DNA of 64,000 bases, taken from assembly GCA_038237865.1 (NCBI GenBank), contig JBBRYG010000005.1, positions 113,384 to 177,383 of the forward strand. The letters run 5' to 3'. The translations under genes and the position numbers were made by a program. The DNA comes from Gaiellales bacterium. Its GTDB lineage: Bacteria; Actinomycetota; Thermoleophilia; Gaiellales; Gaiellaceae. Below are positions 1 through 64,000 of the stretch, piece by piece. Under the pieces are notes generated by a model, which was not told the DNA's origin, ran no database searches, and saw nothing but the letters and a program-made list of their open reading frames with translations. How positions within the stretch are numbered: position 1 is the first letter of the stretch; the number at the start of each line of letters is the position of its first letter.

Positions 1-271
1 GAGCAGGCGATCGGCGAGAAGGCCGCGGCGGGGCTGTTCGTGCGACCGGCTGCCTAGCCGGACCGGAAGGCCACGTAGGCGTTTTGCGGTCGCGCCGGAA
101 GCGGAAGAGAGTCACTCTCGACAGCCCATCGGCGCCGACGCGCACCAATCTCCGACAACCGGATCTCCTGCCCGGCGTACCGGGAGGTGAGGTCGCTGAG
201 CGTGACGTCGATGGGACGGCGGCCCTGCCCGGAAGTTAACGACCGCTTGCTTCGCCGCCGATAACAACGGC

Positions 272-2317
272 ATGAGCGCCGTCCCGTCGACGGTCGCGCC
301 GCCTGCGGCTCGCATTTCCGTGCGCGCCCTCGCGTGGCGGCTCGCCCTGCCCTCCCTGTTCCTGGCGTCGTGCGCGTTTCAGATCCTGCAGTCCCGCGGC
401 CACGTCACCCCCAGCGTCTTCGAAGACGAGCTGCTCTATCCGAAGCTCTCACAGAGCATCGCCGCCGGACACTGGATGGAGATCCGCGGCGAGCATTTCT
501 GGTTCCCGTCCATCGTCGCGCCGCTGCTCCAGGCTCCCGCGTGGCTGCTCGACTCGATGACGGCGTCGTACACCTACGCCAAGGCGCTGAACGCGGTCGT
601 GATGTCGGCGGCGGTCGTCCCCGCCTACTGGATCGCGCGGCTCGTGGTCCGGCGCTCGTTCGCCCTGGTCGTGGCGGCCGCGACGGTCGCAAGCCCCGCC
701 ATGGTCTATCACCCGTATCTGATGACCGAGGCGGCGGGGTATCCCGTGTTCCTCCTCGCCGTGTACGTCTTCGTACGCGCCGCCGCCGAGCCCTCGCGGA
801 GGCTCGGTATCGCCGTTCCCGCTGTCTGGCTCCTGGCCGCCGCGACCCGGATGCAGTTCGCCGTCCTCCCGTTGGCGTACGTCGCCGCCGTCGCCGTCTG
901 CGGTCGCTGGCGCAGGCAGGCGCTGCCGTTCGGCCTCTTCCTGGCCCTCGGCGGAACGGTCGTGCTGCTTCCCGGTGCGCTCGGTCAGTACGCGCGAGCC
1001 TCAGAGGGTCACTATGCGCCCGGGGCGGTCGCCCACTGGATGCTGACGAATGGGGCGTTGCTGCCGTATTCGGTCGGGCTTGCAGTGGTGCCGGGCGCCC
1101 TGCTGGGCGTCGGCTACGCGCTGTTCCACCCACGTTTCCGCGCCGAGCGCGCGTTTGCCGCCGTGGCCTTGACGACGACGGTGCTCACGATCGGGGAGGC
1201 TGCCCTCGTCTCGGCAGGCGAAGGCCGGCGTCCGATCGAGCGCTACCTCTTCTACGTGACGCCCCTGGTCTTCACGGGCTTCTTCGCCTATGTCGAACGT
1301 GGGGCTCCCCGCCGCATCGTCCAGCTCGGAATCGCCGGCGCTCTCGGCCTCCTGCTTTCGCAATTCTCCCTCTCCGGGCTGACCGGAACAGCGGCCTTCT
1401 TCTTCGACTCGGTGACCGAGACCGCCTATGCCAACACCGCCTTCCGGATCGGACTGCCGAACGCCTCGCTGCTCTTCGCGCTGCTGCCGCTCGCGCTCGG
1501 CGCCCTGGCCGTGGTTGCCCCGCTTGGGCGTGCCAAGGCCGCCCTTTTCGTCGCCTTTGCCGCGATCGCCGTCGAGCTCGCTGGGGGGAGCGCCGTTGCG
1601 AGCACGGACCAGCTCGTGTCCGGCTTCACGCACCGTACGTACAGCTCGAACCCCCCGAACTGGCTGGACGAGTCGGGGCTTGGTCCAGCTCGCTACGTCG
1701 TGCTGCCACATGCCGACCCGTTCGTCGACGACGACCTCGAGAGCTGGAATCGGAACATCCGAGGGGTCGTGCTCCTGCAGACGGCGCCGCAAGATCGTTT
1801 CGCCAGGTCGGTCGGCCGTGTGCGGAGCGACGGCACGCTGGAGATCGACGATCGTCCTGCAGCGCCGCAGCTTCTCGTCTTCAACACGACGGGCTCGGCG
1901 GTCGGTCTCGAGGGCCGGGTCGTGGCACGGCCGCGCCCGGGGCTCGTCGCCTACCGGATCCCGCGTGGAGCACATGTTCGCTGGCTCGCCAGCGGCCTGT
2001 CACCGGACGGTTGGACGGGGACGCGCCTCCGCTACCGCGTCTGGCCTGCGCGCCCCTCGGCGAGCGGAGCCTACCGCCTCACGCTCTCGCTTCCCGCCGG
2101 CGAGAAGCCCCGGATGGCCGAGCTCGTCGTCGCCGGAGGCGCACCGCGTCACTTCACGATCCGAGGCGGCGACACACTGCGGCTCCGCGTCCCCGTCAGG
2201 GGCGTGCAGCCGCCGCTGCTGCAGCTGTCGATGCAGGCCCCACCGGGGCCATTCGGCGGCCGGACGCTGGGCGTCCGCGTCCCCAGCCTGGGCTACGTCC
2301 CTAGGCCGAAGCCGTAG
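272..2317 (+). CDS. polytopic membrane protein, GT-C-fold glycosyltransferase-like (PMT/ArnT type)
   Basis: 681-aa ATG ORF with many hydrophobic spans. The early loop '[10 protein letters not shown]' resembles the DExxY/H motif of GT39/GT83 enzymes. The C-terminal ~200 aa look soluble. Family call is from motif memory only. Confidence 0.6.
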
Positions 2318-3545
2318 ACACGAGGCCCGACGCCTCGCGAAGCGCATCCGCCTTGTCCGTGCGCTCCCAGGTGAAATCGCGGTCGTCACGTCCGAAATGC
2401 CCGTACGCAGCCGTCTTCGAAAAGATCGGCCTCCGCAGATCGAGGTCCCGGAGGATCGCCGCCGGGCGGAGATCGAAGTGCTCGTTCACGAGCCGCTCGA
2501 TCCGATCGACCGGCACGTTCTCGGTGCCGAACGTCTCCACGAGCACCGACATCGGATGCGCGACTCCGATCGCGTAGGCGACCTGGATCTGACAGCGGTC
2601 GGCGAGCCCTCCCGCAACGACGTTCTTGGCGACGTAGCGAGCCGCGTAGGCCGCCGAGCGATCGACCTTCGTCGGATCTTTCCCGGAGAACGCGCCGCCT
2701 CCGTGGGGAGCCGCCCCCCCGTAGGTGTCGACGATGATCTTCCGGCCGGTCAGACCCGTGTCGCCCATCGGCCCGCCGATCACGAACTTTCCGGTCGGAT
2801 TGACGTAGAAGAAGTCCCGGTCCGACTCGAGCCGCTTCTCGTCGTAGAGGGCGCGCGGCAGAATCGGGTGGATCACGTGCTCGGCGATGTCGGGCTTGAG
2901 CAACGTCTCGACATCGAGCCCGTCGCGGTGCTGCGTGGAGACGAGGACACGCTCGATCTCGACGGGACGCTGCTTCCCATCCTCGTCGAGCTCGTAGCGG
3001 ACCGTCACCTGCGTCTTTCCATCGGGGCGGAGGTACGGGAGGATCTCTGCGCGCCGCACCTCGGCGAGACGTTTCGCAAGCCGGTGCGCGAGCATGATCG
3101 GCAGCGGCATCAACTCCTCCGTCTCGCGGGTCGCGTAGCCGAACATGAGGCCCTGGTCGCCGGCGCCGACGCGATCGAGCGGATCGTCCTCGCCGTGCTG
3201 CGTCTCGAAGGACTCGTCGACGCCCTGGGCGATGTCCGGCGACTGCTCGTCGATCGCGACGATCACACCGCACGTCTCCGCGTCGAAGCCGAACTTCGCG
3301 CGGGTGTAGCCGATCTCCGAGATCCGCTCCCGGACGAGCCGCGGAATGTCGATGTAGCGCTCTGTCGTAATCTCGCCCGCGACGACCACGAGCCCGGTCG
3401 TGATCAGCGTCTCGCAGGCGACCCGGCTGTTCGGGTCCTGCGCGAGCGCCGCGTCGAGGATGACGTCGGAGACCTGGTCGGCGACCTTGTCGGGATGGCC
3501 CTCGGTGACCGACTCCGAGGTGAAGGAGAACGTGCGCGCTGCCAT
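2301..3545 (-). CDS. metK: S-adenosylmethionine synthetase
   Basis: 414 aa. N-terminus '[20 protein letters not shown]', '[12 protein letters not shown]' and '[16 protein letters not shown]' are classic MetK motifs. Confidence 0.97.
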
Positions 3546-3570
3546 CAGCGCGACAGGCTACACACCCCGG

Positions 3571-4823
3571 CTACTTGATCCGCAGGAAGAGCGTGATCTG
3601 CAGCTCGTGCGTGTGTGAGACGGCGTACTCCATCGCCGAGCGAAGCGGCTTGATGTTCCGCGCCACCTCCGACGGGAACGAAGATCCGGAGAGCTTCTCG
3701 GCGAGGCCGACGCCGCCCGACACGTCGACGTACAGGAAGCCTTGCGTCTTCGACGGTAGCCCGGACGCATCGACGGCGTCCTGGTAGGTGTCGCTCTTCG
3801 ACAGGGAGCTGCCGCCACTCTTCGCCCCCGCGAGCCCGGCGGGCGCGGTGCTGATGACGAAACGCCCGTCGACGTTCGAATACTGCAGGGCAAACTGGCC
3901 GAAGCGAAGTGTCCGCGCCGGAAGGCCCGCAACGGTGCCGTGGTTCGGGGTGACGCCTAGGTCGGCGCGGTACTGCCGCAACAGGCGGTCGACCGTCGAC
4001 GCGCCGTCCGTTCCCGCCTTGGGCTCGGTCACCAGCGTGATCTCAGGGATCCGGCCGCCGGAGGGCGGACGTAGAGCGCGTCTTCCCCGGCCATCAGGGC
4101 GCCGACCTGCCGGAAGATCCCTCGGAACTGGCGGAAACCGGGCCCGGCGAGCGCCGGACTCTTGTCCGAGCGCGCCGAAGACGCTCCCGGAGCCGTGGAA
4201 CGTGTAATACAGCAGCGCGTCCTGCGGAATCCGGTTCGGCAGCTTCGGCTCGAACCCCTTGGTGATCGCGCCCGCGAAGATCTTGCCGGGCGTGCCGTGA
4301 ACGTTCGTATCGAGCCTGACCCCGTCAGGGGTTGCCTGGAGCTCGGCACGCACCCAGTCGAGCGTGCCGAGCGTGTCGACCAGCTTCTGCGCGTCGGCGC
4401 CACCTGCTTTGCGGATCGCCGCCATCGTCTGCGGCCCGCTCACATAGGCGCGCACGAGTGTGTCGTCGCCCGCCGACCCGACCGCATCCTTGAAGGTCTT
4501 CGTGTCGGCGAGGGTCGTAACCGCGGCGTCGCTCTCCCGCTTGAAACGGTCGATCGTCGCCTGCTTGGTCGAGAGCAGCTCCCAGCCCTTAGCAGCTGCT
4601 CCTTGAGCGAGCGGATCCCTTTCGCCTTGTCCGGGAACCGGCTTGCCAGCTCGTCGACCTGCTTCCACTGAGCAGAGTCCGGATCGGTGTCGATCGCGAT
4701 GAATGCCGGCGCGGTCGCAGGGACCAGATCCCCCGCGCCGGCGCCCGTGGCAGAAGTGCCACCACAGCCGGCGGCGACCGCAGCCAGGAGAAGGGTCAGA
4801 GCCACTGGGACGCGTCGCTGCAC
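3571..4823 (-). pseudogene. DUF3352-like lipoprotein paralogue, disrupted by about three frameshifts
   Basis: The lipobox N-terminus 'VALTLLLAAVAAGCGG...PAFIAIDTDPDSAQWKQVDELASRFPDKAKG' lies in ORF 4440..5078. The body lies in ORF 3571..4668. An internal piece, 'FRQFRGIFRQVGALMAGEDALYVRPP', lies in ORF 4029..4403. The pieces are collinear with the intact paralogue at 4879..6249. Frame changes are near 4595, 4160 and 4068. A GTG start at 4823 is inferred. Confidence 0.6.
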
Positions 4824-4878
4824 GCCCTTGTTCTTTCCCCGTTCGTGCCCGTTCGTACCCGCTCGACGCCGGCCCAAG

Positions 4879-6249
4879 CTACCGAAGGGCCAAGCGGGCT
4901 TCCACCCGGCTGATGCCACCTCGGCGGGCGCCGACCACGACAATGGAGTCGAGACGCCCCAGCCCGTCGATCGTCTGCTGGGAGAGCGGCTTTCCGAGCA
5001 GCGACCCACCGGCCTGGAGCAGCGGGAGGAGCCGCGGCACGTCGGCATAGAGGAGTCCAGTCGTTCGATCGAGCCCACCGGCCGCCTCGACGGCGTCCTT
5101 GAAACGCGACTCGTCGACGAGCTTCGGCCCGCCTCCTCCGAGCGAGGTGGCGGCCGCCGGAGAGTCGGTCAGCACCACTCGATCACGCACGCGCTGGACG
5201 ACGAGAGGCACGACGCCGCCGAGACGCTTCTGGAGACGGGCGGCGAGCGAGCGGAGCGCCTGCTCGGCACGCGCCGGATCCTTGGGGCGCACCTCGAGCG
5301 CGATCACCGGCAGGAGGCCGTTCTGCGAGAGGTAGAGCGCCCCTTCCCCGGAGAGGGCCGAAAGCGCGTCGCCGAGCTTGAAGCCCAGGAGCGGCTTGAG
5401 GGCGGCGTCGAGCTGCGCGGGGAGCTTCCCGTGCTCGCCGAGTCGAAACGAGGCGGCGAAGCTGGCATCGGCGGGAATGTCACCGAAGAGCGTCGGCGCG
5501 TACGCCGCCGGGGCGCCCGCCGCCGACGCCGACAGGCGGAGCGCGATCGAACCGTCTGCCGATGCAAGCCTTGCCGCGAACCAGCGCGGCGTGTCGCTCC
5601 CGAGCAAAGCGCCGAGCCTCGGAACCGCATTCAAAGCGGCCCCGCTCGCGTACACGCGCACGAGTGCATCCCCTGACGTCTCGTCCGTCGCAGCCTTGAA
5701 CGCGCCGTCGTCCGCGAGCGACCGGCCGCTTTCCGCGGCGCGAACCGCGTCGAAGGCCTCCGCCGAATCCGCGACGACCGACCATCCGCCCACGCGCTCG
5801 ACCGTGTAGTGCTCTCCACCCGCGTCGAACTTGGCCGCGAGTGTGCGCAGCTTCGCCTCGTCGTTCGGCCGTGCCAGCGCGATCGCGTCGGGCTTGCCAT
5901 TCTCGACGCCGAGCACCGCGAGGTCGAGCTCAGAGCCGAGCGCCGGCTTGACGTCGCGGTCGAGCTGGAGGCCCCGATCGGCGAGAGTCGTTCGCACCAT
6001 CGTCAGGACTCGCTCGCGCCCGGGTAGTCCCCGGGTCAGCTCGTCGAGCTGCCGCCACTGCGATGAGCTGAAGTCCGTGTCCACCGAGACGAGCGCCAAT
6101 GCCCCGGGTGGGACGAGCTTCGCGACGTCCACGCCGGCCGCGGCCGACGCACGGTCGGAGACGCTGCTGCCGCAGCCCGACGCGACGAGCGTCAGGGCGG
6201 CGAAAAGGAGGGCAGCGGCGGCGCGCACACGGGCCATGGTAGCCCTCAT
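4879..6249 (-). CDS. DUF3352-like lipoprotein
   Basis: Signal peptide plus lipobox 'AALLFAALTLVASGCGS'. 'ALVSVDTDFSSSQWRQLDELTRGLP' resembles the DUF3352 N-terminal region (from memory). The ATG at 6249 overlaps the gpsA stop as ATGA; an alternative ATG is at 6237. The track ORF extends to 6495 through an Arg-rich, non-coding-looking stretch. Confidence 0.7.
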   Translation of the reverse strand: MRATMARVRAAAALLFAALTLVASGCGSSVSDRASAAAGVDVAKLVPPGALALVSVDTDFSSSQWRQLDELTRGLPGRERVLTMVRTTLADRGLQLDRDVKPALGSELDLAVLGVENGKPDAIALARPNDEAKLRTLAAKFDAGGEHYTVERVGGWSVVADSAEAFDAVRAAESGRSLADDGAFKAATDETSGDALVRVYASGAALNAVPRLGALLGSDTPRWFAARLASADGSIALRLSASAAGAPAAYAPTLFGDIPADASFAASFRLGEHGKLPAQLDAALKPLLGFKLGDALSALSGEGALYLSQNGLLPVIALEVRPKDPARAEQALRSLAARLQKRLGGVVPLVVQRVRDRVVLTDSPAAATSLGGGGPKLVDESRFKDAVEAAGGLDRTTGLLYADVPRLLPLLQAGGSLLGKPLSQQTIDGLGRLDSIVVVGARRGGISRVEARLALR

Positions 6250-7205
6250 TCGTCGGTCGGCTGCCGGCCCATCAGTGCTGCGAGGAGAACCTGCAGCTCC
6301 TGGCCCTCGAGCACGCTGCACACGCCCTCGGTGATCGGGAGCTCGACGCCCAGGCGCCGTGAGAGGTCGCGGAGCACGGGAGCGGTCGTGAGGCCTTCCA
6401 CCACCTGGCCGATCTCCGACACCGCCTCGTCGGCTCCGGCGCCCCGGGCGATCAGCTCTCCGGCCCTCCGGTTGCGCCCGTAGCCGGAGTAGCACGTCAC
6501 GATCAGGTCGCCCATGCCGGCCAGGCCCGCGAACGTCTCCGGCTCTGCCCCCGCCGCCTCGCCCAGGCGCGACATCTCCACGAGGCCGCGCGTGATCAGG
6601 CTCGCCTTGGCGTTGTCGCCGAGGCCGAGACCGTCCACCCCGCCTGCGGCGAGCGCGATCACGTTCTTCGCCGCTGCGCAGAGCTCGACCCCGACGAGGT
6701 CGTCGTTCACGTACACGCGGAAGACCGTCGAGTTGATCGCCTCCTGGAGGCGGTCGGCGAGGTCGCGATCGTCGCTCGCGATCACCGTCGCGCTCGGGAG
6801 CCCCGCCGCGATCTCCTCGGCCATGTTCGGCCCGGAGAGAACCGCGACAGGCCGGTCGCCGACCCTGGTGGAGAGCCGCTCGCCGGTCGCGGGATCGAGC
6901 CCCTTCGTCAGGATGAGGACGGGAGCCGAGCCCGGCAGCTCCGCGGCGACCGCTGCGAACGAGCGACTCGGCACCGCGAGGACGACGAGCTCCGCGTCCG
7001 CAACCGGCGCGTCCGCGAGTGACACGGCTTCGATGCCGCGCAGGCTCACGTCCCTGAGGTAACGGGGATTGCGCCCGGTCTCCCCGATCAAGCGAGCCTG
7101 TTCTGCGTCACGGCAGGCGAGCACGACGTCGTGGCCACGATCCCGCAGCAGGCACGCGAAGCCGCTTCCCCAGGATCCACCGCCGACGACAACGACGTTC
7201 ATCAC
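6246..7205 (-). CDS. gpsA: NAD(P)H-dependent glycerol-3-phosphate dehydrogenase
   Basis: 319 aa. Rossmann N-terminus 'VVVVGGGSWGSGFA', plus 'NPRYL', 'LSGPNMAEEI' and 'AAAKNVIALAAG'. Confidence 0.95.
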   Translation of the reverse strand: MMNVVVVGGGSWGSGFACLLRDRGHDVVLACRDAEQARLIGETGRNPRYLRDVSLRGIEAVSLADAPVADAELVVLAVPSRSFAAVAAELPGSAPVLILTKGLDPATGERLSTRVGDRPVAVLSGPNMAEEIAAGLPSATVIASDDRDLADRLQEAINSTVFRVYVNDDLVGVELCAAAKNVIALAAGGVDGLGLGDNAKASLITRGLVEMSRLGEAAGAEPETFAGLAGMGDLIVTCYSGYGRNRRAGELIARGAGADEAVSEIGQVVEGLTTAPVLRDLSRRLGVELPITEGVCSVLEGQELQVLLAALMGRQPTDE

Positions 7206-7373
7206 AGCTCCTCCGGCTCGCCCAAGAGAGACACGACAGCTCGGAGGCTAGAACAGGCGAGCCGATCTAGTCGTAGACCACCCCGTGCACGAGTAACCAC
7301 GGCTCGGCGGAAGCCCAAGAAGTGCGTGGGCTCCGTCTGCGCACGTCTCCCCGCGAAGCGGGCGTACCGAACC

Positions 7374-7400
7374 CCGATCAAAAGCGCAGCTTTTGATCGG
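7374..7400 (-). terminator. 12-bp perfect hairpin immediately downstream of der
   Basis: CCGATCAAAAGC-gca-GCTTTTGATCGG, starting 5 nt after the der stop codon. There is no clear U-tract, so it may be a stabiliser or terminator. Confidence 0.35.
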
Positions 7401-7404
7401 CTGC

Positions 7405-8721
7405 TTAGCGTCGCACGAAGTCGATGGAAACCGGAACACCTTGGAGCTCGTAGCGCTCTCTTAGCTGGTTCTCGACCCAATAGCCGTAATCGCGCGTGAC
7501 CAATCCCGGGTCGTTCACGGAAAAGCGAAAACGCGGCGGGCGCGCCGTCACCTGTGTGCCGTAGAGGAGGTTCAGGCGCTTGCCGTTCTTCGACGGCGGC
7601 TGGCGGGCCTCGCGGAGGTGCTTCAGGAACCGGTTCAGCTCCGCGGTCGCGATCCGGGATGCGTGCTTGTCGTAGAGGCGCTCGATCGCGTCAAGCGTCC
7701 GCTCGATCCCGCGCCCGGACTTCGCGGAGATCGCGACCCAGGGCGGCCGCTGGCGCAGGCGACGCTCGAGCTCGGGGCGCACGTCCTCGACGTCCACGGT
7801 CGTGAGATCCCACTTCGACAGGATCACGAGCGTGGAGCACTGCGCCTTCCGTGCCACGTCGGCAACGGCGATGTCCTGCTCCACGATCCCCTCGGAAGTG
7901 TCGATCAGGACGAGCGCGACGTCGGCACGGTCGGCGGCATCCAGCGCCCGCAGCTCCGAGTAGTACTCGATCCCCTGCCGGTGTCGCCGTTTCCGCCGCA
8001 GGCCCGCGGTGTCGACGAAGACGAACGTTCGCTCACCCCGGTGGAACACCGTGTCGATCGCGTCACGCGTTGTGCCGGGCACCTCGGAGACGATCACGCG
8101 CTCCCGCCCGAGGATGGCGTTCAGCAGCGACGACTTGCCCACATTGGGGCGCCCCAGGATCGCGACACGGATGGCTTCTCCCCCCGGCTCGGGAGGCGCG
8201 GCCCCTGGCAGCTGCGCGACGATCTCGTCGAGGAGATCGCCTGTGCCGGTGCCGTGAAGCGCCGACAGCGGCGTCGGGTCGCCGAGGCCGAGCCGGTGAA
8301 ACTCGAGTGCCAGCTGATCCTGTGCCGGGTCGTCGATCTTGTTGGCCAGGAGCAGCACGGGCTTGTGAGCGCGGCGAAGGATGTCGGCGACCTCCTCGTC
8401 GCCGGGGGTGACCCCGGCACGGGCGTCCGTGACGAAGAGGATCAGGTCGGCCTCCGCGACGGCCTCGCGAGCCTGCTCGGCGATCGAGCGGGTGATCGGC
8501 GAGAGATCGGCCACGTCCACGCCGCCGGTGTCGATCAGCAGGAAGCGGTTGCCGGCCCACTCGCACACGAGCTCCTTGCGATCGCGGGTGACGCCCGGGG
8601 TCTCGTGGACGACCGCCGCCCGGGAGCCGGTCAGGCGGTTCACCAGCGTCGACTTGCCGACATTCGGAAAGCCGACGATCGCGACGGTGCCGATCAGCGG
8701 AGAGGGCGCTCCTTCGATCAC
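7405..8721 (-). CDS. der: ribosome-associated GTPase Der (EngA)
   Basis: 438 aa with two tandem GTPase domains, G1 motifs 'GFPNVGKST' and 'GRPNVGKSS', each with DTGG/DTAG, plus a KH-like C-terminus. Confidence 0.95.
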   Translation of the reverse strand: MIEGAPSPLIGTVAIVGFPNVGKSTLVNRLTGSRAAVVHETPGVTRDRKELVCEWAGNRFLLIDTGGVDVADLSPITRSIAEQAREAVAEADLILFVTDARAGVTPGDEEVADILRRAHKPVLLLANKIDDPAQDQLALEFHRLGLGDPTPLSALHGTGTGDLLDEIVAQLPGAAPPEPGGEAIRVAILGRPNVGKSSLLNAILGRERVIVSEVPGTTRDAIDTVFHRGERTFVFVDTAGLRRKRRHRQGIEYYSELRALDAADRADVALVLIDTSEGIVEQDIAVADVARKAQCSTLVILSKWDLTTVDVEDVRPELERRLRQRPPWVAISAKSGRGIERTLDAIERLYDKHASRIATAELNRFLKHLREARQPPSKNGKRLNLLYGTQVTARPPRFRFSVNDPGLVTRDYGYWVENQLRERYELQGVPVSIDFVRR

Positions 8722-9365
8722 GGGGGCGGAATCGCGACGCGGGGCCGGCCGAGCTCATGTGTCTGGACGAGGAAGTCGTAGAGGCGCCGGAGCTCCCGCT
8801 CGATCTCGAGCGAGGCCGCGCGGTACCCCTGCGAGTTCCGGGCGAACCGATCGAGGAGGAACGGCTCCCCGTACGCGACCGAGACGGGCTTGAAGTTGCC
8901 GAACTGCCATTCCTGTGTGCCGTGGATCGCAGCGCAGATGACCGGCACGCGCTCCTGGATCGCGATCATTGCGGCACCAGGCTTGGCCGGGCCTGGCTCA
9001 CGCGCCTGCCGGGTCCCCTCGACGAACATGCCAAGGGCGGCGCCGTCCCGGACCACCTGCTTCATCAGCCGGATCGCCTCCCGGTCGGACGCGCCACGCT
9101 TCACCGGCAGCGTCCCGAAGATGCGGATGAAGTGGCCCATCACCGGTGTCGACCAGGCCTCCTGCTTGGTCACGTAGTAGAGCGTGCGCCCCGCGACGGA
9201 GCCGAGCACCCAGGGATCGAGCCAGGAGAAGTGGTTGAAGCAGAAGACGACCGGTCCGTTGCGAGGAATGCGCTCGGTGCCGTACACGCGCAATGGTGCG
9301 AAGACCTTCACCAGCCCGCGGAAGAACGGCCGGCCGAAGAACCAGGCGACCTGCGTGCGGTTCAC
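8718..9365 (-). CDS. plsC: 1-acyl-sn-glycerol-3-phosphate (lysophospholipid) acyltransferase
   Basis: H(X4)D motif 'NHFSWLD' and 'FVEGTR'. It has 4-nt overlaps with der and cmk. Confidence 0.85.
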   Translation of the reverse strand: MNRTQVAWFFGRPFFRGLVKVFAPLRVYGTERIPRNGPVVFCFNHFSWLDPWVLGSVAGRTLYYVTKQEAWSTPVMGHFIRIFGTLPVKRGASDREAIRLMKQVVRDGAALGMFVEGTRQAREPGPAKPGAAMIAIQERVPVICAAIHGTQEWQFGNFKPVSVAYGEPFLLDRFARNSQGYRAASLEIERELRRLYDFLVQTHELGRPRVAIPPP

Positions 9366-10003
9366 CGCTGGGACGGGGCTGTGCGTTCCTGGACGAGACG
9401 CTCGATCCGATCCACGACGTCGTCCACGTGCAGCTCAGTCGTGTCGATCTCGATCGCGTCCTGCGCGGGCCGCATCCGCGCCGCGTCGCTCTGGTCGCGG
9501 ATCCGCAGATCTGTCGCGAGCGCGTCCGCGCCGATATCCGGCCGCTCGGACTGCCGCCGGCGAGCGCGAATCGCCTGGTCGGCGTTGAGGTAGATCTTCA
9601 CGGCGGCAGCCGGCGCGACGACGGTGCCGATGTCCCGCCCTTCGATCACGACGTCACCGTCCTCGCCCAGCTCCCGCTGGCGGTCGCGCATGACCGCCCG
9701 CACAGCCGGATGTCGTGCGACCACCGGGACCTGGCGATCGATCCGCGACTGCCGGATCGAGGCGGTCACGTCCGTGCCGGCGATCGAGACCCGTCCGTGC
9801 TCGTCGAACGTGACGGGGTTCGCGGCCGCGAGCTCGCCGAGGGGCTCGTTGTCTCCCAGCGGTAGGCCACGTTGGAGCGCGAGCCACGTCAGCGCCCGGT
9901 ACATAGCCCCGGTATCGAGGTAGCGGAAGCCCAGCCGCTCGGCGAGGCGCCGGGCAACCGTGCTCTTCCCTGCCCCGGCGGGGCCGTCGATGGCAACGAT
10001 CAT
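9362..10003 (-). CDS. cmk: cytidylate kinase
   Basis: 'IVAIDGPAGAGKSTVARRLA...YLDTGAMYRA' is a typical Cmk N-terminus. Confidence 0.95.
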   Translation of the reverse strand: MIVAIDGPAGAGKSTVARRLAERLGFRYLDTGAMYRALTWLALQRGLPLGDNEPLGELAAANPVTFDEHGRVSIAGTDVTASIRQSRIDRQVPVVARHPAVRAVMRDRQRELGEDGDVVIEGRDIGTVVAPAAAVKIYLNADQAIRARRRQSERPDIGADALATDLRIRDQSDAARMRPAQDAIEIDTTELHVDDVVDRIERLVQERTAPSQR

Positions 10004-10080
10004 GCGCTTTCGCTTCGCGAAAGCGCTAGCTCGGTTGTTCCATGTGGCATCGCAGATATACAGCTAGTCGAAGCTGGCGC

Positions 10081-11367
10081 TCAGCCCCGCTGAGCGACGG
10101 CTTCGACAAGGTCGTAGAACCCGGGGAAGCTTATAGCGACGGCCTCGGCGCCCCCGACCTCGACGCCCTCCCGCGAGAGGAGGCCCGCAACCGTGGCCAG
10201 CATCGCGACCCGGTGATCGCCGGTCGACTCCATCGTCCCGCCGCGCGGCCTCGACGGGACCCCCCGCACCGTGAAGCCATCGTCCCGCTGCCGGATGTGG
10301 ACTCCGAGCGTGTGCAGGCCGTGGGTCACCGCTTCGATCCGGTCGGACTCCTTCAGCCGAAGCTCACCCGCCCCGCGAACGCGACTCTCCCCCCGCGCGA
10401 AGGCCGCCGCCAACGCGAACAGCGGAAGCTCGTCGACCAGGCGTGGCACCTCCTCCGGCCCGATCTCGGTTCCGACGAGCTCGGCGGAGCGCACCTCGAG
10501 GTCGCCGACCGACTCGCCGGCTGACGTCCTGCGGTTGAAGATCGAGATCCGCGCCCCCATCCGCTCCAGCACGTCGATGAGCCCGGTGCGGCGCGGATTC
10601 AGTCCGACGTCGTGGATCGTCAGTTCCGACCCGGCCAGGAGAGTCGCCGCGACGATGAAGGGAGCCGCCGCGGAGATGTCGCCCGGAATCCGCACCTCTC
10701 CGAGCCGGAGCCGGGCTGCGGGCTCGACGGAGACTGACTTGGGGCGGCGCCGGACGCGGACGCCGGCCGCGGCGAGCATCAGCTCGGTGTGATCCCGCGT
10801 CGGGGCCGGCTCGATCACCGTCGTCTCGCCATCGGCGTTGAGAGCCGCCAAGAGCAGCGCAGACTTCACCTGGGCACTCGCGACGGGAAGGGCGTAGTCG
10901 ATGCCATGGAGAGACCCCGAGCCTTCGACGACGATCGGAGGAAGGCCGTTCGTCGTCTCCACGTTCGCTCCCATCCGGGCAAGCGGCTCCGCGACCCGAT
11001 CCATGGGGCGCGTGCTGAGGGAGTCGTCGCCGACCAGCTCGAAACGGCCTTCCTGTCCCGCGAGGATCCCCATCAGCAGGCGCATCAGCGTCCCGGCGTT
11101 CGCGCACTCGATCACCCCCTCCGGCGGTCGGAGACCGCGCAGGCCGGCGCCGCGGACGAGCAGCTCGTCGTCGCCGACGACGTCGACCTCCACGCCGAGG
11201 GCGCGCACGGCGACAACCGTGGAGCTCGTGTCCTCCGACGCCCCGAAGCCGCGAACGCGGGTCTCGCCCTCGCAGAGCGCGCCGATCAACACTGCGCGAT
11301 GAGAGATCGACTTGTCGCCCGGCACTGCGATATGCCCGACGAGCGTGCCGGCCGGCTCGATCCTCAT
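10081..11367 (-). CDS. aroA: 3-phosphoshikimate 1-carboxyvinyltransferase (EPSP synthase)
   Basis: Begins 'MRIEPAGTLVGHIAVPGDKSISHRAVLIGAL'. The ATG at 11367 overlaps the tyrA stop as ATGA. The track ORF extends to 12117 through the Arg-rich reverse reading of tyrA. Confidence 0.95.
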   Translation of the reverse strand: MRIEPAGTLVGHIAVPGDKSISHRAVLIGALCEGETRVRGFGASEDTSSTVVAVRALGVEVDVVGDDELLVRGAGLRGLRPPEGVIECANAGTLMRLLMGILAGQEGRFELVGDDSLSTRPMDRVAEPLARMGANVETTNGLPPIVVEGSGSLHGIDYALPVASAQVKSALLLAALNADGETTVIEPAPTRDHTELMLAAAGVRVRRRPKSVSVEPAARLRLGEVRIPGDISAAAPFIVAATLLAGSELTIHDVGLNPRRTGLIDVLERMGARISIFNRRTSAGESVGDLEVRSAELVGTEIGPEEVPRLVDELPLFALAAAFARGESRVRGAGELRLKESDRIEAVTHGLHTLGVHIRQRDDGFTVRGVPSRPRGGTMESTGDHRVAMLATVAGLLSREGVEVGGAEAVAISFPGFYDLVEAVAQRG

Positions 11368-12461
11368 GTCCCGGCGTCGAGCACGACGCTGACGACGACG
11401 TGGTAACCCTGCGCCTCGAGCAGCACCTGTGCACGGCGGGCGTCGCCCTCGCCGCCGACGAGCACGGTGAGCGTGCCGCCGCGCTCGCGGGAGAGGTGAT
11501 GGAGCTCGAAGTCCTCGATGTTGATGCGCTCGGCGCCGAGGGCCTGCGTGATCCCCGCGAGGATGCCCGGCCGGTCGGGGACGTGGATGCGCAGGCGGTG
11601 CAGCGTGCCCGGCTCGTCGTAGGCATCGGCCAGCATTCGCCTGCGGTTGCCCGACGCCTCGGCGATCCACCGCGCGAGGAAGCCGGCATCGCCCTGCGCG
11701 AGGGCCGCCTCGAGCTGCTCGACACGCCGGCGGTGCTCGGCGAGCGCCCCGGTGAGCGCCTCCGCGTTGTCCAGGAAGATGTCGACCCAGATCCGCGGGT
11801 TGGCGCCCGCAACACGGGTCATGTCCCGCAGAGATCCTCCGGCGGCGTCCAGCGGATCGTGTCCGTCGATCCGGGCGGTGCCCGCCTGGTTCAGGAGGAG
11901 GTTCGCGAGCGCGTGCGGGAAGTGGCTGGTCAGTGCGACAAGGCGGTCGTGAGCGTCGGGGTCGACGGCGACCGGCACCGCGCCGAGCGAGGAGACGAAG
12001 CCGTGCAGGGCCCGGTAGCGCTCCGGCTCCGTTGCGGCGACGGGGGTCAGGAACCACGTCGCGCCTTTGAACAGCCCGGCGCTTGCGTGAGCGGGCCCGC
12101 GCGCTTCCGAGCCGCACACCGGATGCCCGCCGATGAAGCGCCCGTTTCCGACGGAGCGCGCGACCGGGCCCTTCGTCGAGCCGACGTCGGTGACCGTCGT
12201 GGCGTCGCTGCTGGCGCCGAGCACCGCGTCGACCTGCGCCGGAAGGACGGCCACGGGTGCGGCGACGACCGCGAGCTCTGCGCCCACGACCGCGTCGGCG
12301 AGCGACGTCGACGGCCGGACCGCTCCGCGCTCGGCGGCGACGGACAGTGCCTCGTCGTCGACGTCCCAGCCGCGGACGTCCTCCACCCCCACGTCGCGCG
12401 CGGCCAGGCCGACGGACGCCCCGATGAGGCCTGTGCCGACCACTGCGAGGCTGCGAACCAC
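11364..12461 (-). CDS. tyrA: prephenate dehydrogenase with C-terminal ACT domain
   Basis: Rossmann N-terminus 'LAVVGTGLIGASVG', 'GGHPVCGSE', and an ACT-like tail 'LRIHVPDRPGILAGIT'. Confidence 0.9.
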   Translation of the reverse strand: MVRSLAVVGTGLIGASVGLAARDVGVEDVRGWDVDDEALSVAAERGAVRPSTSLADAVVGAELAVVAAPVAVLPAQVDAVLGASSDATTVTDVGSTKGPVARSVGNGRFIGGHPVCGSEARGPAHASAGLFKGATWFLTPVAATEPERYRALHGFVSSLGAVPVAVDPDAHDRLVALTSHFPHALANLLLNQAGTARIDGHDPLDAAGGSLRDMTRVAGANPRIWVDIFLDNAEALTGALAEHRRRVEQLEAALAQGDAGFLARWIAEASGNRRRMLADAYDEPGTLHRLRIHVPDRPGILAGITQALGAERINIEDFELHHLSRERGGTLTVLVGGEGDARRAQVLLEAQGYHVVVSVVLDAGT

Positions 12462-12543
12462 GAGCTACGCGGCGCCGTTGTCAGGGCGCACGGGGTCCGC
12501 CCGTGAGCCCTGCAAGGACCGGTCGATCCAACGGAGATCCAAC

Positions 12544-13899
12544 CTAGGCTGCCCTCATCAGCTCGGCAACGCGAAACGCGAGGTCGAGCGACTGGCGTGC
12601 GTTCAGCCGCGGGTCGCAGAGCGTCATGTAGCGGGAGTCGAGCTGCCCCTCGTTGACCGCCTCCGAGCCGCCGAGGCATTCGGTCACGTCGTCGCCGGTG
12701 AACTCGATGTGGACGCCCCCGGGCCACGTGCGTTCCTGGCGATGAGCGGCGAAGAACCCCTCGATCTCCGCCAGGATGGTGTCGAAGTGCCGAGTCTTCC
12801 GGCCGTTCTCGCTCGTGAAGCCGTTCGCGTGCATCGGGTCGCAGATCCAGACGGCCGGGTGCTCAGCCTCGCGCACCGCGCGCAGCAACGGGGGCAGCAA
12901 CTCGAAGACGCGGTCGGCGCCCATCCGGGTGATCAGCGTCAGACGACCCGGGATCCGCCCGGGATTGAGGCGTTCGCAGAGCGCGAGCACCTCCTCCGGC
13001 GTGACGCCGGGGCCGAGCTTGACCCCGACCGGGTTGTGCACGCCGCAGAAGAACTCCACGTGCGCCCCGTCCGGCGCCCGGGTCCGCTCGCCGATCCAGA
13101 GCATGTGGGCGGAGCAGTCGTACCAGTCGCCGGTGAGCGAGTCGCGGCGGGTGAGCGCCTCCTCGTACTCGAGCAGGAGACCCTCGTGACTCGTCCAGTA
13201 GTCGACCTGGTGCAGCTGGGGCTCGTCGTGGAGGTCGATGCCGCAGGCGGCGAGGAAGCGCAGAGCGCGCTCGATCTCGGCGGCCAGCGCCTCGTAGCGG
13301 CGGCCTTCCGGCGAGGAGGCGACGAACTCCTGGTTCCACGTGTGCACCTGGAAGAGATCGGCGAATCCGCCCTTGGTGAAGGCGCGGACGAGGTTCAGAG
13401 TCGCGGCGGCCTGGTGATAGCCCTGCTGCATCCGCTCGGGGTCGGCGCGGCGGGCATCGAGCGTCGGGGCCTCTCCGTTGACCATGTGGCCCCGAAAGGA
13501 CGGGATCTCCTCCTGTCCGACACGCTCGGTCGAGGAGGAACGGGGCTTGACGAACTGCCCCGCGATCCGGCCGACCTTGACGACCGGCAGCGTCGCGCCG
13601 TACGTCAACACGGCCGCCATCTGGAGCATGATCTTCAGCTTCTCGCGAATCGCGATCGCGGAGAACTCGTCGAACGACTCGACGCAGTCCCCGGCCTGGA
13701 GCAGGAACGCGCGGCCCTCGGCCACTTCTCCGAGCGCCGCACGCAGCGCCCGAGCCTCCCCGGCGAAGACGAGCGGCGGCATCGCCGCGAGCCTGGCGTG
13801 CACGGCTTCGACGCGTTCGGCGCTCGGATAGTCGGGCTGTTGCGCCGCACCGAGGGAGCGCCACGAGGAGGGAGACCAGGTTGAACCGCTGACAGCCAT
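12544..13899 (-). CDS. aroG: class II 3-deoxy-7-phosphoheptulonate (DAHP) synthase
   Basis: 451 aa. 'WRSLGAAQQPDYP', 'FLLQAGDCVESF' and 'RIAGQFVKPRS' are typical of plant/actinobacterial class II DAHPS. Confidence 0.93.
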   Translation of the reverse strand: MAVSGSTWSPSSWRSLGAAQQPDYPSAERVEAVHARLAAMPPLVFAGEARALRAALGEVAEGRAFLLQAGDCVESFDEFSAIAIREKLKIMLQMAAVLTYGATLPVVKVGRIAGQFVKPRSSSTERVGQEEIPSFRGHMVNGEAPTLDARRADPERMQQGYHQAAATLNLVRAFTKGGFADLFQVHTWNQEFVASSPEGRRYEALAAEIERALRFLAACGIDLHDEPQLHQVDYWTSHEGLLLEYEEALTRRDSLTGDWYDCSAHMLWIGERTRAPDGAHVEFFCGVHNPVGVKLGPGVTPEEVLALCERLNPGRIPGRLTLITRMGADRVFELLPPLLRAVREAEHPAVWICDPMHANGFTSENGRKTRHFDTILAEIEGFFAAHRQERTWPGGVHIEFTGDDVTECLGGSEAVNEGQLDSRYMTLCDPRLNARQSLDLAFRVAELMRAA

Positions 13900-13927
13900 C
13901 GAATCCCAGGATACTTTTCGCCTCGCG

Positions 13928-14911
13928 ATGCGGATTTTCTCCGGTATCCGAGCCTCGGGCGAGAAGACGCTCGGGAACTACAGCGGCGGCTTTCGCCAGT
14001 ACGTGGCCACCCAGGAGCAGGGAGACGCCTTCTTCTGCATCGTCGACCTCCACTCGATCACGACCCCTTACGAGCCGGAGGAGCTCCGGGCGAACACACT
14101 CTCTCTCGCGGCAATGCTGTTCGCGACCGGGCTCGACCCCGACCGCGCGACGGTCTTTGCGCAGAGCCACGTGAGCGCGCACGCCGAGGCCGCGTGGCTG
14201 CTCGGGGCGGTCACCGCCTTCGGCGAGTTGCGGCGAATGACCCAGTTCAAGGACAAAGCGGCCGAGCAGGACTTCGTTTCCGCCGGCCTCTTCACCTATC
14301 CGGTGCTGATGGCCGGAGACATCCTCCTCTACCAGACCGACATCGTCCCGATCGGCGACGATCAGCGCCAGCATCTCGAGCTGACGCGGGACGTGGCCGA
14401 CCGGTTCAACCAGCGCTACGGCGAGACGTTCGTCGTACCGCGCGGCGTCTATCCGGGCGAGGGCGCGAGGGTCAAGAACCTCCAGGAGCCGGAACGCCTG
14501 ATGTCGACGACGCGCGGCGCTCCGCAAGGTGTTGTGCGGATGATCGATCCACCGGACGTCGTGCGAAAGAAGTTCAAGAGCGCGGTCACCGACTCTGGTC
14601 GGGACGTGCGCCACGACCTCGAGGCAAAGCCGGGCGTCTCGAACCTGATCGAGATCCTGGCGGTCGTCACGGGCGATTCGATCCAGGCGATCGAGCGCCG
14701 CTACGACGGTGCCGGTTACGGCCAGTTCAAAGAGGACGTGGGCGAGGCCGTGGTCTCGCTGCTCGGGCCGATCCAGAAGCGCTACGAGGAGCTCCGCGCG
14801 GACGAGGCCGAGCTGCGCCGGCTGCTGGCGGTCGGTGCGGAGAAGGCGCGGGCGGCGAGCGCCCCGACGCTCGCCGCAATGGTGGAGCGAATGGGCTTCG
14901 TCACTCCCTGA
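13928..14911 (+). CDS. trpS: tryptophan--tRNA ligase
   Basis: 327 aa. 'SGIRASGEKTLGNY' is the HIGH-region equivalent, with 'GDDQRQHLELTRDVA' and a KMSKS-like 'RLMSTT'. Confidence 0.95.
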   Translation: MRIFSGIRASGEKTLGNYSGGFRQYVATQEQGDAFFCIVDLHSITTPYEPEELRANTLSLAAMLFATGLDPDRATVFAQSHVSAHAEAAWLLGAVTAFGELRRMTQFKDKAAEQDFVSAGLFTYPVLMAGDILLYQTDIVPIGDDQRQHLELTRDVADRFNQRYGETFVVPRGVYPGEGARVKNLQEPERLMSTTRGAPQGVVRMIDPPDVVRKKFKSAVTDSGRDVRHDLEAKPGVSNLIEILAVVTGDSIQAIERRYDGAGYGQFKEDVGEAVVSLLGPIQKRYEELRADEAELRRLLAVGAEKARAASAPTLAAMVERMGFVTP

Positions 14912-15581
14912 GCCGCGCGACCTCCGCCTCCGACAGCTCCCGCCACTCCCCCTTCCCCAGCCCGTCGAGCCCGAGGCCCGCGTAAGCGCTGCGATGCAAC
15001 CGCCGCACGGGATGTCCGACCACCTCGCACATCCGCTTCACCTGGTGCTTTCGACCCTCGTGGAGGACCAGCTCGAGGATCCCCGGACCGAGGAGCCGGA
15101 CGCGAGCCGGCGCGGTCACCCCGTCCTCCAGCTCGACTCCCTCCTGTAGCCGCCGCAGAGCTTCCGCGTCGGGCCTCCCGTTGACCTCGGCTTCGTAGAC
15201 CTTGTCGACGCCGTAGCGTGGATGCGCGAGCCGGTGCGCGAGCGGCCCATCGTTCGTCAGCAGCAGCGCGCCGGTCGTATCGGCGTCGAGGCGCCCCACC
15301 GGCACGACCCGCTCCGGCAGGTCGACGAGCTGGACGACGGTCGGACGCCCCTGCGGGTCGCGCGCCGTCGTCACCGTCCCCGGTGGCTTGTGCAGGAGCA
15401 CGTACGCGAGCCGCTGGACGGAGACGCCCGCTCCGTCCACGGCGACACGATCGAGCCGCCCGACAAACGTGTTCAGCTGGCCCGGTTCGCCGTTCACGGT
15501 CACCCGCCCCGCTTTGATCAGCTCGTCGGCGCCGCGACGGGAGGCGACGCCCGCGCGGGCGAGATAGGCGTTCAGTCGCAC
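14901..15581 (-). CDS. RsuA/RluB-family pseudouridine synthase
   Basis: S4 domain 'MRLNAYLARAGVASRRGADELIKAGRVTVNG' and catalytic motif 'VGRLDADTTGALLLTNDG'. Confidence 0.88.
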   Translation of the reverse strand: MRLNAYLARAGVASRRGADELIKAGRVTVNGEPGQLNTFVGRLDRVAVDGAGVSVQRLAYVLLHKPPGTVTTARDPQGRPTVVQLVDLPERVVPVGRLDADTTGALLLTNDGPLAHRLAHPRYGVDKVYEAEVNGRPDAEALRRLQEGVELEDGVTAPARVRLLGPGILELVLHEGRKHQVKRMCEVVGHPVRRLHRSAYAGLGLDGLGKGEWRELSEAEVARLRE

Positions 15582-15603
15582 GCCGCGTATATTCGCTGGG
15601 GCC

Positions 15604-15894
15604 GTGCCGCACTACATCTCCCTGATGCGCTGGACCTCGCAGGGACTGGCAGGACTGCCCGGCTGGCGCGAGCGGGTGGAGGAGGGTGAGCGGACGATCG
15701 AGGAAGCGGGTGGCAAGCTCGTCGGCGTCTACGTCACGCTCGGCCGCTACGACGTCGTCGAGATCTTCGAGGCGCCTGACGACGACGTCGCAGTCGAGAT
15801 CCTGATGAAGCTCCAGCGCTACGGCGCCGAGCACACCGAGACGCTGCGCGGCTTCACGCGTGACGAGGCGGAAGCGATCGTCAAGAGGCTTTGA
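15604..15894 (+). CDS. GYD-domain protein
   Basis: 96 aa. 'YISLMRWT..G.......GGKLVGVYVTLGRYDVVEIFEAPDD' matches the GYD family pattern. Confidence 0.75.
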   Translation: MPHYISLMRWTSQGLAGLPGWRERVEEGERTIEEAGGKLVGVYVTLGRYDVVEIFEAPDDDVAVEILMKLQRYGAEHTETLRGFTRDEAEAIVKRL

Positions 15895-16289
15895 GCGGCG
15901 CGACGTTCACGACGCTGGAGGAACTGGACGACGGCTACGGCTTCCGAAAGGTGCGCGGCGCGCTCGGCGTCACCGCCTTCGGGGTGAACGCGGTCGTGAT
16001 GCCGCCCAACTTCGAGGGGTTCCTCCACTACCACGACACCCAGGACGAGCTCTATTTCGTCCATCGCGGTCGGGCTCGCTTCGAAGTCGACGGCGAGACG
16101 CGGGAGGTCGGCGAGGGCGGACTCGTCCACGTCGAATCGACGACACCCCGGCGGGTCTCGAACCCAGGCGAGAAGGATCTCGTGCTGCTCGTCGTCGGGG
16201 GAAAGGACGGGTACGTCGAGCGGGACGGCCATCTCGTCGATCCGGAGCGCGACCTCCAGCGGCGGAAGTCGTTCGGCGCAAGCGGTTGA
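15891..16289 (+). CDS. cupin-domain protein
   Basis: 132 aa with the cupin motif 'HYHDTQDELYFVHRGRARFEVDGE'. The TTG start overlaps the GYD stop. Confidence 0.75.
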   Translation: MSGATFTTLEELDDGYGFRKVRGALGVTAFGVNAVVMPPNFEGFLHYHDTQDELYFVHRGRARFEVDGETREVGEGGLVHVESTTPRRVSNPGEKDLVLLVVGGKDGYVERDGHLVDPERDLQRRKSFGASG

Positions 16290-17035
16290 GCACAGGCCCG
16301 ACGCGGGAAGACCTCGAGCGCTCCCGCTACTTCCTGACCGATTGGATGCCGCCGCTCCTCCGCCGCACGGCCGAGCGAGATCCACCGCAGGAGCTCGCGG
16401 ACCTCGGAGCCGGCGACGGCGGGACACTGTGGCCGCTCGACCGCGCCGGCCTCGTCGGCGAGACGATCTACGCCGTCGACATCTCCCGGCAGCACGTCGA
16501 GCTCTGCGAGCGGCTCTCGCCGAAGGTGCGCGGGATCGTCTCGGACGTCGCGCACGTCGGTCAGTTGGACGAAGGCTCGATCGACGCGGTGGTCTCGTCG
16601 CAGGTGATCGAGCACCTGCCTGACGACACCGTGCTCGCGCCGGAGATCGCCCGCCTTCTCCGACCCGGCGGCTGGTTCTACGTGGCGAGCGTGATCCGCG
16701 GGCCGCACGCGTTCTGGCTCTACCGCGGCAAGCCGCCGGCACCCGAGCGCTGGCAGCTGGACCCGACCCATATGCGCGAATACGAGTCGGAGGCGCACTT
16801 TCGCAGGGTGCTCGAGCATCCCGAGCTCGAGCTCGACGTGGTGCGCTCGAGCCAGCTCAAGTTTCCGCTGACGGACTTCCTCGCTCGTGCGGCGGCCGCG
16901 GCGCGGCTGATCCCCTCGTGGAAGCTGCCGGAGCTGTACCTGAACCTTCCGCCTTGGGCCGCCCGGGCCCGACGGGCGATCGGCGTCCCGATCCCGGGCT
17001 ATCGCTGGGTCGAGGCCACGGGCCGCCGCCGCTGA
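16286..17035 (+). CDS. class I SAM-dependent methyltransferase
   Basis: Motif I 'LADLGAGDGG' and 'VVSSQVIEHLPD...LLRPGGWFYV'. The start is uncertain: TTG at 16286 overlaps the cupin stop, and an alternative ATG is at 16346. The track ORF start at 15860 is rejected. Confidence 0.75.
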   Translation: MSTGPTREDLERSRYFLTDWMPPLLRRTAERDPPQELADLGAGDGGTLWPLDRAGLVGETIYAVDISRQHVELCERLSPKVRGIVSDVAHVGQLDEGSIDAVVSSQVIEHLPDDTVLAPEIARLLRPGGWFYVASVIRGPHAFWLYRGKPPAPERWQLDPTHMREYESEAHFRRVLEHPELELDVVRSSQLKFPLTDFLARAAAAARLIPSWKLPELYLNLPPWAARARRAIGVPIPGYRWVEATGRRR

Positions 17036-17182
17036 CGTCGTGCGAAGGATCACATGTCACACGCGCGCGGGAGCCTTTTCCCCCGGGGGACCCCCCTTAG
17101 GTACCCCGCTGGTTTCAGCCTAACGGCGAAACACGCACGCGTGGGTGCCGAATCTGTGCCGCTTTCGGTCCTAGCGGCGGCT

Positions 17183-17785
17183 TCAGGCGCTGCGCTGCTC
17201 GGCGACGCCGTGCAGCCTTGCCCGGATCGTGTCGATGTCCTCGCCGGCATCGTCGAGTCGCGGTAGCTGCGAGAGGCTCTCGAGCCCGAAGACGCGCTCA
17301 AAGAGCGGGGTCGTGCGGTAGCGCACCGCGCCGCCGGGGCCGTCCTCCCGCCCTGCCTCCGCGATCAGGCCGCGTTCCACCAGGCCGGCGACAGCGGAGT
17401 CAGCCGCCACCCCGCGGATCCGCGCGATCTCCGGCCGCGTGCACGGCCCGAGGTAGGCGACGATCGCCGCCGTCTCGAGGGCCGCCGGTGAGAGGCCACG
17501 CTGAACCGGCCGCTCGAACAGGCGGGCGCAAGCCTCGGCGGCGTCACGAGCTGCACGAAACGCCCATCCGCCCGCGACGTGCTCGAGCACGATCCCGCTC
17601 CGCCCTTCGCGATAGCGCTCGCCGACGAGGCCGAGCGCTGTCTCGACCCGCTCGGCGTCCTCGTTCGTCGCATCCGAAAGGTCTTCGAGTGAGAGGGGGG
17701 CGCCGGCGACGACGAGCAGCGCCTCGAGCGTACGCGCGAGCCGGTCGAGCGGGTTGGCGGTGATCAGGCGGAGCGGACGTTCCAC
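17183..17785 (-). CDS. scpB: segregation and condensation protein B
   Basis: 200 aa. 'LEALLVVAGAPLSLEDL' and 'GIVLEHVAGGWAFRA', with a tandem wHTH pattern. Confidence 0.9.
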   Translation of the reverse strand: MERPLRLITANPLDRLARTLEALLVVAGAPLSLEDLSDATNEDAERVETALGLVGERYREGRSGIVLEHVAGGWAFRAARDAAEACARLFERPVQRGLSPAALETAAIVAYLGPCTRPEIARIRGVAADSAVAGLVERGLIAEAGREDGPGGAVRYRTTPLFERVFGLESLSQLPRLDDAGEDIDTIRARLHGVAEQRSA

Positions 17786-18612
17786 GCAGGAGTCCTTTCG
17801 TTCGAGGCTGCGGTTTCCTCCCGGGTGACCCGGATCGGGGCGAAGGGCGCCGCCTGGCTGATGGAGATCTCGTTTGCGCGCCGCAGGTCGAGGAGCGCGA
17901 GGAACGCGACAGCCTGGTCGACGCGCGGGAGCCCGTCGACCTCGGCGTCGAAGTCGAACCGCGAGCGGCGGCGCAGCAGCGCCTGGAAGCGCTGGACGAA
18001 CTGCGCGACCGGAGGGAAGCGAAGCGCCATGTGCGAGAGTGAGACGGCGGGAGGCTCCGCCGCCAGCAGCCGGAGCGCGGACGCCAGACTCGCAGGATCC
18101 TGCGGCGTCAGGGGCCGCTCGGGCTCGGGGGCGAACGGCGCGGGGCCGAGGCGGAAAAAGCGGTCGCTCTCCCTTTCGAGCCGCTCGGCCAGCCAGCCCG
18201 CGGCGTTCTTCATCCGGCGGTACTCGGCCAGCCGCCGGGCGAGCTCCTCCGCCGCCTCCTCCGGCTCGAGCTCGGAAAGCTCGGCGTCCTCCTCCGGGAA
18301 GAGCGCACGCGCCTTCAGCTCGAGGAGGGCCGAGACCAGGACGAGAAACTCGCCGCAGGCGTCGAGGTCGAGTTGCCGAGTGTTGGCGAACGGAGCTGCA
18401 GCTGCTGCGGCGCTACCGTCGGTCTGTCCACCATGTGCTTCCGGCGAAACCGGACGCGTAGCGTGTTCCGCCAGCCGCTCGACGAACCGGACGACGATCC
18501 CGGCGACGTCGACCTCGGAGAGGTCCAGCTCCTCCTTGAGGACGAGCGTCAGGAGCAGGTCGAATGGGCCCTCGAAGGCGTCGAGATCCAGCTCGAGCTC
18601 GCGCACGATCAC
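17764..18612 (-). CDS. scpA: segregation and condensation protein A (kleisin)
   Basis: The GTG start at 18612 gives 'VIVRELELDLDAFEGPFDLLLTLVLKEELDLSEVDV', a canonical ScpA N-terminus. It overlaps scpB by 22 nt. Confidence 0.9.
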   Translation of the reverse strand: MIVRELELDLDAFEGPFDLLLTLVLKEELDLSEVDVAGIVVRFVERLAEHATRPVSPEAHGGQTDGSAAAAAAPFANTRQLDLDACGEFLVLVSALLELKARALFPEEDAELSELEPEEAAEELARRLAEYRRMKNAAGWLAERLERESDRFFRLGPAPFAPEPERPLTPQDPASLASALRLLAAEPPAVSLSHMALRFPPVAQFVQRFQALLRRRSRFDFDAEVDGLPRVDQAVAFLALLDLRRANEISISQAAPFAPIRVTREETAASNERTPAWNVRSA

Positions 18613-18622
18613 GGGAAAGAAC

Positions 18623-19504
18623 CTAACGGCCGGTGCGGACGCGGCCCTTCGGGACGGCCATGGCCGAGCCGTGAGGGATGACGGGCGTCGCGCGAGGGCG
18701 ATCCCGCCCGGTCTCGCGACGAAGCAACTGCCACCAGATGAAGAACGCGGTCGAGAGGACGAACAGCACGATCGACACATACGCGTTCAGGCGCAGCGGA
18801 CCGTACTCGTGCGCGGGATCGATCCGCAGCAGCTCCTCGAAGAAGCGGCCGAAGGTGTAGATCGAGATATAGAGAGCGAACAGGGCCGGCCGCTTGATCC
18901 GGAAGATGCGGTCGACGAGCAGCAGGATCGCCACTCCGCCGAGGTCGTAGATGAACTCGTACAGAAAGGTCGGGTGGAAGGTGTGATGCCCGAAGTAGCC
19001 GGGCGGGACGTGCTGGTCGTCGATCTCGAGGCCCCAGGGCCGGCTCGTCGGCTTGCCGAAGAGCTCCTGGTTGAACCAGTTGCCCCAGCGCCCAATCCCC
19101 TGCGCGAGCAGAATGCCGGGCGCGGCGGCGTCCAGCATCAGCCGCACGCTCTGACTTGCCCGGCGGACGACCCAGGCACCGGCGAGGCAGCCGAGCAGGA
19201 TCCCGCCCCAGACGCCGAGCCCACCCTGCCAGACCGCGAACGGGCCCCACCATTCGTCCGGGACTTCGTTCCAGCTGGTCACGTCGTGGTACGCGCGAGC
19301 GCCGACGATGCCCGCCGCGACCCCCCAGACGGCCATCCGGAAGATCAGGTCCCAGTCGCCTCCCCAACGCACCCAGCGGTATCCGGTCAGCGCGATCGCG
19401 CCCGCGATCGCGAGCAGCAGCATCAGCCCGTACATGTGGATCGTCAGCGGGCCGAGGTCGATCGTGCCCGAGTGCGGGGACGGAATCGAGGCGAGCAGGG
19501 TCAC
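18623..19504 (-). CDS. lgt: prolipoprotein diacylglyceryl transferase
   Basis: 293 aa, polytopic. 'IHMYGLMLLLAI', 'GARAYH', 'GNWFNQELFG' and 'HPTFLYE'. Confidence 0.93.
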   Translation of the reverse strand: MTLLASIPSPHSGTIDLGPLTIHMYGLMLLLAIAGAIALTGYRWVRWGGDWDLIFRMAVWGVAAGIVGARAYHDVTSWNEVPDEWWGPFAVWQGGLGVWGGILLGCLAGAWVVRRASQSVRLMLDAAAPGILLAQGIGRWGNWFNQELFGKPTSRPWGLEIDDQHVPPGYFGHHTFHPTFLYEFIYDLGGVAILLLVDRIFRIKRPALFALYISIYTFGRFFEELLRIDPAHEYGPLRLNAYVSIVLFVLSTAFFIWWQLLRRETGRDRPRATPVIPHGSAMAVPKGRVRTGR

Positions 19505-19543
19505 GGGCAGTGATTCTGCCCGGAGACCGAAGAGCCTGCCTGG

Positions 19544-19753
19544 CTACAGAAGAATCTGCAGCGCGAGGTCGGCCGGACAGCCCAGCTCGAGCAAGTCCGT
19601 TGCCTTGTGCAGGTCGATGTCGTGCCGGGCCGCGATCTTGGCTGCCTCGCGAGGGCCGTAGCCCGCCCGCTCGAGCGCTTCCGCTCGCCAGGCCTCGATC
19701 AGACCGGTCTCGCCACGAATCTCGGTATCAGCCGCAGTCATGATTTCCTCCAC
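19544..19753 (-). CDS. small hypothetical protein
   Basis: 69-aa ATG ORF with balanced amino-acid composition and no recognisable motif. Confidence 0.45.
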   Translation of the reverse strand: MEEIMTAADTEIRGETGLIEAWRAEALERAGYGPREAAKIAARHDIDLHKATDLLELGCPADLALQILL

Positions 19754-19860
19754 CCTCTTTCTTCGGCTGGAGCGACGAAACGGTTGTCCCCTTCCAGGGG
19801 GATTTCTGGGAGGGTTTGGTGGAACGTCGCTCGTCGTGGGGTGGGATGGTCGTTCCGAGG

Positions 19861-20565
19861 CTACGGCGTGACCAACCGGGCGAGCCGAAGGGCGGCGGTC
19901 TTGGCGAGACCGCCCTCGAGGCGGTAGGTGAGGTTCCCTGCATGCCAGAGGAGCACGTCGCCGGCAAGTCGGGTTGCCTGCTCGACCAGATCGCCGTTAG
20001 GGCGTTCATACGTGAGCACATGCGGCCCCCCCGAGAGCCGGATACCGAAATGTCCTTCGACGTCGATCGGTGCGAGCTGCGTCGCCCCCGTGGCGTACTT
20101 CTTCGCGACGCCGACCTGGTCGCCGCTCAGCTCCGTCAGGAGGACGGGCTCACCGCCCGAGAAGAACACGGCGATCAATCCGGGCTGCGCGTAGAACCGT
20201 TGTGGCGGCTCGCCCTTGAGCGGCGGCAGCTGGACTCCGAACCCGGCGATCCGCTCTGCCTCGGTGCGTGTACGCACGGGCCCGAGCCCGGCAGCGAGCG
20301 GACGCTCGCGCGCGGCCGGCAACGTCTCGACCTTCTCGACCGTCGCCGCGCCGAGGTGGAAGAAGCGCAGGATCGCCGACCGCGCCGGCGGGACCGCGAA
20401 GGCGATCCCGAGCGCGACCGCGAGCACGACGAGGGCGGCGATCAGCGCGGGCCGGCGAATCCAGCTCCGCCTGACCCGGGCTCGGACATGCGGCGCCAGA
20501 TCGGGCGTCAGCGGAAGGTCGAGCTCGCGGCCGAGCGCGACGAGTGCCCGCTCGAGCTCAGTCAT
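19861..20565 (-). CDS. putative anti-sigma factor / single-pass membrane protein
   Basis: 234 aa with one TM span, 'PALIAALVVLAVALGIAFAV', after a short cytoplasmic N-terminus. It overlaps the upstream ECF sigma gene by 8 nt. Confidence 0.6.
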   Translation of the reverse strand: MTELERALVALGRELDLPLTPDLAPHVRARVRRSWIRRPALIAALVVLAVALGIAFAVPPARSAILRFFHLGAATVEKVETLPAARERPLAAGLGPVRTRTEAERIAGFGVQLPPLKGEPPQRFYAQPGLIAVFFSGGEPVLLTELSGDQVGVAKKYATGATQLAPIDVEGHFGIRLSGGPHVLTYERPNGDLVEQATRLAGDVLLWHAGNLTYRLEGGLAKTAALRLARLVTP

Positions 20566-21106
20566 ACAGCTCCCGCAGTCGCTCGAGCGCGCGCGACGAC
20601 CGGGATTTCACGGTTCCTCGAGGCAGCCCGAGCGCCTCGGCGGTCTCCTCCTCGGAGAGTTCCGCGAAGTAGCGCAGCGAGATCACCTCGCGCTGATCGT
20701 CGGGCAGCTCGTTGACGGCCTGCAGCAGTCGCGCTCGCTTCTCCTTCGCGAAGAGAGCCGCCTCGGGGGACGAGGCCGCGCCCCCCGAGGGAGTCTCCGC
20801 CGCGGCGCGAAGCACCAGCTGCGCCCGGCGGCCCGTTGAGCGCCGACGGTTCCGCGCCTCGTTCGCGACGATCTGAAGGAGCCACGGCTTGAACGGCGAG
20901 CCCGGGCGGAACCGGCCGAGCGCGCGCCACGCCTTGACGAAGGCGACCTGGGCTGCGTCCTCGGCCTCGGTCGCACCTCCGGCGAGCAGGTAGGCGGTGC
21001 GAAAGGCGATCCCCTGGTACGTGTGCACGAGCTCCTCGTAGGCGTTGCCGTCGCCCCGCTGGGCGCGGGCGATCAGGTCCGATTCGTCGAGTGGACGGCC
21101 CTCCAC
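20558..21106 (-). CDS. ECF-type RNA polymerase sigma-70 family factor
   Basis: 182 aa. Region 2 is 'AEDAAQVAFVKAWRALGRFR...FKPWLLQIVANEARN' and region 4 is 'LPDDQREVISLRYFAELSEEETAEALGLPRGTVKSR'. Confidence 0.9.
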   Translation of the reverse strand: MEGRPLDESDLIARAQRGDGNAYEELVHTYQGIAFRTAYLLAGGATEAEDAAQVAFVKAWRALGRFRPGSPFKPWLLQIVANEARNRRRSTGRRAQLVLRAAAETPSGGAASSPEAALFAKEKRARLLQAVNELPDDQREVISLRYFAELSEEETAEALGLPRGTVKSRSSRALERLRELYD

Positions 21107-21163
21107 TACCAGGGTCCTACATCCGCGGATGCGGAAAGGTTCCCGCCCCGGCGGACAGGGCGG

Positions 21164-23239
21164 CTACGGGCCGACGAAAACGGCCCCGGATCGCGGGTCG
21201 ATATCGACCTTCAGCGTCGTGCCGACAAGGCCGATCTGCCCGCCGCGCAGAGCGTCCGTGAGCGTTGCTCCACCCGGGTAGACGCCCTTGAGTGGAATCG
21301 CAACGCTCGCCGGCGCCGACCCCTTGTTGACGACGACGACGACCGGCTTCTCCGCCCCGCCGCTGCGGAGGAACGCATAAACGCCGTTGTCCGTCTTCGA
21401 CTTCGTCGTGTCGCCGGTTACGAGTGTCTGGAAGGCGCCGGTTCGCAGCGCCGGATTCTGTCGACGAGTCTGCGCCAAGGATCTGTAGTACGCGATCATC
21501 GAGTCGTCGGCCGGCCCGTACACGTCCGGCTCGCCCGTTTCGTCGGCCCACGGATAGGGCGCGCGGTTGTACGGATCGCCCTGGCCGTTCTTGCCGGGAG
21601 CGTCGATCCCCGCCTCGTCGCCGTAATAGACCATCGGCGCGCCGACCCACGTGAACTGGAGCAGGGCCGCCAGCCGCTGGCGTTCCTTCGCAACAGCGAG
21701 CGTGTCCCCCGGCTCGGTCAGGACGAAGAGCGCCCGGTTGGTGTCGTGCGAGTCGAGTAGCGCGAACGAGGAGGCAGTCGCCGCCCGCGGGTAGTCCTCC
21801 ATGATCGCGTGCAGCGAATGGTCGATCTCGCTCGGACGCAGAGCGCGCACGTCCCCGCTCGAGTCGGAGTAGTTCGTCACTCGCGCGAACCCGTCGACGG
21901 CGGTGCGGAAGCGGTAGTTCATGACGCCGTCGAGCTCGTTGCCGACGAGCCACGGCGTCGCGTCCTCCGGCCCCGCGGTGATCTCACCCACGAACGGCGC
22001 GTCCGGGGCATAGCCCTTCACGACCGTGCGGAAGTCGCGCCACCAATCGTGCGGAATCTCGTGCGCGACGTCGAAGCGCCAGCCGTTGGCCCCGCGGGCC
22101 GCCCAGTGGCGGACGACGCTGTCGGGGCCGCGGTAGACGAAGTCCCGCAGCGCCGCGTTCGCGTGGTTCAGCTTCGGAAGCGTGTCGAGGTTCGCGAAGG
22201 CGCTGTAGGAGCGGCACGGGACGTCGCTGCCGGTGATCATGTACCAGTCGCGAAACGGCGAGGTGGGCGACTCGCAGGCGCCGAGCTCCGGGAAGCGGTG
22301 ATAGCGGTCGAAGTAGCGGCTGTCGGAGGAGGTGTGGTTGAAGACGCCGTCGAGGATCAGCCGGATCCCGCGTGAGCGCGCCGCCGCCGAGAGCGCTGCG
22401 AACGCGCCGTCGCCGCCGAGCGCTGCGTCGACGTGCAGGTAGTCGGCGGTGTCGTAGCGGTGGTTCGAGCGCGCCTCGAAGATCGGCGTCAACCAGATCG
22501 CGTCGACGCCGAGGCTCTTCAGGTAGTCGAGCTTCTGCTCGACGCCCGGAAGGTCGCCGCCGAAAAAGTCCCGGTTGAAGAAGCCGGTCGCGCGCGCGTC
22601 CTCGACCGGCTCGTTCCACGTGCCGTGAAGCGTCGCCTGGGGGTCGCCGTAGAAGGTCGGGCAGCCGGTCGTCGAGCCGGGCCGGCAGTAGTCATCCGAG
22701 CGGTCGCCGTTCCGGAAGCGGTCGGCGAAGATCTCGTACACGACGGCCCCCTGGAGCCAGGACGGCGTCGTGAAGCCGGCCGCGTAGACCGTGAGCTGGA
22801 ACCCGTCGGCCCGAAACGGGGTCGCCCTCCCCGTCCCGCCTTTGCGGATGTCCGTGCCGCTGTCGTCGTCGCCGTACCACGACGTCCCGCGTGCGGTCTT
22901 GACGCGGAAGGAGTATTTGAGGATCGATGGCTGCGCCGGCGTCCGGTAGCCGACGGTCCAGAACGCACCGCTCCTGCGCATCCGGATGTCGCGGCGGACG
23001 GTCGGCGCCCCGCCCGGATCGCCGCCCTCGACGTGCAGCGTGACTGAGCGCGCCGCCGCGCCGGTGACGCGCAGCCGCAATGTCACGACGGAGCCGGTCG
23101 TGACGGCGCCACTCGGCGTCCGGTAGGTCGTGCTGAAGCTGTCGTGGAAGAGACGGGTGCGGGCGGCGCCAGCGCTTGGCGCGGCCGACAGCGCGGCGGC
23201 AGCCAGCGTGGCGAGCGCGAACCCGAGCCGAGACCCCAT
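21164..23239 (-). CDS. secreted GH13 alpha-amylase-family glycoside hydrolase
   Basis: Signal peptide 'LATLAAAALSAAPSAGA'. GH13 regions are 'LILDGVFNHTS', 'GWRFDVAHEI', 'FVGEITAG' and 'LLDSHDTNR'. Confidence 0.9.
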   Translation of the reverse strand: MGSRLGFALATLAAAALSAAPSAGAARTRLFHDSFSTTYRTPSGAVTTGSVVTLRLRVTGAAARSVTLHVEGGDPGGAPTVRRDIRMRRSGAFWTVGYRTPAQPSILKYSFRVKTARGTSWYGDDDSGTDIRKGGTGRATPFRADGFQLTVYAAGFTTPSWLQGAVVYEIFADRFRNGDRSDDYCRPGSTTGCPTFYGDPQATLHGTWNEPVEDARATGFFNRDFFGGDLPGVEQKLDYLKSLGVDAIWLTPIFEARSNHRYDTADYLHVDAALGGDGAFAALSAAARSRGIRLILDGVFNHTSSDSRYFDRYHRFPELGACESPTSPFRDWYMITGSDVPCRSYSAFANLDTLPKLNHANAALRDFVYRGPDSVVRHWAARGANGWRFDVAHEIPHDWWRDFRTVVKGYAPDAPFVGEITAGPEDATPWLVGNELDGVMNYRFRTAVDGFARVTNYSDSSGDVRALRPSEIDHSLHAIMEDYPRAATASSFALLDSHDTNRALFVLTEPGDTLAVAKERQRLAALLQFTWVGAPMVYYGDEAGIDAPGKNGQGDPYNRAPYPWADETGEPDVYGPADDSMIAYYRSLAQTRRQNPALRTGAFQTLVTGDTTKSKTDNGVYAFLRSGGAEKPVVVVVNKGSAPASVAIPLKGVYPGGATLTDALRGGQIGLVGTTLKVDIDPRSGAVFVGP

Positions 23240-23263
23240 CTCGGCACGAAGCCTACGCGTCCG

Positions 23264-24088
23264 TCAGGAGCGAATCCAGACGGGCGTCCCCAGCGGGAGG
23301 ATCCGCGCCAGCCGGCGGATCGGACCGTTCGCGAGTCGCACGCAGCCGTGGCTGACGTCTCGCCCCAGCAGCCACGGCTGGTTCGTCCCATGGAGCCCGA
23401 CCCGCCCGTCGCCCCCCGCGAAACGGCGCAGGACGCCCGAGTGAGCGGAGAGGCCGAACGAGTAGGGGCCGTACGAGCCATGCGGGTCATGCGGCTTCAG
23501 CAGCTCGACGACGTAGAAGACACCACGTGGCGTGGGCGTCGAGCTCGTCCCTTCGACGATCGGAAACCGCGCCAGCACGCGACGCCGGCGCCAGAGCTCG
23601 AGGCGATGCTGCCGCAGACGCACGATTACGCGGTAGTGGTTGCGATAGACGCGCACTGCGCGGCGCCGGATCCAGGCCGTTCTCCCGTTCGGCCGGGTCG
23701 GGAGGTACACCTGTAGCCAGCTGCGGCCTTTCCTGCGGACGAGGAAGGTGCGCGGCGTCCCGCGACGGTCGACCCGCCGCAGGATCAGCAGCGGCCGCCG
23801 CGCACCGCGATGCGGGTAGACCCGGAGCCAGCGGGTGCGGACGTGGGCCACGAAGCTCGTCCCGTCCTTCCGCCAGGGCAGGCGCCGCACCGCCTTCGGA
23901 CGAACGGCGGCCGGCGCGCCGCGCGCAGGCCTCGGCAGTGCCCGCGCCGGCTTCGCTGCCGCTGCTCGAGGCTTCTCGGGCGGGGGAGCGTGGCCCCGCG
24001 GCGGGACGGTCCGGGCAGCCGCCGGCCCTGCGGGCATCCCGCAGAGAAGCGCGGCTACCGCCGCGGCGAGCGGCGCTTTAAGCCGCAC
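23264..24088 (-). CDS. L,D-transpeptidase (YkuD family)
   Basis: Signal peptide, then a C-terminal 'VGLHGTNQPWLLGRDVSHGCVRLANG' catalytic His/Cys motif. Confidence 0.85.
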   Translation of the reverse strand: MRLKAPLAAAVAALLCGMPAGPAAARTVPPRGHAPPPEKPRAAAAKPARALPRPARGAPAAVRPKAVRRLPWRKDGTSFVAHVRTRWLRVYPHRGARRPLLILRRVDRRGTPRTFLVRRKGRSWLQVYLPTRPNGRTAWIRRRAVRVYRNHYRVIVRLRQHRLELWRRRRVLARFPIVEGTSSTPTPRGVFYVVELLKPHDPHGSYGPYSFGLSAHSGVLRRFAGGDGRVGLHGTNQPWLLGRDVSHGCVRLANGPIRRLARILPLGTPVWIRS

Positions 24089-24102
24089 GCCCCCGAAGCC
24101 CG

Positions 24103-24447
24103 TCAGCCGGTGACGTTCGGCTCGCCCTTGGTGGCGCCGGCCGCCGGAGCGTCGCCGCCTCCGCCGCCGCCACCCGCGTCGGTGGTCGTCGTGGGTTCGG
24201 TCGTAGTCGAGCCGGTCGTGGTCGTATCGGTGCTCGCCGTCGAGCTCGCCGTCGACGTGGTCGAGTCGGGCGTCGTCGTCGTAATCGTCGTCACGGTCGT
24301 CGTGGTTCCGGTAGTGATCGTGCTGGTGATCGTGGTCGTCGCCTGGCTGCTACTCGGCTCCGCGCCGGCGGTCAGCGCGGCGGTTCCCGCGCCGAGGGCA
24401 AGCAGCACGGCGAACGTCGCGCCGATCCCAAGATTTCTCCATTTCAT
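24103..24447 (-). CDS. secreted Thr-rich low-complexity protein
   Basis: 114 aa. After a signal peptide there are about 70 residues dominated by T/S, then a G7 run. It ends 14 nt upstream of the L,D-transpeptidase gene. Confidence 0.55.
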   Translation of the reverse strand: MKWRNLGIGATFAVLLALGAGTAALTAGAEPSSSQATTTITSTITTGTTTTVTTITTTTPDSTTSTASSTASTDTTTTGSTTTEPTTTTDAGGGGGGGDAPAAGATKGEPNVTG

Positions 24448-24549
24448 TGGCTCCTCCTCGGTCGATTACCCAGAAGAAGCCCTACCCGGCCTCGCCGGAC
24501 TCAACCGTCCAGCTCGCGCGGGTCAGAGCCTGGTCGCCGGGCGCCAGGC

Positions 24550-27500
24550 TCAAAGAACGGCGGCTTCGCCGAGCAGCGCCTTCGCCTCGGCGAAGAAGTC
24601 TGCTGCCGGCTGCACCTTGAACTTGGGACCGAGCACGAGCTGCTTGTCCCCCTCGGCCATGTGCAGGACGAGGTGGAGACGCGAGTCGCCGGGGAACTCC
24701 CTCACGAGCGCGGCCAGGTCGCGGATCACGCCGGCGCGGGCGATGCGCGCATCGATCTTGAGCGTCACGTCGCGCCGTTCGGCGACCGCCTCGAAGCCGG
24801 AAACCTCCAGGGCGATCAACTTCGTCTCTCCTTCCTGCTTGTGGTCGATCCGGCCCTTGACGATCAGGATGCGGTCGGTCACGCAGAGCTCGCGCGCGGA
24901 GGCGTAGGTGGAGTTGAAGACGACGCACTCGGCACCGCCGGTGACGTCGTCGAGCCGCAGGAAGACCATCGGCTCGCCCTTCTTCGTCGTCAGCTGCTTG
25001 ACCGCGGAGACGATCCCGCCGACGGTGACGGTCTCGCCGTCACGACGCCGCTCGAGCTCCGCGAGCGTCGCGTCCGTCTTGCGCCGCAGCTGGTCGCGGA
25101 TCGCATGGAGCGGATGCTCGGAGACGTACACGCCGAGCGTCTCCTTCTCCATCCGCAGCAGCTCGTTCTTGTCCGCGTCCCGCACGGGTACCGACGGGTG
25201 GTGGCGCGGCTTCGTCTCCGCCGCCTCGCTGTCGCCGAGGTCGAAGATCGAGCCTTGCCCGGCGAGCCGGTCGGCCTGCTGGCGCTGGCCCCAGGCGAGC
25301 GCCTGCTCGAGGCACTCCAGCATCCCGAGTCGCGAGTCACCGGCTGAGTCGAGGGCGCCGCACTTGACGAGCGACTCGAGGGCACGCTTGTTCGCGCACT
25401 GCGGATCGACGCGCTCGGTGAAGTCCCAGATCGACGTGAACCGCTCGCCTTCCTCGCGCGCCCGGATGATCGCCTTCGCCGCGGGCTCCCCCACGTTCTT
25501 CACCGCCGAGAGGCCGAAGCGGATCTTCCCTTCGACGACCGCGAAGTCGAGCTGCGACTCGTTCACATCGGGCGGGAGCACCTCGATCCCCATCTCGTCG
25601 CAGGCGTTGACGTAGAAGGGGACTCGGTCCTTGGTGTTCATCACCGACGAGATCAGAGCGGCCATGTACTCGCGCGGGTGGTTCGCCTTCAGCCAGGCGG
25701 TGCGGTAGGCGATCAGCGCGTAGCAGGCGGCGTGGGCCTTGTTGAACGAGTAGTCCTGCGACTGCTCCATGTCCTTCCAGAGTTGCTGGGCGACACCGGG
25801 CGGGACGCCGTTCGCGGCACACCCCTCCAGGAACTTGTCTTTGAGGGACGCCATCAGCTCGTGGATCTTCTTGCCGATCGCCTTGCGGAGCGTCTCCGCC
25901 TCAGCGGGCGAGAAGCCAGCGAGCTCCTTGGCGATCTGCATGTATTGCTCTTGGTATATGCACGTTCCGTATGTGCTTCCCGTGATCGCCTTCAGCCGCT
26001 CATCGATGTACGTGACGGGCTCTTGACCGTTCTTCCGGCGCGCGTAGACGGGGATGTACGCCATCGGCCCGGGCCGGTAGAGCGCGACCAGCGCGACGAG
26101 GTCGTCGAACTCGGTCGGCTTCACCTGGCGGAGCGCGTCGCGCATCCCCGACGACTCGAACTGGAAGACGCCGATCGACTCGGCGCGCGCGAGCATCTCG
26201 TACGTCTTCTTGTCGTCGAGCGGGATCTTGTCGATGTCGAGGCGCCGACCTGGCGGCGCCGCACCGAGGTCGTCCGGGCTTTGCCAGGACGACCGTCCCG
26301 CACCGCCGCCGGCGAGTTCCACGGTTTTGTCGATCACGTCGAGGTTGCGGAGACCGAGAAAGTCGATCTTCAGCAGTCCGAGCTCGACGACGTCCCACAT
26401 GCCGAACTGCGTCACGACCTCCTGGTCAGCGCCCTTCTGCTGGAGCGGGACGACCTCCGTCAGCGGCTGCGCACCGATCACGACCCCGGCGGCGTGGATC
26501 GAGTCCTGGCGGACGAGGCCCTCCAGCGGACGGGCGAGATCGACGATCTCGCGCGCTGTCGCGTCGGCGTCGTATTCCCCCTTCAGCGGCTGGCCGGGTT
26601 TCAGGCACGCGTCGAGGCTCTGGCCGGGCCCTTCCGGGATCAGCTTCGCGATCTTGTCGACGGTGCCGTAGGGGATGTCGAGCACGCGACCCGCGTCGCG
26701 GACGGCGGCCCGTGCCGCCATCGTTCCGAACGTGATGATCTGGGCGACGCGGTCGCGGCCGTACTTCTCGGCCACGTAGTTGATCACCCGGTCGCGGCCG
26801 GCGACGGAGAAGTCGATGTCCATGTCGGGCAGGTCCTTGCGCGCTGGGTTGAGGAAGCGCTCGAACAGGAGCCCGTACCGGATCGGGTCGACGTCGGTGA
26901 TGTTCAGGCAGTAGGCGGCGAGCGAGCCGGCCGAGGAGCCACGGCCGGGGCCGACGCTGACGCCGTTCTGCTTGGCGAAGCGGATGAAGTCCCAGACGAT
27001 CAGGAAGTAGTCCGCGAAGCCCATCTCCTTGATCGTCTTCAGCTCGAAGCGGAGGCGGTCCTGGAGCTCGGGCGTCGAGTGCCCGTAGCGCTTCTCGAGC
27101 CCCTTCTCGCAGAGCTCGACGAGGTAGTCGAAGGAGTCGCGGCCCTCGGGCGTCGGGAACTGCGGCAGAAGGATCCGGCCGAGCTCCATCGTCACGTTGC
27201 AGCGCTCCGCGACCTCGAGCGTGCGCCGCAGTGCCGCGTCGTGGCCGGGGAAGTCGAGCGCCATCTCCTGGGCCGACTTGAAGAAGAACTGGTCGGTGTC
27301 GAACTTCCAATGGTTCGGGTTCTTGAGCGAGTCGCCGGACTGGATGCAGAGCAGCGCCTCGTGCGCGCGCGCGTCCTCGTGGCGGAGGTAGTGGACGTCG
27401 CCGGTCGCGACGAGCGGCAGCCCAGTGCCCTCGGCGAGCTTGGCCAGCAGCGGGTTGATCCGCTGCTGCTGCTCGAGACCGGCGTTCTGCATCTCGACGT

Positions 27501-28005
27501 AGGTCGAGTCCTTGCCGAACACCTGGACGAGCCGGTCGAGGTCGCGGGCGGCGTCGGCGGGGCGGCTCTCCTCGAGCGCCTTGGAGACGCGGCCCGAGAG
27601 ACAGCCGGAGAGAGCGACCAGGCCCTTCGCGTGCGTCTCGAGCAGCTCCCAGTCGACGCGAGGCTTGTAGTAGTAGCCCTCGAGGTAGCCCGCGGAGGAG
27701 AGCTTGATCAGGTTCGCGTAACCCTCGTTCGTCTCGGCGAGGAGCGTCAGGTGCGCGTAGCCCTTCGTCTGCGCCCGCCGGTCGTCGGCGACGTAGACCT
27801 CGCAGCCGATCAGCGGCTTGACGCCCTGCTTGCCGGCCTGCTTGTAGAGCTCGACCGCGCCGGCGAGCGACCCGTGGTCGGTGAGCGCGACCGCCGGCAT
27901 CTCGAACTCGGCCGCGCGGGCGGCGAGCGCGGGAACGCGGCAGGCCCCGTCGAGAATCGAGAACTCGGAGTGGACGTGGAGGTGGACGAACTGCGCTTCA
28001 GCCAT
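24550..28005 (-). CDS. dnaE: DNA polymerase III alpha subunit
   Basis: 1151 aa from the ATG at 28005. PHP motif 'FVHLHVHSEFSILDG'. The polymerase core, OB fold and C-terminal regions are collinear with DnaE. The track ORF start at 28152 is rejected. Confidence 0.97.
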   Translation of the reverse strand: MAEAQFVHLHVHSEFSILDGACRVPALAARAAEFEMPAVALTDHGSLAGAVELYKQAGKQGVKPLIGCEVYVADDRRAQTKGYAHLTLLAETNEGYANLIKLSSAGYLEGYYYKPRVDWELLETHAKGLVALSGCLSGRVSKALEESRPADAARDLDRLVQVFGKDSTYVEMQNAGLEQQQRINPLLAKLAEGTGLPLVATGDVHYLRHEDARAHEALLCIQSGDSLKNPNHWKFDTDQFFFKSAQEMALDFPGHDAALRRTLEVAERCNVTMELGRILLPQFPTPEGRDSFDYLVELCEKGLEKRYGHSTPELQDRLRFELKTIKEMGFADYFLIVWDFIRFAKQNGVSVGPGRGSSAGSLAAYCLNITDVDPIRYGLLFERFLNPARKDLPDMDIDFSVAGRDRVINYVAEKYGRDRVAQIITFGTMAARAAVRDAGRVLDIPYGTVDKIAKLIPEGPGQSLDACLKPGQPLKGEYDADATAREIVDLARPLEGLVRQDSIHAAGVVIGAQPLTEVVPLQQKGADQEVVTQFGMWDVVELGLLKIDFLGLRNLDVIDKTVELAGGGAGRSSWQSPDDLGAAPPGRRLDIDKIPLDDKKTYEMLARAESIGVFQFESSGMRDALRQVKPTEFDDLVALVALYRPGPMAYIPVYARRKNGQEPVTYIDERLKAITGSTYGTCIYQEQYMQIAKELAGFSPAEAETLRKAIGKKIHELMASLKDKFLEGCAANGVPPGVAQQLWKDMEQSQDYSFNKAHAACYALIAYRTAWLKANHPREYMAALISSVMNTKDRVPFYVNACDEMGIEVLPPDVNESQLDFAVVEGKIRFGLSAVKNVGEPAAKAIIRAREEGERFTSIWDFTERVDPQCANKRALESLVKCGALDSAGDSRLGMLECLEQALAWGQRQQADRLAGQGSIFDLGDSEAAETKPRHHPSVPVRDADKNELLRMEKETLGVYVSEHPLHAIRDQLRRKTDATLAELERRRDGETVTVGGIVSAVKQLTTKKGEPMVFLRLDDVTGGAECVVFNSTYASARELCVTDRILIVKGRIDHKQEGETKLIALEVSGFEAVAERRDVTLKIDARIARAGVIRDLAALVREFPGDSRLHLVLHMAEGDKQLVLGPKFKVQPAADFFAEAKALLGEAAVL

Positions 28006-28055
28006 CGGCGGAGGCACAGTGTAGAACCCGCTCCGGAGGTCTCTCTTCCGGCGCC

Positions 28056-28475
28056 TCAGCCGAGCAGCTCGGCGTGCGCCGCCTGCCCTGCGAGGCGGCG
28101 GTCTGAGGTGACGAGGACCGCTCCCGTCGCTTCGGCGAGCACGAGATAGCACGAGTCGTAGACGCTCAGTCCGCGACCAATCGCCGTCAAGAGGGCCGCT
28201 TCGATCAGCGACTCCGCCGGATGGGTGACGAGGGGGAGCGCCCGCAGGCGGCGGAAACCGTCGTTCGCCGAACGGCCCGTAAGGTTGCCCCGCCTCGCGT
28301 ACCGCGCGAGTACGTGGGCCGTCTCGACCCAGACCAGGTCGGGTGCCAGGGCGTGGATTTCACCGTCTCCAATCCGACGGAGCCAGCCACCCGCCTGGTG
28401 GTCCGGATCGAGCAGCCCGTTGAGGAGAACGTTCGCGTCGAGGACTGCCGCGTCAGGGGCCGTGATCCCGGTCAT
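28056..28475 (-). CDS. vapC: PIN-domain toxin (VapC-like)
   Basis: 139 aa. 'AVLDANVLL', 'VYDSCYLVLAE' and 'LVTSDRRL' carry the PIN acidic residues. Confidence 0.85.
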   Translation of the reverse strand: MTGITAPDAAVLDANVLLNGLLDPDHQAGGWLRRIGDGEIHALAPDLVWVETAHVLARYARRGNLTGRSANDGFRRLRALPLVTHPAESLIEAALLTAIGRGLSVYDSCYLVLAEATGAVLVTSDRRLAGQAAHAELLG

Positions 28476-28698
28476 TGCGGAGTAGTTCCTCTGGTCGCGG
28501 CGCGTCGGCCGGGAGTCGGTGTTTTCGTGCGAACGCCTCTATCCGTCTCACCACCCCCTCACCGTCCTGCTCCTGCGCGAGGGTCTCCTGGAGCGCGACG
28601 AGGACTTCCGCGTTGACCGAGCGCCCGTTCCTCGCCGCCCGTTGTCGAAGAGCCGTATAGACCCGTACAGGGACGTTCCGGACGTACAGCGTTGGCAT
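28453..28698 (-). CDS. vapB: VapB/FitA-like ribbon-helix-helix antitoxin
   Basis: 81 aa from the ATG at 28698: 'MPTLYVRNVPVRVYTALRQRAARNGRSVNAEVLVALQE'. It overlaps vapC by 23 nt. Confidence 0.75.
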   Translation of the reverse strand: MPTLYVRNVPVRVYTALRQRAARNGRSVNAEVLVALQETLAQEQDGEGVVRRIEAFARKHRLPADAPRPEELLRNDRDHGP

Positions 28699-28723
28699 CT
28701 CCGTGATGCTAGCAGTTTGCAAG

Positions 28724-29107
28724 CTACGCGAGCTCCCGAGGCGGCCATGGCTGGAAGCCCATCTTGAGGAGATCTCCCTTTGCCTCGGCAGACAGCTGTT
28801 CTCCGAGCTTGCGGACGATCGCCCGGGCAATCCGACTCCGTGGCCCGAGCGCTTCGGCCTCGCGCACCCCCTCCACTGCGTTCGGCACGCCCAGCTCGCG
28901 AGCACGCCGGAGCGCCTGTCGGGCCGGCTGCTCCAGCCCTTCGTCCCAGAGAATCGGAGTCATCGCCCTAATCTGCCCGGTGACCTTGTGCGGGTTGCCC
29001 ATGTCGATCTCCATGCTCACGAAGCTGAGGCAGGCGAGGCAGATCCCGATGTCGTTGACGTCCAGCTCGAGAGCTGCGGCGAGCATGTTGGCCTCGGCGA
29101 CGGTCAT
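28724..29107 (-). CDS. hypothetical protein
   Basis: 127 aa from the ATG at 29107 with balanced composition, 'MTVAEANMLAAALELDVNDIGICLACLSF...'. ATGA overlap with the upstream small ORF. Confidence 0.45.
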   Translation of the reverse strand: MTVAEANMLAAALELDVNDIGICLACLSFVSMEIDMGNPHKVTGQIRAMTPILWDEGLEQPARQALRRARELGVPNAVEGVREAEALGPRSRIARAIVRKLGEQLSAEAKGDLLKMGFQPWPPRELA

Positions 29108-29361
29108 CGCAGCTCCTCCGCGAGTCTCGTCGCGATTGCGGTAGCGAGCTTGTCGGTGCCGCGGCCGCGCCTCCGCCCACTCCGCGATCGAAGCGGTGTG
29201 TCGTCGAGTCTCGGGGCCGGGTGGCCGTTCTCGATCCGGAGCCGCTCGATCGTCTCCGACGCCTGCGCGCGGGTCTGCGGGAACTCCTCGCCCATCCGCT
29301 CGCAGAGCGCCGCGGCGAGCGCATGGACTTGGCGGATCGTTGGCGGGGCTTCTCGTCGCAC
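29104..29361 (-). CDS. small helical protein (possibly DUF3072-like)
   Basis: 'TIRQVHALAAALCERMGEEFPQTRAQASETIERL' resembles the '...GEEF....AS..I..L' pattern (weak, from memory). The start is uncertain: GTG at 29361 or ATG at 29295. Confidence 0.3.
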   Translation of the reverse strand: MRREAPPTIRQVHALAAALCERMGEEFPQTRAQASETIERLRIENGHPAPRLDDTPLRSRSGRRRGRGTDKLATAIATRLAEELR

Positions 29362-29430
29362 TCGTCCATCGAAGCAGCGCGTCCGACGATGCGCATCGTC
29401 CCAAATGTGCCGACTCTGTAAAACGGATCG

Positions 29431-30048
29431 GTGACGCGTTTCATCGGCCGCGAGAACGTCCGAAAGCACCTGGCTGCGCACGAAGGCGAGCCCGGCCGGA
29501 CGAGTTACGCGAACGCAACGGCGCGGATCGTGCTCCCGACGGAGACGATCGTCGTGCGCCCGGCGTTCGGCCTCGCGCACGAGGGCGAGTACGACACGGT
29601 GCACCTGTCACCGCTGTTCGACGCGCTGGCCGCTGATCACGTCGTCGCGGCGATCCTCGTACGGCTCGGCGGCTACGCGATCGGCGTGTTCGAGGGCGAA
29701 CGCCTCGTCGCCTCGAAGGTGGGCTCACGGTTCGTCAAGAACCGCCACAAGAAGGGAGGCTCGTCGGCAAACCGCTTCCGCCGCCGGCGCGAGGAGCAAG
29801 CTCGGGCGCTGGTCGAAGCCGCCGCCGGCACGGCGCAGGCCGTCCTCAAGCCGTGGCGAAACCGGATCGAGTTCGCAGCCCTGGGCGGCGACCGCGGGAC
29901 GCTCACTGCGGTGCTGGACGCCGAGCCCGAGCTCAGCTGGCTGACCGAGCGCGCGCTCGCGCGGTTCTTCTCGGTCCCCGAGCCGCGCCAGCGCGTGCTC
30001 GAGCGCCTGCCCTACGACCTCTACGCCGCGGAGCTGATCAGGGAGTAG
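29431..30048 (+). CDS. Vms1/ANKZF1-eRF1-like (acVLRF1-type) peptidyl-tRNA hydrolase homologue
   Basis: 205 aa with a GTG start. 'GGYAIGVFEGERLVASKVGSRFVKNRHKKGGSSANRFRRRREEQ' aligns with the eRF1 catalytic loop '[15 protein letters not shown]'. Confidence 0.75.
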   Translation: MTRFIGRENVRKHLAAHEGEPGRTSYANATARIVLPTETIVVRPAFGLAHEGEYDTVHLSPLFDALAADHVVAAILVRLGGYAIGVFEGERLVASKVGSRFVKNRHKKGGSSANRFRRRREEQARALVEAAAGTAQAVLKPWRNRIEFAALGGDRGTLTAVLDAEPELSWLTERALARFFSVPEPRQRVLERLPYDLYAAELIRE

Positions 30049-30208
30049 GCAGATCGCCCGTGTCGGTCCGGGGCGCCATATCGGCCTCACGCGCAGCACT
30101 GCGCTCGTCCGCCGAGATCATCTTCTTCTCCTGCTTCCGCTCCCGCTTCTCCCGCAGCTTCAGCTCACGGTTCATCTTCGCCATCGTGGTCTGTTTCTTG
30201 GACGCCAT
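30038..30208 (-). CDS. 56-aa basic small protein (not in the ORF track)
   Basis: My own translation gives 'MASKKQTTMAKMNRELKLREKRERKQEKKMISADERSAAREADMAPRTDTGDLPTP'. A GAGAGGAA Shine-Dalgarno lies about 6 nt upstream of the ATG. The 3' end overlaps the convergent VLRF1 gene by 11 nt. Confidence 0.4.
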   Translation of the reverse strand: MASKKQTTMAKMNRELKLREKRERKQEKKMISADERSAAREADMAPRTDTGDLPTP

Positions 30209-30275
30209 ACGGGGTTCCTCTCTGGTTTCTGCTGCATTTCACCATAGCCGGAGCGGCCTCAGAGGAAAAGTGAGA

Positions 30276-30650
30276 TCAGGCCATGGCCGCGTGAGCGGTG
30301 AGCGCCTCGATCGGAACGATCTCGAGTGCACGTGCGTGCGTGGAACCGAGCACGACCTCGGGCGGCTGCCCGGCGTCGAAGGCCTCGAGCCAGCGCGACG
30401 CACAGACACACCAGCGGTCGCCCGGCTGAAGCCCGGGAAATCCCCATTCGGGATGCGGCGTCGAGAGGTCGTTTCCGGCAGCGCGGCTGAACGCGAGGAA
30501 CTCCTCGGTCATCACCGCGCAGACCGTGTGGCTCCCGAAATCCTCCGGGCCGGTCGAGCAGCAGCCGTCGCGGAAGAAGCCCGTCACCGGATCCGTGGAG
30601 CACGGCAGCAGGACACCGCCGACGACATTCGTGTCCGGGTCGCGGGTCAC
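30276..30650 (-). CDS. DUF2237-family protein
   Basis: 124 aa. 'PVTGFFRDGCCSTGPEDFGSHTVCAVMTEEFLAFS...GNDLSTP' matches the DUF2237 pattern. Confidence 0.85.
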   Translation of the reverse strand: MTRDPDTNVVGGVLLPCSTDPVTGFFRDGCCSTGPEDFGSHTVCAVMTEEFLAFSRAAGNDLSTPHPEWGFPGLQPGDRWCVCASRWLEAFDAGQPPEVVLGSTHARALEIVPIEALTAHAAMA

Positions 30651-31072
30651 GGAGAGAGGGTACCGGGCGGTTGGAGTCCGTCGAGGAACTCCCGCGGCGA
30701 CTGGATCGGCAAGCGTCGGTCGAGGTCGAGGAGGTGGGTGTCGCCCGAGACGAGCGGCACCCGCTCACGCGCTGCGAGGGCCAGAAGGTAGTCGTCGCCC
30801 GGATCGGACGAGCTGATTGGCGGCGAGCCCTCCGGATCCGGGACGAGCTCCGCGAGCTCGCGCACGATCCGCACGAAGTCGGCGGCGTCCTCCGCGGCGA
30901 TCCGCTTTCGAAGCTTGGGATATGCCAGTGCGCGCTCGATCTCCGCGATCAAGTTCTCGCTGACAACGACCTCATACTCACCGTCGAGCCACAGCTGGAT
31001 GAGCCGTGCCGGCGCGCCCGCGCGGGAGATCAGAGCCGAGACGAAGACGTTGGCGTCGAGGACGACGCGCAA
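30647..31072 (-). CDS. PIN-family toxin component
   Basis: 141 aa. 'MRVVLDANVFVSALIS', 'DDYLLALA' and 'LVSGDTHLL'. Confidence 0.85.
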   Translation of the reverse strand: MRVVLDANVFVSALISRAGAPARLIQLWLDGEYEVVVSENLIAEIERALAYPKLRKRIAAEDAADFVRIVRELAELVPDPEGSPPISSSDPGDDYLLALAARERVPLVSGDTHLLDLDRRLPIQSPREFLDGLQPPGTLSP

Positions 31073-31075
31073 GCG

Positions 31076-31300
31076 CTACCCCCGTCGAGACTTGTGCTGC
31101 GCCTCGAGCGCGAGACCCATGGCTTCGTCATCGCCGGGATCGCTCCCCTCCCACGCGCGTTCGAGCAGATCAAGCCCGAGATCACGGCGCAAAGCTTCCT
31201 CGATCACGTCGCTGTCACGCCTGCCGCTTCGCGCGGCCTTGACCTTTACGGCGCGAAGCGTCCGCTCGTCGAGCGTCACCGTCGTTCGGGTCTTCGGCAT
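31076..31300 (-). CDS. ribbon-helix-helix (CopG-like) antitoxin
   Basis: 74 aa, 'TTVTLDERTLRAVKVKAARSGRRDSDVIEEALRR'. It ends 3 nt upstream of the PIN gene. Confidence 0.75.
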   Translation of the reverse strand: MPKTRTTVTLDERTLRAVKVKAARSGRRDSDVIEEALRRDLGLDLLERAWEGSDPGDDEAMGLALEAQHKSRRG

Positions 31301-31361
31301 AACTGCATCATAGCATCAAGATGCAGACTTAGAGCTGGACCAGCCCTCGTACGCTCCGCAA

Positions 31362-32083
31362 ATGCACCTCTTGTTTCTCGATGAAAGCGGCCAGATCGAC
31401 AAGGGCGGCCTCTTCGCCCTCGGGGGGATCGCCGTGCGAGACAGCGACTGGCCCGAGCTTCGCCGCGCGTGGCAGGAGACGCTCGCGTCGGCCGGCTGGC
31501 CACTCGACCGTGAGATCAAGTGGCACGGCATTCGCAAAGGCGAGGTGCCGCCGTCACTTGCCGACAGCGTCTTCGCCATGCTCTCCGGCGCTCCGGCCAC
31601 CGCATACGTGACCTTGCTCGACCTCGAGCTCGGCCCGGAGCGAGAACCCGCCTTCTTCCGCAGCCCCGAAGAGATCTATGCAACCGGCGTGATGTTCCTC
31701 GCCGAGCGCTTCCATCATCTGCTCGACGCGGAGGACGATCTCGGCCTGATCGTCGTCGACAGCCGCTTCCGCGAGGACGATCAGCGCTTGCGCCGCTTCT
31801 TCGCCGACCTGACGAAGGACGGCACGCCGTATATGCAGCTCCCACGGATCGTCGAGGGCCTCTTCCTGGGCCCAAGCCCTATTCGATCGGCCTGCAGTGT
31901 GCGGATCTGATCGTGGCGATGACGGCGAACGCGGAGCGTGGCGGTGGACAGGGTCGCGGGTATCTCAAGAAGGTGCTGCCGCGATTTGCGACTCATCCGG
32001 CGACGGGCGAGCTCGAGGGAGTCGGGATCAAGCGGTTCCCGGAGCTGGTGCCGCGTGAGCACGGCCGGCACCGACTCTTCTGA
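31362..32083 (+). pseudogene. DUF3800-family gene with one frameshift
   Basis: The N-terminus 'MHLLFLDESG' lies in ORF 31362..31910. The conserved C-terminal 'SIGLQCADLIVAMTA' lies in the frame of ORF 31520..32083. The frame switch is near 31865-31880. Confidence 0.65.
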
Positions 32084-32107
32084 CGTCTTATCGGATATCA
32101 TAGAGAC

Positions 32108-32428
32108 ATGCTCGCAGCCGAGCTTCTCCGTGAAGTACGCCGGCGCCACGGTTTGACGCAGCGACAGCTCGCCGCGCGCGCCCGCACGAGCCAGGCTGCG
32201 ATCTCCCGGATCGAGCGCGGGCTCGTCTCCCCCACGGTCGACACGCTCGCGACGTTGCTCGACCTGATGGGCGAGCAGCTCGTCGTCACCGGCGAGCAGA
32301 TCGACTACGGGCACGATCGGACGCTCTTCGCCGAGACGCGGGCGCGCACGGTCGACCAGCGGATCGCGCATGGTGTGGCGTTCTCGAATTTCGCGCGGGA
32401 GCTCCGTGGCGCAGCCGCCCGACGCTGA
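32108..32428 (+). CDS. XRE-family HTH protein (putative antitoxin/regulator)
   Basis: 'GLTQRQLAARARTSQAAISRIERG' is a canonical HTH_XRE motif. Confidence 0.8.
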   Translation: MLAAELLREVRRRHGLTQRQLAARARTSQAAISRIERGLVSPTVDTLATLLDLMGEQLVVTGEQIDYGHDRTLFAETRARTVDQRIAHGVAFSNFARELRGAAARR

Positions 32429-32918
32429 ATTCGACCCCGGGCCGCTCCTCGATGTCCTGGCCACCCATGGCGTCGAGTTCGTCCTCGTAGGCGGACTGGC
32501 GGGAATCGCGCACGGGTCTGCGTACAACACGCTCGACCTCGACATCGTCTACAGCCGGGAGCCGGAGAATCTCGAGCATCTCGCAGCTGCGCTTCGGGAC
32601 GTCGAAGCGACCCTCCGCGGCGCGCCTTCCGGCCTCCCTTTCCAACTCGACGCCAAGACACTCCGGCAAGGCATGAACTTCACGTTCTCGACTCCGTACG
32701 GATCGTTCGACATCCTCGGCGATGCTGCCGGAGCACCTTCGTTCCACGAGCTATGGGCCGCGGGAGAGGAGGTGGAGATCCGGGGGCGCGCCGTTCGTAT
32801 CGCGTCGCTCGACCACCTGATCGCGATGAAGGAAGCTGCGGGCCGCACGAAGGACAAGCTGCACGCGACCGAGTACCGCATGCTCTCGGACGAGCTGCGC
32901 GCGCCCCGCGACGAGTGA
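32406..32918 (+). CDS. minimal nucleotidyltransferase-fold protein
   Basis: 'FVLVGGLAGIAHGSAYNTLDLDIVY' fits the G[GS]...DxD signature. The C-terminus is 'LDHLIAMKEAAGRTKDKL'. The start is uncertain: GTG at 32406, or 32370 as in the track. It overlaps the XRE gene. Confidence 0.7.
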   Translation: MAQPPDAEFDPGPLLDVLATHGVEFVLVGGLAGIAHGSAYNTLDLDIVYSREPENLEHLAAALRDVEATLRGAPSGLPFQLDAKTLRQGMNFTFSTPYGSFDILGDAAGAPSFHELWAAGEEVEIRGRAVRIASLDHLIAMKEAAGRTKDKLHATEYRMLSDELRAPRDE

Positions 32919-32920
32919 TC

Positions 32921-33106
32921 ATGGAGACCTCTGGGGGAGACGAGCAGTTGCGCGCGGCCGCACGGCAGATGGAGGAGCTGCTCCGCGAGCGGCTCGAGCT
33001 GACCGACCCGATGCACCCGGACAACCCGGAGTACGCGGGAAGCCCGCGCGGCATGCTGTGGTGGCAGGCCGCGTCCTGGATCGTCAATCAGGTCGAGGAG
33101 GAGTGA
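32921..33106 (+). CDS. small hypothetical protein
   Basis: 61 aa from an ATG 3 nt after the NTase stop, acidic and helical. Its 3' end overlaps the convergent helicase gene by 19 nt. Confidence 0.35.
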   Translation: METSGGDEQLRAAARQMEELLRERLELTDPMHPDNPEYAGSPRGMLWWQAASWIVNQVEEE

Positions 33107-36100
33107 GCCGCTACTGACACTGCCTCCTCAACGAACCGACACAAAGCATTGACCATCCGCATCTGCTCGATCGTGCGGCAGCGGATCTCAAGCAGCTTCG
33201 GGCTCGCGAACAGCACGGCCAGCGACTGCGCGCGCGAGATCGCCACGTTCAGCCGGTTGCGTGAGAACAGGAACTCCACGTTCCGCGGTAGGTCCTCCCC
33301 GCTCGAGGTTGCCATCGAGAAGAAGACGACCGGCGCCTCCTGGCCCTGGAACTTGTCCACCGTGCCGATCCGGGCGCGTCGGCCGAGCCGCTTGCGCAGG
33401 CACCTGACCTGCGCGTTGTACGGCGTTACGACGAGCACGTCCTCGTAGCCGATCCGCCGCTCGAGGCCGTCGCAGTCGGTGAACGTGCCGCCGATCAGCT
33501 GCTCGAGCTCCGCTGCGATCCGGTCTGCCTCCTCGATCGACGAGGCGCGGTTCGCCTCGTGCTCGACCGCGAGCCAGCGCAGCCCCGTCCCCACGAGGCC
33601 CGGCGTGTCGATCCGTTGCAGCTCGCATGCGGGCACCGCGTGGAGCCTTCCCTCGTAGGAGGTCTCCGAGATGAAGCGGCAGACCTCGGGGTGCATCCGC
33701 CAGGTGCGGGAGAGGAAGAGCCCGCGCTCGGGCGGGACGGTGTCCTCGTCGCCGAGTAGGTGCACGAGCACCGAGGCCGCCGCCCCTTCGGGATGGATGC
33801 CCTGCGAGACCTGTCCGAGCTGCTGCGGGTCACCGAGCAGGACGACGTTCCGCGCGCACGTCCCGACGGCGAGCGCGTCGGCGAGCGAGACCTGGCCCGC
33901 CTCGTCAACGAAGAGCGTGTCCACGACGTCCTCCATGTCCTCGCGCGCGAACAACCAGGCTGTCCCGGCGAGCAGAAGAACGTCGTCCTCGGGCGCCGAA
34001 AAGTGCGCCTGATTCGCAGAGGTCGTGACAAACGCGCTCTCGTAGGAGTCACCCTTCTTCAGCCCGCGGAACGAGAAGCTCTCCTCCCGGGCGGCGCGCT
34101 CGACCTCGGCGACCAGGTTGTGGATCGCCTTGTGACTCGTCGCGGTCACTCCGACCCGCCGGCCGAGCTGCATCAGGCGGACGATCAGCCGCGCGCCCGT
34201 GTATGTCTTCCCGGCTCCGGGCGGGCCCTGGATCACGAGGTGGCGCCCGCCGAGCGCGGTCACGAGCTCCTTCGCCGCCTCGAGGTCGTCCTGCACGAGC
34301 GGCGACGTGAACGGCTCGCGGGCAAGAATCGACTTGCTCGCGAGGTAGGTCTCGGCGCCGGCGAGCACCGAGCGCGCCAGCCTTCGCAGCGCCGCCTGCT
34401 GCTCCGTCGTCTTGAACGGCCCGCCGGGAATGAGCGCCGCCGGCAAGGGCGCGTCCTCGAGCTTCGGCCCGCGCCGGAGCATGAGCGTCCCGGCCTCCTC
34501 GTCGAGCGCATCGATGTTGCCCGCCGGGCCACCTGTCGCCGGGTCGAAGACCGCGTTTCCCGGGGAGAGATGATGCTGCTGCGCCGGAAACTTGAACGGC
34601 CAAACGAGCGATTGGCCTGCGCCGATTGGCGGCCCGTCCTGCTCGAGCCCTCCGATCGCGTCGGAGTCGCGCTCCTCGAGCTCCTCGCTCGTCCGCCCGA
34701 TCCGGTTGAAGAACGCCCACCAGACCGGCTTCCCCTCGCGCCGGTGGTAGAGCAGCAGCTGCGCCAGCAGCCACCGCGGCCGGTCGGCGTCGGCGACCTC
34801 GTACGAATCCTCGGGCAGCCCCGCAAGGAGCGCCGCGCGGAGCTCCTCGGTCTCCTCCACCCCCTCCGGCGGGTCGCGCGGCTCCTTCGGCTCCGGCTGC
34901 GTTGCCTCACTGGGTCGCAGCGGCAGCAGCCAGTCGCGGAGCTGCAGGGTCGAGACGCAGTCCTCCTCGTTGTAAGCGGCGATGTCGTCGAGGATCCGAG
35001 GGTCGTGCCGCTCGAGCCAGTCCTCGTAGAGCACGATCGAGTCGTCGCCAGCGCGCAGGTCGGCGTGGCGCTCGAAGTAGAAGGTCTCGACCTGCTTCAG
35101 CCCGTAGCGCTCGTGTGAGAGGCGAAGCCCCTGCGAGACGACCTTGTACAGATCGACGAAGACCTCGGCGCGGAGCAGCTCGTCGAGCTCCTCCTCGCGC
35201 GTCCCGTACTCGCAGGTCAGCCGCTTCAGCGCGGTCACCTCGTACGACGCGTAGTGGTAGACGTGCAGCGCGGGATCGGCGGCACGGCCCTCCCGGATCA
35301 GGTCGATCACGCCCTCGACCGCGCGCCGCTCCTGCGCGCGGTCGTGCGCCCAGAACGGGCGGAACGCGCCGGCGCTGTCGACGATCCCACAGAGGTACTC
35401 GAGCCCGCGGCCGGGCTCCCAGAACGGGTCGCCCTCGATGTCGAAGAAGAGATCGCCGTCGCTCGGCGGCGGCAGCAGCTCGAACCCGCGCGCCGGCTCG
35501 GACGGGAGCACCTTCCAGGCGTGCCCGTTCGCCCGCGCCGCGACCTGCATCGCCGCCTGGTCGCGCAGTGTCTCGAACGTGCGCGGCGCCATCGTCTGCG
35601 GGCGCGCAGCGTCAGGCGCCTGCGCGAACTGCGCGACGGTCGCGATCCCCTCGCGCTTGAGCCGGAGGATCTGGTCGCGCCGCATCCGCGCGACGAGGCT
35701 GAGGTGATCGTCCGCGCGCCAGCGGCTCTCGCAGCGCTGCTGGAAGTCGCAGCGGTCGCAGAAGGAGACCGGCAGGGGGTAGACGTCGATCCCGGCCTCG
35801 ACCGCGCTGACGAACCGCTCGCGCACGCGGTGGTAGTAGGCGAGGAAGTCGGCGACGCGGAGGCTCTCGCGCTCGTGCGTGCCGAGCACGACGTGCATCC
35901 GCTCGGGCATGGAGCCCTGGATCCGCCCGACCTGCTCGGAGTAGAAGCAGAGCTGAAGCACGTAGGCGGGCTTCGAGTGGCGCGCGAGCTTCGTGTCGAC
36001 GACCTCGTAGCGCCCGCCCGGCTGGCGCTCGACGAAGTCGGCGAACCCGCGCCAGTCGCCGTCGACGAAGCAGGCCTGGTAGACGACGTCCGCGCCGGCG

Positions 36101-36375
36101 AGCATCGCCTCCTCGGTCGCGCGGGCGGCCTCGTCGAGGTCCCAGTCGTTCGGGATCGTGGTGACGTCGCGGCCGTCGGCGAGCAGTTGGGCGAGGTACG
36201 CGGCTTCGTGTTCCTCGCCCTTGCGTTTGACGAGATCGGCCTGCGGGTTCTCGTCGGTCGGCCTCGCCAGCTCGTGCCGCGCCACCGCAAGCTCGAGCTG
36301 GGTCAGGTGCTCGCACTCGAGGAACGCGTTCAGGTCCGAGGGCGAGAAGAGGATGGATCCGTTGCGCTCCTGCAC
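33088..36375 (-). CDS. RecB/Cas4-like nuclease fused to SF1 (DNA2/Upf1-like) helicase, Nhi-like architecture
   Basis: 1095 aa. The N-terminal PD-(D/E)xK nuclease is 'VDTKLARHSKPAYVLQLCFY', with Cys cluster 'C..CDFQQRC'. Helicase motifs are Walker A 'IQGPPGAGKTY', 'LFVDEAGQV', 'VVTPYNAQV' and 'TVDKFQGQEAPVV'. Confidence 0.9.
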   Translation of the reverse strand: MQERNGSILFSPSDLNAFLECEHLTQLELAVARHELARPTDENPQADLVKRKGEEHEAAYLAQLLADGRDVTTIPNDWDLDEAARATEEAMLAGADVVYQACFVDGDWRGFADFVERQPGGRYEVVDTKLARHSKPAYVLQLCFYSEQVGRIQGSMPERMHVVLGTHERESLRVADFLAYYHRVRERFVSAVEAGIDVYPLPVSFCDRCDFQQRCESRWRADDHLSLVARMRRDQILRLKREGIATVAQFAQAPDAARPQTMAPRTFETLRDQAAMQVAARANGHAWKVLPSEPARGFELLPPPSDGDLFFDIEGDPFWEPGRGLEYLCGIVDSAGAFRPFWAHDRAQERRAVEGVIDLIREGRAADPALHVYHYASYEVTALKRLTCEYGTREEELDELLRAEVFVDLYKVVSQGLRLSHERYGLKQVETFYFERHADLRAGDDSIVLYEDWLERHDPRILDDIAAYNEEDCVSTLQLRDWLLPLRPSEATQPEPKEPRDPPEGVEETEELRAALLAGLPEDSYEVADADRPRWLLAQLLLYHRREGKPVWWAFFNRIGRTSEELEERDSDAIGGLEQDGPPIGAGQSLVWPFKFPAQQHHLSPGNAVFDPATGGPAGNIDALDEEAGTLMLRRGPKLEDAPLPAALIPGGPFKTTEQQAALRRLARSVLAGAETYLASKSILAREPFTSPLVQDDLEAAKELVTALGGRHLVIQGPPGAGKTYTGARLIVRLMQLGRRVGVTATSHKAIHNLVAEVERAAREESFSFRGLKKGDSYESAFVTTSANQAHFSAPEDDVLLLAGTAWLFAREDMEDVVDTLFVDEAGQVSLADALAVGTCARNVVLLGDPQQLGQVSQGIHPEGAAASVLVHLLGDEDTVPPERGLFLSRTWRMHPEVCRFISETSYEGRLHAVPACELQRIDTPGLVGTGLRWLAVEHEANRASSIEEADRIAAELEQLIGGTFTDCDGLERRIGYEDVLVVTPYNAQVRCLRKRLGRRARIGTVDKFQGQEAPVVFFSMATSSGEDLPRNVEFLFSRNRLNVAISRAQSLAVLFASPKLLEIRCRTIEQMRMVNALCRFVEEAVSVAAHSSST

Positions 36376-36491
36376 TCCGGGAGTATCACGACAGGCACCG
36401 CCGCTTCTTTCACCGCGAGCGACAATGCCATCCGCGCTGTGATGCGAACTGCGAGCCTCTCACCAACCGCTACACGGTTTGTCTGGCAGCA

Positions 36492-36806
36492 ATGCATTGC
36501 GCCGCTAAGGTCTTAAGCGTGCCATGGAAGATCAGCGGTGAGATTGGACCTCACTCGGAGCCTGGCTACGACGGGCGCGGTTGGCTTTGGGAGCTGGAGC
36601 AGGAAGGGCGGGAAGCTCGCCGCGTTTTCGTCCAGATCGCAGGAACGGCGTGGAGCGTATGCGCGCGCGGCGGGGCCGGCCTGGCGAGCGAGACACGTGA
36701 GGCGATCGAGACCGAGGGTCGAAGCGAGGTGGAGCGCGTGCTGGGAATGGACGAACCGCCGCGGATGATTGGCTGCAGCACGTATGGCTGCAACCCGGTG
36801 GCATAA
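36492..36806 (+). CDS. hypothetical protein
   Basis: 104-aa ORF (alternative GTG near 36519) with balanced composition, 'GYDGRGWLWELEQEGREARRVFVQIAGTAW'. It lies 66 nt upstream of the Shedu-like gene on the same strand. Confidence 0.4.
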   Translation: MHCAAKVLSVPWKISGEIGPHSEPGYDGRGWLWELEQEGREARRVFVQIAGTAWSVCARGGAGLASETREAIETEGRSEVERVLGMDEPPRMIGCSTYGCNPVA

Positions 36807-36872
36807 CCTGAGCGACTAACGGATAGCCGGGGATCCCGGTAGTCTCAGGCGCAGCTGACAAAAGGCGGTTCT

Positions 36873-38078
36873 GTGGCCCGAAAAAGATCCCAACCTGCCG
36901 CAGCGCGGCAACTGATCTGTGATCGGTGCGGGATTTTGAATCCCACCGGTGCGCCCGAATGTTCTGCGTGCGGCAGCGAGCGCTTCGCGCCCCAATGGGT
37001 CTTGCACCAGCGACGCATCAACCGCCAGTTCGCCGTTCAGGTAACGGAACCAAACCGAGCGTTCGACAACAGCGGCACTGCACGTCTCACGCTCAGCAAA
37101 TGGTGGCCGGGCGGGCGCGCGACCTTTCACATTCCATCGGCGGACCAGTGGGAACAGATCAAAGGGATCGTCGATCGCGATTTGGCGCAGTACCTTCACT
37201 GGCAGACGCAGCAGGCTGTTCAGCAGACGATCGCCCAAGGTCAAAAGGACGCCCGAAAGGCAACCGCGGGCCTTCAGGCCACGGCGAAAGCCAACCCCAC
37301 GCTCATCACGGAAATCTTGCGCGGGATTAAGTTCGACAAGATCACGGAAGACGACGTCCCGCAGATCGGACGGGCAATTGGCGACATCGCGGGCGTTCTG
37401 ATCGATGCCGACGACAGCATGCGGCGGGCGATCCAGCGAATCGTTAAACAGTTACCTGCGCAAGGTTCCGAAGCCGTTTCGGCGCTTTCTGACTTGATGG
37501 AGAGCGTCACGCTTGCGCAGATCAATGCCGTGACGAATGAAGTGCGGCGCCGCGTCAATTTGCTCAAGGTCTTCAAGGAGCGGGTCAACGACGAGCGTAC
37601 GTACGAGATCACCGGCGATGGTTCGATCCACCGGCTGCTGGAGAGCGCGATGTGGATCGTCAATGAGCGCTACTGGCTCATGCACAGCAACGCGACTTTA
37701 CGAACCGTCGTCGGGAAGGAGCTCGCGAAGAGACACGACGATTTCAAGAAGAAGCGACCCGACTTCGTCTGCGGGTCAGTAGATCGTCGGCTAATCGTCA
37801 TCGAGATCAAGCGACCCTCGCGCGTGCTCCAGGTCGAAGATCTCGACCAGCTGGAGGAATACATTGTCACCGCGCGCGAGTACCTCGACGAGCCTCGAGC
37901 TCCGTTCGAGGCAATTCTCGTTGGAAAAAGGGCAACCGACGACCTCCGGAAGCGGCTCGACGTGCGCGGAAGCCGCGCCTTCCAGGTTAAGACGTACGCA
38001 AGCCTCATCGACGACACCGAGCATCGGTACGAGAGCTATCTCAAGGCGCTCGAAGAGACGGACGAAGACGCCGCCTGA
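36873..38078 (+). CDS. Zn-ribbon + DUF4263-type PD-(D/E)xK nuclease (Shedu SduA-like)
   Basis: 401 aa. The N-terminus has 'CDRCG...CSACG'. The C-terminus has 'RPDFVCGSVDRRLIVIEIKRP', with D then E-x-K 14 residues later. The local sequence is visibly more A/T-rich. Confidence 0.7.
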   Translation: MARKRSQPAAARQLICDRCGILNPTGAPECSACGSERFAPQWVLHQRRINRQFAVQVTEPNRAFDNSGTARLTLSKWWPGGRATFHIPSADQWEQIKGIVDRDLAQYLHWQTQQAVQQTIAQGQKDARKATAGLQATAKANPTLITEILRGIKFDKITEDDVPQIGRAIGDIAGVLIDADDSMRRAIQRIVKQLPAQGSEAVSALSDLMESVTLAQINAVTNEVRRRVNLLKVFKERVNDERTYEITGDGSIHRLLESAMWIVNERYWLMHSNATLRTVVGKELAKRHDDFKKKRPDFVCGSVDRRLIVIEIKRPSRVLQVEDLDQLEEYIVTAREYLDEPRAPFEAILVGKRATDDLRKRLDVRGSRAFQVKTYASLIDDTEHRYESYLKALEETDEDAA

Positions 38079-38097
38079 CGGTCTTCCAGCCATGGGG

Positions 38098-38586
38098 TCA
38101 CCTAGATCCCCCTTCTCCAGTCGGGAGTACCTCGACGAGCTCTGCGACGACGCGCACTTCGTCCGCATCGGCAACCGTGATGTCGATCGGTTCGAACCCG
38201 GCTGCATCGGTATCCGGTAGTAGCCGGACAGCATCGGGTGCGCTCCGTTCGTACAGCTTCACCGTGTAGCTCCCTCCGGTTTCCGGATCATCGATGTGCC
38301 GGCTCTCGACGAGGACTACCCGCCCGGTACGAGAACCCTCCACCGGCGTTCGCCAGACACAGAACGCCCCGTTTTGGATCCGCCGGTTCATCGATTCCCC
38401 CACCACTTGCCCGACGAACAGGCCGGGCGCGGGAGAGACTCGGCCATTCGGCAAGACCCACGCCTCCGCCTCGACCGCCTGACCGTCTCCAAACCCGCCG
38501 GCGGCGGCCGCGAGCGAGTACAGCGGAATCGCGTTCTCGTATGGCCTCACCTCGGCATCGGCTATGCGGGTAAAGGGCAATACGAC
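38098..38586 (-). other. LexA/UmuD-type S24 peptidase domain fused to HsdR
   Basis: '[12 protein letters not shown]' is the cleavage-site region, '[18 protein letters not shown]' holds the Ser, and 'GRVVLVE...YTVKLYE' holds the Lys. The tail '[17 protein letters not shown]' parallels LexA 'VELLPENSEFKPIVV'. Confidence 0.7.
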
Positions 38587-41500
38587 AGCCTCTTCTACCT
38601 CCGCCCACTCGAGGCCGAGCAGCTCGGCCTGCTCGAGCACCGTGATCGTGGCCTGCTCCTGGAGATCGGGCGGATAGCCGTGCTTGCGCAGGATCCGCCG
38701 CACCATCCGGCGGAGGTTCGCACGCACGCTGTCCTTCACCGTCCAGTCGATCGTCGCGTTCCGCTTCACCGTCTCGACGAGCTCGCGGGCCATGAAGAGC
38801 AGCTCCTGATCGCCAAGTAGGTCAACGGCGCTCTGGTTCGCTGCAAGCGCGTCGTAGAACGCGAGCTCGTCGTCGTTGAGCCCGAGCTCCTCGCCGCGCC
38901 GGTCTGCCTCGCGCAGCTCCTTCGCGAGCGCGATCAGCTCCTCGATTACCTGCGCCGCCTCGATCGCCTTCGCCTGGTAGCGCCGCACCGCAGCCGCGAG
39001 CAGCTCCGCGAACGACCGCGCCTGGACGACGTTCTTTCTCGAGCGCACCTTGATCTCGTCGTTCAGCAGCTTCTGCAGGAGCTCGACGGCAAGATTTCGC
39101 TGGGGCAGCTCCCGCACCTCGGCGAGGAACTCGTCCGAGAGCAGCGAGATGTCCGGCTTCTGCAGACCCGCAGCGGAGAAGACGTCTATCACCTCGCCCG
39201 GCGCGATCGCTCCGGCGACGATCTGCCGGATCGCGTGGTCGAGATCCTCCTCCGGCCGCGATTGGCCCGCCTCCGTCTTCACGAGCGCCGCTTTCACCGC
39301 CTGGAAGAACGCGACCTCGTCGCGGATCGCGAGGGCCTCGTCCCGCGGCACCGACAGCGCGAACGCCTTCGAGAGCTCGATCACTGCCCGCACGAACCGC
39401 TCACGCCCGTCCTCCTGCGCGAGCACGTGCTCCTGCGCGCTCGCGAGCAGCGCGAGCAGACCGCCGGGAGTCAAGGCCCGCGAGTAGTCGAAGCCGTGGA
39501 AGAGCGCGCGGCAGATCTCCGCCTTCCCGAGCATCAGCGCGACCGCCTCGCTCTGATCGAGGGCGCCCGCGCCGCGACCGCCGCTTGCCGTGTAGATCGA
39601 CAGCGCTTTCCGGAGATCGTCCGCGATGCCTAGGTAGTCGACGACGAGGCCGCCCGGCTTGTCGCGGAAGACGCGGTTCACGCGCGCGATCGCCTGCATC
39701 AGCCCATGCCCACGCATCGGCTTGTCGACGTACATCGTGTGCAGGCTCGGCGCGTCGAAGCCTGTCAGCCACATGTCGCGCACGAGCACGACCCGGAAGG
39801 GATCGTCGGGATCCTTGAACCGCCGCGCCAGCTCCTCGCGGCCGCGCTTGCTGCGAATGTGCCGCTGCCACTCCGGCGGGTCGGACGCCGAGCCGGTCAT
39901 GACGACGTTCACGTCCCAGTCGGGCCGCAGCGTGACGATCGCCTCGTAGAGGTCGACACAGATCCGGCGGCTCATGCAGACGACCATCGCCTTCCCGTCC
40001 ATCGTCTCGAGGCGGCGCTCGAAGTGCTCGACGAGATCCTCCGCGACGAGCTCCAGCCGCTTCTCGGTGCCGACGACCGCCTCGAGCTGCGCCCACTTCG
40101 ACTTCAGCTTCTCGCGCCGCGCCTCCTCCTCGCCCTCGGTCACCTCCTCGAACGCCTCGTCCAGCTTCGGCGTCTCCTCGGGCTTGAGGTCGAGCTTCGC
40201 CAGCCGGCTCTCGTAGTAGATCGGCACGGTCGCGCCGTCCTCGACCGCCTGCTGGATGTCGTACACGTCGATGTAGTCGCCGAAGACGTTGCGCGTGTCG
40301 CGGTCCTCGAGCTCGACCGGCGTGCCGGTGAAGGCGACGTAAGTCGCGTTCGGCAGCGCGTCGCGCAGGTGCCGCGCGAAGCCGTCGACGAAGTCGTATT
40401 GGCTGCGGTGCGCCTCGTCCGCGATCACGACGACATTGCGCCGGTCGGTCAGCAGCGGGAAGCGGTCGCCCTTCTCCTCCGGGACGAACTTCTGGATCGT
40501 GGTGAAGACCACGCCGCCGGACGCCACGCTGAGGAGCTCGCGCATGTGCGCGCGGTCGCGCGCCTGCGTTGGCGCCTGCCGGAGCAGGTCGGCGCTGTGG
40601 CCGAAGACTCCGTAGAGCTGGTCGTCGAGGTCGTTTCGGTCGGTGAGGATGACAAGGGTGGGATTACCGAGCGCCGGCTCGAGTACGAGCTTGCCGGCGT
40701 AGAAGGTCATCGTCAGGCTCTTGCCGGAGCCCTGCGTGTGCCAGACGACACCGGCGCGCCCGTCGCCGGAGGGGTCGGCGGCGCGTACCGTCGTCTCGAC
40801 TGCCTTCAAGGTCGCATGGAACTGGTGGTAGCCCGCGACCTTCTTGACCACGTTCGCGCCGTCGTCCTCGAAGACGATGAAATGCCGGACGAGCTCGAGC
40901 AGCCGCTCCTTCGCGAAGACGCCGCGGGCAAGCACCTCGAGCAGGTTCGATCCCGGCGGCGCCAACGCCTCGCCGTCGATCGTGCGCCACGGCAGGAACC
41001 ACTCTTTCGAACCGGTCAGCGTCCCGAGCCGCGCATCCACGCCGTCCGAGACGACGAGCAAGGCGTTCGGCGCAAGCAGCGACGGGATCTCGAGCTTGTA
41101 GGTCTCGAGCTGGTTGTAGGCACTCCAGACGTCTGCGTGCTCGTCGGCCGGGTTCTTCAGCTCGACGACGGCGAGCGGGATCCCGTTGACGTAGAGGACG
41201 ACATCGGCGCGGCGGTGCGCCTGGCCTTCCTGGACGGTGAGCTGGTTGAGCGCGAGCCAGTTGTTCGCGGCGAGGTCTTCGAAGTCGAGCAGGCGGACGC
41301 GCTCGCCGCGGACGCCGCCGCCCGCCGCGGGCACCTCGACCTCGATCCCGTCCACGAGCAGCCGGTGCAGACGCCGGTTCTCGAGCACGAGCGCCGGTGA
41401 CTCGCGCTGGAGGAGCTTCCGCTCGGCCGCGTCGAGCGCGCTCCCCGGCGCACCCGGGTTCAACCGTGCGAGCGCGGCACGCAGGCGCCCGCGGAGCAGG

Positions 41501-41646
41501 ACGTCGCCGTAGCTCTCCCGCTCGACCGCCGGCTCGCCGGGCGCGAGATCGGGCCCGTGCATGACCTCCCAGCCGAGCTCGCCGAGCCACTCGAGCAGCG
41601 CGAGCTCGGCGACGTTCTCGTCGTAACGGGGGACGGTGGTCGGCAT
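38098..41646 (-). CDS. hsdR: type I restriction endonuclease subunit R with C-terminal S24 (LexA-like) domain
   Basis: 1182 aa from the ATG at 41646. The nuclease is '[20 protein letters not shown]'. Helicase motifs are '[11 protein letters not shown]', '[10 protein letters not shown]', 'FTGTP' and 'QAIARVNR'. A DUF3387-like region follows, then the S24 module. Confidence 0.93.
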
Positions 41647-41648
41647 CG

Positions 41649-42635
41649 TTAGGCGACTCGGGCCAGGACTGCCTCCACATTCTCGATGAATGTCGGCCAA
41701 TAGTCAGCACCCGTTCCGTCGTCTCGGACGGACACCCCCGCATGTCGTACATCGGCTGCGATGCGATGTATGAGCTGACGGGCCTCACTCGCGCGCTGGT
41801 AGTCGGAGAGCTCATCTAGATCGGGACGTGCAAACCAGCGCCAGATCTCCGCCAACGCGTGGAGCAGTTGCGGCCAGTCGCGGTGTGTGGGGATCGCGTG
41901 GGGATCGAGTTCGAGGAAGGAGGCCCAGCGCGCGCTGTCGACCCCGTATCGAGCCTCGTTGCCGACCCAGAAGCGCTCGACATCGCCGGCGGCGCTCAGC
42001 TCCGCGAGGGCGTCGCTGACGTTCCGTTTCGTCGACGCTGCGGCGGCGGCGATCGCAAGAGCGGTCGCGTTCGACACCCCCGTCGTGAGTAGGAAGCGGA
42101 CGATCTCCGCGCGCGCGCTCACGCCGAAATGCCGCCGCAGCCGGAACGCGAGGTTGATCGGGGCCCGGAGGTCGGGCGGGGTCGACTTTCCGCTCGGCGT
42201 CGTCGCAGGCTTCACGAAGCCGCGGGCGAGGAAGATCGGGTCCTCACGGCCGGGCAGGCCCGGCCGGCGAAAGAGCGGAACGGGCTCGCGGCCCGGCTCC
42301 ACCGTGCCCGGCAGGCGTCTGAGCGCCGACCCGTTCGCCGCGGCCCACTCGACCGCGGCGTCGATGACCGGACGTCCGGGATCGTGGCGCGAGAGGTGCG
42401 ACAGCCGGCGCGAGCTGACGACGTCGCCGTTCGCTCGCAGCCAGTCGAGCACCTCGTCGAAGAGGCGCGGGTCGGCGCGGGCGACCTCGAGCGAGAACAA
42501 GAGCAGCGCCTCCGGGTCCTGCGCCCACGGGTCCCTGCGCGCGGTCGCGATGAAGACACCCATCTGCGACCATTGGTCGCCGGCGAACCGCAACAGCGTG
42601 CCCGTGACGCGCTCTCTAAGCTCCGAGACCCGCAT
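41649..42635 (-). CDS. hypothetical protein with central wHTH-like segment
   Basis: 328 aa from the ATG at 42635. '[48 protein letters not shown]' looks like a winged helix. It ends 2 nt before the hsdR start. Confidence 0.6.
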
Positions 42636-43200
42636 CCTCGACTCCGAGGTAGCGCAGCGCAGGGACCAACATCTCGTTGAATCCCTCGGACGGATCCTGC
42701 GTCCGTGCCCAGGCCGCAGCCGCGAGCAGCTCATCGCGCGTCGGCGCAAGCGCGCGAAGATCGTCCTCGTGGCGGCCGCTTCCCTGGTCGGTGAGCGCGT
42801 AGAGCTTGAAGTGGATCTGGTCGTAGCGGCTCGCGAGGTGGATCGACAGGGACGGCCCGAACTCCCTGCGCTCGAGCCGGTCGACGAAACCGTCGGGGAG
42901 CCCCCACTCGAGCAGGTCGGACGGGCCGGCGTTGAGCCAGCCGTCGCTGACCCCGAAGTCCGCGGCGACGGCGTCCTTGGCCTCGACGAGGGCAGGCGGC
43001 AGCGGCTTGGCGTCGCGCAGCACCCCGCCCTCCATTAAGGCCACGACGTCGACGTCGCGCGTCGGCCGCTCGACAAGTCCGAGAATCGTGAGCGCGGAGC
43101 CACCGATGACGACGAGCTCGACCGGCGTCCGCGCGAGCTCGAGCCGCTGCCCCAAGGCGCGCAGCAACTCGGCGATCGCCTCTGGCGCGAGCGGATACAT
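42616..43200 (-). CDS. minimal nucleotidyltransferase (DUF6036-like)
   Basis: 194 aa. 'LVVIGGSALTILGLVERPTRDVDVVAL' fits GS...DxD, and 'HFKLYALTDQGSGRHEDDLRAL' follows. It overlaps the downstream gene by 20 nt. Confidence 0.72.
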   Translation of the reverse strand: MYPLAPEAIAELLRALGQRLELARTPVELVVIGGSALTILGLVERPTRDVDVVALMEGGVLRDAKPLPPALVEAKDAVAADFGVSDGWLNAGPSDLLEWGLPDGFVDRLERREFGPSLSIHLASRYDQIHFKLYALTDQGSGRHEDDLRALAPTRDELLAAAAWARTQDPSEGFNEMLVPALRYLGVEDAGLGA

Positions 43201-43242
43201 GCGAGAAGTATAACTTCTCGATTCGAGAACTACAGCCTCTTG

Positions 43243-44360
<1,118 letters not shown>

Positions 44361-44364
<4 letters not shown>

Positions 44365-45923
44365 GGACGGATGCGGAGCAGCTCTGAGCGGATCGTGCGC
44401 TCAAGTTCTACGGACTCAGCGAACTGTTCCTCGAGCTGCGCCGCCAACCTCGCGATCTTTTCCTCGAACGGCTCGCCGTCGTCCTCCTCCGCCGCGGCGC
44501 CGACGTAGCGACCCGGCGTCAGCACGTGGTCGTGCCCACGGATCTCCTCGAACGTCGCGCTCTTGCAGAAGCCGCGCTCGTCCGCGTACTCGCCGACGCC
44601 CGGCTCGCCGCGCCAGGCGTGGTAGGCGCCAACGATCCGCGCCAGCTCGTCGTTGGTCAACTCGCGGTGGGTGCGGCTGGCCATCACGCCGAGCTTGCGC
44701 GCGTCGACGAACAGCGTCTCGCCCGCCCGCGCCCGCAGCGACTTCGCGCCTCGCGTCGGCGCGCCCGACTTGTCGCGGGCGAGGAACCAGAGACAAACGG
44801 GGATCGGCGAGCCGTAGAAGAGCTGCCCCGGCAGCGCGACGATGCAGTCGACGAGGTCGGCCTCGACGATCGCCTTCCGGATCTCGCCTTCGCCGGACTG
44901 TTGGGAACTCATCGAGATGTTCGCGAGCACGAAGCCCGCGATCCCCAGCGGCGCGAGGTGGTGGATCATGTGCTGCACCCAGGCGAAGTTCGCGTTTCCC
45001 TGCGGCGGCACGCCGAACTGCCAGCGCACGTCGTCGGCGTCGCGTGCCCAGTCGCTCATGTTGAAGGGCGGGTTCGCGAGCACGAAGTCCGCCTTCAGGT
45101 CGGGGTGCAGGTCGCGGCGGAACGTATCGGCATGCTGCGGGCCGAGGTTCGCCTCGATCCCGCGCAGGGCGAGGTTCATCTTCGCGAGCTTCCAGGTGGT
45201 CGGGTTCGACTCCTGGCCGAAGATCGAGATGTCGTCGAGCCGGCCGCCGTGCGCGGCGATGAACTCCTCCGACTGCACGAACATGCCGCTCGAGCCACAG
45301 CAGGGGTCGTAGACGCGGCCCTGGTAGGGCTCGATCATCTCGACGAGCAGCTTCACGACCGAGCGGGGCGTGTAGAACTCGCCGCCGCGCTTGCCCTCCT
45401 TCGAGGCGAACTGGCCGAGGAAGTACTCGTAGACGCGGCCGAGCACGTCTTTCGCGCCGTCGCCTGCGCCGAAGCCGATGTTCCCGATCAGGTCGATCAA
45501 CTCGCCGAGCCGCTGCTTGTCGAGCGCCGGCCGCGCATACTCCTTGGGGAGCACGCCGGCGAGCGAACGGTTCTCGCGCTCGACCGCGTCCATCGCGCCG
45601 TCGACGAGCGTCCCGATCTCGGGCTGCTTCGCCTTGTCCTGCAGGAAGCCCCAGCGAGCCTCGGCGGGAACCCAGAAAACACCCTTGGCGAGGTACTCGT
45701 CGGGATCCTCGGGATCCGCACCCTGTGCAACCTGGGCGGCGATCTGCGCGTGCCGCGCCTCGAATGCGTCGGAGACGTACTTGAGGAAGATCAGGCCGAG
45801 GACGACGTGCTTGTACTCGGCTGCGTCCATGTGCCCGCGCAGCTTGTCCGCCGCCGCCCAGAGCGTCGCCTCGAAACCGAGCGTCGCGCCATTTGCCGAT
45901 TGCTGCTTGCGCGGTCTACCCAT
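44361..45923 (-). CDS. hsdM: type I restriction-modification N6-adenine DNA methyltransferase subunit
   Basis: 520 aa from the ATG at 45923. The N-terminus is '[32 protein letters not shown]'. SAM motif '[12 protein letters not shown]'-type is '[12 protein letters not shown]', and the catalytic motif is 'LANPPFN'. Confidence 0.95.
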
Positions 45924-47748
45924 CCGCGGTCGGCACAGTAGCGGGCGCCGCTTCCCACCCCGATGCTCGGCGCCAGTCCTCGAGTGAGACGTCGGGGCCT
46001 CGCCAAATCTGAACCACTCGTGCCGCCAGCTCGGCGGAGCGCTCATCGATCGCCTGCTCGGTCCAGCCGGCCGCGTAGCTCCCGACGAGACGTGAATTCA
46101 GGAGAAGGACGCTGTGCGCATTGAGGGCGTCCTTCTTTGATGTCCAGGCAGCGTTCGACATCGCCGGATTGAGCTTCGAGGTTACGAGGGTCAAGTTGCC
46201 GAGTTGGTGGACTCGCGACTCCCGCTGCTGAATCGCCTCATCCGTCGACTCGGACAAAGACCAGTGCTGCTGCCACTTCTGAGGGAGGACGTGCTCGATC
46301 GAGAGATCAGCAGGAATCTGGACAGCCTCAGCCTTCTCGGTACGGAGGTCATGTTCCAGTGCTTTCAACAGCATGACCAGCCGCTTCCGCACGAGGGTTC
46401 GGTAGAGAGGCGCATCGTGGAGGACAGACAGAAGCTCTGCGTCGTCAGGCCATCGAGCTGAGTCCGCATCGCTGGACGTGAGGAAGCCATGCACCACCTC
46501 ATCGGCGGCGTCGGTGCTCCCGGTCAGGAGCTTCACGAGATCGACGAAGAGCCGGTTGTACCCCTGCGCCGTCAGCCGACAGATCATCCGCCGTACGAGC
46601 CAACTCTCGAGCATCGAAAGCGCAGCGTTTCGGCGCGCCTCGGGAAGATCGTCCTGGAAGAGGATGAGCGCAATCGGATACGCGGTCGTTGTATCGAGAG
46701 CTTCGAGTCGCTCGAAGAAACGCTGCGGGATCGTTCCGAGCGGTTGCTGGAAGAAACGCTCGTATCGGTCGCGATCGGCAGTGAATTCCCCGATCGTCTG
46801 CGTCACCGACTGGGTCTCTTCCTGGAGCAGCCTCTTGAACGTCCCGTAAAGATGCTGCGCCGGCACCTCCTCGCCCAACTTCATTGTCAGCCAGTGCATC
46901 AAGAAGAGCTCGGCGCGCGGACGGCGGAGGCGACCCTGCACAATTTCCTCTCGCCAATAGTCCCGGTCGAAGGTCGCCCACCGCTCCGCGTAGAGGCTGT
47001 CGAGATTCGCCGAAGCCTCGGTGCGCTCGGCATGCTGAAACACCAGGTTCTTGACGAGGTCGATCGCGAGCAGTGGGGTGCCGCGGGCATTCAGACTTTC
47101 GAAGATCACCTGCGCGTCGTCCTCGGAATCGAGGTCGATCACCACGAGCTTGAACAGGTTTCGGGCTACAGCAGTGAGCCCGTCGAATGCTCGTTCGACA
47201 TCGTCCTGCTCGACCGCCCACTGGCGAATGACGCCAAGGAAGAAGGCGTATGCCTCATGGATCCGGTTCCCCTCATCCTCAGCGGCGGCTTCGCCTGCCA
47301 TGACGTCGACGAAGGCATGGCGATTCGCGTTCGTAGGCCAGACCTTGAACCGCGCATCGCGAGTCTTCGCCAGGTCGGGATTGTTTCGAGTGAGGCTCTC
47401 GAGGAGCCGAGCCTGAACCTCGCACCCCGTCTCTTGCGCCACGCGTGAGGCAGCAGCGATGAACAACTGGAGCGTCGTAAGCCGCTGCTGCCCGTCGATG
47501 ACAAGTCGGACGTCGATGTCCCCGAGCTGAGTGGGCATCTGTTCGAGTACCACCGCTCCCAGGAAGTGCGGAGAAGGCTTGCCAGACGTGGCAGGGTCAC
47601 TCGACCGGTCTAGCACCCAACAAACGTCGTTCCACAACGGCTCCCAGTGCTCGGCTTTTTTCCACACGTATGGGCGCTGATAGAGGGGAACGACGTAGCG
47701 CACGTCCTTGCCGAAGATCGTTGCGAGGTCGTTCGTGTCCGCCTTCAT
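45916..47748 (-). CDS. GmrSD-family (DUF262 + DUF1524) modification-dependent type IV restriction enzyme
   Basis: 610 aa. DUF262 shows 'YQRPYVW' and '[13 protein letters not shown]'. The C-terminal His-Me finger shows 'IEHVLPQ...LGNLTLV...N'. It overlaps hsdM by 8 nt and the ImmA gene by 4 nt. Confidence 0.9.
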
Positions 47749-48268
47749 GCTGGGGCTTCCGCCACGAGCCCGAGGTTGTAGACGGGCCAGGCATACGCCT
47801 CATCGCTGACGCCGACGCGATTGTTGCCGGATGCCGCTCGGACCTCGGGTTCAGGCATCAGCAGCTTTGCTGCGAACACGTTCGCCTCGCGCTCCAGCGC
47901 ACGATCGGCAGCCGAGCTCACGTCCTTCGGCCGGCAGAACACCGGCGCTCGTTGCCCTTCCATGCACTGGCAGATCCAGTGGTCAAGCTCGTGGGCGATC
48001 GTGAAGCGCCGGCGGGGCTCCGGCTCGGTCGAGTTCACGTAGATCTCACGCCGGCCGGGAGGAGCATGCCCGACACGTCCAGCTCCGCCTCCTCGATGCT
48101 CAGGCCGAGGAGATCCTCCGCGATCCGCTCTACGGGCACGGGCAACTCGGGGTCGTCGAACAGCTCGTGGTAACGCCGCCGCAAGACCCCTGCCCTCGGA
48201 TCGGTGACCGGTCCGGCCACGTCCGCATTGTCATTGGTTAGCGGGAAAAAGGGAAGGCACGCGATCAA
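47745..48268 (-). pseudogene. ImmA/IrrE-family (M78) metallopeptidase gene, split by a 1-nt frameshift
   Basis: ORF 48035..48268 ends '...PVERIAEDLLGLSIEEAELDVSGMLLPAG'. The next frame continues '(REIY)VNSTEPEPRRRFTIAHELDHW', which contains HExxH. The break is near 48035-48045. Confidence 0.65.
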
Positions 48269-48359
48269 CTTGGAAGTGGCGCTCGTCGCCGCGGAGTCTT
48301 ACATTCACGGACGCGGCTCGATAGTGGGTCAGTTTGGAAGGGAGTCCGAACGCGAGTTG

Positions 48360-48887
48360 TCAGGCTGCCTGTCGAGCGAGCTTCTTCGTGAAGCGGTCCG
48401 ACGCGTCCCTGAGAACTTGGTCGAGCAGCCTGTTGAGCAACCATAAAAGGGACCAGGTCCTGATGAACGCGAGCGCGAGAATGCTGGCCGCGATTGCTTC
48501 AAGCCACTTCTTTGGGTCTTTCGCTGCATCCGCCAAGACCATCGCGGTCATAACGATAGTCGCGAAGGCGAATGCCCAGATCGCGCCCATGAAGATGTTC
48601 CGCGTGTACGCAAAACCGGGCGTACCACGAAGGAAGTCCATGCCTCTGCCGGATCCGAGCCCCGTGAACACGGTGATCGCGGCGAGGGCGAATCCGAGAA
48701 GGACGCCACTCGTGCCTGCTAGTGACATGTAGAAATTCGAACGCGTGCCGGGGTCTATGGCGGCGAGAAGATTCGGTCGGCCGGGCGCGAAATACTCAGC
48801 GGCTCCGTAGCCAAGGCCGAAAACGGCCGCCAAGACCCAGTGGTAGCCAATGAAAGCGTCCTTGAAGCGCGGCATAGACACATTCAT
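48360..48887 (-). CDS. four-TM membrane protein
   Basis: 175 aa with four hydrophobic spans and a basic C-terminal tail. Its ATG overlaps the upstream gene stop as ATGA at 48884-48887. Confidence 0.65.
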   Translation of the reverse strand: MNVSMPRFKDAFIGYHWVLAAVFGLGYGAAEYFAPGRPNLLAAIDPGTRSNFYMSLAGTSGVLLGFALAAITVFTGLGSGRGMDFLRGTPGFAYTRNIFMGAIWAFAFATIVMTAMVLADAAKDPKKWLEAIAASILALAFIRTWSLLWLLNRLLDQVLRDASDRFTKKLARQAA

Positions 48888-49797
48888 CGCTCTTCAACCT
48901 TGAGTGTGCCGCCTTGGGCAAGGTCATCGGCCATACGCGCATGCACGGCTTGAATCGTGGAGTACGCGGCCTCCGTGTCAAGAGTTCGGTGGCGCGGGCT
49001 TTCTCGCCGAATGTCCTCGACGATGACTACACGATCGTGGAGAAGGTCGAGTTCACCGAGGTCGTCGTCGGACGTAACCCCGTATACCTGCGCGGTCTCG
49101 ACGAAGCTCGTCGGCTCCGCGCCTGAGTCGCGGAGGCCACGAAAGAATCGCTTGACGCGCTCGGTGAAGTCCGCGTCTCCGCCTCGGAGGCCCAGGTGAG
49201 GTCGACGTACTTGCCTGCCCGGAAAACGTCCGTCACTTCGAAGCCCTCGCTGAGTGCGACGCCGCGTCCCTGAAGTTCGGCCTGGCCGTGTGGTGTCACC
49301 TTTACTCGCACGCGGCGGATCTCCCGCATGGCGAGGATCGCGCTGATCACGTCGCCTCGCACAAACGGGCGGATATGGACGTCCTGGTCGCAACGCTCGT
49401 TCAGAAACGTGCCGAACGTAGTGATCCGCGGACCGTAATGGTTGTACTCGGAGCCAATCACGTTGTCATCAAACAGGAGGATATGGATCGACTCGGCCAG
49501 CCCTCGTTCCTCGGCGAGCTCGAGATCCTCGAAGGTCCCCGCCTCCTCGGTCTCGGGGAGATTGCGCCGACGGATCCGGTAAAACCGAATGCGCTGCGGG
49601 CGTTCGGGCCTATCGACAATGGCACACAAAAACTGCTCGTCCCCCTCGTCGATGTAGAAATCGGACGTGCCGTCAAGCCCGCCAATGCGGTCTACGATGT
49701 CCTGTCGGTCGAGCGAGAAGGTAGGATCGTCGTCGTTTACGGCCTTGTGGAAATAGATCTTTCTCTCGGCGAAGTTCGGGTCTCGCTGTCGGGGCAT
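48884..49797 (-). pseudogene. uncharacterised ~304-aa cytoplasmic protein gene with one frameshift
   Basis: The ATG at 49797 is preceded by AGGAGGAAGAAGG. The body lies in ORF 49027..49866 up to '...GKYVDLTWASE'. It then continues in the frame of ORF 48884..49393 as 'GGDADFTERVKRFFRGL...TLKVEER'. The shift is near 49175-49190. Confidence 0.6.
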
Positions 49798-50230
49798 CCT
49801 TCTTCCTCCTCGTCGATCCGGTCTTTCCCCTGCGGCGACTCTCACAGCCGTCGTGACAGTTGGCAAGCGTGGAGGTGGTGAAATGAAGCGCTACCTTTGT
49901 TGAGATGCTTGACCGCTCACGTAAGCGCCCAAGGACGTGAACGAGCGCTAGCAAGACGCGAGATCCGCGACGTGACGCCCGAGATTTCGGCCTGACCCAC
50001 TACCCGCGGCTCTTTTTGACTGAGTCCTTACCGGGTGATGTCCACCTCGCTGCTCCTCGCCCGCAACCGGATGGATCACCGAGATGCGACTCCAGCCATT
50101 TCTGCAGGTCTGTTCTCTATCGGGCGAGCCTTTCGAGGATCGCCTGGTTCTCGTTCATGAACCGGTCGAGCCTCTCCTGGAACGCGCGATTGGAGCGCTT
50201 CGCCTGGACGTGGACGGTGGCCTGCGGCCC

Positions 50231-50357
50231 CCGTCTAGTTAGGACCCGGATCGGCGAGAAGCGGGATCCCAGCCCTCGGGGAGGGACGAATCCTCTAATT
50301 AGACGGTGGCCGCAGGTCACACCGTCCTAGGACCCGGGATCGGAGAAGGTTCGTCTA
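50231..50357. repeat. cluster of imperfect inverted and direct repeats in a non-coding stretch at the island edge
   Basis: The inverted repeat is CCGTCTAGTTAGGAC (50231-45) against GTCCTCTAATTAGACGG-type (50290-50305). The direct repeat TAGGACCCGGATCGG(CG)AGAAG (about 50240-61) recurs as TAGGACCCGGGATCGGAGAAGG (about 50328-49). Confidence 0.35.
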
Positions 50358-50574
50358 GGGCGGCGGATCTCTCCGCGTTCCTCTCGGCAGCGGAGAGCGC
50401 GTCGACGAGCCGACGCCCATCCGCGGGTCTCGGCGAAGACATCCGCCTGCGCGGGCCCGGGCTCGTCGGCTCCGGCCTCGAGCTCGACGGCGAGCTCGTG
50501 CAGCTCTGCGCCTTCTCGACCCACGGCTCCCACGCCGACACGCGCATCGCGCGGCCGAGCCGCCGTCGTTGATC

Positions 50575-50616
50575 GTCACTTGACATGTGACTAAATAGTC
50601 ACGTATCGTTGGACAT
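50575..50616 (+). promoter_or_regulatory. putative leaderless promoter with overlapping ArsR-type operator
   Basis: TTGACA (50580-85), an 18-nt spacer, TATCGT (50604-09), then 7 nt to the ATG at 50617. The palindrome GTGACT-AAAT-AGTCAC (50587-50602) lies in the spacer, with a third GTCACT half-site at 50575-80. Confidence 0.45.
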
Positions 50617-50937
50617 ATGGCCGACGACGATCTCGCCTTTCGCGCACTCGCAGACCCGACGCGGCGCTTCCTGCTCGACCGGCTCTTCGAGCGTGACGGC
50701 CGCTCGCTCACCGAGCTCGAGTCCGGGCTGGAGATGACGCGCTTCGGGGTGATGAAGCACCTGCGCGTGCTCGAAGACGCGAACCTCGTCGTCACCCGGC
50801 GGCAGGGGCGGGAGAAGCTCCACTTCCTGAACCCCGTCCCGATCCGGTTGATCCACGACCGCTGGATCGACAAGTACACGGAGCGCCAGGTCTCGGCGCT
50901 CGCCCACCTCAAGACCCAACTGGAGGATGCAGGATGA
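50617..50937 (+). CDS. ArsR/SmtB-family transcriptional regulator
   Basis: 106 aa. 'FRALADPTRRFLLDRL...SLTELESGLEMTRFGVMKHLRVLEDANLV'. Confidence 0.9.
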   Translation: MADDDLAFRALADPTRRFLLDRLFERDGRSLTELESGLEMTRFGVMKHLRVLEDANLVVTRRQGREKLHFLNPVPIRLIHDRWIDKYTERQVSALAHLKTQLEDAG

Positions 50938-51212
50938 GCACAATGGTCGAGGGCGAGGTGCTGGAGGTCGACCCGCCGCGCAAGCTCGTCCAGACGTGGA
51001 AGTTCCTCTACGACCCCGAGCTGCGTAGGTGACCTGGGTGAACCCCTCCGCGGTACGAGATCGAGGCGCAGGAGGGTGGAATCTCGAAGCTGACCGCGAT
51101 CCACGAGCTCGAGGGCGCGCCGAAGACCGCCGAGCACGTCGCGAGCGGCTGGAGCTACATCCTCAGCGGCCTGAAGACGCTGCTCGAGACCGGCAAGCCG
51201 CTCGCCGGCTAG
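50934..51212 (+). pseudogene. remnant of SRPBCC/AHSA1-like gene (N-terminally truncated, frameshifted)
   Basis: The ATG overlaps the arsR stop as ATGA. It reads 'MSTMVEGEVLEVDPPRKLVQTWKF' and then hits a stop. Another frame continues 'YEIEAQEGGISKLTAIHELEGAPKTAEHVASGWSYILSGLKTLLETGKPL', a typical SRPBCC C-terminus. Confidence 0.6.
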
Positions 51213-51275
51213 CTACCACCCGCACTGGAAGCCCCGACGGCGCGGCCCGCAAGCCGCGCCGTCGCCGTCCCCGGG

Positions 51276-51905
51276 CTACTTGCCCTTGCCCTTCGGCTTT
51301 CTCGGAACGATGTCGCCGTGGGTTCGGATCTTTCCGCCCTCAAGCCTGTCCGTCCACGTGCCACGACCGCCGTCGGTCGCGTGGTAGACGAACTCGTAGC
51401 GGGTGTACTTGAAGCTCTTGAAGCCTTCTCCGCTCGTGAAGTAGGCGCTCAGCCAGTCGTAGGTGCCGGAGCACTCGCCCTTGCGATCGCTGGAGAGGCA
51501 GCCGAAGTTCTTCGTCCCGAGGTCGCCGCGGGTGGGCTGCCCGGAAGGGGAGAAGCGCGCGGCGAACGTGTTCGTCGACGATCCCTTGACCGTGCCGCGG
51601 ATGCCGGCCGGAATGGTGGTCGTCCCGCCCGGGCTCGCGCCGGCGACCGTCGTAAAAGTGCCGTTGTAGGTCGAGGTCGAGCAGTAGCGGTTGGTGCCTT
51701 TCCGCCAGACCCGGACGGTGCGCACGTAGTTGTCGAAGGCCCAGTTGTTTCCCCTGGTACCCGTGTCGATGTCGTTCTGGACGCGGTAGCGGACATCGAG
51801 CACGCGTGTGCCGGCTCCGCAGCCGCCGTTCTTGGGGCCGCTCGCAGCGGTCGCGGGGCTCGCCAGGATCAAGCCTGCGAGGATCGCTGTGAATGCCGCT
51901 TTCAC
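51276..51905 (-). CDS. secreted hypothetical protein
   Basis: 209 aa from the GTG at 51905. Signal peptide 'KAAFTAILAGLILASPATAASG', several Cys residues, and a Lys-rich tail. Confidence 0.55.
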   Translation of the reverse strand: MKAAFTAILAGLILASPATAASGPKNGGCGAGTRVLDVRYRVQNDIDTGTRGNNWAFDNYVRTVRVWRKGTNRYCSTSTYNGTFTTVAGASPGGTTTIPAGIRGTVKGSSTNTFAARFSPSGQPTRGDLGTKNFGCLSSDRKGECSGTYDWLSAYFTSGEGFKSFKYTRYEFVYHATDGGRGTWTDRLEGGKIRTHGDIVPRKPKGKGK

Positions 51906-51927
51906 ACCAAAACAGACGATTTTTAAG

Positions 51928-52716
51928 TCATAAACTTGCGGTCTGCCGCCAGGAGGCGGTGATGCCGATCGGTGCGCCCGCCGCGACGCCGGGACGCTCG
52001 TAGAGCCGGACGCGAGCGGCGCGGACGAGCTCGCGGAACTCCTCGTCCGTCTCGGCCTCCCGGACCTCAGCCGGTCCAAGGCGGACAGACTCCTCTCCGG
52101 CACGGAGCTCGACCCAGGCCTCCCCGCCCTCCGAGGCGAGCCTGCGGAGGGCACCGCTCGCCGCCACCTGGTCGAGCTCCGAGACGACGCGCTCGAGCTC
52201 GTCCACGAGCCGGCTTTCGCTGACGACCCGAAAGGCGGCCACGAGCGAGCGGTAGTACCAGAGCTGGTCGGCCTCCGGGTTGAACCGGCCCCAGAGCTCC
52301 TCGCCGAGCTCGCGGTAGTCGAAGAGCACCGAGCGGGCGTTGTGCACCTTGTCGGCCAGGGAGACGCGGACGATCGACGGGTGTGCTTCGGCCAGGCGGG
52401 CGATGTAGCGCTCCTTGCGAGGGCGCCAAGCGGGCTTCGGCTGGATGTCCGCGTCCGAGCAGCCGACGACGATTTCCGCGACGCGCTCGCCGTAGCGCTC
52501 GACAAGCTCCTCCGCACGGATTCCGCAGTCCTCGATCGCGTCGTGCAGGAGTCCCGCGATCGCCTCGTCCTCGTCGCCGCCGTCCTCCAGCACGAGCGCG
52601 GCGACGCCCAGGAGGTGCGCGACGTAGGGGATGCCCGTGTCGCCCTTGCGCTCCTGTGAGGCATGGGTGCGGGTCGCGTAGACCAGCGCATCCTCGAAAC
52701 GGTTCCCGAGCGGCAC
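51928..52716 (-). CDS. HD-domain hydrolase (SpoT/Mesh1-like small alarmone hydrolase type)
   Basis: 262 aa from the GTG at 52716. 'PYVAHLLGVAALVLEDGGDEDEAIAGLLHDAIED' is the H...HD signature of the (p)ppGpp-hydrolase fold. Confidence 0.78.
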   Translation of the reverse strand: MPLGNRFEDALVYATRTHASQERKGDTGIPYVAHLLGVAALVLEDGGDEDEAIAGLLHDAIEDCGIRAEELVERYGERVAEIVVGCSDADIQPKPAWRPRKERYIARLAEAHPSIVRVSLADKVHNARSVLFDYRELGEELWGRFNPEADQLWYYRSLVAAFRVVSESRLVDELERVVSELDQVAASGALRRLASEGGEAWVELRAGEESVRLGPAEVREAETDEEFRELVRAARVRLYERPGVAAGAPIGITASWRQTASL

Positions 52717-52763
52717 GCGCGCATCATCCCGTGTCCGACGCGACGGCGACACTTGCAGGGCGA

Positions 52764-53852
52764 ATGGCCGATCCGCGAGACGAGATCGCCGAAGCCTGGG
52801 CGGCGCTCGCCGAACGGGAACGGCGCCTGAACGAGACGGTGACGCGGCGCTCCGCCGAGCTCGACGCGCGGACGACCCGCTTCGACCAGCTCTCGGTAGA
52901 TCTGGACGAGCGCGCACGGCTCGTGACCGAGTCCGAGGCCGGCCTACTCGAGCAGCGGCGCCGGCTCGCAGAGGCCGAGGAGGCGCAGCGCGTCCGAGAG
53001 CTGGCCGCGCGTGACCTCCAGGCGGAGGAGGAGCGCGTGGGCGAGTTGAATCGACGCGCTGACCAGCGCGAGCGCGAGTTGCGAGCCGCGGCGATCGAGC
53101 TGGACGAGCGCGGCGAGTGGATCGCCTCGGCCGAGGCTGCGCTCGATACCCGCGAGGGCCAGCTCGGAGAGCTCGAGCGGCTCAAGGAAGATCTCGAGCG
53201 TCGTCTGGTGGACGTCGGAGACCGCGAACGCCTAGTGGATGTCGTGACGGCACAGCTCGACCAGCGCGCGGCGGCCCTCGAGGCGCTCTCCGCCGACGCC
53301 GTGCAGCGGCAGCGGCGGGCGGACGAGCAGAACCAGAAGCTCGAGCCCCTGCTCGCCGGTGCCTCCATCCGGGAGCGCACGGTCGCGGAGAAGGAACGGC
53401 AGCTCGAGGAACGTGAGAGGAGGCAGCTCGTCTCCGAGGAGCATCTGAGCCGCCGGGCCGCCAAGATCGCGCTGACAGAGACGCGGCTTTCGCACCGGGC
53501 GCGGGACATCCGCGAGGTGGAGGCGCGCGTCGAAGCGATCGAGCAGCGCGAGCAGGAGCTGGACGGACGCCGAGAGGAGCTCGAGCGGACGGCTCGGGGA
53601 CTCGACGAACGTGGCGGCTGGCTCGCGGCGGCGGTGACCCAGCTGGACGAGCGTGAGCGCGTCCTGCGTGACCGGGAGCACGAGGTGCGGCGCATCCAGG
53701 GGCTGGAGACCGCATTGGCTGAGCGAGCGGAACGGCTCGACGATCGTGAGCGCCGGCTGATCGCCGCCGAGGAGGAGCTCACGGGGCGCCGCCGCCAGAT
53801 CCGTGACGCGGAGCTCCGCCTGGGAGACGCCGAGCCTGAGCCTTCGACCTGA
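52764..53852 (+). CDS. repetitive coiled-coil protein
   Basis: 362 aa from the ATG at 52764. It is E/R/L/A-rich with heptad-like character and a recurring 'LDER..(W)L' unit: DLDERARLV, ELDERGEWIA, GLDERGGWLA, QLDERERVL, RLDDRERRL. Confidence 0.7.
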   Translation: MADPRDEIAEAWAALAERERRLNETVTRRSAELDARTTRFDQLSVDLDERARLVTESEAGLLEQRRRLAEAEEAQRVRELAARDLQAEEERVGELNRRADQRERELRAAAIELDERGEWIASAEAALDTREGQLGELERLKEDLERRLVDVGDRERLVDVVTAQLDQRAAALEALSADAVQRQRRADEQNQKLEPLLAGASIRERTVAEKERQLEERERRQLVSEEHLSRRAAKIALTETRLSHRARDIREVEARVEAIEQREQELDGRREELERTARGLDERGGWLAAAVTQLDERERVLRDREHEVRRIQGLETALAERAERLDDRERRLIAAEEELTGRRRQIRDAELRLGDAEPEPST

Positions 53853-53988
53853 GTCGCCGGTCGCGACCTGATCGGAGTCGGCTCGAAATCGGTGCAGAGC
53901 CGCACGAGTTTCTCCGGTAGCGTCGGTCTCGAGGGTGGTGGGATAGTGCCTCCACCCAAAGGGCGGGGGGTGCGCGCGCGTCTACGTC

Positions 53989-54492
53989 TTAGCGGACCTC
54001 GAGAGCCATCAGGATCGCGTCCACGAACTCGTCCCCGCGGCGGTAGTGCCTCGTGCGGTAGCCCTCCCGGACGAAGCCGAAGCCCTCGTACAGCGCGATC
54101 GCACCCTCGTTCGACGGGAACACGTGGAGCTCGAGCTTCTGCACCTCCGTCTCGCGCGCCCAGTCGACGGCGGCCTCGAGCAGCGCCCGCCCGATCCCGC
54201 GCCGCCGGTGCGAGGCAGCGACCATCAGCCCAAGGTCGGCGACGTGCCGGCTGGCGGGGTGCTGGTCGCGCGCGATCGAGAGCCGGCCGACGACGCGACC
54301 GTCGTCCTCCGCGACGTAGACGGCGGCATGCGGGAAGCGGCGGATCGCTCGGAGGTAGCGACGCTCGTCGGCGGCGCTTCGCCAGCCGTTCCGGGTCGCG
54401 AGCCAGCCCTCGGGCTCGGCTGCGACGGCCTCGCCGAGCTCCGTCAGCTCGACCGCGTCGCGCGGCTCCGCGGGCCGGACGACGGCCGTCAC
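53989..54492 (-). CDS. GNAT-family N-acetyltransferase
   Basis: 167 aa with the acetyl-CoA motif 'HRRRGIGRALLEAAVDWA'. 4-nt overlap with ggt. Confidence 0.88.
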   Translation of the reverse strand: MTAVVRPAEPRDAVELTELGEAVAAEPEGWLATRNGWRSAADERRYLRAIRRFPHAAVYVAEDDGRVVGRLSIARDQHPASRHVADLGLMVAASHRRRGIGRALLEAAVDWARETEVQKLELHVFPSNEGAIALYEGFGFVREGYRTRHYRRGDEFVDAILMALEVR

Positions 54493-56030
54493 TCGACCAC
54501 GACTCCCGCGCCGCCTCGCCTCGGGTCCCCGGCGGCTGCGAGCCCCCCGTCGGCTCCGAGCTCGACGGCCGCGACGCCGCCGAAGTAGAGATTTCGCCGG
54601 CGCCAGCGCGTCACGTCCCAGCCGAGCCCCTCGAGCCGGTCCAGCTCTACCGGCTCGTGGCCGCCCTCGCAGTGGAGATGCGCCCCCTCCAGGTGAACGC
54701 GCGGCCGCTCGATCGCTTCCTCCACCCCGAGGCCGTGCTCGACGACGTTCACGATCACCTGCATCACCGCGCCGCGCAGCCTGAGCGACCCCGCGCTGCC
54801 GACCACCAGTCGCGGCCGGCCGTCCTCGACGATCACGGACGGGCTCATCATCGAGGAGAGCCGCGAGCCCGGTCGTGGTGCCCGCGCGAGATCGAATTCG
54901 CCGAGCATGTTGTTCAGCTGGAGGCCCGTGCCCGGGACGACGACCCCGGAGCCCGAGCCGGTCGAAGCGGTGAGAGCGACCGCGTTTCCCGCACCGTCGA
55001 TGACGGAGATGTGAGTCGTGCCACGGGCCGTTGGGGGCTCTGCGACGATCGCCCCCGGCTGGAGTGAGGCGGCGCGCTCCTCGAGCGCCTTCGCAAGTCC
55101 GCCGCGACGCAGGTGCCGATCGAAGCCGTCGAGACGGGCACGCGCTTGCTCACCCATCACGGACGCGAGCGCGTCGATCGCCGAGGCGCTTCCGGGCGGG
55201 CCACTCTCGAGCTGCTCGAGCAGACGAAGGCCGAAGGCGATCAGAACGCCTCCGGCGGACGGCGGTGGGTTGGAGCGGAACTGCCGGCCGCGGAACACCG
55301 CTTCGGCCGGCCGCCGGCGGATCACGCGGTACTCCTCGAGATCCCGGCGGGTGATCGTCCCGCCGCCGGCGGCGAGGTGCTCGACCAGGGCGGCGCCGAG
55401 CTCCCCGCTGTAAAGGTCGCGCGCGCCCCGCTCGGCGAGCCGCTCGAGCGTCTCGGCGAGGTCCGGAAGGCGGAGGCGGTCGCCCGCGGCGAGCCGCTCG
55501 CCTGCCTGCTCGTACAGCACACGGCTCTCCGGCGTGTGGCGCAGGATCAGATCGAGGATCGCATGGAGATACGCCTGCGCTCGGGTGAGCTCGATGCCCT
55601 CGCGCGCGAGCTCGACGGCCGGGCCGAAGAGCTCGCGCCACGGAAGCGTCCCGAAAGCCCGGTGCGCCGTCTCCAGCCCGAGCGCCGCGCCAGGGACCGC
55701 GCATGAACCGGCGCCGATCCTGAAGACCTGGTTCGACCCGCCGGAGAAGTCGACGTCGACCGCGTCCATCGTCCCGAGCGCATCGCCTCGACCCCCGAGC
55801 CCGGGCACCGCGACGAAGAAGTCGAAGACCCGAGTGGTGGAGTCGGCCGCACGGTGGACGAGCATGAAGCCCCCGGCGCCGGGGCCGGTGAGCGGGCTCT
55901 CGGCGACCCACGAGACGAGCGCTGCCGCCACGGCCGCGTCAACGGCGTTGCCGCCCGCCTCGAGCACGCGCGCACCGGCCTCGGCCGTGAGCGGATGGCC
56001 TGCTGCGATCGCGCCTCGCATCCAGGGCAA
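54489..56030 (-). CDS. ggt: gamma-glutamyltransferase
   Basis: 513 aa. 'GGNAVDAAVA', the autoprocessing/nucleophile region 'ARGTTHISVIDGAGNAV', and 'SSMSP'. Confidence 0.9.
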   Translation of the reverse strand: MPWMRGAIAAGHPLTAEAGARVLEAGGNAVDAAVAAALVSWVAESPLTGPGAGGFMLVHRAADSTTRVFDFFVAVPGLGGRGDALGTMDAVDVDFSGGSNQVFRIGAGSCAVPGAALGLETAHRAFGTLPWRELFGPAVELAREGIELTRAQAYLHAILDLILRHTPESRVLYEQAGERLAAGDRLRLPDLAETLERLAERGARDLYSGELGAALVEHLAAGGGTITRRDLEEYRVIRRRPAEAVFRGRQFRSNPPPSAGGVLIAFGLRLLEQLESGPPGSASAIDALASVMGEQARARLDGFDRHLRRGGLAKALEERAASLQPGAIVAEPPTARGTTHISVIDGAGNAVALTASTGSGSGVVVPGTGLQLNNMLGEFDLARAPRPGSRLSSMMSPSVIVEDGRPRLVVGSAGSLRLRGAVMQVIVNVVEHGLGVEEAIERPRVHLEGAHLHCEGGHEPVELDRLEGLGWDVTRWRRRNLYFGGVAAVELGADGGLAAAGDPRRGGAGVVVE

Positions 56031-56083
56031 GCGTAATCCGTACCCGGCCCGCCCAACCGCCCGTTGAACATCGCAGAGAGTCC

Positions 56084-57112
56084 ATGCACGGCCAGGTCGG
56101 GATCAACTCACTGCTCTCGCGCCGCTCGGTGCTCGCAAGCACGCTCATGTTGGCGGTGATTGCGCTTGCCGTGACGATGCCCGGCCTGCTCGGACTGCGG
56201 GTCGGGGACGCCCTCACAGGGTTGGAGGCGGCGCGGCCGGCCTGGCTCTGGGCGGCAGCGTTCTCGTTTCTCGGCTCGCTGGTGGCGACGGCATCCGGCT
56301 GGCGCTCGGCACTCTCGCTCTGCGGCGGGAGGCTCTCCCGTTCGGATGCAGCAGCCCGGTATGCGATCGGCAGTCTCGTGAACAGCATCTCCCCCGCCCG
56401 AATCGGCGAGCCGGTTCGGCTGGCGCTCTTTGCGCGCGCCTTGCCCGGGGGCGATCGCGCCTGGCGGATGGGCGGCGCGTTCGGCGTGATCGGCGCCGCG
56501 CGGGCGCTCGTGTGCCTGGTCGTGCTGGCAGGCGCGACCGTGGCGGGCGTCGTCCCGGTCTGGCCGCTCATCGCGCTCACGGCCGTCGTCTCCCTGACCG
56601 CAGCCCTCGCGTTCGCGGCCCGCGACCGGACTCCCACCACGCGCGCCGCGCACCTTCTCGACGCCTTCCGGGGACTCGCGCAGCAACCTCTGGGCGGAAC
56701 AAGGGTGCTCGGCTGGATCGCGGCCGCCACTCTGGCCCGGTTCTTCGGCGCCGTCGCGATCGCGGTTGCCCTCGGGGTGCGCTCGCCCGTGTTCGCAGCG
56801 CTGATCATGCTCCCGGCCCTCGACCTCGCCGGGCTGATCCCGCTCTCGGGCAACGTCGGAATCACGAGCGGCGCAGTCGCGATCGCCCTCCAGACGCACG
56901 GCGTCTCGATGTCGCAGGCGCTTGCGGCAGGGCTCGCGTTCCACGCGGTCGAGACGGCAGCCGGGCTCGGCTTCGGGCTCGCCGGCGCGCTCGTCCTCGC
57001 CCGGATCGACTGCCCACGCGCACGGCGGAGAATGATCGTGCTCGCCGGGGCGGGCGCGGCAGCGTGCCTGGTCGCCGCCTTCGCGGCCACGGTCGTCTTA
57101 CCGCTCGCCTAG
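56084..57112 (+). CDS. UPF0104 / lysylphosphatidylglycerol-synthase-TM-region-like membrane protein
   Basis: 342 aa, polytopic. 'YAIGSLVNSISPARIGEPVRLALF' resembles the family core (from memory). Confidence 0.7.
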   Translation: MHGQVGINSLLSRRSVLASTLMLAVIALAVTMPGLLGLRVGDALTGLEAARPAWLWAAAFSFLGSLVATASGWRSALSLCGGRLSRSDAAARYAIGSLVNSISPARIGEPVRLALFARALPGGDRAWRMGGAFGVIGAARALVCLVVLAGATVAGVVPVWPLIALTAVVSLTAALAFAARDRTPTTRAAHLLDAFRGLAQQPLGGTRVLGWIAAATLARFFGAVAIAVALGVRSPVFAALIMLPALDLAGLIPLSGNVGITSGAVAIALQTHGVSMSQALAAGLAFHAVETAAGLGFGLAGALVLARIDCPRARRRMIVLAGAGAAACLVAAFAATVVLPLA

Positions 57113-57134
57113 CGGCGAAGGTCGGGGCTTACAG

Positions 57135-58520
57135 CTAGGGGCTCGTCAGAAACGAGGGCGGCTCGAGCTCGCCCTCGCCTGTGAGCGACCCGACGAACGA
57201 GCTGCGGCGGCGAGGCGAGCCGAGCCCGGTTGCGACGACGGTGACCCAGACCTGGCCGGTCAGGCGCTCGTCGATCGTCGCGCCGAAGATGATCTGCGTG
57301 TCGTCGTTCGCGGTCTCGCGGATCACCTCGGCGGCCTCGTTCACCTCGAGCAGCGACAGGTCGTCGCCGCCGGCGATCGAGAGCAGGATCCCGCGGGCAG
57401 CCCCGAGCTCCGTGTCGATCAGCGGCGAGCGGAGGGCGCGCTCGGCGGCCTCGCGCGCACGATTCTCGGTCGCCGACGAGAAGCCGATCCCCATCAGCGC
57501 CGTCCCGGAGTCCTCCATGATCGTCCGCACGTCTGCGAAGTCGAGGTTGATCAGGCCGGGCAGGGTGATCAGGTCGCAAATCCCCTGCACGCCCTGGCGG
57601 AGAACGTCGTCGGCGATCTTGAAAGCGTCGAGCATCGACGTCGACTTGTCCAGCACTTCCAGCAGGCGGTCGTTCGGGATCACGATCGTCGTGTCGCAGG
57701 CCGCGCGGAGCGTCTCGACGCCCTTCTCGGCCTGCCCACGGCGCTTCGTCCCCTCGAACTTGAACGGGAGCGTGACGATGCCGACCGTGAGCGCCCCGAG
57801 ATCCTTCGCGATCCGCGCGACGATCGGGGCTGCGCCCGAGCCGGTGCCGCCACCCTCGCCTGCGGTCACGAAGACCATGTCCGCTCCGCGGAGCGCGTGC
57901 TTGACCTGGTCGTAGCTCTCCTCGGCGGCCTGCCGGCCGACCTCGGGGTCTGCGCCCGAGCCGAGCCCCTGGGTGAGGTCGCGACCGATGTGAATCTTCG
58001 TCTCGGCGTCCGACATCTGCAGCTGCTGGAGGTCGGTGTTGACGGCCACGAAGTCGACCTGGTTGATGCCGGCGTCGATCATCCGGTTGACGGCGTTCAG
58101 GCCCGCGCCGCCGACGCCGATCACCTGAATCTTCGCGAGGTACGAGCTCGCCCCGCCGCTCGGGGCACGGTGCAGGCGCGGAGCGGGCTCTGGTAGCGGC
58201 TCGAGGTAGCGCGCCGCCGGCGGCTCCGGCGCGATCTGCGGCGGTGGAGGCGTCGGCTCGGGCGTCGGATCCGGAGCCGGAGGCATCGGAGGCGGCTCGG
58301 GATCCGGCTGGCCGGGCTCGGGGATCGGGTCCGGACGCGGCGGTGCGGGCGTCTCGATCTCGTCCTCCCAGGTCGGAACGTGCTCGACCGTCGTCTCGTG
58401 CGGCTCCTCGGGAGTGCTCGCGTCGGGCTCCCCGACCTCCTGCTGTCGCTGCGCGGCCTCGGTCGCCCGAAAGAGCTCCGCCAGCGGCCCCTCACGCATG
58501 CTCGCGCGCTTTCGCGCCAT
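57135..58520 (-). CDS. ftsZ: cell division protein FtsZ with apparent ~130-aa N-terminal extension
   Basis: The core begins '[19 protein letters not shown]', followed by 'NTDLQQL' and '[10 protein letters not shown]'. The C-terminal peptide is 'ELEPPSFL'. The start is uncertain: in-frame ATGs are at 58520, 58499 and 58286. Confidence 0.92.
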
Positions 58521-59328
58521 TGAGCACCTCCTTCGCGAGGTCGCGGTAGAGCTCGGCTGCCTCACCGGTCGGGTCGTAGCCGAGCACCGACTGGCCCTTG
58601 ACGGGGGCCTCGGCGAAGCGGACGGTCTTGCGGATCTTCGTGTTGAAGACCAGGTCGCCGAAGTTCTCCTTGAGAATGTCGACCGCCTCGCGGGAGTGCA
58701 CCAGGCGCTTGTCGAACATCGTCGGAAGGATCCCCTGGATGTCGACGTCCGGATTCAGGTTCTCGCGAATCATGGTGAGCGTGTTCTGCAGCTGAACGAG
58801 ACCACGGAGCGAGAGGTACTCGCACTGGACCGGGACGATCACGCCGTCCGAGGCGACGAAGGCGTTGATCGTGAGCAGGCCGAGCGAGGGGGGCGTGTCG
58901 ATCAGGATGTAGTCATAGGTGCTCTTGACGGACACGAGCGCCTTTTCAAGCGCGCGCTCGCGCCCGATCATCGAGGAGAGAGCGAGCTCAGCGCCCGCGA
59001 GGTCGATCGACGACACGGCGATGGCGACTTCGGCCTGCGCGACGATCTCCTCGATCGGCAGCTTGTGGACGAGCACGTCGAACATCGAGCGCTCGATCTC
59101 GTCGGGGTTCATCCCCTGGCTCATGGTCAGGTTTCCCTGCGGGTCGAGGTCGACCACGAGGACGTTGAAACCCTTCTCTTTGAGGGCCACCCCGAGGTTG
59201 AGCGTCGTCGTCGTCTTCGCGACGCCGCCCTTCTGGTTGGCGAAGGCGATCACCCTGCCCAACGGTGCTCCCTTGTTCCTGGACGATGCGCGCGTATTCG
59301 GACGCGGAAGTAGGCGTGACAGCCCCAT
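58492..59328 (-). CDS. ParA/Soj-family ATPase
   Basis: Deviant Walker A '[12 protein letters not shown]', plus 'VVDLDPQGN' and '[10 protein letters not shown]'. The start may be internal: a TTG near 59262 preceded by AAGGGAG, or a GTG near 59253. Confidence 0.9.
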
Positions 59329-59494
59329 GGCGCTTCCGTTCGGGCCACGGTACCACTTTCCTGCACGCGCTCTTTCATGCCCCCAACCCCCTCGGGGGGC
59401 GCATTCGGCGCCCCTACCGGAAGCGTACGCGGATCGGTGTGACGCGGTTGTGCCGGATCAATGCCGGGGGTGGCCCGGCTGGGCACGAGGCGGG

Positions 59495-60457
59495 TTACAG
59501 CGCGGGAGCGGCTGCGTGGCGCCGAGAGAGGCGACCCGCGAGATGCCAGACGCCTGCAGCTGCGACGACAGCGGCGCCGACGACGATCACGAGCGCCTGG
59601 GCCGCGACCGAGAACGCGATCGCCTCGGCCTTCGGAATTCCGCTGACGATCAGGATCGCAGCGCCTGCACCGGCCTGCGTGGCAGCGCCTGCTGGTGCGA
59701 TCGGGAGCGCCGCCGAGGCGGCCGACGCGCAGAGGAACGCGAGCGCGAGGGGGAAGGACGAGCCGACTGCGAGCGCGTTCAGCAGGACGAAGACCGCAAG
59801 TCCGCGAAGCGCCCACGAGACCGAGATCAGGAACCACGCCTCGGACGCGGAGCGCCGGCAGGCACAGTGTTCCTGCAGCCAACGGCCGAGCTTGAAGCGC
59901 GCGACCCAACCGAACCGCGCGATCCGCGGGAGGAAGAGCACGAGCGCGGCGGCGGCAATGCCGGCGACCGCGACGACGACGAATCCGGCCATCACGCCCC
60001 CGGACTCCGCTGCCGCTGCGGCCACCGTCGCGAGCGGTGTGAGCGCGGCGCTGTCGAGCAGGCCGACCACGATCAGGGTCAGGGCGATCGCTCCGATTCC
60101 GGCGCCCTTGCCGGGAAGCCGCCGCACGACCGCGATCCGAATCGCCTCGTCGAAGCGCCCGGGCAGCGCGACCCCGCCGACCGAAGCAGCTCCACCTGCG
60201 GCGGCAAGCGTCAGCGCCTGCGGCCGCTGATCCGGCGCGAAGAGCCGCTGCCACCCCCAAGCCTTGAAGGCGTAGGCGCCGAGGAAGAGCAGGCCCGCGG
60301 CGACGACCAGCCACGGGTTCGCGTGAGAGAGGGGCCAGCCGGAATGGACGAAATGGAGGACGGTCAGCGAGGCGGCGGCCAGAGCGCCGGTGACGAACAC
60401 GGCGTTGATGACGATGCGCACCCGGCGCGACCTGAGAACGTGAATCGCTCTCCCCAT
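59495..60457 (-). CDS. UPF0104-like membrane protein (paralogue of 56084..57112)
   Basis: 320 aa, polytopic. 'GRFDEAIRIAVVRRL' occupies a position equivalent to 'ARIGEPVRLALFARAL'. Confidence 0.68.
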   Translation of the reverse strand: MGRAIHVLRSRRVRIVINAVFVTGALAAASLTVLHFVHSGWPLSHANPWLVVAAGLLFLGAYAFKAWGWQRLFAPDQRPQALTLAAAGGAASVGGVALPGRFDEAIRIAVVRRLPGKGAGIGAIALTLIVVGLLDSAALTPLATVAAAAAESGGVMAGFVVVAVAGIAAAALVLFLPRIARFGWVARFKLGRWLQEHCACRRSASEAWFLISVSWALRGLAVFVLLNALAVGSSFPLALAFLCASAASAALPIAPAGAATQAGAGAAILIVSGIPKAEAIAFSVAAQALVIVVGAAVVAAAGVWHLAGRLSRRHAAAPAL

Positions 60458-60571
60458 CGAAGGGGGTATCGGGCGGCGCGCGAGAAAGCTAGAGAATCGA
60501 ATGAGTGATCACACATCCCGAACGTGGGACAGGGCAGCAGAGGTACTGGCGGAGGTTCGACGGCGGGCAGG

Positions 60572-61498
60572 TCAGTCCTCGGGCTCGCCGTCCATGTACT
60601 CGAGTTGCTCGAGGCGTCCAATCACTCCGACGCCGCGGAAGAAGATCTTGTTAGAGCGCGGGTAGTAACAGATGTCGTTTGGCTCCCGCGTTCCGTAGAC
60701 GAGAAAGGTCATACCCTCGTCACCGGCGATGAAACGGTGCGCCACGCGCGTCGCGGCCAGGCGGGAGATCACGTGGCCGGCGCGGATCGGCTGCTGCTCG
60801 GGCTCGCCCCCCGTGCCGACCGCCGGCCAGAGCTCGAGCGCTCCGGAACCGTTCAGGACGACGAAGAGCTCCTCGTCGGCGGAGTGGCAGTGCGGCGGCG
60901 CTCCATCGGTGCCCGGCGGAAGGGACAGCCAGTTGAGCCCCGTCCGCACCGCCCCCGCCGTTCGAGCGAGCGGTTTCCAGATGCCGCCGTATTCACCCTC
61001 GATGTCGGCGAGGTTCACCACGGTCTCGGGTCGCGGCTCGGGCTCGCCCACTTCCGGCGCTCCGGCGCTCGCCTCCCGCTTCCACGGATGCGGGCCCTCT
61101 GACGCGTCGAGCGTCACCCCCGAACGCGCGACCTTGGCGCGCGGGAGGTACGTCAGCGTCGGGTTCGTCCGCTCGCCGAACGCGAGCACGTCGATGCCGT
61201 CGTCCCCGGCACGAAGGGTGTGCACCTCGTGGCCCACGCGATGGACGAGGCAGTCGCCGGGCCCAACCTCGTGCGTCTTGCCGTCCTGCCACGACAGTCC
61301 CGCGCCGGCGAGGACGAAGAAGATCTCCTCCTCGTCGAGCTCCACGTGCGCGGGGGTCGACCAGCGGCCCGACTCGACCTGGATGCGCGTGACTCCGATC
61401 CGGATGCTGCCGGCGGCCTCGCCGAGGTCGGTCCAGGTCCCCGCGAGGTGTCCTTCCTCGAGGCGCTCCCCTTCGACCTCGTCCCAGTTGACGATCAC
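60572..61498 (-). CDS. bicupin protein
   Basis: 308 aa with two cupin cores, 'PAHVELDEEEIFFVLAGAG' and 'PPHCHSADEELFVVLNGSG'. The shared C-terminus is 'YYPRSNKIFFRGVGVIGRLE'. Confidence 0.8.
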   Translation of the reverse strand: MIVNWDEVEGERLEEGHLAGTWTDLGEAAGSIRIGVTRIQVESGRWSTPAHVELDEEEIFFVLAGAGLSWQDGKTHEVGPGDCLVHRVGHEVHTLRAGDDGIDVLAFGERTNPTLTYLPRAKVARSGVTLDASEGPHPWKREASAGAPEVGEPEPRPETVVNLADIEGEYGGIWKPLARTAGAVRTGLNWLSLPPGTDGAPPHCHSADEELFVVLNGSGALELWPAVGTGGEPEQQPIRAGHVISRLAATRVAHRFIAGDEGMTFLVYGTREPNDICYYPRSNKIFFRGVGVIGRLEQLEYMDGEPED

Positions 61499-62436
61499 TC
61501 CAGCTCCTCCCCGTCCCAGTAGTCGAGGTGCTCGATCCGCCCGATCACGCCGACTCCGCGCCAGAACAGCTTGCGCGAGCGTGGATACCAGCAGATGCCG
61601 TTGGGGTCGCGCGTCCCCCAGGCGATCAGCGTCAGCCCGGAGTCGCCGCCGCGGAAGGCATGAGCCACACCAGTTCCCGGCGGGCGGGCGACGACGCTGC
61701 CGCGACGGACGGCGTGTAGCTCGGGGGCGTCCTCGAACTCGAGCCGCCCACGCGGCGACGGGGTCAGCTCGAGCGTCCCCTCGCCGTCGAGGACGGCGAA
61801 GATCTCCTCCTCGGCCGAGTGCGCGTGCGGAGGCCCGGAGAGAACGCCGGGCTCTAGCTCGATGTGCCGCAGGCCGCTCCAGCGCGAGCCGGCCGCGCGC
61901 CCGAGGTCACGGCGCCGCCTGCCACCGCGGACGTCGGGCTCGACGTCGGCGACATTGGCGATCGTCGCGGGGCGCTCGCTCGGCTCCGGCCAGTCGAGCT
62001 CGGGCTCGCGATCCCAGGGATGGCCGTCCTCGTGGATCTCGATCCAGCCGGCGATGTGCCAGGCGACTCCCGCCCGTGGCAGAGCACCCGCGGGCAGGTA
62101 CTCGCGCTCCCCGAACGCTAGGACGTCGAGCCCCTCGGGACCGCCACGGAGCGTGTGGGCTTCGTGGAAGTTCTTGTAGACGATGCAGTCCCCGGTGCTT
62201 ACCTCGTGGGCTTTGTCATCCATCAGGGTGAGGCCCGACCCGGCCAGGACGTAGAAGATCTCCTCGGCCTCGCCGTGGACGTGCGCCGGCGTCGGCACCT
62301 CCCCTTCGGCGAGGCGGATCCGGTTCACGCCCGCACGGAAGGTCCCGGCCGGTGGGCCGAGAATCGTCCACTCCGCAGCCATCTGACCGCGGTCGCGGCG
62401 GATCGTCTCCGCCTCGTCCCAGTGCGCAATCCCCAC
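61495..62436 (-). CDS. bicupin protein (tandem paralogue)
   Basis: 313 aa from the GTG at 62436, with GCCGGAG upstream. Cupin cores are 'PAHVHGEAEEIFYVLAGSG' and 'PPHAHSAEEEIFAVLDGEG', and it ends 'WYPRSRKLFWRGVGVIGRIE'. 4-nt overlap with the downstream paralogue. Confidence 0.8.
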   Translation of the reverse strand: MGIAHWDEAETIRRDRGQMAAEWTILGPPAGTFRAGVNRIRLAEGEVPTPAHVHGEAEEIFYVLAGSGLTLMDDKAHEVSTGDCIVYKNFHEAHTLRGGPEGLDVLAFGEREYLPAGALPRAGVAWHIAGWIEIHEDGHPWDREPELDWPEPSERPATIANVADVEPDVRGGRRRRDLGRAAGSRWSGLRHIELEPGVLSGPPHAHSAEEEIFAVLDGEGTLELTPSPRGRLEFEDAPELHAVRRGSVVARPPGTGVAHAFRGGDSGLTLIAWGTRDPNGICWYPRSRKLFWRGVGVIGRIEHLDYWDGEELE

Positions 62437-62446
62437 TCCGGCGACT

Positions 62447-62647
62447 CTACGCCGCGGGTGTGGAGAGCGCTGCATCGCAGGCGGCCACTGCGGCGGCCGC
62501 GCGGGGGTCGGCTTCGCGTCGCGCCCAGGACTCTGCCTCGCCAACGAGCGCGCGAAGCTCCACCAGGAGCTCGACGGGCTCCGCCCGTCGCGCTGCCAGC
62601 GCCTCGATCCGGTCGAGCCGCTCGAGGACTGCCCGTGCTTCGTCCAT
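62447..62647 (-). CDS. small helical hypothetical protein
   Basis: 66-aa ATG ORF ending 10 nt before the bicupin start. It is Ala/Arg/Glu-rich, so a high-GC artefact cannot be excluded. Confidence 0.35.
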   Translation of the reverse strand: MDEARAVLERLDRIEALAARRAEPVELLVELRALVGEAESWARREADPRAAAAVAACDAALSTPAA

Positions 62648-62790
62648 GCAATGACGCTAGCGACTCGACCCGTACGCAAAAGCGCCGACTCTGTGCCGGA
62701 ACCACTCGGCAAGGGCCGGTGTACCATTTCGACCGAATTCCGGATCTCGCCTGGGCTCGCCGCCCGCATTCGGGCCGGAAAGTCCCTCCG

Positions 62791-64000
62791 CTAGCTCGCG
62801 AGCGCCCGGGCGATCGATGCGGGCCTGCGCGCGGGGGCCGGCCGCAGGCCCAGAATCGTCTCGTCGAGCGAGGCCACGAGCTCCGCCCGGTCGCCGTAGA
62901 GCAGGGTCTCGACGAGCGCACGCCGGACCGTGTCGGGCTCGGGATCGCCGGAAAGCCGCCCCTGGAGCTCCGCGCGCTCGCGGCCGTTCTCCCCGAGGAG
63001 GACGGCCCCACGGACAGCCGCGGCCCAGAGCCCGTCGTTTCCGCCGAGCAAGGCCGAGAGCGACTCGCGCAGTTGCTCCGCCTGGAACGGTCCATCCTGG
63101 AAGAGCGACAGCTCCCAGCGGTCGAGCGCCTCCCCCAGCTCAGGATCCTCGTCGGCAAGGACGAGCCGCCCGCGGAGATCGGCGGCCAGAGCGCCGCGAA
63201 AGGAATCGAGCCGTGTCGGCTCGCCGGCCGGGGAGGTTGCCGCGATCGGGAGCACCGGCCGGACGCCGTACGGGCGCCAGTCGAGCCGCTCGAACAGCAC
63301 AGGCCCCGCCGCAACTGGTGCGGCGGCCGCGAGCCGGATCGCCGTGACGGCGTCGGCGAGCTCGCCGGGCGCATCGGGAGGCTCGGTGGCGCCGGGCTCG
63401 AGCGCGCGCTCGAGCTCGAGCACGCAGAGCCTGTCCACCTCGTGGCCGAAATCGGTCGGCAGGAGGCCGTTCGCCTCGGGCCAGAGCTTGGCGAGCTCGC
63501 CGGTGGCGGCCACCCGAACGCGGATCCCGTCGCCAAGCTCGATCTGCGCTCCGCCGACGGTGATCCCGACAAGCGGCGCCACCGCGCCGTATGCGTGATC
63601 CCACCCGAAGAGCGACTCCTCGATCGCCTTGTAGGCGCGCCCGAAGGCGTCGTCGTCCCAGTCGAATCCGCCGCAGGTCTCGGCGGTCGACACGAGGAGG
63701 GGCAGCAGGATGCTCCGAAAGAGGGCCTCGTCCTCGTCAGGCCGCGCGCCGGCGTGTGCCCGGGCGAAGATCGCTGCCGCGGGCTCGCGGCGTAACTCCT
63801 CGAGCGCGATCACGGCGTCCTCGCGCTTCGCCAGCCGGTGCGCCCGGGTCTCGACGAAGCCGCGGACGAGCGGCCGGTACTCGTAGAGCGCCGGCCGGCC
63901 GTACGACTCGTGCTCCTCGAAGGCAAACGGAAGGTCGATGCCCTCATCGAGCTCGGCCAGGAGCGAACGAAACGCGCCGAGACAGAAGCAGCGCAGGGAG
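62791..64000 (-). CDS. hypothetical protein, 5' end beyond the window
   Basis: The track lists 62791..63813 from a GTG. The same frame stays open to 64000 with protein-like sequence, '...DLPFAFEEHESYGRPALYEYRPLVRGFVETRAHRLAKREDAV'. No motif was recognised. Confidence 0.55.
   Translation of the reverse strand, partial: SLRCFCLGAFRSLLAELDEGIDLPFAFEEHESYGRPALYEYRPLVRGFVETRAHRLAKREDAVIALEELRREPAAAIFARAHAGARPDEDEALFRSILLPLLVSTAETCGGFDWDDDAFGRAYKAIEESLFGWDHAYGAVAPLVGITVGGAQIELGDGIRVRVAATGELAKLWPEANGLLPTDFGHEVDRLCVLELERALEPGATEPPDAPGELADAVTAIRLAAAAPVAAGPVLFERLDWRPYGVRPVLPIAATSPAGEPTRLDSFRGALAADLRGRLVLADEDPELGEALDRWELSLFQDGPFQAEQLRESLSALLGGNDGLWAAAVRGAVLLGENGRERAELQGRLSGDPEPDTVRRALVETLLYGDRAELVASLDETILGLRPAPARRPASIARALAS

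Follow-up and report, generated by a model that had tools for sequence, protein, structure and literature searches.

The window analyzed here, a 64,000-nucleotide stretch of genomic DNA from a Gaiellales bacterium, contains a complete type I restriction-modification (R-M) system comprising hsdM, hsdS, and hsdR. The methyltransferase gene hsdM (44361..46046, minus strand; Pfam N6_Mtase, E 1.1e-102, plus HsdM_N), which does not carry the S24 module described below, and the specificity subunit gene hsdS (43243..44364, minus strand; Pfam Methylase_S, E 6.4e-22) lie upstream of the cognate hsdR (38098..41646) on the same strand. Similar arrangements were found in loci L001, L004, L081, and L085, and the first of these, from a Gaiellaceae MAG, is the nearest genomic relative of the locus. 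Also located upstream of hsdR on the minus strand are genes for a GmrSD-type enzyme (45916-47748) and a DUF6036/AbiEii-like nucleotidyltransferase (42616-43200), as well as a 366-aa ORF without an assigned family (41649-42749). The G+C content of the window is ~68-70%.

The ORF that contains hsdR spans 38098..41700 (minus strand), and translation from the ATG at 41646 yields a protein of 1182 aa followed by a stop codon (38098-38100). This protein is identical to, and of equal length (1182 aa) with, a database protein from an NCBI assembly (P0121), and it scored far above the cut-off of the NCBIfam hsdR model TIGR00348 (587 bits vs 284) and 1060 bits with the PADLOC model REase_I. Four Pfam domains were identified on the minus strand in the following order: the HSDR_N endonuclease domain (residues 10-215; 41002..41619; PF04313, E 2.9e-43), the SWI2/SNF2 motor domain (SWI2_SNF2, residues 274-511; 40114..40827; PF18766, E 7.7e-78), T1R_D3 (residues 603-671), and the helical C-terminal domain T1RH-like_C (residues 688-1010; 38617..39585; PF11867, E 7.7e-128). 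The protein then continues with an appended module (residues ~1016-1182; 38101..38601, minus strand) that was delimited by comparison with tail-less HsdR relatives and by cross-architecture alignment. It consists of a linker with an LPF(R/T)R(L/I) motif, a cleavage-site region, and an S24 core.

Identity and conservation of the S24 tail

All features of the tail are encoded on the minus strand. Based on an alignment of 81 tails, the motif LPFTRI (residues 1023-1028; 38563..38580) is conserved upstream of the cleavage site whatever the host protein. It is followed by the cleavage-site region (residues 1040-1051; 38494..38529), which aligns with LexA A84-G85, UmuD C24-G25, and CI A111-G112, and in which the scissile bond is predicted to lie between Ala1049 and Gly1050 (codons 38500-38502 and 38497-38499). 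The Peptidase_S24 core (residues 1047-1170; 38137..38508; assigned by Pfam PF00717, AlphaFold2, and Foldseek) includes Ser1085 (38392..38394), the predicted nucleophile, in the sequence GESM (an invariant G-x-S-M motif aligning with LexA S119), and Lys1130 (38257..38259), the predicted general base, in YTVKLY (an invariant T-x-K aligning with LexA K156). When the tail was aligned with E. coli LexA, UmuD, and lambda CI using MAFFT, AAAAGG was placed opposite LexA VAAG, UmuD C-G, and CI A-G; GESM opposite GMSM, GDSM, and GNSM; YTVKLY opposite TVKRL, TVKKL, and TFKKL; and a 17-residue stretch opposite VELLPENSEFKPIVV.

The Pfam profile PF00717 (Peptidase_S24; cut-off 23.3 bits) matched the tail alone with 27.1 bits (E 3.7e-6), and the score within the whole HsdR was slightly below the cut-off (22.5 bits). 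Precomputed matches to the same profile are present on many relatives. The AlphaFold2 model of the tail, built from a 34-sequence alignment, had a pLDDT of 88 and a pTM of 0.85. Compared to the PDB using Foldseek, its best 24 matches were LexA, lambda CI, UmuD, and the related phage 186 and lambda-186 hybrid repressors, with 3k2z_A at the top (E 6.6e-6, query-normalised TM-score 0.65), and the matches include the cryo-EM RecA-filament complexes 8trg, 8gms, 8gmt, and 8gmu. Sequence-only PDB searches with the single tail and with the 34-sequence profile returned nothing significant (none reached E 0.01), so the basis of the S24 assignment is the Pfam profile together with the fold and the motifs. 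No model matching the tail was present in NCBIfam or PADLOC. On every feature examined (profile, predicted fold, Ser/Lys pair, and Ala-Gly site), the tail classifies as a member of peptidase family S24, in a clade that by sequence is divergent from the solved S24 proteins.

An earlier note on this DNA, made from the letters alone, had proposed that hsdR ends in a complete LexA/UmuD-type S24 module with the cleavage site, serine, and lysine in order. The Pfam, MAFFT, conservation, and Foldseek results all agree with that proposal: the tail alone exceeds the profile cut-off, the structural matches are of the LexA/CI/UmuD/phage 186 type, and the four motif correspondences with LexA hold in the alignment with all three reference proteins. 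Positions 38098-38586 (minus strand) also translate to the tail that was quoted.

The module is widespread among relatives of the window protein, being carried by 114 of the 120 closest HsdR proteins (60-100% identity). Five full-length relatives, with bodies ~70% identical, are tail-less and stop at the usual HsdR end (...EWA, ~residue 1015), showing that the module is a ~167-residue add-on (1016-1182); their normal C-terminus implies that the HsdR core enzyme does not need it. The G-x-S-M and T-x-K motifs are invariant in 34 diverse members of the subfamily. In a library clustered at 50% identity, 54 long members likewise have an invariant Ser and Lys and a nearly invariant Gly in G-x-S-M, and AAG was found in 79 of the 81 aligned tails. 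A rough dN/dS estimate from a single pair (window vs L001) was 0.07 for the module and 0.18 for the HsdR body, and the substitution pattern indicates strong purifying selection on the module.

The junction between the HsdR body and the module is continuous in >100 protein clusters (60-93% identity) and in 21 genome loci. Because it recurs in independent NCBI, JGI, ENA, and Logan assemblies, the fusion is not an assembly join, and the S24 segment is part of hsdR, as had been supposed, and not a separate gene. The base composition of the window is unbroken across the junction. Short 'stand-alone' S24 proteins (145-177 aa) do occur among the matches. One of them, the 177-aa P0001, was considered as a case in which hsdR and S24 occur naturally as two genes, a reading that was discarded: GmrSD, hsdM, and hsdR are all fragmented in its syntenic locus L081, where every gene is broken by frameshifts, so that P0001 reflects a frameshift-ridden assembly.

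Occurrence in other restriction and defence enzymes

To determine the distribution of the module, 1.84 billion representatives were searched using HMMER, which returned 2375 proteins at E<=1e-3, 1609 at E<=1e-10, and 489 at E<=1e-30 (the 489 to 1609 matching protein clusters were counted at 50% identity). A scan of one genome per species identified at least 590 loci encoding a module relative. Eighty loci were kept, and in all 80 the module forms the extreme C-terminus of its ORF. The host protein is most often an SLFN-g3/DUF2075 helicase of ~800 aa (48 loci), followed by HsdR (21 loci), XRE-HTH repressor-type proteins (three loci), type III Res (two loci), a 2012-aa DruE-like helicase (one locus), and an MZB-domain protein (one locus); at four loci it was too short or cut by a contig end for classification. 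A census of 54 long matches added type ISP enzymes, Eco57I- and MmeI-type fused R-M enzymes, DUF3427/PLD helicases, Schlafen AlbA_2 proteins, and LlaJI, McrBC, and MTES_1575-type nucleases. In addition, P0019 is a staphylococcal-nuclease fusion to the module. The earlier note had treated the fusion as a peculiarity of HsdR. Instead, the matches identify a mobile module that recurs on restriction and defence enzymes of about ten unrelated classes, spread over many phyla.

In the tail alignments, the module always has the LPF(R)R(L) motif upstream of the site and VAELVEVL at its end, and some members have an extra helical domain after S24. In multi-subunit systems, it was found on R subunits (the 21 HsdR and two Res loci out of 80) and never on stand-alone HsdM or Mod. 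A rough neighbour-joining tree placed the SLFN-attached modules in one clade, and the HsdR-attached modules were interspersed with Res, DruE, MZB, and XRE versions. This topology, from a tree without bootstrap support, suggests that the module moved between hosts repeatedly. The XRE-HTH+S24 repressors (such as P0023-P0026, L013, L014, and L028), which have a classical repressor architecture, fall among the HsdR-attached modules in this tree, and their S24 domains are 50-56% identical to the module with an identical site and dyad. A role of these relatives as defence-island regulators was considered and not retained, the single context inspected being ordinary chromosomal.

The gene neighbourhoods differed between host classes. 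In the SLFN-helicase class, whose members show a weak NERD-like N-terminal match, a MazG-like upstream gene is conserved in 38 of 43 loci and no methylase is present. The neighbour census found no conserved partner gene beside HsdR, Res, or DruE proteins that carry the module. No module match came from 50,697 phage records searched with tblastn, and the plasmid collection gave a single one, on a replicon of Halomonas sp. PA16-9. This match falls within a 159-aa ORF, in an unannotated part of the record, that directly follows a 686-aa ORF in another frame.

A second topology was found in eight HsdR relatives of ~1200 aa among the 114 carriers (P0221, P0227, P0230, P0232-P0234, P0236, and P0237). 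These have a normal C-terminus and carry the whole module inside the motor domain (at ~residues 285-470), between the AGYHQFHA/Q-motif region and Walker A. The insertion site corresponds to a loop of the window HsdR that lies between AGYHQFHA and the GSGKS Walker A motif (residues 288-299; 40750-40785, minus strand). For one internal-insertion HsdR, two independent assemblies show the gene within an intact hsdM-hsdS-(TIR genes)-hsdR operon. Given its position, cleavage of the internal module would sever the endonuclease domain from the motor. The predicted outcomes common to both topologies are only two: a broken backbone and an AA-COOH end on the nuclease-bearing fragment.

Proposed function of the module

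The main price of restriction and other nuclease-based defences is autoimmunity. To our knowledge, the sole well-understood safeguard of type I systems is the ClpXP degradation of EcoKI HsdR, which operates in few enterobacterial systems and in which the readout of chromosome risk is indirect. RecA-ssDNA filaments stabilise the cleavable conformation of S24 domains, which then cut themselves at Ala-Gly, and ClpXP recognises the VAA-COOH end of cleaved LexA as a signal. The HsdR-S24 sequence suggests an undescribed direct link between a DNA-damage signal and the shut-off of restriction. By analogy with these systems, we tentatively favour the reading that RecA-stimulated self-cleavage disables HsdR and acts as a built-in restriction alleviation, a proposal to which we give a substantial chance while stopping short of calling it probable.

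Under this proposal, the HsdR-S24 enzyme would restrict normally in an undamaged cell. RecA-ssDNA filaments, arising after DNA damage or after the enzyme's own cuts at unmodified chromosomal sites, would turn the S24 module cleavable, and Ser1085/Lys1130 would cut the Ala1049-Gly1050 bond. The remaining HsdR(1-1049) would have a ...SLAAAA-COOH end resembling two known ClpXP recognition signals, the ssrA tag and the ...VAA-COOH end of cleaved LexA. The restriction subunit could then be degraded or otherwise disabled, and the M2S methylase would survive and restore modification. Overall, the module would serve as a self-contained restriction-alleviation fuse, and it may do an equal job on other restriction or defence nucleases and translocases.

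Published work on restriction alleviation provides the frame for this proposal. In EcoKI (type IA/IB), alleviation works by ClpXP degrading HsdR once DNA damage or recombination has occurred (PMC11109961; PMC12707154), and the proposed outcome is alike, namely a selective loss of HsdR with the methylase spared. UV-induced alleviation is an SOS function (Thoms and Wackernagel 1984, as cited in PMC3874165), and cleaved LexA fragments expose latent ClpX signals (Neher et al. 2003, as cited in PMC10584840). In E. coli, however, the signal for EcoKI is a translocating complex on unmodified chromosomal DNA that is recognised by ClpX, and neither autoproteolysis nor an S24 domain is involved, whereas the HsdR of the window would itself contain the trigger and sense RecA filaments directly.

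The earlier note had allowed for a switch in either direction, off or on. The existence of the internal-insertion variant and the confinement of the module to R subunits tilt the evidence toward an 'off' switch, and the R-only placement is in line with restriction alleviation, in which R is lost and M is kept. Because S24 specificity dictates the AA/G site, the AA-COOH end does not count as separate evidence of a degron. Cleavage might instead switch the enzyme on: S24 would keep it auto-inhibited until RecA filaments on phage or damaged DNA induce cleavage and release an active nuclease-translocase, in the fashion of UmuD to UmuD'. The cleavage machinery would be equally intact in this case, and analogies that count against 'off' exist: cleavage makes UmuD active, some defences are turned on by signals of DNA damage, and CapH/CapP turns CBASS on after DNA damage. 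The commonest hosts, the methylase-less SLFN/DUF2075 helicases with their MazG-like partner, are without obvious self/non-self discrimination and could use an infection trigger, and an 'on' switch could be sensible there. Nevertheless, activation appears unlikely to us. DNA entering the cell would escape a restriction enzyme that stays silent until RecA filaments have formed, the tail-less relatives show that the HsdR core is normal, and the module is found on R subunits only. In the internal variant, moreover, the cut would part the nuclease from the motor, and a removable plug fits poorly because the S24 body would stay attached beside Walker A.

A structural role without regulated cleavage was also considered, in which the LexA-like domain dimerises or docks on RecA filaments and thereby pairs translocating enzymes or tethers them to recombination intermediates. 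The S24 domains of LexA, CI, and UmuD/UmuD' are dimerisation and RecA-groove-binding modules, the predicted fold matches RecA-bound forms (8trg, 8gms, 8gmt, and 8gmu), and pairing could matter for type I, ISP, and III enzymes, which cut after long-range communication or collision. However, this role leaves the invariant Ser, Lys, and AAG site unexplained over hundreds of divergent members in many host architectures, and catalytic residues are usually lost in non-catalytic derivatives of enzyme folds. We therefore consider a purely structural role to be improbable.

Alternatively, the module could respond to something other than RecA, such as a phage antirepressor, an anti-restriction protein, or another stress cue, or it could act as a protease in trans on another protein. 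The trigger might not be RecA because the module has diverged so far from solved S24 proteins that sequence searches alone do not detect the relationship (no PDB sequence match at E 0.01). It forms a distinct S24 clade with its own conserved LPFRRL motif upstream of the site, its own VAELVEVL C-terminus, and, in some members, the extra helical domain. Some S24 repressors are controlled by antirepressors and not by RecA. Against these options, all architectures retain a cis substrate site that directly precedes the protease; among relatives that are not enzymes, the nearest are classical XRE-HTH+S24 repressors; and the HsdR, Res, and DruE versions have no conserved partner gene. A non-RecA sensor or a trans-acting protease is thus a doubtful explanation, to which we attach little weight. 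Finally, an artefact in which misassembly or a stop-removing sequencing error fused hsdR to an independent S24 gene, to which the short 'stand-alone' proteins might point, is hardly credible given the recurrent continuous junction, the continuous base composition, the frameshift-broken locus of P0001, and a tail under in-frame purifying selection.

If self-cleavage does switch restriction off, a RecA-responsive self-cleaving domain on the restriction subunit would solve the autoimmunity problem within one protein by reading the canonical DNA-damage signal directly. Besides their known place on repressors and UmuD, S24 domains may then also be post-translational switches of enzymes, and the module might find use as a portable damage-responsive degradation tag. 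Its presence in about ten unrelated defence-enzyme classes, in many phyla and at least 590 species-representative genomes, looks like a general strategy, and a mobile module with two insertion topologies is of more interest than a single HsdR case. If the mechanism is true, its reach would be general. The LexA-like autoproteolytic 'fuse' would be an unrecognised general layer of prokaryotic immunity, in which one mobile S24 module puts type I, ISP, IIL (MmeI-like), III, and IV enzymes, Druantia DruE, and Nhi-like helicases under direct post-translational control by RecA filaments, so that nucleases are dismantled during chromosome repair. We put forward this broad version as a conceivable outcome that may well fail.

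Comparison with known S24 proteins and previous descriptions

The module resembles LexA in its predicted fold, in the Ala-Gly site ~35 residues upstream of the G-x-S-M serine, and in the T-V-K lysine, and predicted cleavage would leave an ...AA-COOH end comparable to that of LexA(1-84). The N-terminal partner of this domain in LexA is a winged-helix DNA-binding domain, whereas in HsdR it is a nuclease-translocase of 1015 aa. Solved LexA structures were not linked to the module by the sequence-only searches, and the LPFRRL and VAELVEVL motifs are its own. Because it has no DNA-binding domain, the window protein is not a LexA/CI-type repressor; HSDR_N, SWI2/SNF2, T1R_D3, and T1RH-like_C take the place of the N-terminal DNA-binding domain found in those repressors.

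The likeness to UmuD and lambda CI likewise lies in the fold and the catalytic dyad, and RecA-bound UmuD (8gmt) and CI (8gmu) are among the structural matches. Cleavage activates a polymerase subunit in the case of UmuD and inactivates a repressor in the case of CI, whereas the cargo of the module is an immune-system enzyme. CapH/CapP-like control shares with the proposed mechanism the path from a DNA-damage cue to proteolysis and altered immune activity. However, CapP is a metallopeptidase encoded as a protein of its own, and its cleavage of a transcriptional repressor turns expression on, whereas the module is a predicted serine-lysine autoprotease fused to the effector. The identity of the domain is solid by profile, motif, and model; what it does here, we infer. 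The new aspect would be a known autoproteolytic switch on a new class of cargo.

As the earlier note had stated, the fusion appears to be undescribed: full-text literature searches, whose coverage extends to few subscription journals, returned no description of S24 fusions to restriction or defence enzymes. Targeted look-ups in two R-M reviews (2013 and 2025) found no mention of S24, peptidases, or self-cleavage, and similar look-ups in the Millman 2022 preprint and in preprints on Druantia structure and defence modularity did not turn up the fusion. Automated annotation already flags the domain itself, both through PF00717 matches and through JGI fragment names such as 'SOS-response transcriptional repressor LexA'.

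Genes within and beside the restriction-modification operon

The type I restriction-modification operon encoding the 1182-aa HsdR with the C-terminal S24 (LexA/UmuD-type) module contains additional genes. Between hsdS and hsdR (window 41649-43200, minus strand) are a gene for a DUF6036/AbiEii-like nucleotidyltransferase and, overlapping it, a 366-aa ORF for which no family match was found. The same pair was found 5' of hsdR in locus L005, which carries a relative of the module (58% and 45% identity), and may represent a toxin-antitoxin-like insert in the operon. Immediately 5' of hsdM, a GmrSD-type restriction gene (type IV, modification-dependent; window 45916-47748, minus strand) shares about 130 bases of overlap with the hsdM ORF. 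The GmrSD-hsdM gene order is also present in L081, the frameshift-ridden syntenic locus.

On the opposite side of the operon, a 401-aa ORF (window 36873-38078, plus strand) is convergent with hsdR and could not be assigned to a family beyond a weak zinc-ribbon match and faint HSDR_N_2/SduA_C-like matches. This ORF is followed by the gene for a 1095-aa protein (window 33088-36375, minus strand) that combines PD-(D/E)XK, RNase_H_2-like, and SF1 helicase (AAA_11/AAA_12) regions and has MkoA/MkoC-like matches in PADLOC. Because homologous sequence was also found 3' of the restriction-modification locus in L081 and in L001 (the closest genomic relative, a Gaiellaceae MAG), this helicase-nuclease gene may belong to one defence island with that locus. 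Two small ORFs, DUF3800 and DUF2204 nucleotidyltransferase-like (window 31362-31910 and 32370-32918, both plus strand), sit between it and dnaE, which encodes DNA polymerase III alpha (window 24550-28152, minus strand). Given that dnaE adjoins the island, the island is therefore chromosomal.

Divergence of the module from the HsdR body

Compared to L001, synonymous divergence (dS) was about 1.2 for the S24 module (window 38101-38601) and about 0.48 for the HsdR body (window 38602-41646), even though protein identity was similar for the two parts. The much higher dS of the module may have been left by recombination or module exchange.

Placement of the module in other enzymes

In the HsdR relatives P0221, P0227, P0230, P0232-P0234, P0236, and P0237, the module is located within the motor domain rather than at the C-terminus; the insertion point follows the Q-motif region and precedes Walker A. 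One such hsdR (L085/L086 7001-10630) belongs to an operon with the order hsdM-hsdS-(two TIR genes)-hsdR, adjoined by an integrase.

Some type ISP, MmeI-like, and HsdR members contain an additional domain after the module (P0258 1313-1490, P0280 965-1166, P0296 456-651, P0325 195-392; a segment of about 140 aa in P0181/P0183), for which no Pfam match was found. The type ISP versions contain repeats of 'RELAxxLGFxRTGxxI'-type segments that look like winged helices.

The sole match to the module in the plasmid collection (L087 3983-6453; Halomonas sp. PA16-9, NZ_CP040452.1) consists of a 686-aa ORF followed, in another frame, by a 159-aa ORF bearing the S24 match, in a region where the record is unannotated. 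In this pair, an S24-fused gene is either interrupted by a frameshift or truly divided in two.

The module is most often attached to an SLFN-g3/DUF2075 helicase (about 800 aa) whose N-terminus gives a weak NERD-like match. A conserved MazG-like gene (about 119 aa) lies directly 5' of this SLFN-class helicase in 38 of 43 loci (L015 3682-4041, and likewise in 37 others), and the two genes together look like a two-gene cassette.

Follow-up and report, generated by a model that had tools for sequence, protein, structure and literature searches.

A LexA-type S24 module fused to HsdR in a mosaic defence array of a Gaiellales bacterium

The HsdR subunit of a type I R-M system in a soil Gaiellales bacterium ends in a LexA-type S24 module with predicted self-cleavage activity, and the defence array around it is a mosaic in which, judged by sequence, this module is the sole intact 'damage-type' protease. 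Coordinates (Table 1) are positions in the window, the 64,000-nt stretch analysed here (assembly GCA_038237865.1, contig JBBRYG010000005.1, 113,384–177,383). The array (38098–49797) comprises nine co-directional genes on the minus strand, rather than the ten counted in an earlier note on this DNA. Strand and junction spacing support that note's picture of a tight defence array, and all eight junctions that it listed are confirmed exactly; Pfam, PADLOC and NCBIfam also confirm its domain calls for GmrSD, HsdM, HsdS, the nucleotidyltransferase (NTase) and HsdR with a C-terminal S24-like stretch. Two of the nine, p304 and ImmA, are broken by frameshifts.

Table 1. Features of the array and its neighbourhood, in window coordinates
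Feature	Position	Strand	Evidence or remark
Nuclease-helicase, 1095 aa (TM0106/RecB-like nuclease + RNase_H_2 + SF1 helicase)	33088..36375	−	NCBIfam TIGR03491, PADLOC MkoA-like
LexA-type S24 self-cleavage module (predicted) fused to HsdR, residues 1017–1182	38098..38598	−	fold + motifs
Lys1130, predicted catalytic	38259–38257	−	conserved T(V/I/L)K
Ser1085, predicted catalytic	38394–38392	−	conserved GxSM
Predicted scissile bond A1049-G1050 (A1049|G1050)	codons 38502–38497	−	
hsdR core, residues 1–1016	38599..41646	−	TIGR00348, 587 bits
wHTH gene to hsdR junction		−	2-nt gap
NTase partner, 328 aa, central ArsR/MarR-like winged helix (wHTH)	41649..42635	−	AF2 pLDDT 92.2, pTM 0.91
NTase / wHTH gene junction		−	20-nt overlap
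DUF6036-family NTase, 194 aa	42616..43200	−	Pfam DUF6036, 30 bits, above cut-off
hsdS to NTase junction	43201..43242	−	42-nt gap
Palindrome TTCTCGAATCGAGAA + −10-like TATACT, 6 nt before NTase ATG	43201..43242	−	in 42-nt gap
hsdS, 373 aa	43243..44364	−	Pfam Methylase_S, PADLOC Specificity_I
hsdM / hsdS junction		−	4-nt overlap
hsdM, 520 aa	44361..45923	−	Pfam N6_Mtase 9e-103 + HsdM_N
GmrSD / hsdM junction		−	8-nt overlap
GmrSD-type type IV restriction enzyme, 610 aa, intact	45916..47748	−	GmrSD_N 6.8e-34, GmrSD_C 1.2e-25
ImmA / GmrSD junction	47745–48	−	4-nt overlap
ImmA/CapP-like M78 metallopeptidase gene, frameshifted	47745..48268	−	ORFs 48268–48035 + 48038–47745
Small membrane gene to ImmA junction		−	91-nt gap
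Small membrane protein, 175 aa	48360..48887	−	ATGA-coupled to p304
p304 / small membrane gene junction	48884–87	−	ATGA overlap
p304, DUF6731-like frameshifted pseudogene	48884..49797	−	5′ ORF 49797–49027, 3′ part to stop 48884

The HsdR core contains a nuclease, an SF2 motor (GSGKS at 306, DEAH at 410) and a T1RH-like C-terminal domain (Pfam HSDR_N, SWI2_SNF2, T1R_D3 and T1RH-like_C), with residues 9–1011 matching positions 6–1022 of the 1029 in the PADLOC REase_I model PDLC03040. The C-terminus scores 22.5 bits against Pfam S24, under the cut-off of 23.3, and sequence-only searches recovered no S24 relative in the PDB; the S24 assignment therefore rests on a fold search and motifs. The top Foldseek matches of the AF2 model of the module (pLDDT 85.7) are LexA, lambda cI and UmuD′, with E down to 6.6e-6. 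The likeness to LexA, cI and UmuD extends from the fold to a Ser–Lys dyad and an Ala–Gly site that precedes the Ser by about 35 residues (from Gly to Ser, 35 residues here and 34 in E. coli LexA). The N-terminal fragment, moreover, would end in ...AA in HsdR, and it ends in ...VAA in LexA. Unlike in these proteins, the N-terminal partner is not a DNA-binding domain but a 1016-residue restriction motor (elsewhere a helicase, type III Res or DruE-like protein), and the module is too diverged for sequence-only PDB matches. The earlier claim of a LexA/S24-type module on HsdR stands: the module is present, with its predicted catalytic residues intact.

The same module is fused to defence enzymes of many phyla, at no fewer than 571 loci in species-representative genomes. 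The best 80 of these at least 571 loci include 26 HsdR fusions, in two subfamilies and at least 6 phyla, along with 40 Schlafen/DUF2075 helicases, 3 type III Res-like and 2 DruE-like proteins; 9 are short (some of them XRE repressors) or ended by a contig boundary. Whatever the fusion partner, the GxSM Ser and the T(V/I/L)K Lys occur in all 80 best loci and the motif PLxxLxxAA|G in 77 of them, and the N-terminal fragment left by the predicted cut always ends in ...(A/V/I/F)AA. The literature searched held no description of S24 fused to HsdR or to other defence enzymes, and S24 and LexA both go unmentioned in a 2025 EcoSal review of R-M biology. The C-terminal S24 fusion of HsdR is the real novelty of the array.

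The earlier note saw in S24 a switch for a regulon; the module would instead act post-translationally, in cis on HsdR. We infer the self-cleavage, its trigger and its consequence as follows. RecA–ssDNA filaments or an equivalent signal would induce Ser1085 and Lys1130 to cut the A1049-G1050 bond, freeing a 133-residue S24 domain. The remaining HsdR would end in ...LAAAA, resembling an ssrA/LexA-like ClpXP degron, and would be degraded, turning restriction off during the repair and recombination that create unmethylated chromosomal sites. If true, restriction alleviation would here be hard-wired into HsdR itself. RecA is dispensable for the cleavage of some LexA-like proteins (PMC7101444), and a passage of PMC5742171 citing Neher 2003 places ClpXP C-degrons of LexA-like proteins directly beside the autocleavage site. 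Restriction alleviation of EcoKI, which has the same HsdR/M/S architecture and motifs as the array, is known to rest on ClpXP degradation of HsdR (PMC4231737, PMC12707154), and the predicted outcome here is likewise proteolytic removal of HsdR when DNA damage endangers the chromosome. In EcoKI, however, HsdR lacks a protease domain and it is the translocating complex that ClpXP recognises, whereas the array HsdR has its own LexA-type module and, putatively, a latent degron. Since untagged HsdR is already a target of ClpXP during translocation in E. coli, such a module is not indispensable.

Alternatively, protease site preference alone, with no degron, could account for the conserved AA that precedes the scissile bond. 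The helicase and type III Res fusion partners may also need a different unifying logic. By analogy with UmuD, self-cleavage could also be activating: HsdR and the other motors would be auto-inhibited or mis-assembled until phage-induced ssDNA/RecA* removed the module, as in UmuD to UmuD′. The same evidently catalytic motifs would serve such a switch, and the module adjoins the T1RH-like C-terminal domain, through which HsdR docks on the methylase; AbiO/Nhi-like helicases and DruE-like partners, moreover, lack methylation protection, and an ON switch gated by infection would be of use to them. Type I and III enzymes, on the other hand, already tell self by methylation and must hit entering DNA before damage signals exist, cleavage destabilises the N-terminal part in LexA, cI and IrvR, and XRE-S24 members of the same S24 family are, by architecture, ordinary cleavage-inactivated repressors. 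We consider activation possible but unlikely. The S24 domains of LexA and cI also dimerise and bind RecA filaments (PDB 8gms and 8gmu, both among the fold matches of the module), and a module that does not cleave might tether two HsdR subunits, or might direct the enzyme to recombination intermediates or keep it off them. This is quite improbable: without catalysis, it would be difficult to account for the near-invariance of the Ser, the Lys and the Ala–Gly site in different phyla and fusion partners.

Of the two DNA-damage-type protease modules claimed earlier, one plausible working switch is left, because ImmA is frameshifted and has lost its partner and sigma genes. A 1-nt frameshift in a CCGGCCGG run near 48056–48051 splits the gene at a point spanned by more than 1500 homologues of 156–200 aa; ImmA also differs at 3 of 42 homologue-invariant columns, including HELGH to HELDH. 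Its CapP-like ancestry holds (PADLOC capP, E=4.9e-25), and intact relatives immediately precede BREX, helicase-nuclease and type I R-M genes in the same orientation. A roughly 180-aa partner and a sigma factor accompany ImmA in 9 of the 11 close relatives with upstream sequence, and no remnant of either was found across the window. We read ImmA as what is left, after decay and the loss of its companions, of a CapP-like sigma/partner/ImmA regulator cassette. Like the CapH/CapP, ImmR/ImmA and DdrO/IrrE pairs, the ancestral ImmA is to be placed by its CapP-like M78 family, and its intact relatives stand before defence operons, in many cases together with a sigma factor; Lau et al. noted the same for 24 CBASS systems. 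Unlike CapP, the family lacks a GAF ssDNA-sensing domain, as its members are merely 156–200 aa and align only to capP profile positions 17–129 of 242. Unlike in CapH/CapP, the cassette runs in the same direction as its cargo, not divergently from it, and in the array ImmA is frameshifted and its partner absent.

The '~304-aa gene' of the earlier note is not a single ORF but two overlapping ORFs in different frames, broken near 49183–49178; its span of 914 nt (49797 to 48884) is no multiple of 3. The stitched 304-aa product aligns end to end with 304–310-aa homologues across the break (52% to P0299), and its family has 671 representative clusters, with 7 of 16 members matching PF20505 (DUF6731). 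In the adjoining '4-TM' protein, three hydrophobic segments are strong and a fourth is weaker; the protein is a singleton cluster with no significant Pfam, PADLOC or NCBIfam family.

The earlier note proposed that the array may be a single regulon. It is not an ancestral unit: modules are absent from a sister locus, GC3 differs in the 5′ block and the NTase cassette has its own conserved promoter-like element; mosaicism rests on these (L014 synteny, GC3, the element) and on loci L002 and L017/L018. At the same locus in the sister Gaiellaceae genome (L014) we find only hsdM-hsdS-hsdR(S24) and the downstream helicase-nuclease, without GmrSD, ImmA, the small membrane gene and p304, and without NTase-wHTH. 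The array hsdM (NPPF at residue 284) shares 89% nucleotide identity with that of L014, with homology starting from the start codon, and hsdS matches only in conserved spacer regions, as expected for swapped target-recognition domains. GmrSD, ImmA, the small membrane gene and p304 make up an added block of lower GC3. A 73%-identical GmrSD copy precedes hsdM in L002, where alone among the loci examined the 8-nt overlap recurs. The enzyme (PADLOC mREase_IV/Orf5; DGQQR at residue 85, C-terminal HNH-like EHVLP at 485) resembles GmrSD/BrxU-type enzymes of defence islands in its DUF262+DUF1524 domains, its DGQQR and the adjoining second restriction system; compared with these, we found nothing unusual in the enzyme itself.

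The NTase (21.1 bits against Pfam AbiEii, below cut-off) always lies upstream of the wHTH gene in L009, L010 and L017, with a 17–20-nt overlap, and the palindrome/TATACT element occupies the same place in L009/L010 and L017; it was not found in any other locus examined. L009/L010 have no R-M near the cassette. The element is a candidate promoter/operator for a leaderless cassette transcript and probably also drives hsdR, and the gene pair itself is a mobile two-gene cassette in a variable hsdS-hsdR slot. The 328-aa protein has more than 1150 homologues and no Pfam family. A confident model (pLDDT 92) backs the central wHTH noted earlier; PDB fold matches (ArsR/MarR) cover the wHTH region only and are weakly significant (E about 0.02–0.1), and the PDB fold search gave no solved relative for the flanking helical domains. 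The cassette resembles AbiE-type (AbiEi/AbiEii) and MNT-type systems in the tight coupling of a small NTase to a wHTH protein, in the joint mobility of the two and in a palindromic promoter region that suggests autoregulation. Unlike in AbiE, the NTase gene comes first and belongs to DUF6036, and its partner has no AbiEi match and carries those two helical domains.

In the history that we propose, the backbone of a Gaiellaceae-like island would be a type I R-M system with HsdR ending in LexA-type S24, followed by the nuclease-helicase gene. To this would have been added the lower-GC3 5′ block, with an intact, translationally coupled GmrSD and decaying genes (the frameshifted orphan CapP-like ImmA, and the frameshifted DUF6731-like gene with its small membrane protein); the mobile NTase-wHTH cassette with its own promoter-like element; and new specificity domains on hsdS. 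Taken together, this mosaic origin and damage-triggered HsdR self-cleavage as built-in restriction alleviation form a plausible reading that falls somewhat short of probable. Were the frameshifts artefacts, minority variants or bypassed through split proteins or ribosomal frameshifting, ImmA and p304 could be functional: both breaks lie in G/C-rich runs, and a GTGA overlap of the two ImmA ORFs could allow coupled translation of the halves. Yet two assemblers give the identical sequence, with both frameshifts and the GmrSD/hsdM junction the same base for base in a Logan assembly made independently from run SRR19962011 (L001, window 45792–50162). There is no evident slippery motif, many invariant residues lie in the N-terminal half of ImmA, the substitutions in ImmA fall at otherwise invariant positions, and a third gene of the island (DUF3800, 31362–32080) is frameshifted too; we give harmless frameshifts little probability. 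We give still less to the earlier view of the whole array as one DNA-damage-tuned regulon with two working switches, ImmA/CapP-like transcriptional control and S24 on HsdR. Tight co-directional spacing, the placement of intact ImmA relatives directly before defence genes, and CapH/CapP as proven damage-responsive regulators of immune operons speak for it; against it stand the decay of ImmA, the internal element of the cassette, and modules that differ in GC3 and are missing from the sister locus. Gene-neighbourhood searches, moreover, found the ImmA–S24 pairing in neither the 26 other HsdR-S24 loci nor the 80 ImmA loci, leaving it unique to the window among these loci; for this pairing, that is the outcome which the earlier note had named as refuting its reading.

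The nuclease-helicase at 33088..36375 occurs alongside the hsdR-S24 backbone as well as alongside intact ImmA cassettes, with a 67%-identical (nucleotide) copy downstream of hsdR-S24 in L014 and a 50%-identical (amino acid) copy directly 3′ of ImmA in L005–L008.

The array spans the minus strand from 49797 to 38098 and comprises nine genes in a region of about 70% G+C, listed in order in the table. The earlier note had counted ten. The gene junctions it listed are correct to the base and its domain calls are borne out by Pfam, PADLOC and NCBIfam; its gene number did not hold, and ImmA and the ~304-aa gene (p304) are each frameshifted. The array proteins are all singletons at 90% identity, sourced from one 197-kb NCBI contig, with nearest relatives in Gaiellaceae/Thermoleophilia MAGs. 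The type I restriction–modification (R-M) system has HsdM, an N6-adenine methyltransferase with an NPPF motif, adjoining HsdS through a 4-nt overlap, and an HsdR with HSDR_N, SWI2_SNF2/ResIII, T1R_D3-like and T1RH-like_C domains (Pfam), GSGKS and DEAH motifs and a score of 587 bits against TIGR00348. Upstream, GmrSD carries DUF262 (GmrSD_N, DGQQR, residue 85) and DUF1524 (GmrSD_C, HNH-like, residue 485) on one polypeptide, at 118 and 90.5 bits, and is assigned from these motifs as a putative type IV enzyme.

Table. Positions of the array genes, neighbouring ORFs and comparison loci (L-numbers are genome or metagenome loci of relatives).
Feature	Source	Position	Strand	Description
p304	window	48884–49797	-	DUF6731-like, frameshifted
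Small membrane protein	window	48360–48887	-	3–4 hydrophobic segments
ImmA-type gene	window	47745–48268	-	ORFs 48268–48035 and 48038–47745
GmrSD	window	45916–47748	-	
hsdM	window	44361–45923	-	
hsdS	window	43243–44364	-	
Palindrome + TATAYT box	window	43201–43242	-	upstream of NTase
Palindrome + TATAYT box	L009	7414		also in L010
Palindrome + TATAYT box	L017	5269		
NTase	window	42616–43200	-	DUF6036
wHTH gene	window	41649–42635	-	328 aa
hsdR with S24 module	window	38098–41646	-	1182 aa
401-aa ORF	window	36873–38078	+	convergent with hsdR
Nuclease-helicase	window	33088–36375	-	1095 aa
NTase-like ORF	window	32370–32918	+	
DUF3800 gene	window	31362–32080	+	
483- and 411-aa ORFs	window	51276–53959	-	4-nt overlap
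hsdS–hsdR slot cargo	L014	6128–6953		DUF433 pair
hsdS–hsdR slot cargo	L018	4106–4915		Abi_C protein
hsdS–hsdR slot cargo	L016			unknown genes
hsdS–hsdR slot cargo	L017	3397–4790		DUF3800 + unknowns
Non-HsdR S24 fusion (among L031–L093)	L048	5747–8176		Geobacter sp. OR-1
Non-HsdR S24 fusion	L081	8048–10495		Variovorax robiniae
Non-HsdR S24 fusion	L050	6956–10519		
Non-HsdR S24 fusion	L070	9029–10489		
ImmA cassette loci	L175–L177, L005–L008, L004, L097, L098, L103, L106, L178			

The most distinctive feature of the array is the C terminus of HsdR. The PADLOC type I model stops at residue 1011, and the protein's final 166 residues are an addition. This region scores 22.5 bits against the Pfam S24 family PF00717 (cut-off 23.3), with two relatives at 26.1 and 24.4 bits and others at 20.9–22.8; no PADLOC model covers it, and sequence searches of the PDB with the single sequence and a 26-sequence profile returned chance matches only. 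An AlphaFold2 model built from 26 homologues (pLDDT 85.7, pTM 0.82) points to the S24 catalytic β-fold: the top 22 Foldseek matches are all LexA, cI (lambda cleavage fragments), UmuD′ or 186 repressor, the best with an E value of 6.6e-6 and probability 1.0. A Ser–Lys dyad, Ser1085 of GESM and Lys1130 of TVK, is invariant in alignment A1. The predicted scissile site, PLYSLAAAA/GGFG, lies between A1049 and G1050, giving a Gly-to-Ser spacing of 35 residues; in Escherichia coli LexA the spacing is 34.

At least 571 loci encoding the S24 module turned up when a single genome of each species was scanned, and partner classes were assigned for the best 80 of these from the upstream protein in the same frame. 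Half of the best 80 (40 loci) carry the module on Schlafen-group-3/DUF2075 helicases related to AbiO/Nhi/PDC-S41, 18 on the window-type HsdR, 8 on a second HsdR subfamily, 3 on type III Res-like proteins and 2 on DruE-like (MZB) proteins; in the other 9 the partner is short (some being XRE repressors) or cut by contig ends. Irrespective of partner, all 80 have the Ser and Lys, and 77 have the Ala-Gly. HsdR–S24 fusions occur in Actinomycetota, Chloroflexota, Myxococcota, Planctomycetota, Acidobacteriota and Proteobacteria. A missed stop codon, making the fusion an assembly artefact, was rejected because 26 of the 80 loci, from several phyla, have the HsdR fusion. An apparent standalone S24 protein beside hsdR (protein P0011) was also set aside, its contig being error-prone and its hsdR broken into many ORFs. 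In a rough neighbour-joining order the modules of the HsdR subfamilies, type III enzymes and XRE repressors are interleaved, which suggests repeated transfer of the S24 domain between partners. Cultivable strains in which the module sits on a Schlafen-type helicase include Geobacter sp. OR-1, Variovorax robiniae KACC 18901 and Ideonella sp. YS5. In separate observations, the metagenomic protein P0025 has the module fused to a staphylococcal nuclease domain, one type III Res–S24 gene is followed by GmrSD, and a match on a Halomonas megaplasmid is unannotated.

Because the dyad and scissile site are near-invariant, we argue that the module may cut itself. Such self-cleavage would free a domain of 133 residues, and the motor protein would then end in L-x-(A/V/I/F)-A-A. 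Two precedents favour by analogy a model in which DNA damage would trigger self-cleavage and then HsdR degradation, a built-in form of restriction alleviation: in LexA-like proteins, according to the passage of PMC5742171 that cites Neher 2003, ClpXP C-degrons lie right beside cleavage sites and the N-terminal fragment is destroyed after the cut, and in E. coli type I restriction alleviation after DNA damage consists of ClpXP removal of HsdR (PMC4231737, PMC12707154). The main rival, modelled on UmuD, is that loss of an inhibitory domain would instead activate the motor, a reading that may better suit the methylation-independent helicase partners; the LexA-like degrons and the ClpXP precedent lead us to favour degradation for HsdR. 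A purely structural role for the module seems unlikely given that the catalytic residues are conserved. Extending damage-triggered cleavage to all partners, we tentatively propose, as a possibility that we would stop short of calling probable, that the PLxxLxxAA/G...GxSM...TVK module is a portable post-translational switch, grafted in many phyla onto the C terminus of at least four or five classes of DNA-targeting defence motor (two subfamilies of type I HsdR, type III Res, DruE-like proteins and Nhi/AbiO-like Schlafen-type helicases), that would couple their stability or activity to the RecA/ssDNA damage signal and, for type I systems, hard-wire restriction alleviation.

The HsdR–S24 fusion, with the wider use of the module on defence motors, departs in a new way from known systems and merits experimental follow-up. 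Our literature search, which left most subscription journals outside, found no paper tying S24 to HsdR, DUF2075, restriction or anti-phage defence, and a 2025 review of R-M biology makes no mention of S24 or LexA. How autoimmunity is held in check is a central unsolved question for restriction as for other defences that target DNA, and the only well-understood type I route, ClpXP alleviation in E. coli, needs recognition of the translocating complex. If the switch model is true, S24 modules on HsdR, type III, DruE-like and Schlafen-type proteins would constitute a different, modular and testable solution, and would link immunity to the SOS response at the protein level, in contrast to the transcriptional CapH/CapP, CapW and CapK/CapS systems. 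Damage-gated defence proteins could also be sought with the S24 signature, which is easy to recognise in sequence.

Apart from this fusion, the array is an instructive, if unexceptional, instance of defence-island mosaicism and gene decay. The earlier note had suggested that the whole array may be a single damage-tuned regulon with two protease modules. The intact S24 module on HsdR and the CapP-like family of ImmA support part of that interpretation, but the array is a composite of parts that are mobile independently of one another, not a conserved regulon. The sister Gaiellaceae locus L014 shares both flanks, hsdM (89% nucleotide identity), hsdR–S24 (84%) and the downstream nuclease-helicase (67%), and lacks GmrSD, ImmA, the membrane protein and p304. 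Its nucleotide homology sets in right at the start codon of hsdM (window 45924, L014 3388), which implies that the exchange of the block from GmrSD upstream took place exactly at a gene boundary. At a second locus, L002, the order GmrSD-hsdM-hsdS-hsdR–S24 recurs without ImmA or NTase–wHTH. The varied cargos between hsdS and hsdR–S24 suggest that this slot is an insertion hotspot for toxin–antitoxin- or Abi-like genes; in L017 it also holds the same NTase–wHTH pair as the window. GC3 is 0.90–0.93 for hsdM, hsdR and the helicase, and 0.69–0.82 for GmrSD, ImmA, the membrane protein and p304. Consensus promoter and terminator scans of 36–51.5 kb gave sites no commoner than in shuffled sequence, and have no bearing on transcription units.

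Only one of the two claimed protease modules is intact. ImmA is split by a frameshift of one nucleotide within a CCGGCCGG run, its frame breaking near 48053, and its protein record is the 97-aa C-terminal ORF only. The stitched protein is covered by more than 1500 homologues of 156–200 aa at 60–75% identity. Its HExxH motif is present as HELDH. Of 42 positions that 24 homologues keep invariant, the window copy departs at 3, among them the HELGH Gly; the signal is weak, since one control sequence departs at as many. The p304 gene, at 914 nt not a multiple of three, runs for 256 codons to a stop at 49027, with its conserved C-terminal third in another frame; the stitched 304-aa protein, including the other-frame part, aligns over its full length with homologues of 304–310 aa (closest, 52% identity). 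Pfam DUF6731 is reached by 7 of 16 p304 family members, and the family alignment is too diverse for a pattern scan. Neither p304 nor the membrane protein has a PADLOC or NCBIfam match, and none of their relatives lie in the viral contigs or plasmids searched. A Logan assembly of SRR19962011 (L001) is identical over 45792–50162, reproducing both frameshifts and the GmrSD/hsdM junction. Among the loci examined, pairing of ImmA with S24 is unique to the window, occurring at none of 26 HsdR–S24 and 80 ImmA loci.

In close relatives, a short, peptidase-only ImmA closes a co-directional cassette of ARPP-1 (PF20208), sometimes DUF3800, an ECF-type sigma factor and a ~180-aa partner without a Pfam family. 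The partner lies directly upstream of ImmA in 9 of 11 close metagenomic relatives with upstream sequence, and all four whose sequence reaches far enough carry the sigma factor. The cargo that follows may be BREX, a type I R-M system, an RNase_H_2/AAA_11-12 nuclease-helicase (50% identical to that of the window), or a DEAD-MZB-DUF559 protein, DNA methylase or SMC-like ATPase. The cassette resembles a regulator of immune operons built from a sigma factor, a partner and a protease; we found no paper linking it to BREX. Sigma factors also stand beside capH/capP in 24 CBASS systems (Lau et al.). The CapP analogy is apt for the ImmA family and fails for the window copy. The stitched ImmA matches PADLOC capP (4.9e-25) over the peptidase domain only, profile positions 17–129 of 242, whereas CapP proper has extra C-terminal HTH and GAF domains and an ssDNA groove for sensing (PMC13228613), domains that the 156–200-aa family members do not have. 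Furthermore, the window copy has a broken M78 peptidase frame and no adjacent CapH-like substrate or repressor gene, and searches of the window for homologues of the ~180-aa partner and the sigma factor found neither. It is an orphaned remnant of the regulator cassette. The window nuclease-helicase (TM0106/RecB-like nuclease, RNase_H_2 and SF1 helicase; PADLOC MkoA-like) has homologues after hsdR–S24 in L014 and directly after an intact ImmA in L005–L008, L095 and L178, and may be the original cargo of the cassette. The window DUF3800 gene, 70% identical to that of the L005 cassette, lies on the opposite strand to ImmA about 16 kb away and is split over two frames, making it the third frameshifted gene in the island.

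The NTase–wHTH pair is a cassette of its own that also occurs far from any R-M genes, where its 17–20-nt overlap is kept, with the upstream NTase truncated in L011–L013. An initial view of it as wholly independent of R-M (L009–L013) was revised, as the pair precedes hsdR–S24 in L017 and a wHTH fragment lies beside hsdM in L018. About 6–8 nt upstream of the NTase start codon is a conserved palindrome with a TATAYT box, common to three independent cassettes (window, L009/L010 and L017) and found at that spot only among the loci examined; it is a candidate for the cassette's own leaderless-type promoter, probably autoregulated, and may also serve hsdR, which starts 2 nt past the wHTH stop. The NTase scores 21.1 bits against AbiEii, under the 22.5 cut-off, and 30 bits against DUF6036. 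In AbiE the AbiEi wHTH antitoxin precedes the AbiEii NTase, whereas here the wHTH gene is downstream. The wHTH protein has no Pfam or PADLOC family, and its model (pLDDT 92) resembles solved ArsR/MarR proteins only in the central winged helix.

Around the array, the 483- and 411-aa ORFs have no family matches and an atypical codon-position GC (GC1 0.48, GC2 0.75–0.83); they probably shadow genes lying in a different frame or strand and do not fix the upstream edge of the island. The 401-aa ORF lies where the GC content of the window is lowest (0.596), with an N-terminal zinc-ribbon match, sub-threshold SduA_C/HSDR_N_2 matches and no PADLOC family, and a different gene, of 203 aa, occupies its position in L014. 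Finally, the second small nucleotidyltransferase-like ORF has a borderline DUF2204 and a weak DUF6036 match.

Follow-up and report, generated by a model that had tools for sequence, protein, structure and literature searches.

A candidate RexAB-type phage-exclusion cassette, probably inactivated by a frameshift, in a defence island of a Gaiellales bacterium

Two overlapping genes, here named A and B, head an array of defence genes in a Gaiellales bacterium, one encoding a soluble protein and the other a small membrane protein. The question raised by this locus is whether the two form a phage-defence pair and, if so, of which kind. The original prediction, made from the letters of the window (the whole stretch of DNA analysed, 64,000 nucleotides), proposed an undescribed sensor/effector pair acting by abortive infection, with the Kiwa system as a comparison. 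Our preferred reading, to which we assign a probability of roughly 0.7, is that A and B make up a RexAB-type abortive-infection or exclusion cassette. We will first describe the locus, then the relationships of the two proteins, and finally the company that the pair keeps in other genomes.

An overlapping gene pair broken in its first gene

The features of the locus are as follows:
49798 to 49810, minus strand: SD region of gene A, AGGAGGAAGAAGG, read from the sequence, with AGGAGG at 49810-49805
49181 to 49797, minus strand: 5' part of gene A (RexA-like) in its original frame, codons 1 to ~205, from translation, homologues, and a RexA profile and fold match
49180 to 49181, minus strand: frameshift site, one base missing relative to intact homologues, from a DNA alignment with locus L029
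49027 to 49029, minus strand: premature TAG in the unrepaired frame, from translation
48884 to 49180, minus strand: 3' part of gene A, readable in the -1 frame only, from translation and homologue alignment
48360 to 48887, minus strand: gene B (RexB-like), 175 aa, intact, from the ORF, homologues, topology and a RexB profile match

The SD region lies directly 5' of the gene A start codon (ATG 49797-49795, minus strand) and is as strong as originally called, and the three peptides quoted with that call are all found in the reading frame that opens at 49797. As judged by profile alignment to RexA, the 5' part of the gene would encode most of a split globular domain and the start of a dimerisation-like domain. 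The 3' part is free of stops, is conserved (DADFTERVKRFFRGLRD ... GGTLKVEER) and ends at TGA 48886-48884, which is overlapped by the gene B start codon (ATG 48887-48885) in an ATGA arrangement. The overlapping gene encodes a 175-aa protein with, by hydropathy and an AlphaFold model, four transmembrane (TM) helices, and the description of a translationally coupled module of a soluble and a 4-TM protein stands. Both are real genes and not chance ORFs, since their homologues reach E-values of 7e-151 (A) and 5e-82 (B).

Gene A is interrupted where the original prediction suspected it, near 49180. Alignment of the DNA with the intact homologue of L029 places a single 1-nt gap at 49181/49180 (GAGGC-GGAGAC in the window versus GAGCCAGGCGAC), and the length of the gene, 914 nt, equals 2 mod 3. 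The unrepaired product (P0006) has 256 aa, of which the last ~51 residues are out of frame. After repair, the protein has 304 aa, the size first estimated, and can be aligned over its whole length (98-100% coverage) to intact homologues of ~305 aa, which begin with MPP(V/I)PQRDPN at the same position and read 'TWASE-PGD-ADFTERVK' across the break. Programmed frameshifting was rejected because 25 of 25 aligned homologues have a single uninterrupted ORF across the site. The 1-nt deletion cuts the gene A protein short inside the dimerisation-like domain and uncouples translation of B; barring an error in the assembly, the cassette is therefore most likely non-functional in this genome.

As had been proposed, the pair heads an array, whose genes all run in one direction; it is followed by an M78/ImmA-like gene, GmrSD, HsdM, HsdS, a DUF6036/AbiEii-like nucleotidyltransferase and HsdR, while an ArsR-like gene lies on its other side. 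It had also been described as more A/T-rich than its flanks, and the difference itself is borne out (GC 0.59-0.62 over 48250-50250 versus 0.66-0.72), but the low-GC block is wider than the pair, extending from ~46000 to 50250 and taking in the next two genes. The 64-kb window lacks tRNA genes altogether, and the pair has no cI/cro-like neighbour in it; no phage genes occur among the nearby annotated genes (33088-52917), nor was an integrase found among them. No convincing direct repeats flank the island, and a promoter/terminator scan around the pair returned nothing above chance on the minus strand.

Relation of gene A to RexA and of gene B to RexB

RexAB is the oldest known phage-exclusion system. 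Searches with the repaired A protein as a single sequence (Pfam, NCBIfam, PADLOC, PHROGs and PDB sequences) gave sub-threshold matches only, which are useful only because all pointed to RexA: the PADLOC RexA model (E 0.017 for the window protein alone), the PHROG 'RexA-like exclusion protein', lambda RexA itself in hhalign, and 8twq as the top PDB sequence match. These matches are weak but concordant and share one segment, aa 105-170 of A against 94-162 of RexA. Gene A belongs to a family of 1,544 clusters at 50% identity, and comparison by hhalign of a diverse 83-sequence family profile with a five-member RexA alignment gave 93.7% (E 1.9e-7, 229 columns) over positions 11-272 versus 4-243 of 281, with reversed-sequence controls at 0.1%. 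Taken individually, 30 of the 83 family members match the PADLOC RexA model, the best at 9e-7.

The AlphaFold model of the gene A protein (pLDDT 84, pTM 0.74) finds its best match among solved structures in lambda RexA (8TWQ; Foldseek E 3.5e-7, probability 1.0, 301 columns), followed by CENP-L/Iml3 and RdgC, which are the structural relatives reported for RexA in the RexA structure paper (PMC11077077). The global TM-score of the model to 8TWQ is low (0.37-0.40), which may reflect a different domain orientation. Profile and fold comparisons thus identify as a remote RexA homologue a protein in which the original prediction could place no motif.

The list of fold matches also invites a housekeeping explanation, in which A would be an RdgC-like recombination modulator and the membrane-protein gene a chance neighbour. 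RdgC is indeed among the matches (2owl, E 5.7e-3, and phage RdgC proteins), and its fold is common to RexA (PMC11077077), but the RexA match is four orders of magnitude better. Moreover, the 4-TM gene accompanies A in every case, the GC of A lies below that of the host flanks, and the pair resides in islands or mobile elements and is disrupted both here and in locus L023 without any sign of being essential. Its taxonomic distribution is patchy: a pattern-based scan of 185,579 species, each represented by a single genome, returned only 12 loci. We find the housekeeping explanation barely credible.

One Pfam family of similar length, DUF6731 (PF20505, ~295 aa), recurs among the relatives of gene A and is the only one to do so, matching 16 of 26 close and 21 of 83 diverse members when counted at permissive E-values (best 1e-8). 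At 19.1 bits (E 1e-3), over aa 69-170 only, the window protein falls short of the gathering threshold of 27 bits. Because most members of the A family have no DUF6731 match, DUF6731 looks like a sister group, to which A itself does not belong. No mention of DUF6731 was found in the literature searched.

The hydrophobic segments of gene B (11-29, 56-74, 100-118 and 132-150) run parallel to those of RexB (8-26, 48-66, 84-102 and 116-134), and its AlphaFold model consists of four long helices (pLDDT 87). The protein has a basic C-terminal helix and a central loop between TM2 and TM3, GLGSGRGMDFLRGTPGFAYTR, that is its most conserved part. Spurious profile matches are a common hazard with membrane proteins, and the comparison with RexB was read against reversed-sequence controls; block-shuffle controls were set aside as uninformative because the matching TM2-loop segment survives in intact blocks. 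A diverse B profile aligned to the RexB family (PF15968 members) with 83.7% (E 8e-6, 105 columns), TM2-loop-TM3-TM4 in register and reversed controls at 0.3-0.5%, a signal that appeared only with divergent B proteins from other phyla and the RexB family profile; the close B family (A2) gave none against lambda RexB in hhalign (0.2%). PADLOC RexB is matched by 6 of 20 B members (best 1e-4), with no other model recurring, and Pfam RexB by none of the 20 close B members. Among BFVD folds, the best match of B is a 165-aa mycobacteriophage Sbash protein, gp31 by length (Foldseek E ~0.1), and the second best is a 172-aa protein from a phage contig that also encodes the 314-aa best viral match of A. 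Sbash gp31 is an experimentally validated RexB-like protein whose defence is abolished by R70A and D73A in the TM2-TM3 loop region (PMC6426596). From these comparisons, B is a probable homologue of RexB, although its RexB link is only moderate.

Neighbourhoods of the pair

Homologous pairs occur in other genomes, and A is directly followed by B in 20 of the 20 loci compared (bacteria, archaea and viral contigs), with A and B the only gene families conserved across them. The same order is found in five viral contigs and an archaeal pleolipovirus; in tblastn, a single archaeal pleolipovirus was the only match of A among phage genomes, and plasmids gave no matches. The range of the family covers Actinomycetota, Chloroflexota, Bacteroidota, Archaeoglobi and their viruses.

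The pair is associated with defence islands and mobile elements. In the window it shares its array with a type I restriction-modification (R-M) system, GmrSD and an AbiEii-like gene, and there, as in seven or more further independent loci, it is R-M or defence genes, not those of an immunity region, that lie next to the pair. Elsewhere the pair lies by type IIG/MmeI-like enzymes (L017, L011 and L004), by an SNF2 gene and a DUF1156 methylase (L013), or by Gabija-like genes (L003). Two pairs are carried on integrative elements (L029 and L023), and these loci and L002 represent integrative or prophage-like elements with HTH regulators and integrases near the pair.

In locus L021, the pair is embedded between hsdM and hsdS, inside a chromosomal type I R-M operon of the order HsdR-HsdM-A-B-HsdS, which hints that part of the family might be wired to R-M. 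The pair could then be an abortive-infection module that guards R-M like PrrC in the EcoprrI locus, firing only when a phage disables restriction, with the Rex-like sensor keeping watch on the neighbouring restriction enzyme or on its DNA products. Such a guard would suit the HsdM fragment directly upstream of A in L022, the large methyltransferase-containing R-M-like genes that directly adjoin the pair in L004, L011, L013 and L017, and the place of the window pair at the head of a type I R-M and GmrSD array. However, no R-M gene lies within 6-10 kb of the pair in many loci (L002, L023, L028, L029, L019, L020 and the viral contigs), and conservation across loci is limited to A and B. The adjacent R-M types also vary (type I, type IIG, MmeI-like and DUF1156), so general defence-island clustering fits better than a specific partnership, and we regard the guard function as very unlikely.

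Known Rex-like systems and a proposed mechanism

The closest described counterpart of the pair is lambda RexA/RexB (PF15969/PF15968), which likewise consists of two adjacent genes, a sensor followed by a membrane protein. RexA and A are both cytoplasmic proteins of ~280-300 aa with the RexA/RdgC two-domain fold, modelled in the case of A, while RexB and B, both ~145-175 aa long, each have four TM helices, with a conserved basic loop between the second and the third. Several differences set them apart, beginning with a sequence identity of ~15%. The window proteins fall below the Pfam and PADLOC family thresholds of RexA/RexB, with no match to Pfam RexA or RexB; lambda rexA and rexB lie 15 nt apart, whereas A and B overlap (ATGA); and lambda RexAB adjoins the cI/cro immunity region, whereas the window pair has R-M genes around it in a defence island of the chromosome. 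In contrast to lambda, the window host is also high-GC, and the A-B family reaches Chloroflexota, Bacteroidota and Archaea. A (pro)phage location next to the immunity repressor is not universal among the described Rex-like systems.

Kiwa KwaA/KwaB, the comparator of the original prediction, similarly joins a small polytopic membrane protein to a soluble partner in defence islands, but in the opposite gene order; it was rejected on that order and on the lack of a PADLOC KwaA/KwaB match for the window proteins. Only one of the 83 A family members matches KwaB (DUF4868; E 0.005), and Kiwa proteins are not among the top fold matches of A or B. Lambda RexAB, with its matching gene order, makes the proper comparison, and the pair, its A a remote RexA homologue and its B RexB-like, no longer qualifies as an undescribed kind of defence system.

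A layout of a soluble and a 4-TM protein is common to A-B and the Rex-like systems of actinobacteriophages (Sbash gp30/gp31, CarolAnn gp44/gp43, Butters gp30/gp31 and Toast gp42). Actinobacteriophage pairs of this layout exclude phages experimentally, and the RexA-like proteins bind DNA as dimers (PMC6426596, PMC11077077). The cytoplasmic TM2-TM3 loop that is most conserved in B is functionally critical in Sbash gp31. At the sequence level, hhalign detected no similarity of A to Sbash gp30 (372 aa) or of B to gp31, and the actinobacteriophage RexA-like proteins are longer (337-372 aa versus ~305 aa in the A family) and prophage-encoded. The Pseudomonas putida pair PP_5643/PP_5644, an experimentally validated 'RexAB-type' prophage defence (PMC12894663), was recognised likewise, from the RexA similarity (HHpred/structure) of its soluble protein and a 4-TM partner that is little or not RexB-like; it is prophage-borne and probably a different sequence family from A-B. 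By the count given in PMC12894663, Butters gp30/gp31 is the fifth Rex-like phage defence to have been described.

We infer the mechanism of the pair, that is, its DNA binding, the A-B contact, the depolarisation and the trigger, by analogy. Like lambda RexA and the actinophage homologues, A would be a dimer that clamps DNA non-specifically and would sense an infection-specific DNA or DNA-protein intermediate. B is predicted to be an N-in/C-in four-helix inner-membrane protein, whose conserved cytoplasmic TM2-TM3 loop would provide the docking site for A. Once activated, B would collapse the membrane potential, with a fall in ATP and abortion of the phage infection. Translation of A and B as a coupled unit would fix the A:B ratio. 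The sensor/effector abortive-infection idea of the original prediction is, in this Rex-like form, the best reading of the locus.

The roles might instead be reversed or lie outside defence, with A a toxic or regulatory effector sequestered by B, or with the pair serving its mobile element; A might block replication or transcription by clamping DNA, or tune the lysis-lysogeny or excision switch of a mobile element. Rex-like mechanisms are heterogeneous: according to the passage in PMC12894663 that cites the work, the cytosolic, RexA-like Butters gp30 is the effector and the membrane protein gp31 restrains it, and lambda RexA has a RexB-independent role in biasing the bistable lysis-lysogeny switch (PMC11077077). 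In the window and L023, mutations of independent origin have disrupted A and not B, as reversed roles would favour, and the homologues on integrative or prophage-like elements and viral contigs are what service to a mobile element would lead one to expect. A role outside defence is nevertheless difficult to square with the R-M and defence neighbours of the window and the other loci, or with the chromosomal R-M operon of L021, and the strict conservation of B, including its cytoplasmic loop, argues for an active role of B. We therefore consider these alternatives unlikely and retain the RexAB-type cassette, with A as sensor and B as effector, as the preferred reading.

To our knowledge, the Rex-like systems described so far are few, and every one of them is carried by a prophage of Proteobacteria or Actinobacteria. 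An extended version of our proposal, which seems to us decidedly unlikely, holds that the DUF6731-related A and its 4-TM partner form a very large cross-domain RexAB branch missed by current defence annotation and partly wired to R-M as a PrrC-like guard, and that the independent losses of A in the window and its closest relative, both of which retain an intact B, reflect the autoimmune cost of such a guard. For this genome, the finding amounts to a Rex-like module that can still be recognised but is probably dead. If the assignment is right, a very large unannotated family that partly overlaps DUF6731 carries the RexAB two-component design, which would extend to chromosomal defence islands, Chloroflexota, Bacteroidota, archaea and archaeal viruses. 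The family would then justify new models for defence-annotation tools and offer many diverse sequences for studying the communication between RexA-like DNA clamps and RexB-like membrane proteins.

Gene layout and the array around the pair

Gene A, the RexA-like member of the pair, encodes a 304-aa protein once its frameshift is repaired, and gene B, the four-TM RexB-like member, lies directly after it. The sequence observation of the original prediction is borne out in every particular. A strong Shine-Dalgarno sequence immediately precedes ATG 49797, the three peptides quoted earlier all lie in the frame opened there, and the reading frame switches near 49180, where a frameshift had been placed. 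Unrepaired, the first frame runs to a TAG at 49029-49027 and yields a product of 256 aa, while the -1 frame takes the conserved sequence on to a TGA (48886-48884). In nucleotide alignment with the intact homologue from comparison locus L029, a single base is absent between 49181 and 49180, and the gene measures 914 nt, a multiple of three minus one. Its TGA overlaps the start (ATGA) of the intact 175-aa ORF of gene B (48887-48360, minus strand), whose product has the expected four hydrophobic segments and an AlphaFold model with four long helices (pLDDT 87). The pair is indeed A/T-rich, with a GC content of 0.59-0.62 versus 0.66-0.72 outside, in a low-GC block that spans about 46000 to 50250. 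As had been proposed, it stands first in an array with a type I restriction-modification (R-M) system, GmrSD and an AbiEii-like gene.

Features of the pair and of the array downstream of it, all on the minus strand
49810-49798: Shine-Dalgarno region AGGAGGAAGAAGG, directly 5' of ATG 49797
47745-48268: M78/ImmA-like gene (Peptidase_M78 / IrrE-like), directly downstream of the pair
45916-47748: GmrSD
HsdM and HsdS
DUF6036/AbiEii-like nucleotidyltransferase
38098-41700: HsdR, 1,200 aa

Several other elements of the island were observed. The C-terminus of HsdR has an additional segment (aa 1065-1188) that matches Peptidase_S24 (LexA/UmuD-like) below threshold (E 1e-4; 22.5 bits, cutoff 23.3); such a fusion would be unusual in a type I restriction subunit. 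At the far end, a 1,095-aa protein (33088-36375, minus strand) combining a PD-(D/E)XK nuclease, RNase_H_2 and an SF1 helicase (AAA_11/AAA_12/AAA_30) may be a further defence gene. A pair of imperfect direct repeats was spotted by eye at 50213-50338 (read on the minus strand as CCGGGTCCTAGGACGG...GGCCACCGTC and CCGGGTCCTAACTAGACGG...GGCCACCGTC), separated by about 90 nt and lying where the GC content changes upstream of gene A. They are absent from the 20 repeat families listed in the repeat scan; they might mark the island boundary or form a small regulatory element.

Conservation of the pair and probable decay of the window copy

The repaired protein A has 28 protein matches (E down to 7e-151), most of them 300-320 aa long, with 98-100% query coverage and intact at the frameshift site ('TWASE-PGD-ADFTERVK'). 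Protein B has 22 relatives, on contigs that correspond in size to those of the A matches. Sequence conservation thus identifies both genes as real, each in a conserved family. An exhaustive search with an HMM of the A alignment returned 1,544 clusters (50% identity) at E ≤ 1e-3, of which 349 reach E ≤ 1e-30; almost all are about 300-315 aa long. With one genome taken per species, a scan that rests on two peptide patterns, and so gives a lower bound, recovered at least 12 loci; these come from uncultured Actinomycetes, Solirubrobacteraceae, Dehalococcoidia/SAR202, one Archaeoglobaceae archaeon and one Lutibacter. Gene A is also present in five IMG/VR viral contigs, and gp18 of an archaeal pleolipovirus provirus aligns with the A profile at 99.1% (hhalign, E 7e-19).

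Homologous pairs were sought in other genomes, and a four-TM gene of 160-190 aa follows gene A in all 20 loci compared, in most with an overlap or a gap of a few bases. The same pairing recurs in the five viral contigs and the archaeal virus (gp19). In an all-against-all comparison of neighbours, A and B alone, shadow ORFs aside, are the families common across loci; together they are the conserved unit. The B proteins can be aligned across all these phyla: G65 and F66 in TM2 are invariant, and the TM2-loop-TM3 core is conserved. The archaeal pair lies at 2989-4453 of L008 (Geoglobus ahangari pleomorphic virus 1), where gp19 is a 179-aa four-TM protein overlapping gp18 and a RelE/ParE toxin gene is close by; gp18-gp19 would place a Rex-like cassette in a virus of archaea.

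In the window copy, loss of the single base cuts A short at about residue 205, within the region that aligns with the RexA dimerisation domain, and translation stops 140 nt short of B, so A-B coupling is broken. The 3' part beyond the frameshift is still stop-free and conserved, which points to a recent event or else to an error in the assembly. The M78/ImmA-like gene is also split into two ORFs near 48050 ('...SGMLLPAG' in one frame, 'REIYVNSTEPEPRRRFTIAHELDHW' in the next), which looks like a second frameshift of the 1-nt deletion type; joined together, the two parts match Peptidase_M78 (E 8e-12). That two frameshifts fall within 1.2 kb suggests decay, or an assembly error, in this region. 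Real decay seems likelier than error, in view of this second frameshift, of the relative described next and of the long ORFs nearby (610 aa, 1,095 aa and two of 1,200 aa), whose unbroken frames argue against generally poor assembly quality. The window copy is probably inactivated. The closest relative of A (82% identity; L023-L027, Logan assemblies ERR2112553-ERR2112583) carries an in-frame stop at codon ~41 ('AIVARI*ELGDTPDFY'; for example, L023 at about 9070-9991) on 14 contigs from several sequencing runs, beside an intact gene B: a second, independent disruption of the RexA-like gene that spares the membrane gene. Uniform degradation, which would have counted against the original prediction, is not seen among the homologues: all 25 in the alignment read through the frameshift site without interruption, and the majority are of full length.

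Relationship to RexA and RexB

All weak single-sequence matches of protein A agree on one segment (A aa 105-170, RexA 94-162). These are the PADLOC RexA model (E 0.017), the PHROG 'RexA-like exclusion protein', lambda RexA itself (hhalign E 2e-4) and 8twq, the top PDB sequence match. Among 26 A homologues, Pfam RexA is matched by two and DUF6731 by 16. A diverse A profile of 83 members matches an alignment of five RexA proteins (that of lambda and IMG/VR relatives with 44-76% identity) at 93.7%, E 1.9e-7, over 229 columns and nearly end to end, against 0.1% for reversed-sequence controls; 30 of the 83 members match PADLOC RexA individually (best 9e-7). Of 350,542 PDB chains searched with the AlphaFold model of A (pLDDT 84, pTM 0.74), lambda RexA 8TWQ ranks first (E 3.5e-7, probability 1.0, 301 columns). 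CENP-L, Iml3 and E. coli RdgC come next, and these are the structural relatives listed for RexA (PMC11077077). The global TM-score to 8TWQ is only 0.37-0.40; a different domain orientation is a plausible cause, since the RexA crystal is in a closed form and its AlphaFold prediction in an open one (PMC11077077). In a viral structure library, the best matches of A are uncharacterised siphovirus proteins (E 3.6e-12), then phage RdgC proteins. From sequence profiles and the predicted fold, we place protein A in the RexA superfamily as a remote member; by sequence it is a sister group to Pfam DUF6731, outside it at the curated threshold (19 bits against 27). Nine of the 83 members weakly match PADLOC PDC-M67A (PDLC04768; best E 1.6e-3), which suggests that a candidate or unpublished multi-gene system in PADLOC-DB is related to the same superfamily; the literature searched yielded no paper on DUF6731 or PDC-M67.

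For protein B, the close family alone gave no hhalign signal against lambda RexB, and its TM segments lie at positions parallel to those of RexB. Once divergent B proteins are included, the profile scores 60.7% against lambda RexB. The score is 83.7% (E 8e-6) when the target is an alignment of 20 RexB family members, where TM2, TM3, TM4 and the central loop fall in register; reversed controls give 0.3-0.5%. PADLOC RexB is matched by 6 of 20 B proteins (best 1e-4), and other models never recur. Among viral folds, the B model best matches a 165-aa mycobacteriophage Sbash protein, taken from its length to be gp31; in the Sbash gp30/31 defence, gp31 is the validated RexB-like component (PMC6426596). 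Second in rank is a 172-aa protein of 'Siphoviridae sp. ctylc9', a contig that also encodes the 314-aa protein that is A's best viral fold match. Both have Foldseek E ~0.1, so each is weak on its own. These lines of evidence, each weak, are independent of one another and of those for A, yet concordant. Conservation in B is highest in the TM2-TM3 loop (GLGSGRGMDFLRGTPGFAYTR); the corresponding cytoplasmic loop of Sbash gp31 has invariant residues, and R70A or D73A abolishes its defence (PMC6426596).

Genomic context, proposed mechanism and novelty

The surroundings of the pair at other loci show the pattern expected of a mobile defence cassette.

Neighbourhoods of the pair at comparison loci
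L021 (Archaeoglobaceae MAG WAPX01000049), 5820-12507: HsdR-HsdM-A-B-HsdS, the pair within a type I R-M operon
L022: HsdM fragment directly 5' of A
L017: type IIG enzyme close by
L011: Eco57I-like 1,053-aa methylase adjoining the pair
L004-L006: MmeI-type enzyme with PLD/SNF2 helicase, HNH and NERD
L013-L016: SNF2 helicase and DUF1156 methylase
L003: OLD-TOPRIM/UvrD (Gabija-like) and AAA_21 genes
L029: tyrosine integrase and HTH_17 genes
L023, L002: HTH-rich elements of small genes
L018: transposase

In the likeliest mechanism, an A dimer would clamp DNA, sensing an infection-specific DNA or DNA-protein intermediate, and would then engage the cytoplasmic loop of B, which would dissipate the membrane potential and abort the infection. 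Translational coupling (ATGA) would fix the A:B ratio, and this ratio matters for Rex. Homology, topology, pairing and context are observed; the DNA binding of A, its contact with B, the depolarisation and the triggering event are inferred, both from homology and from what lambda RexAB and the actinophage systems do (PMC11077077, PMC6426596, PMC12894663). The main rival keeps the Rex-like identity and reverses the roles, with A as effector and B as restraint, as in Butters, or changes them; in one version, the pair modulates the switch of a mobile element. A more speculative role as an R-M guard is suggested by the pair inside the type I operon of L021, which recalls the prrC/EcoprrI arrangement.

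The view of the pair as an undescribed kind of defence system is not supported, as Rex-like two-gene systems are already known and Butters gp30/31 was described in a 2026 P. putida paper as the fifth (PMC12894663). The P. putida system was itself recognised by HHpred similarity to RexA plus a four-TM partner lacking detectable RexB similarity (PMC12894663), the type of evidence used here, and the window pair is therefore a new, remote member of the Rex-like systems and no new kind of system. What is new in the A/B family is modest: its very large size, the fact that curated thresholds missed it, its reach into archaea and their viruses, and its occasional embedding in R-M operons.
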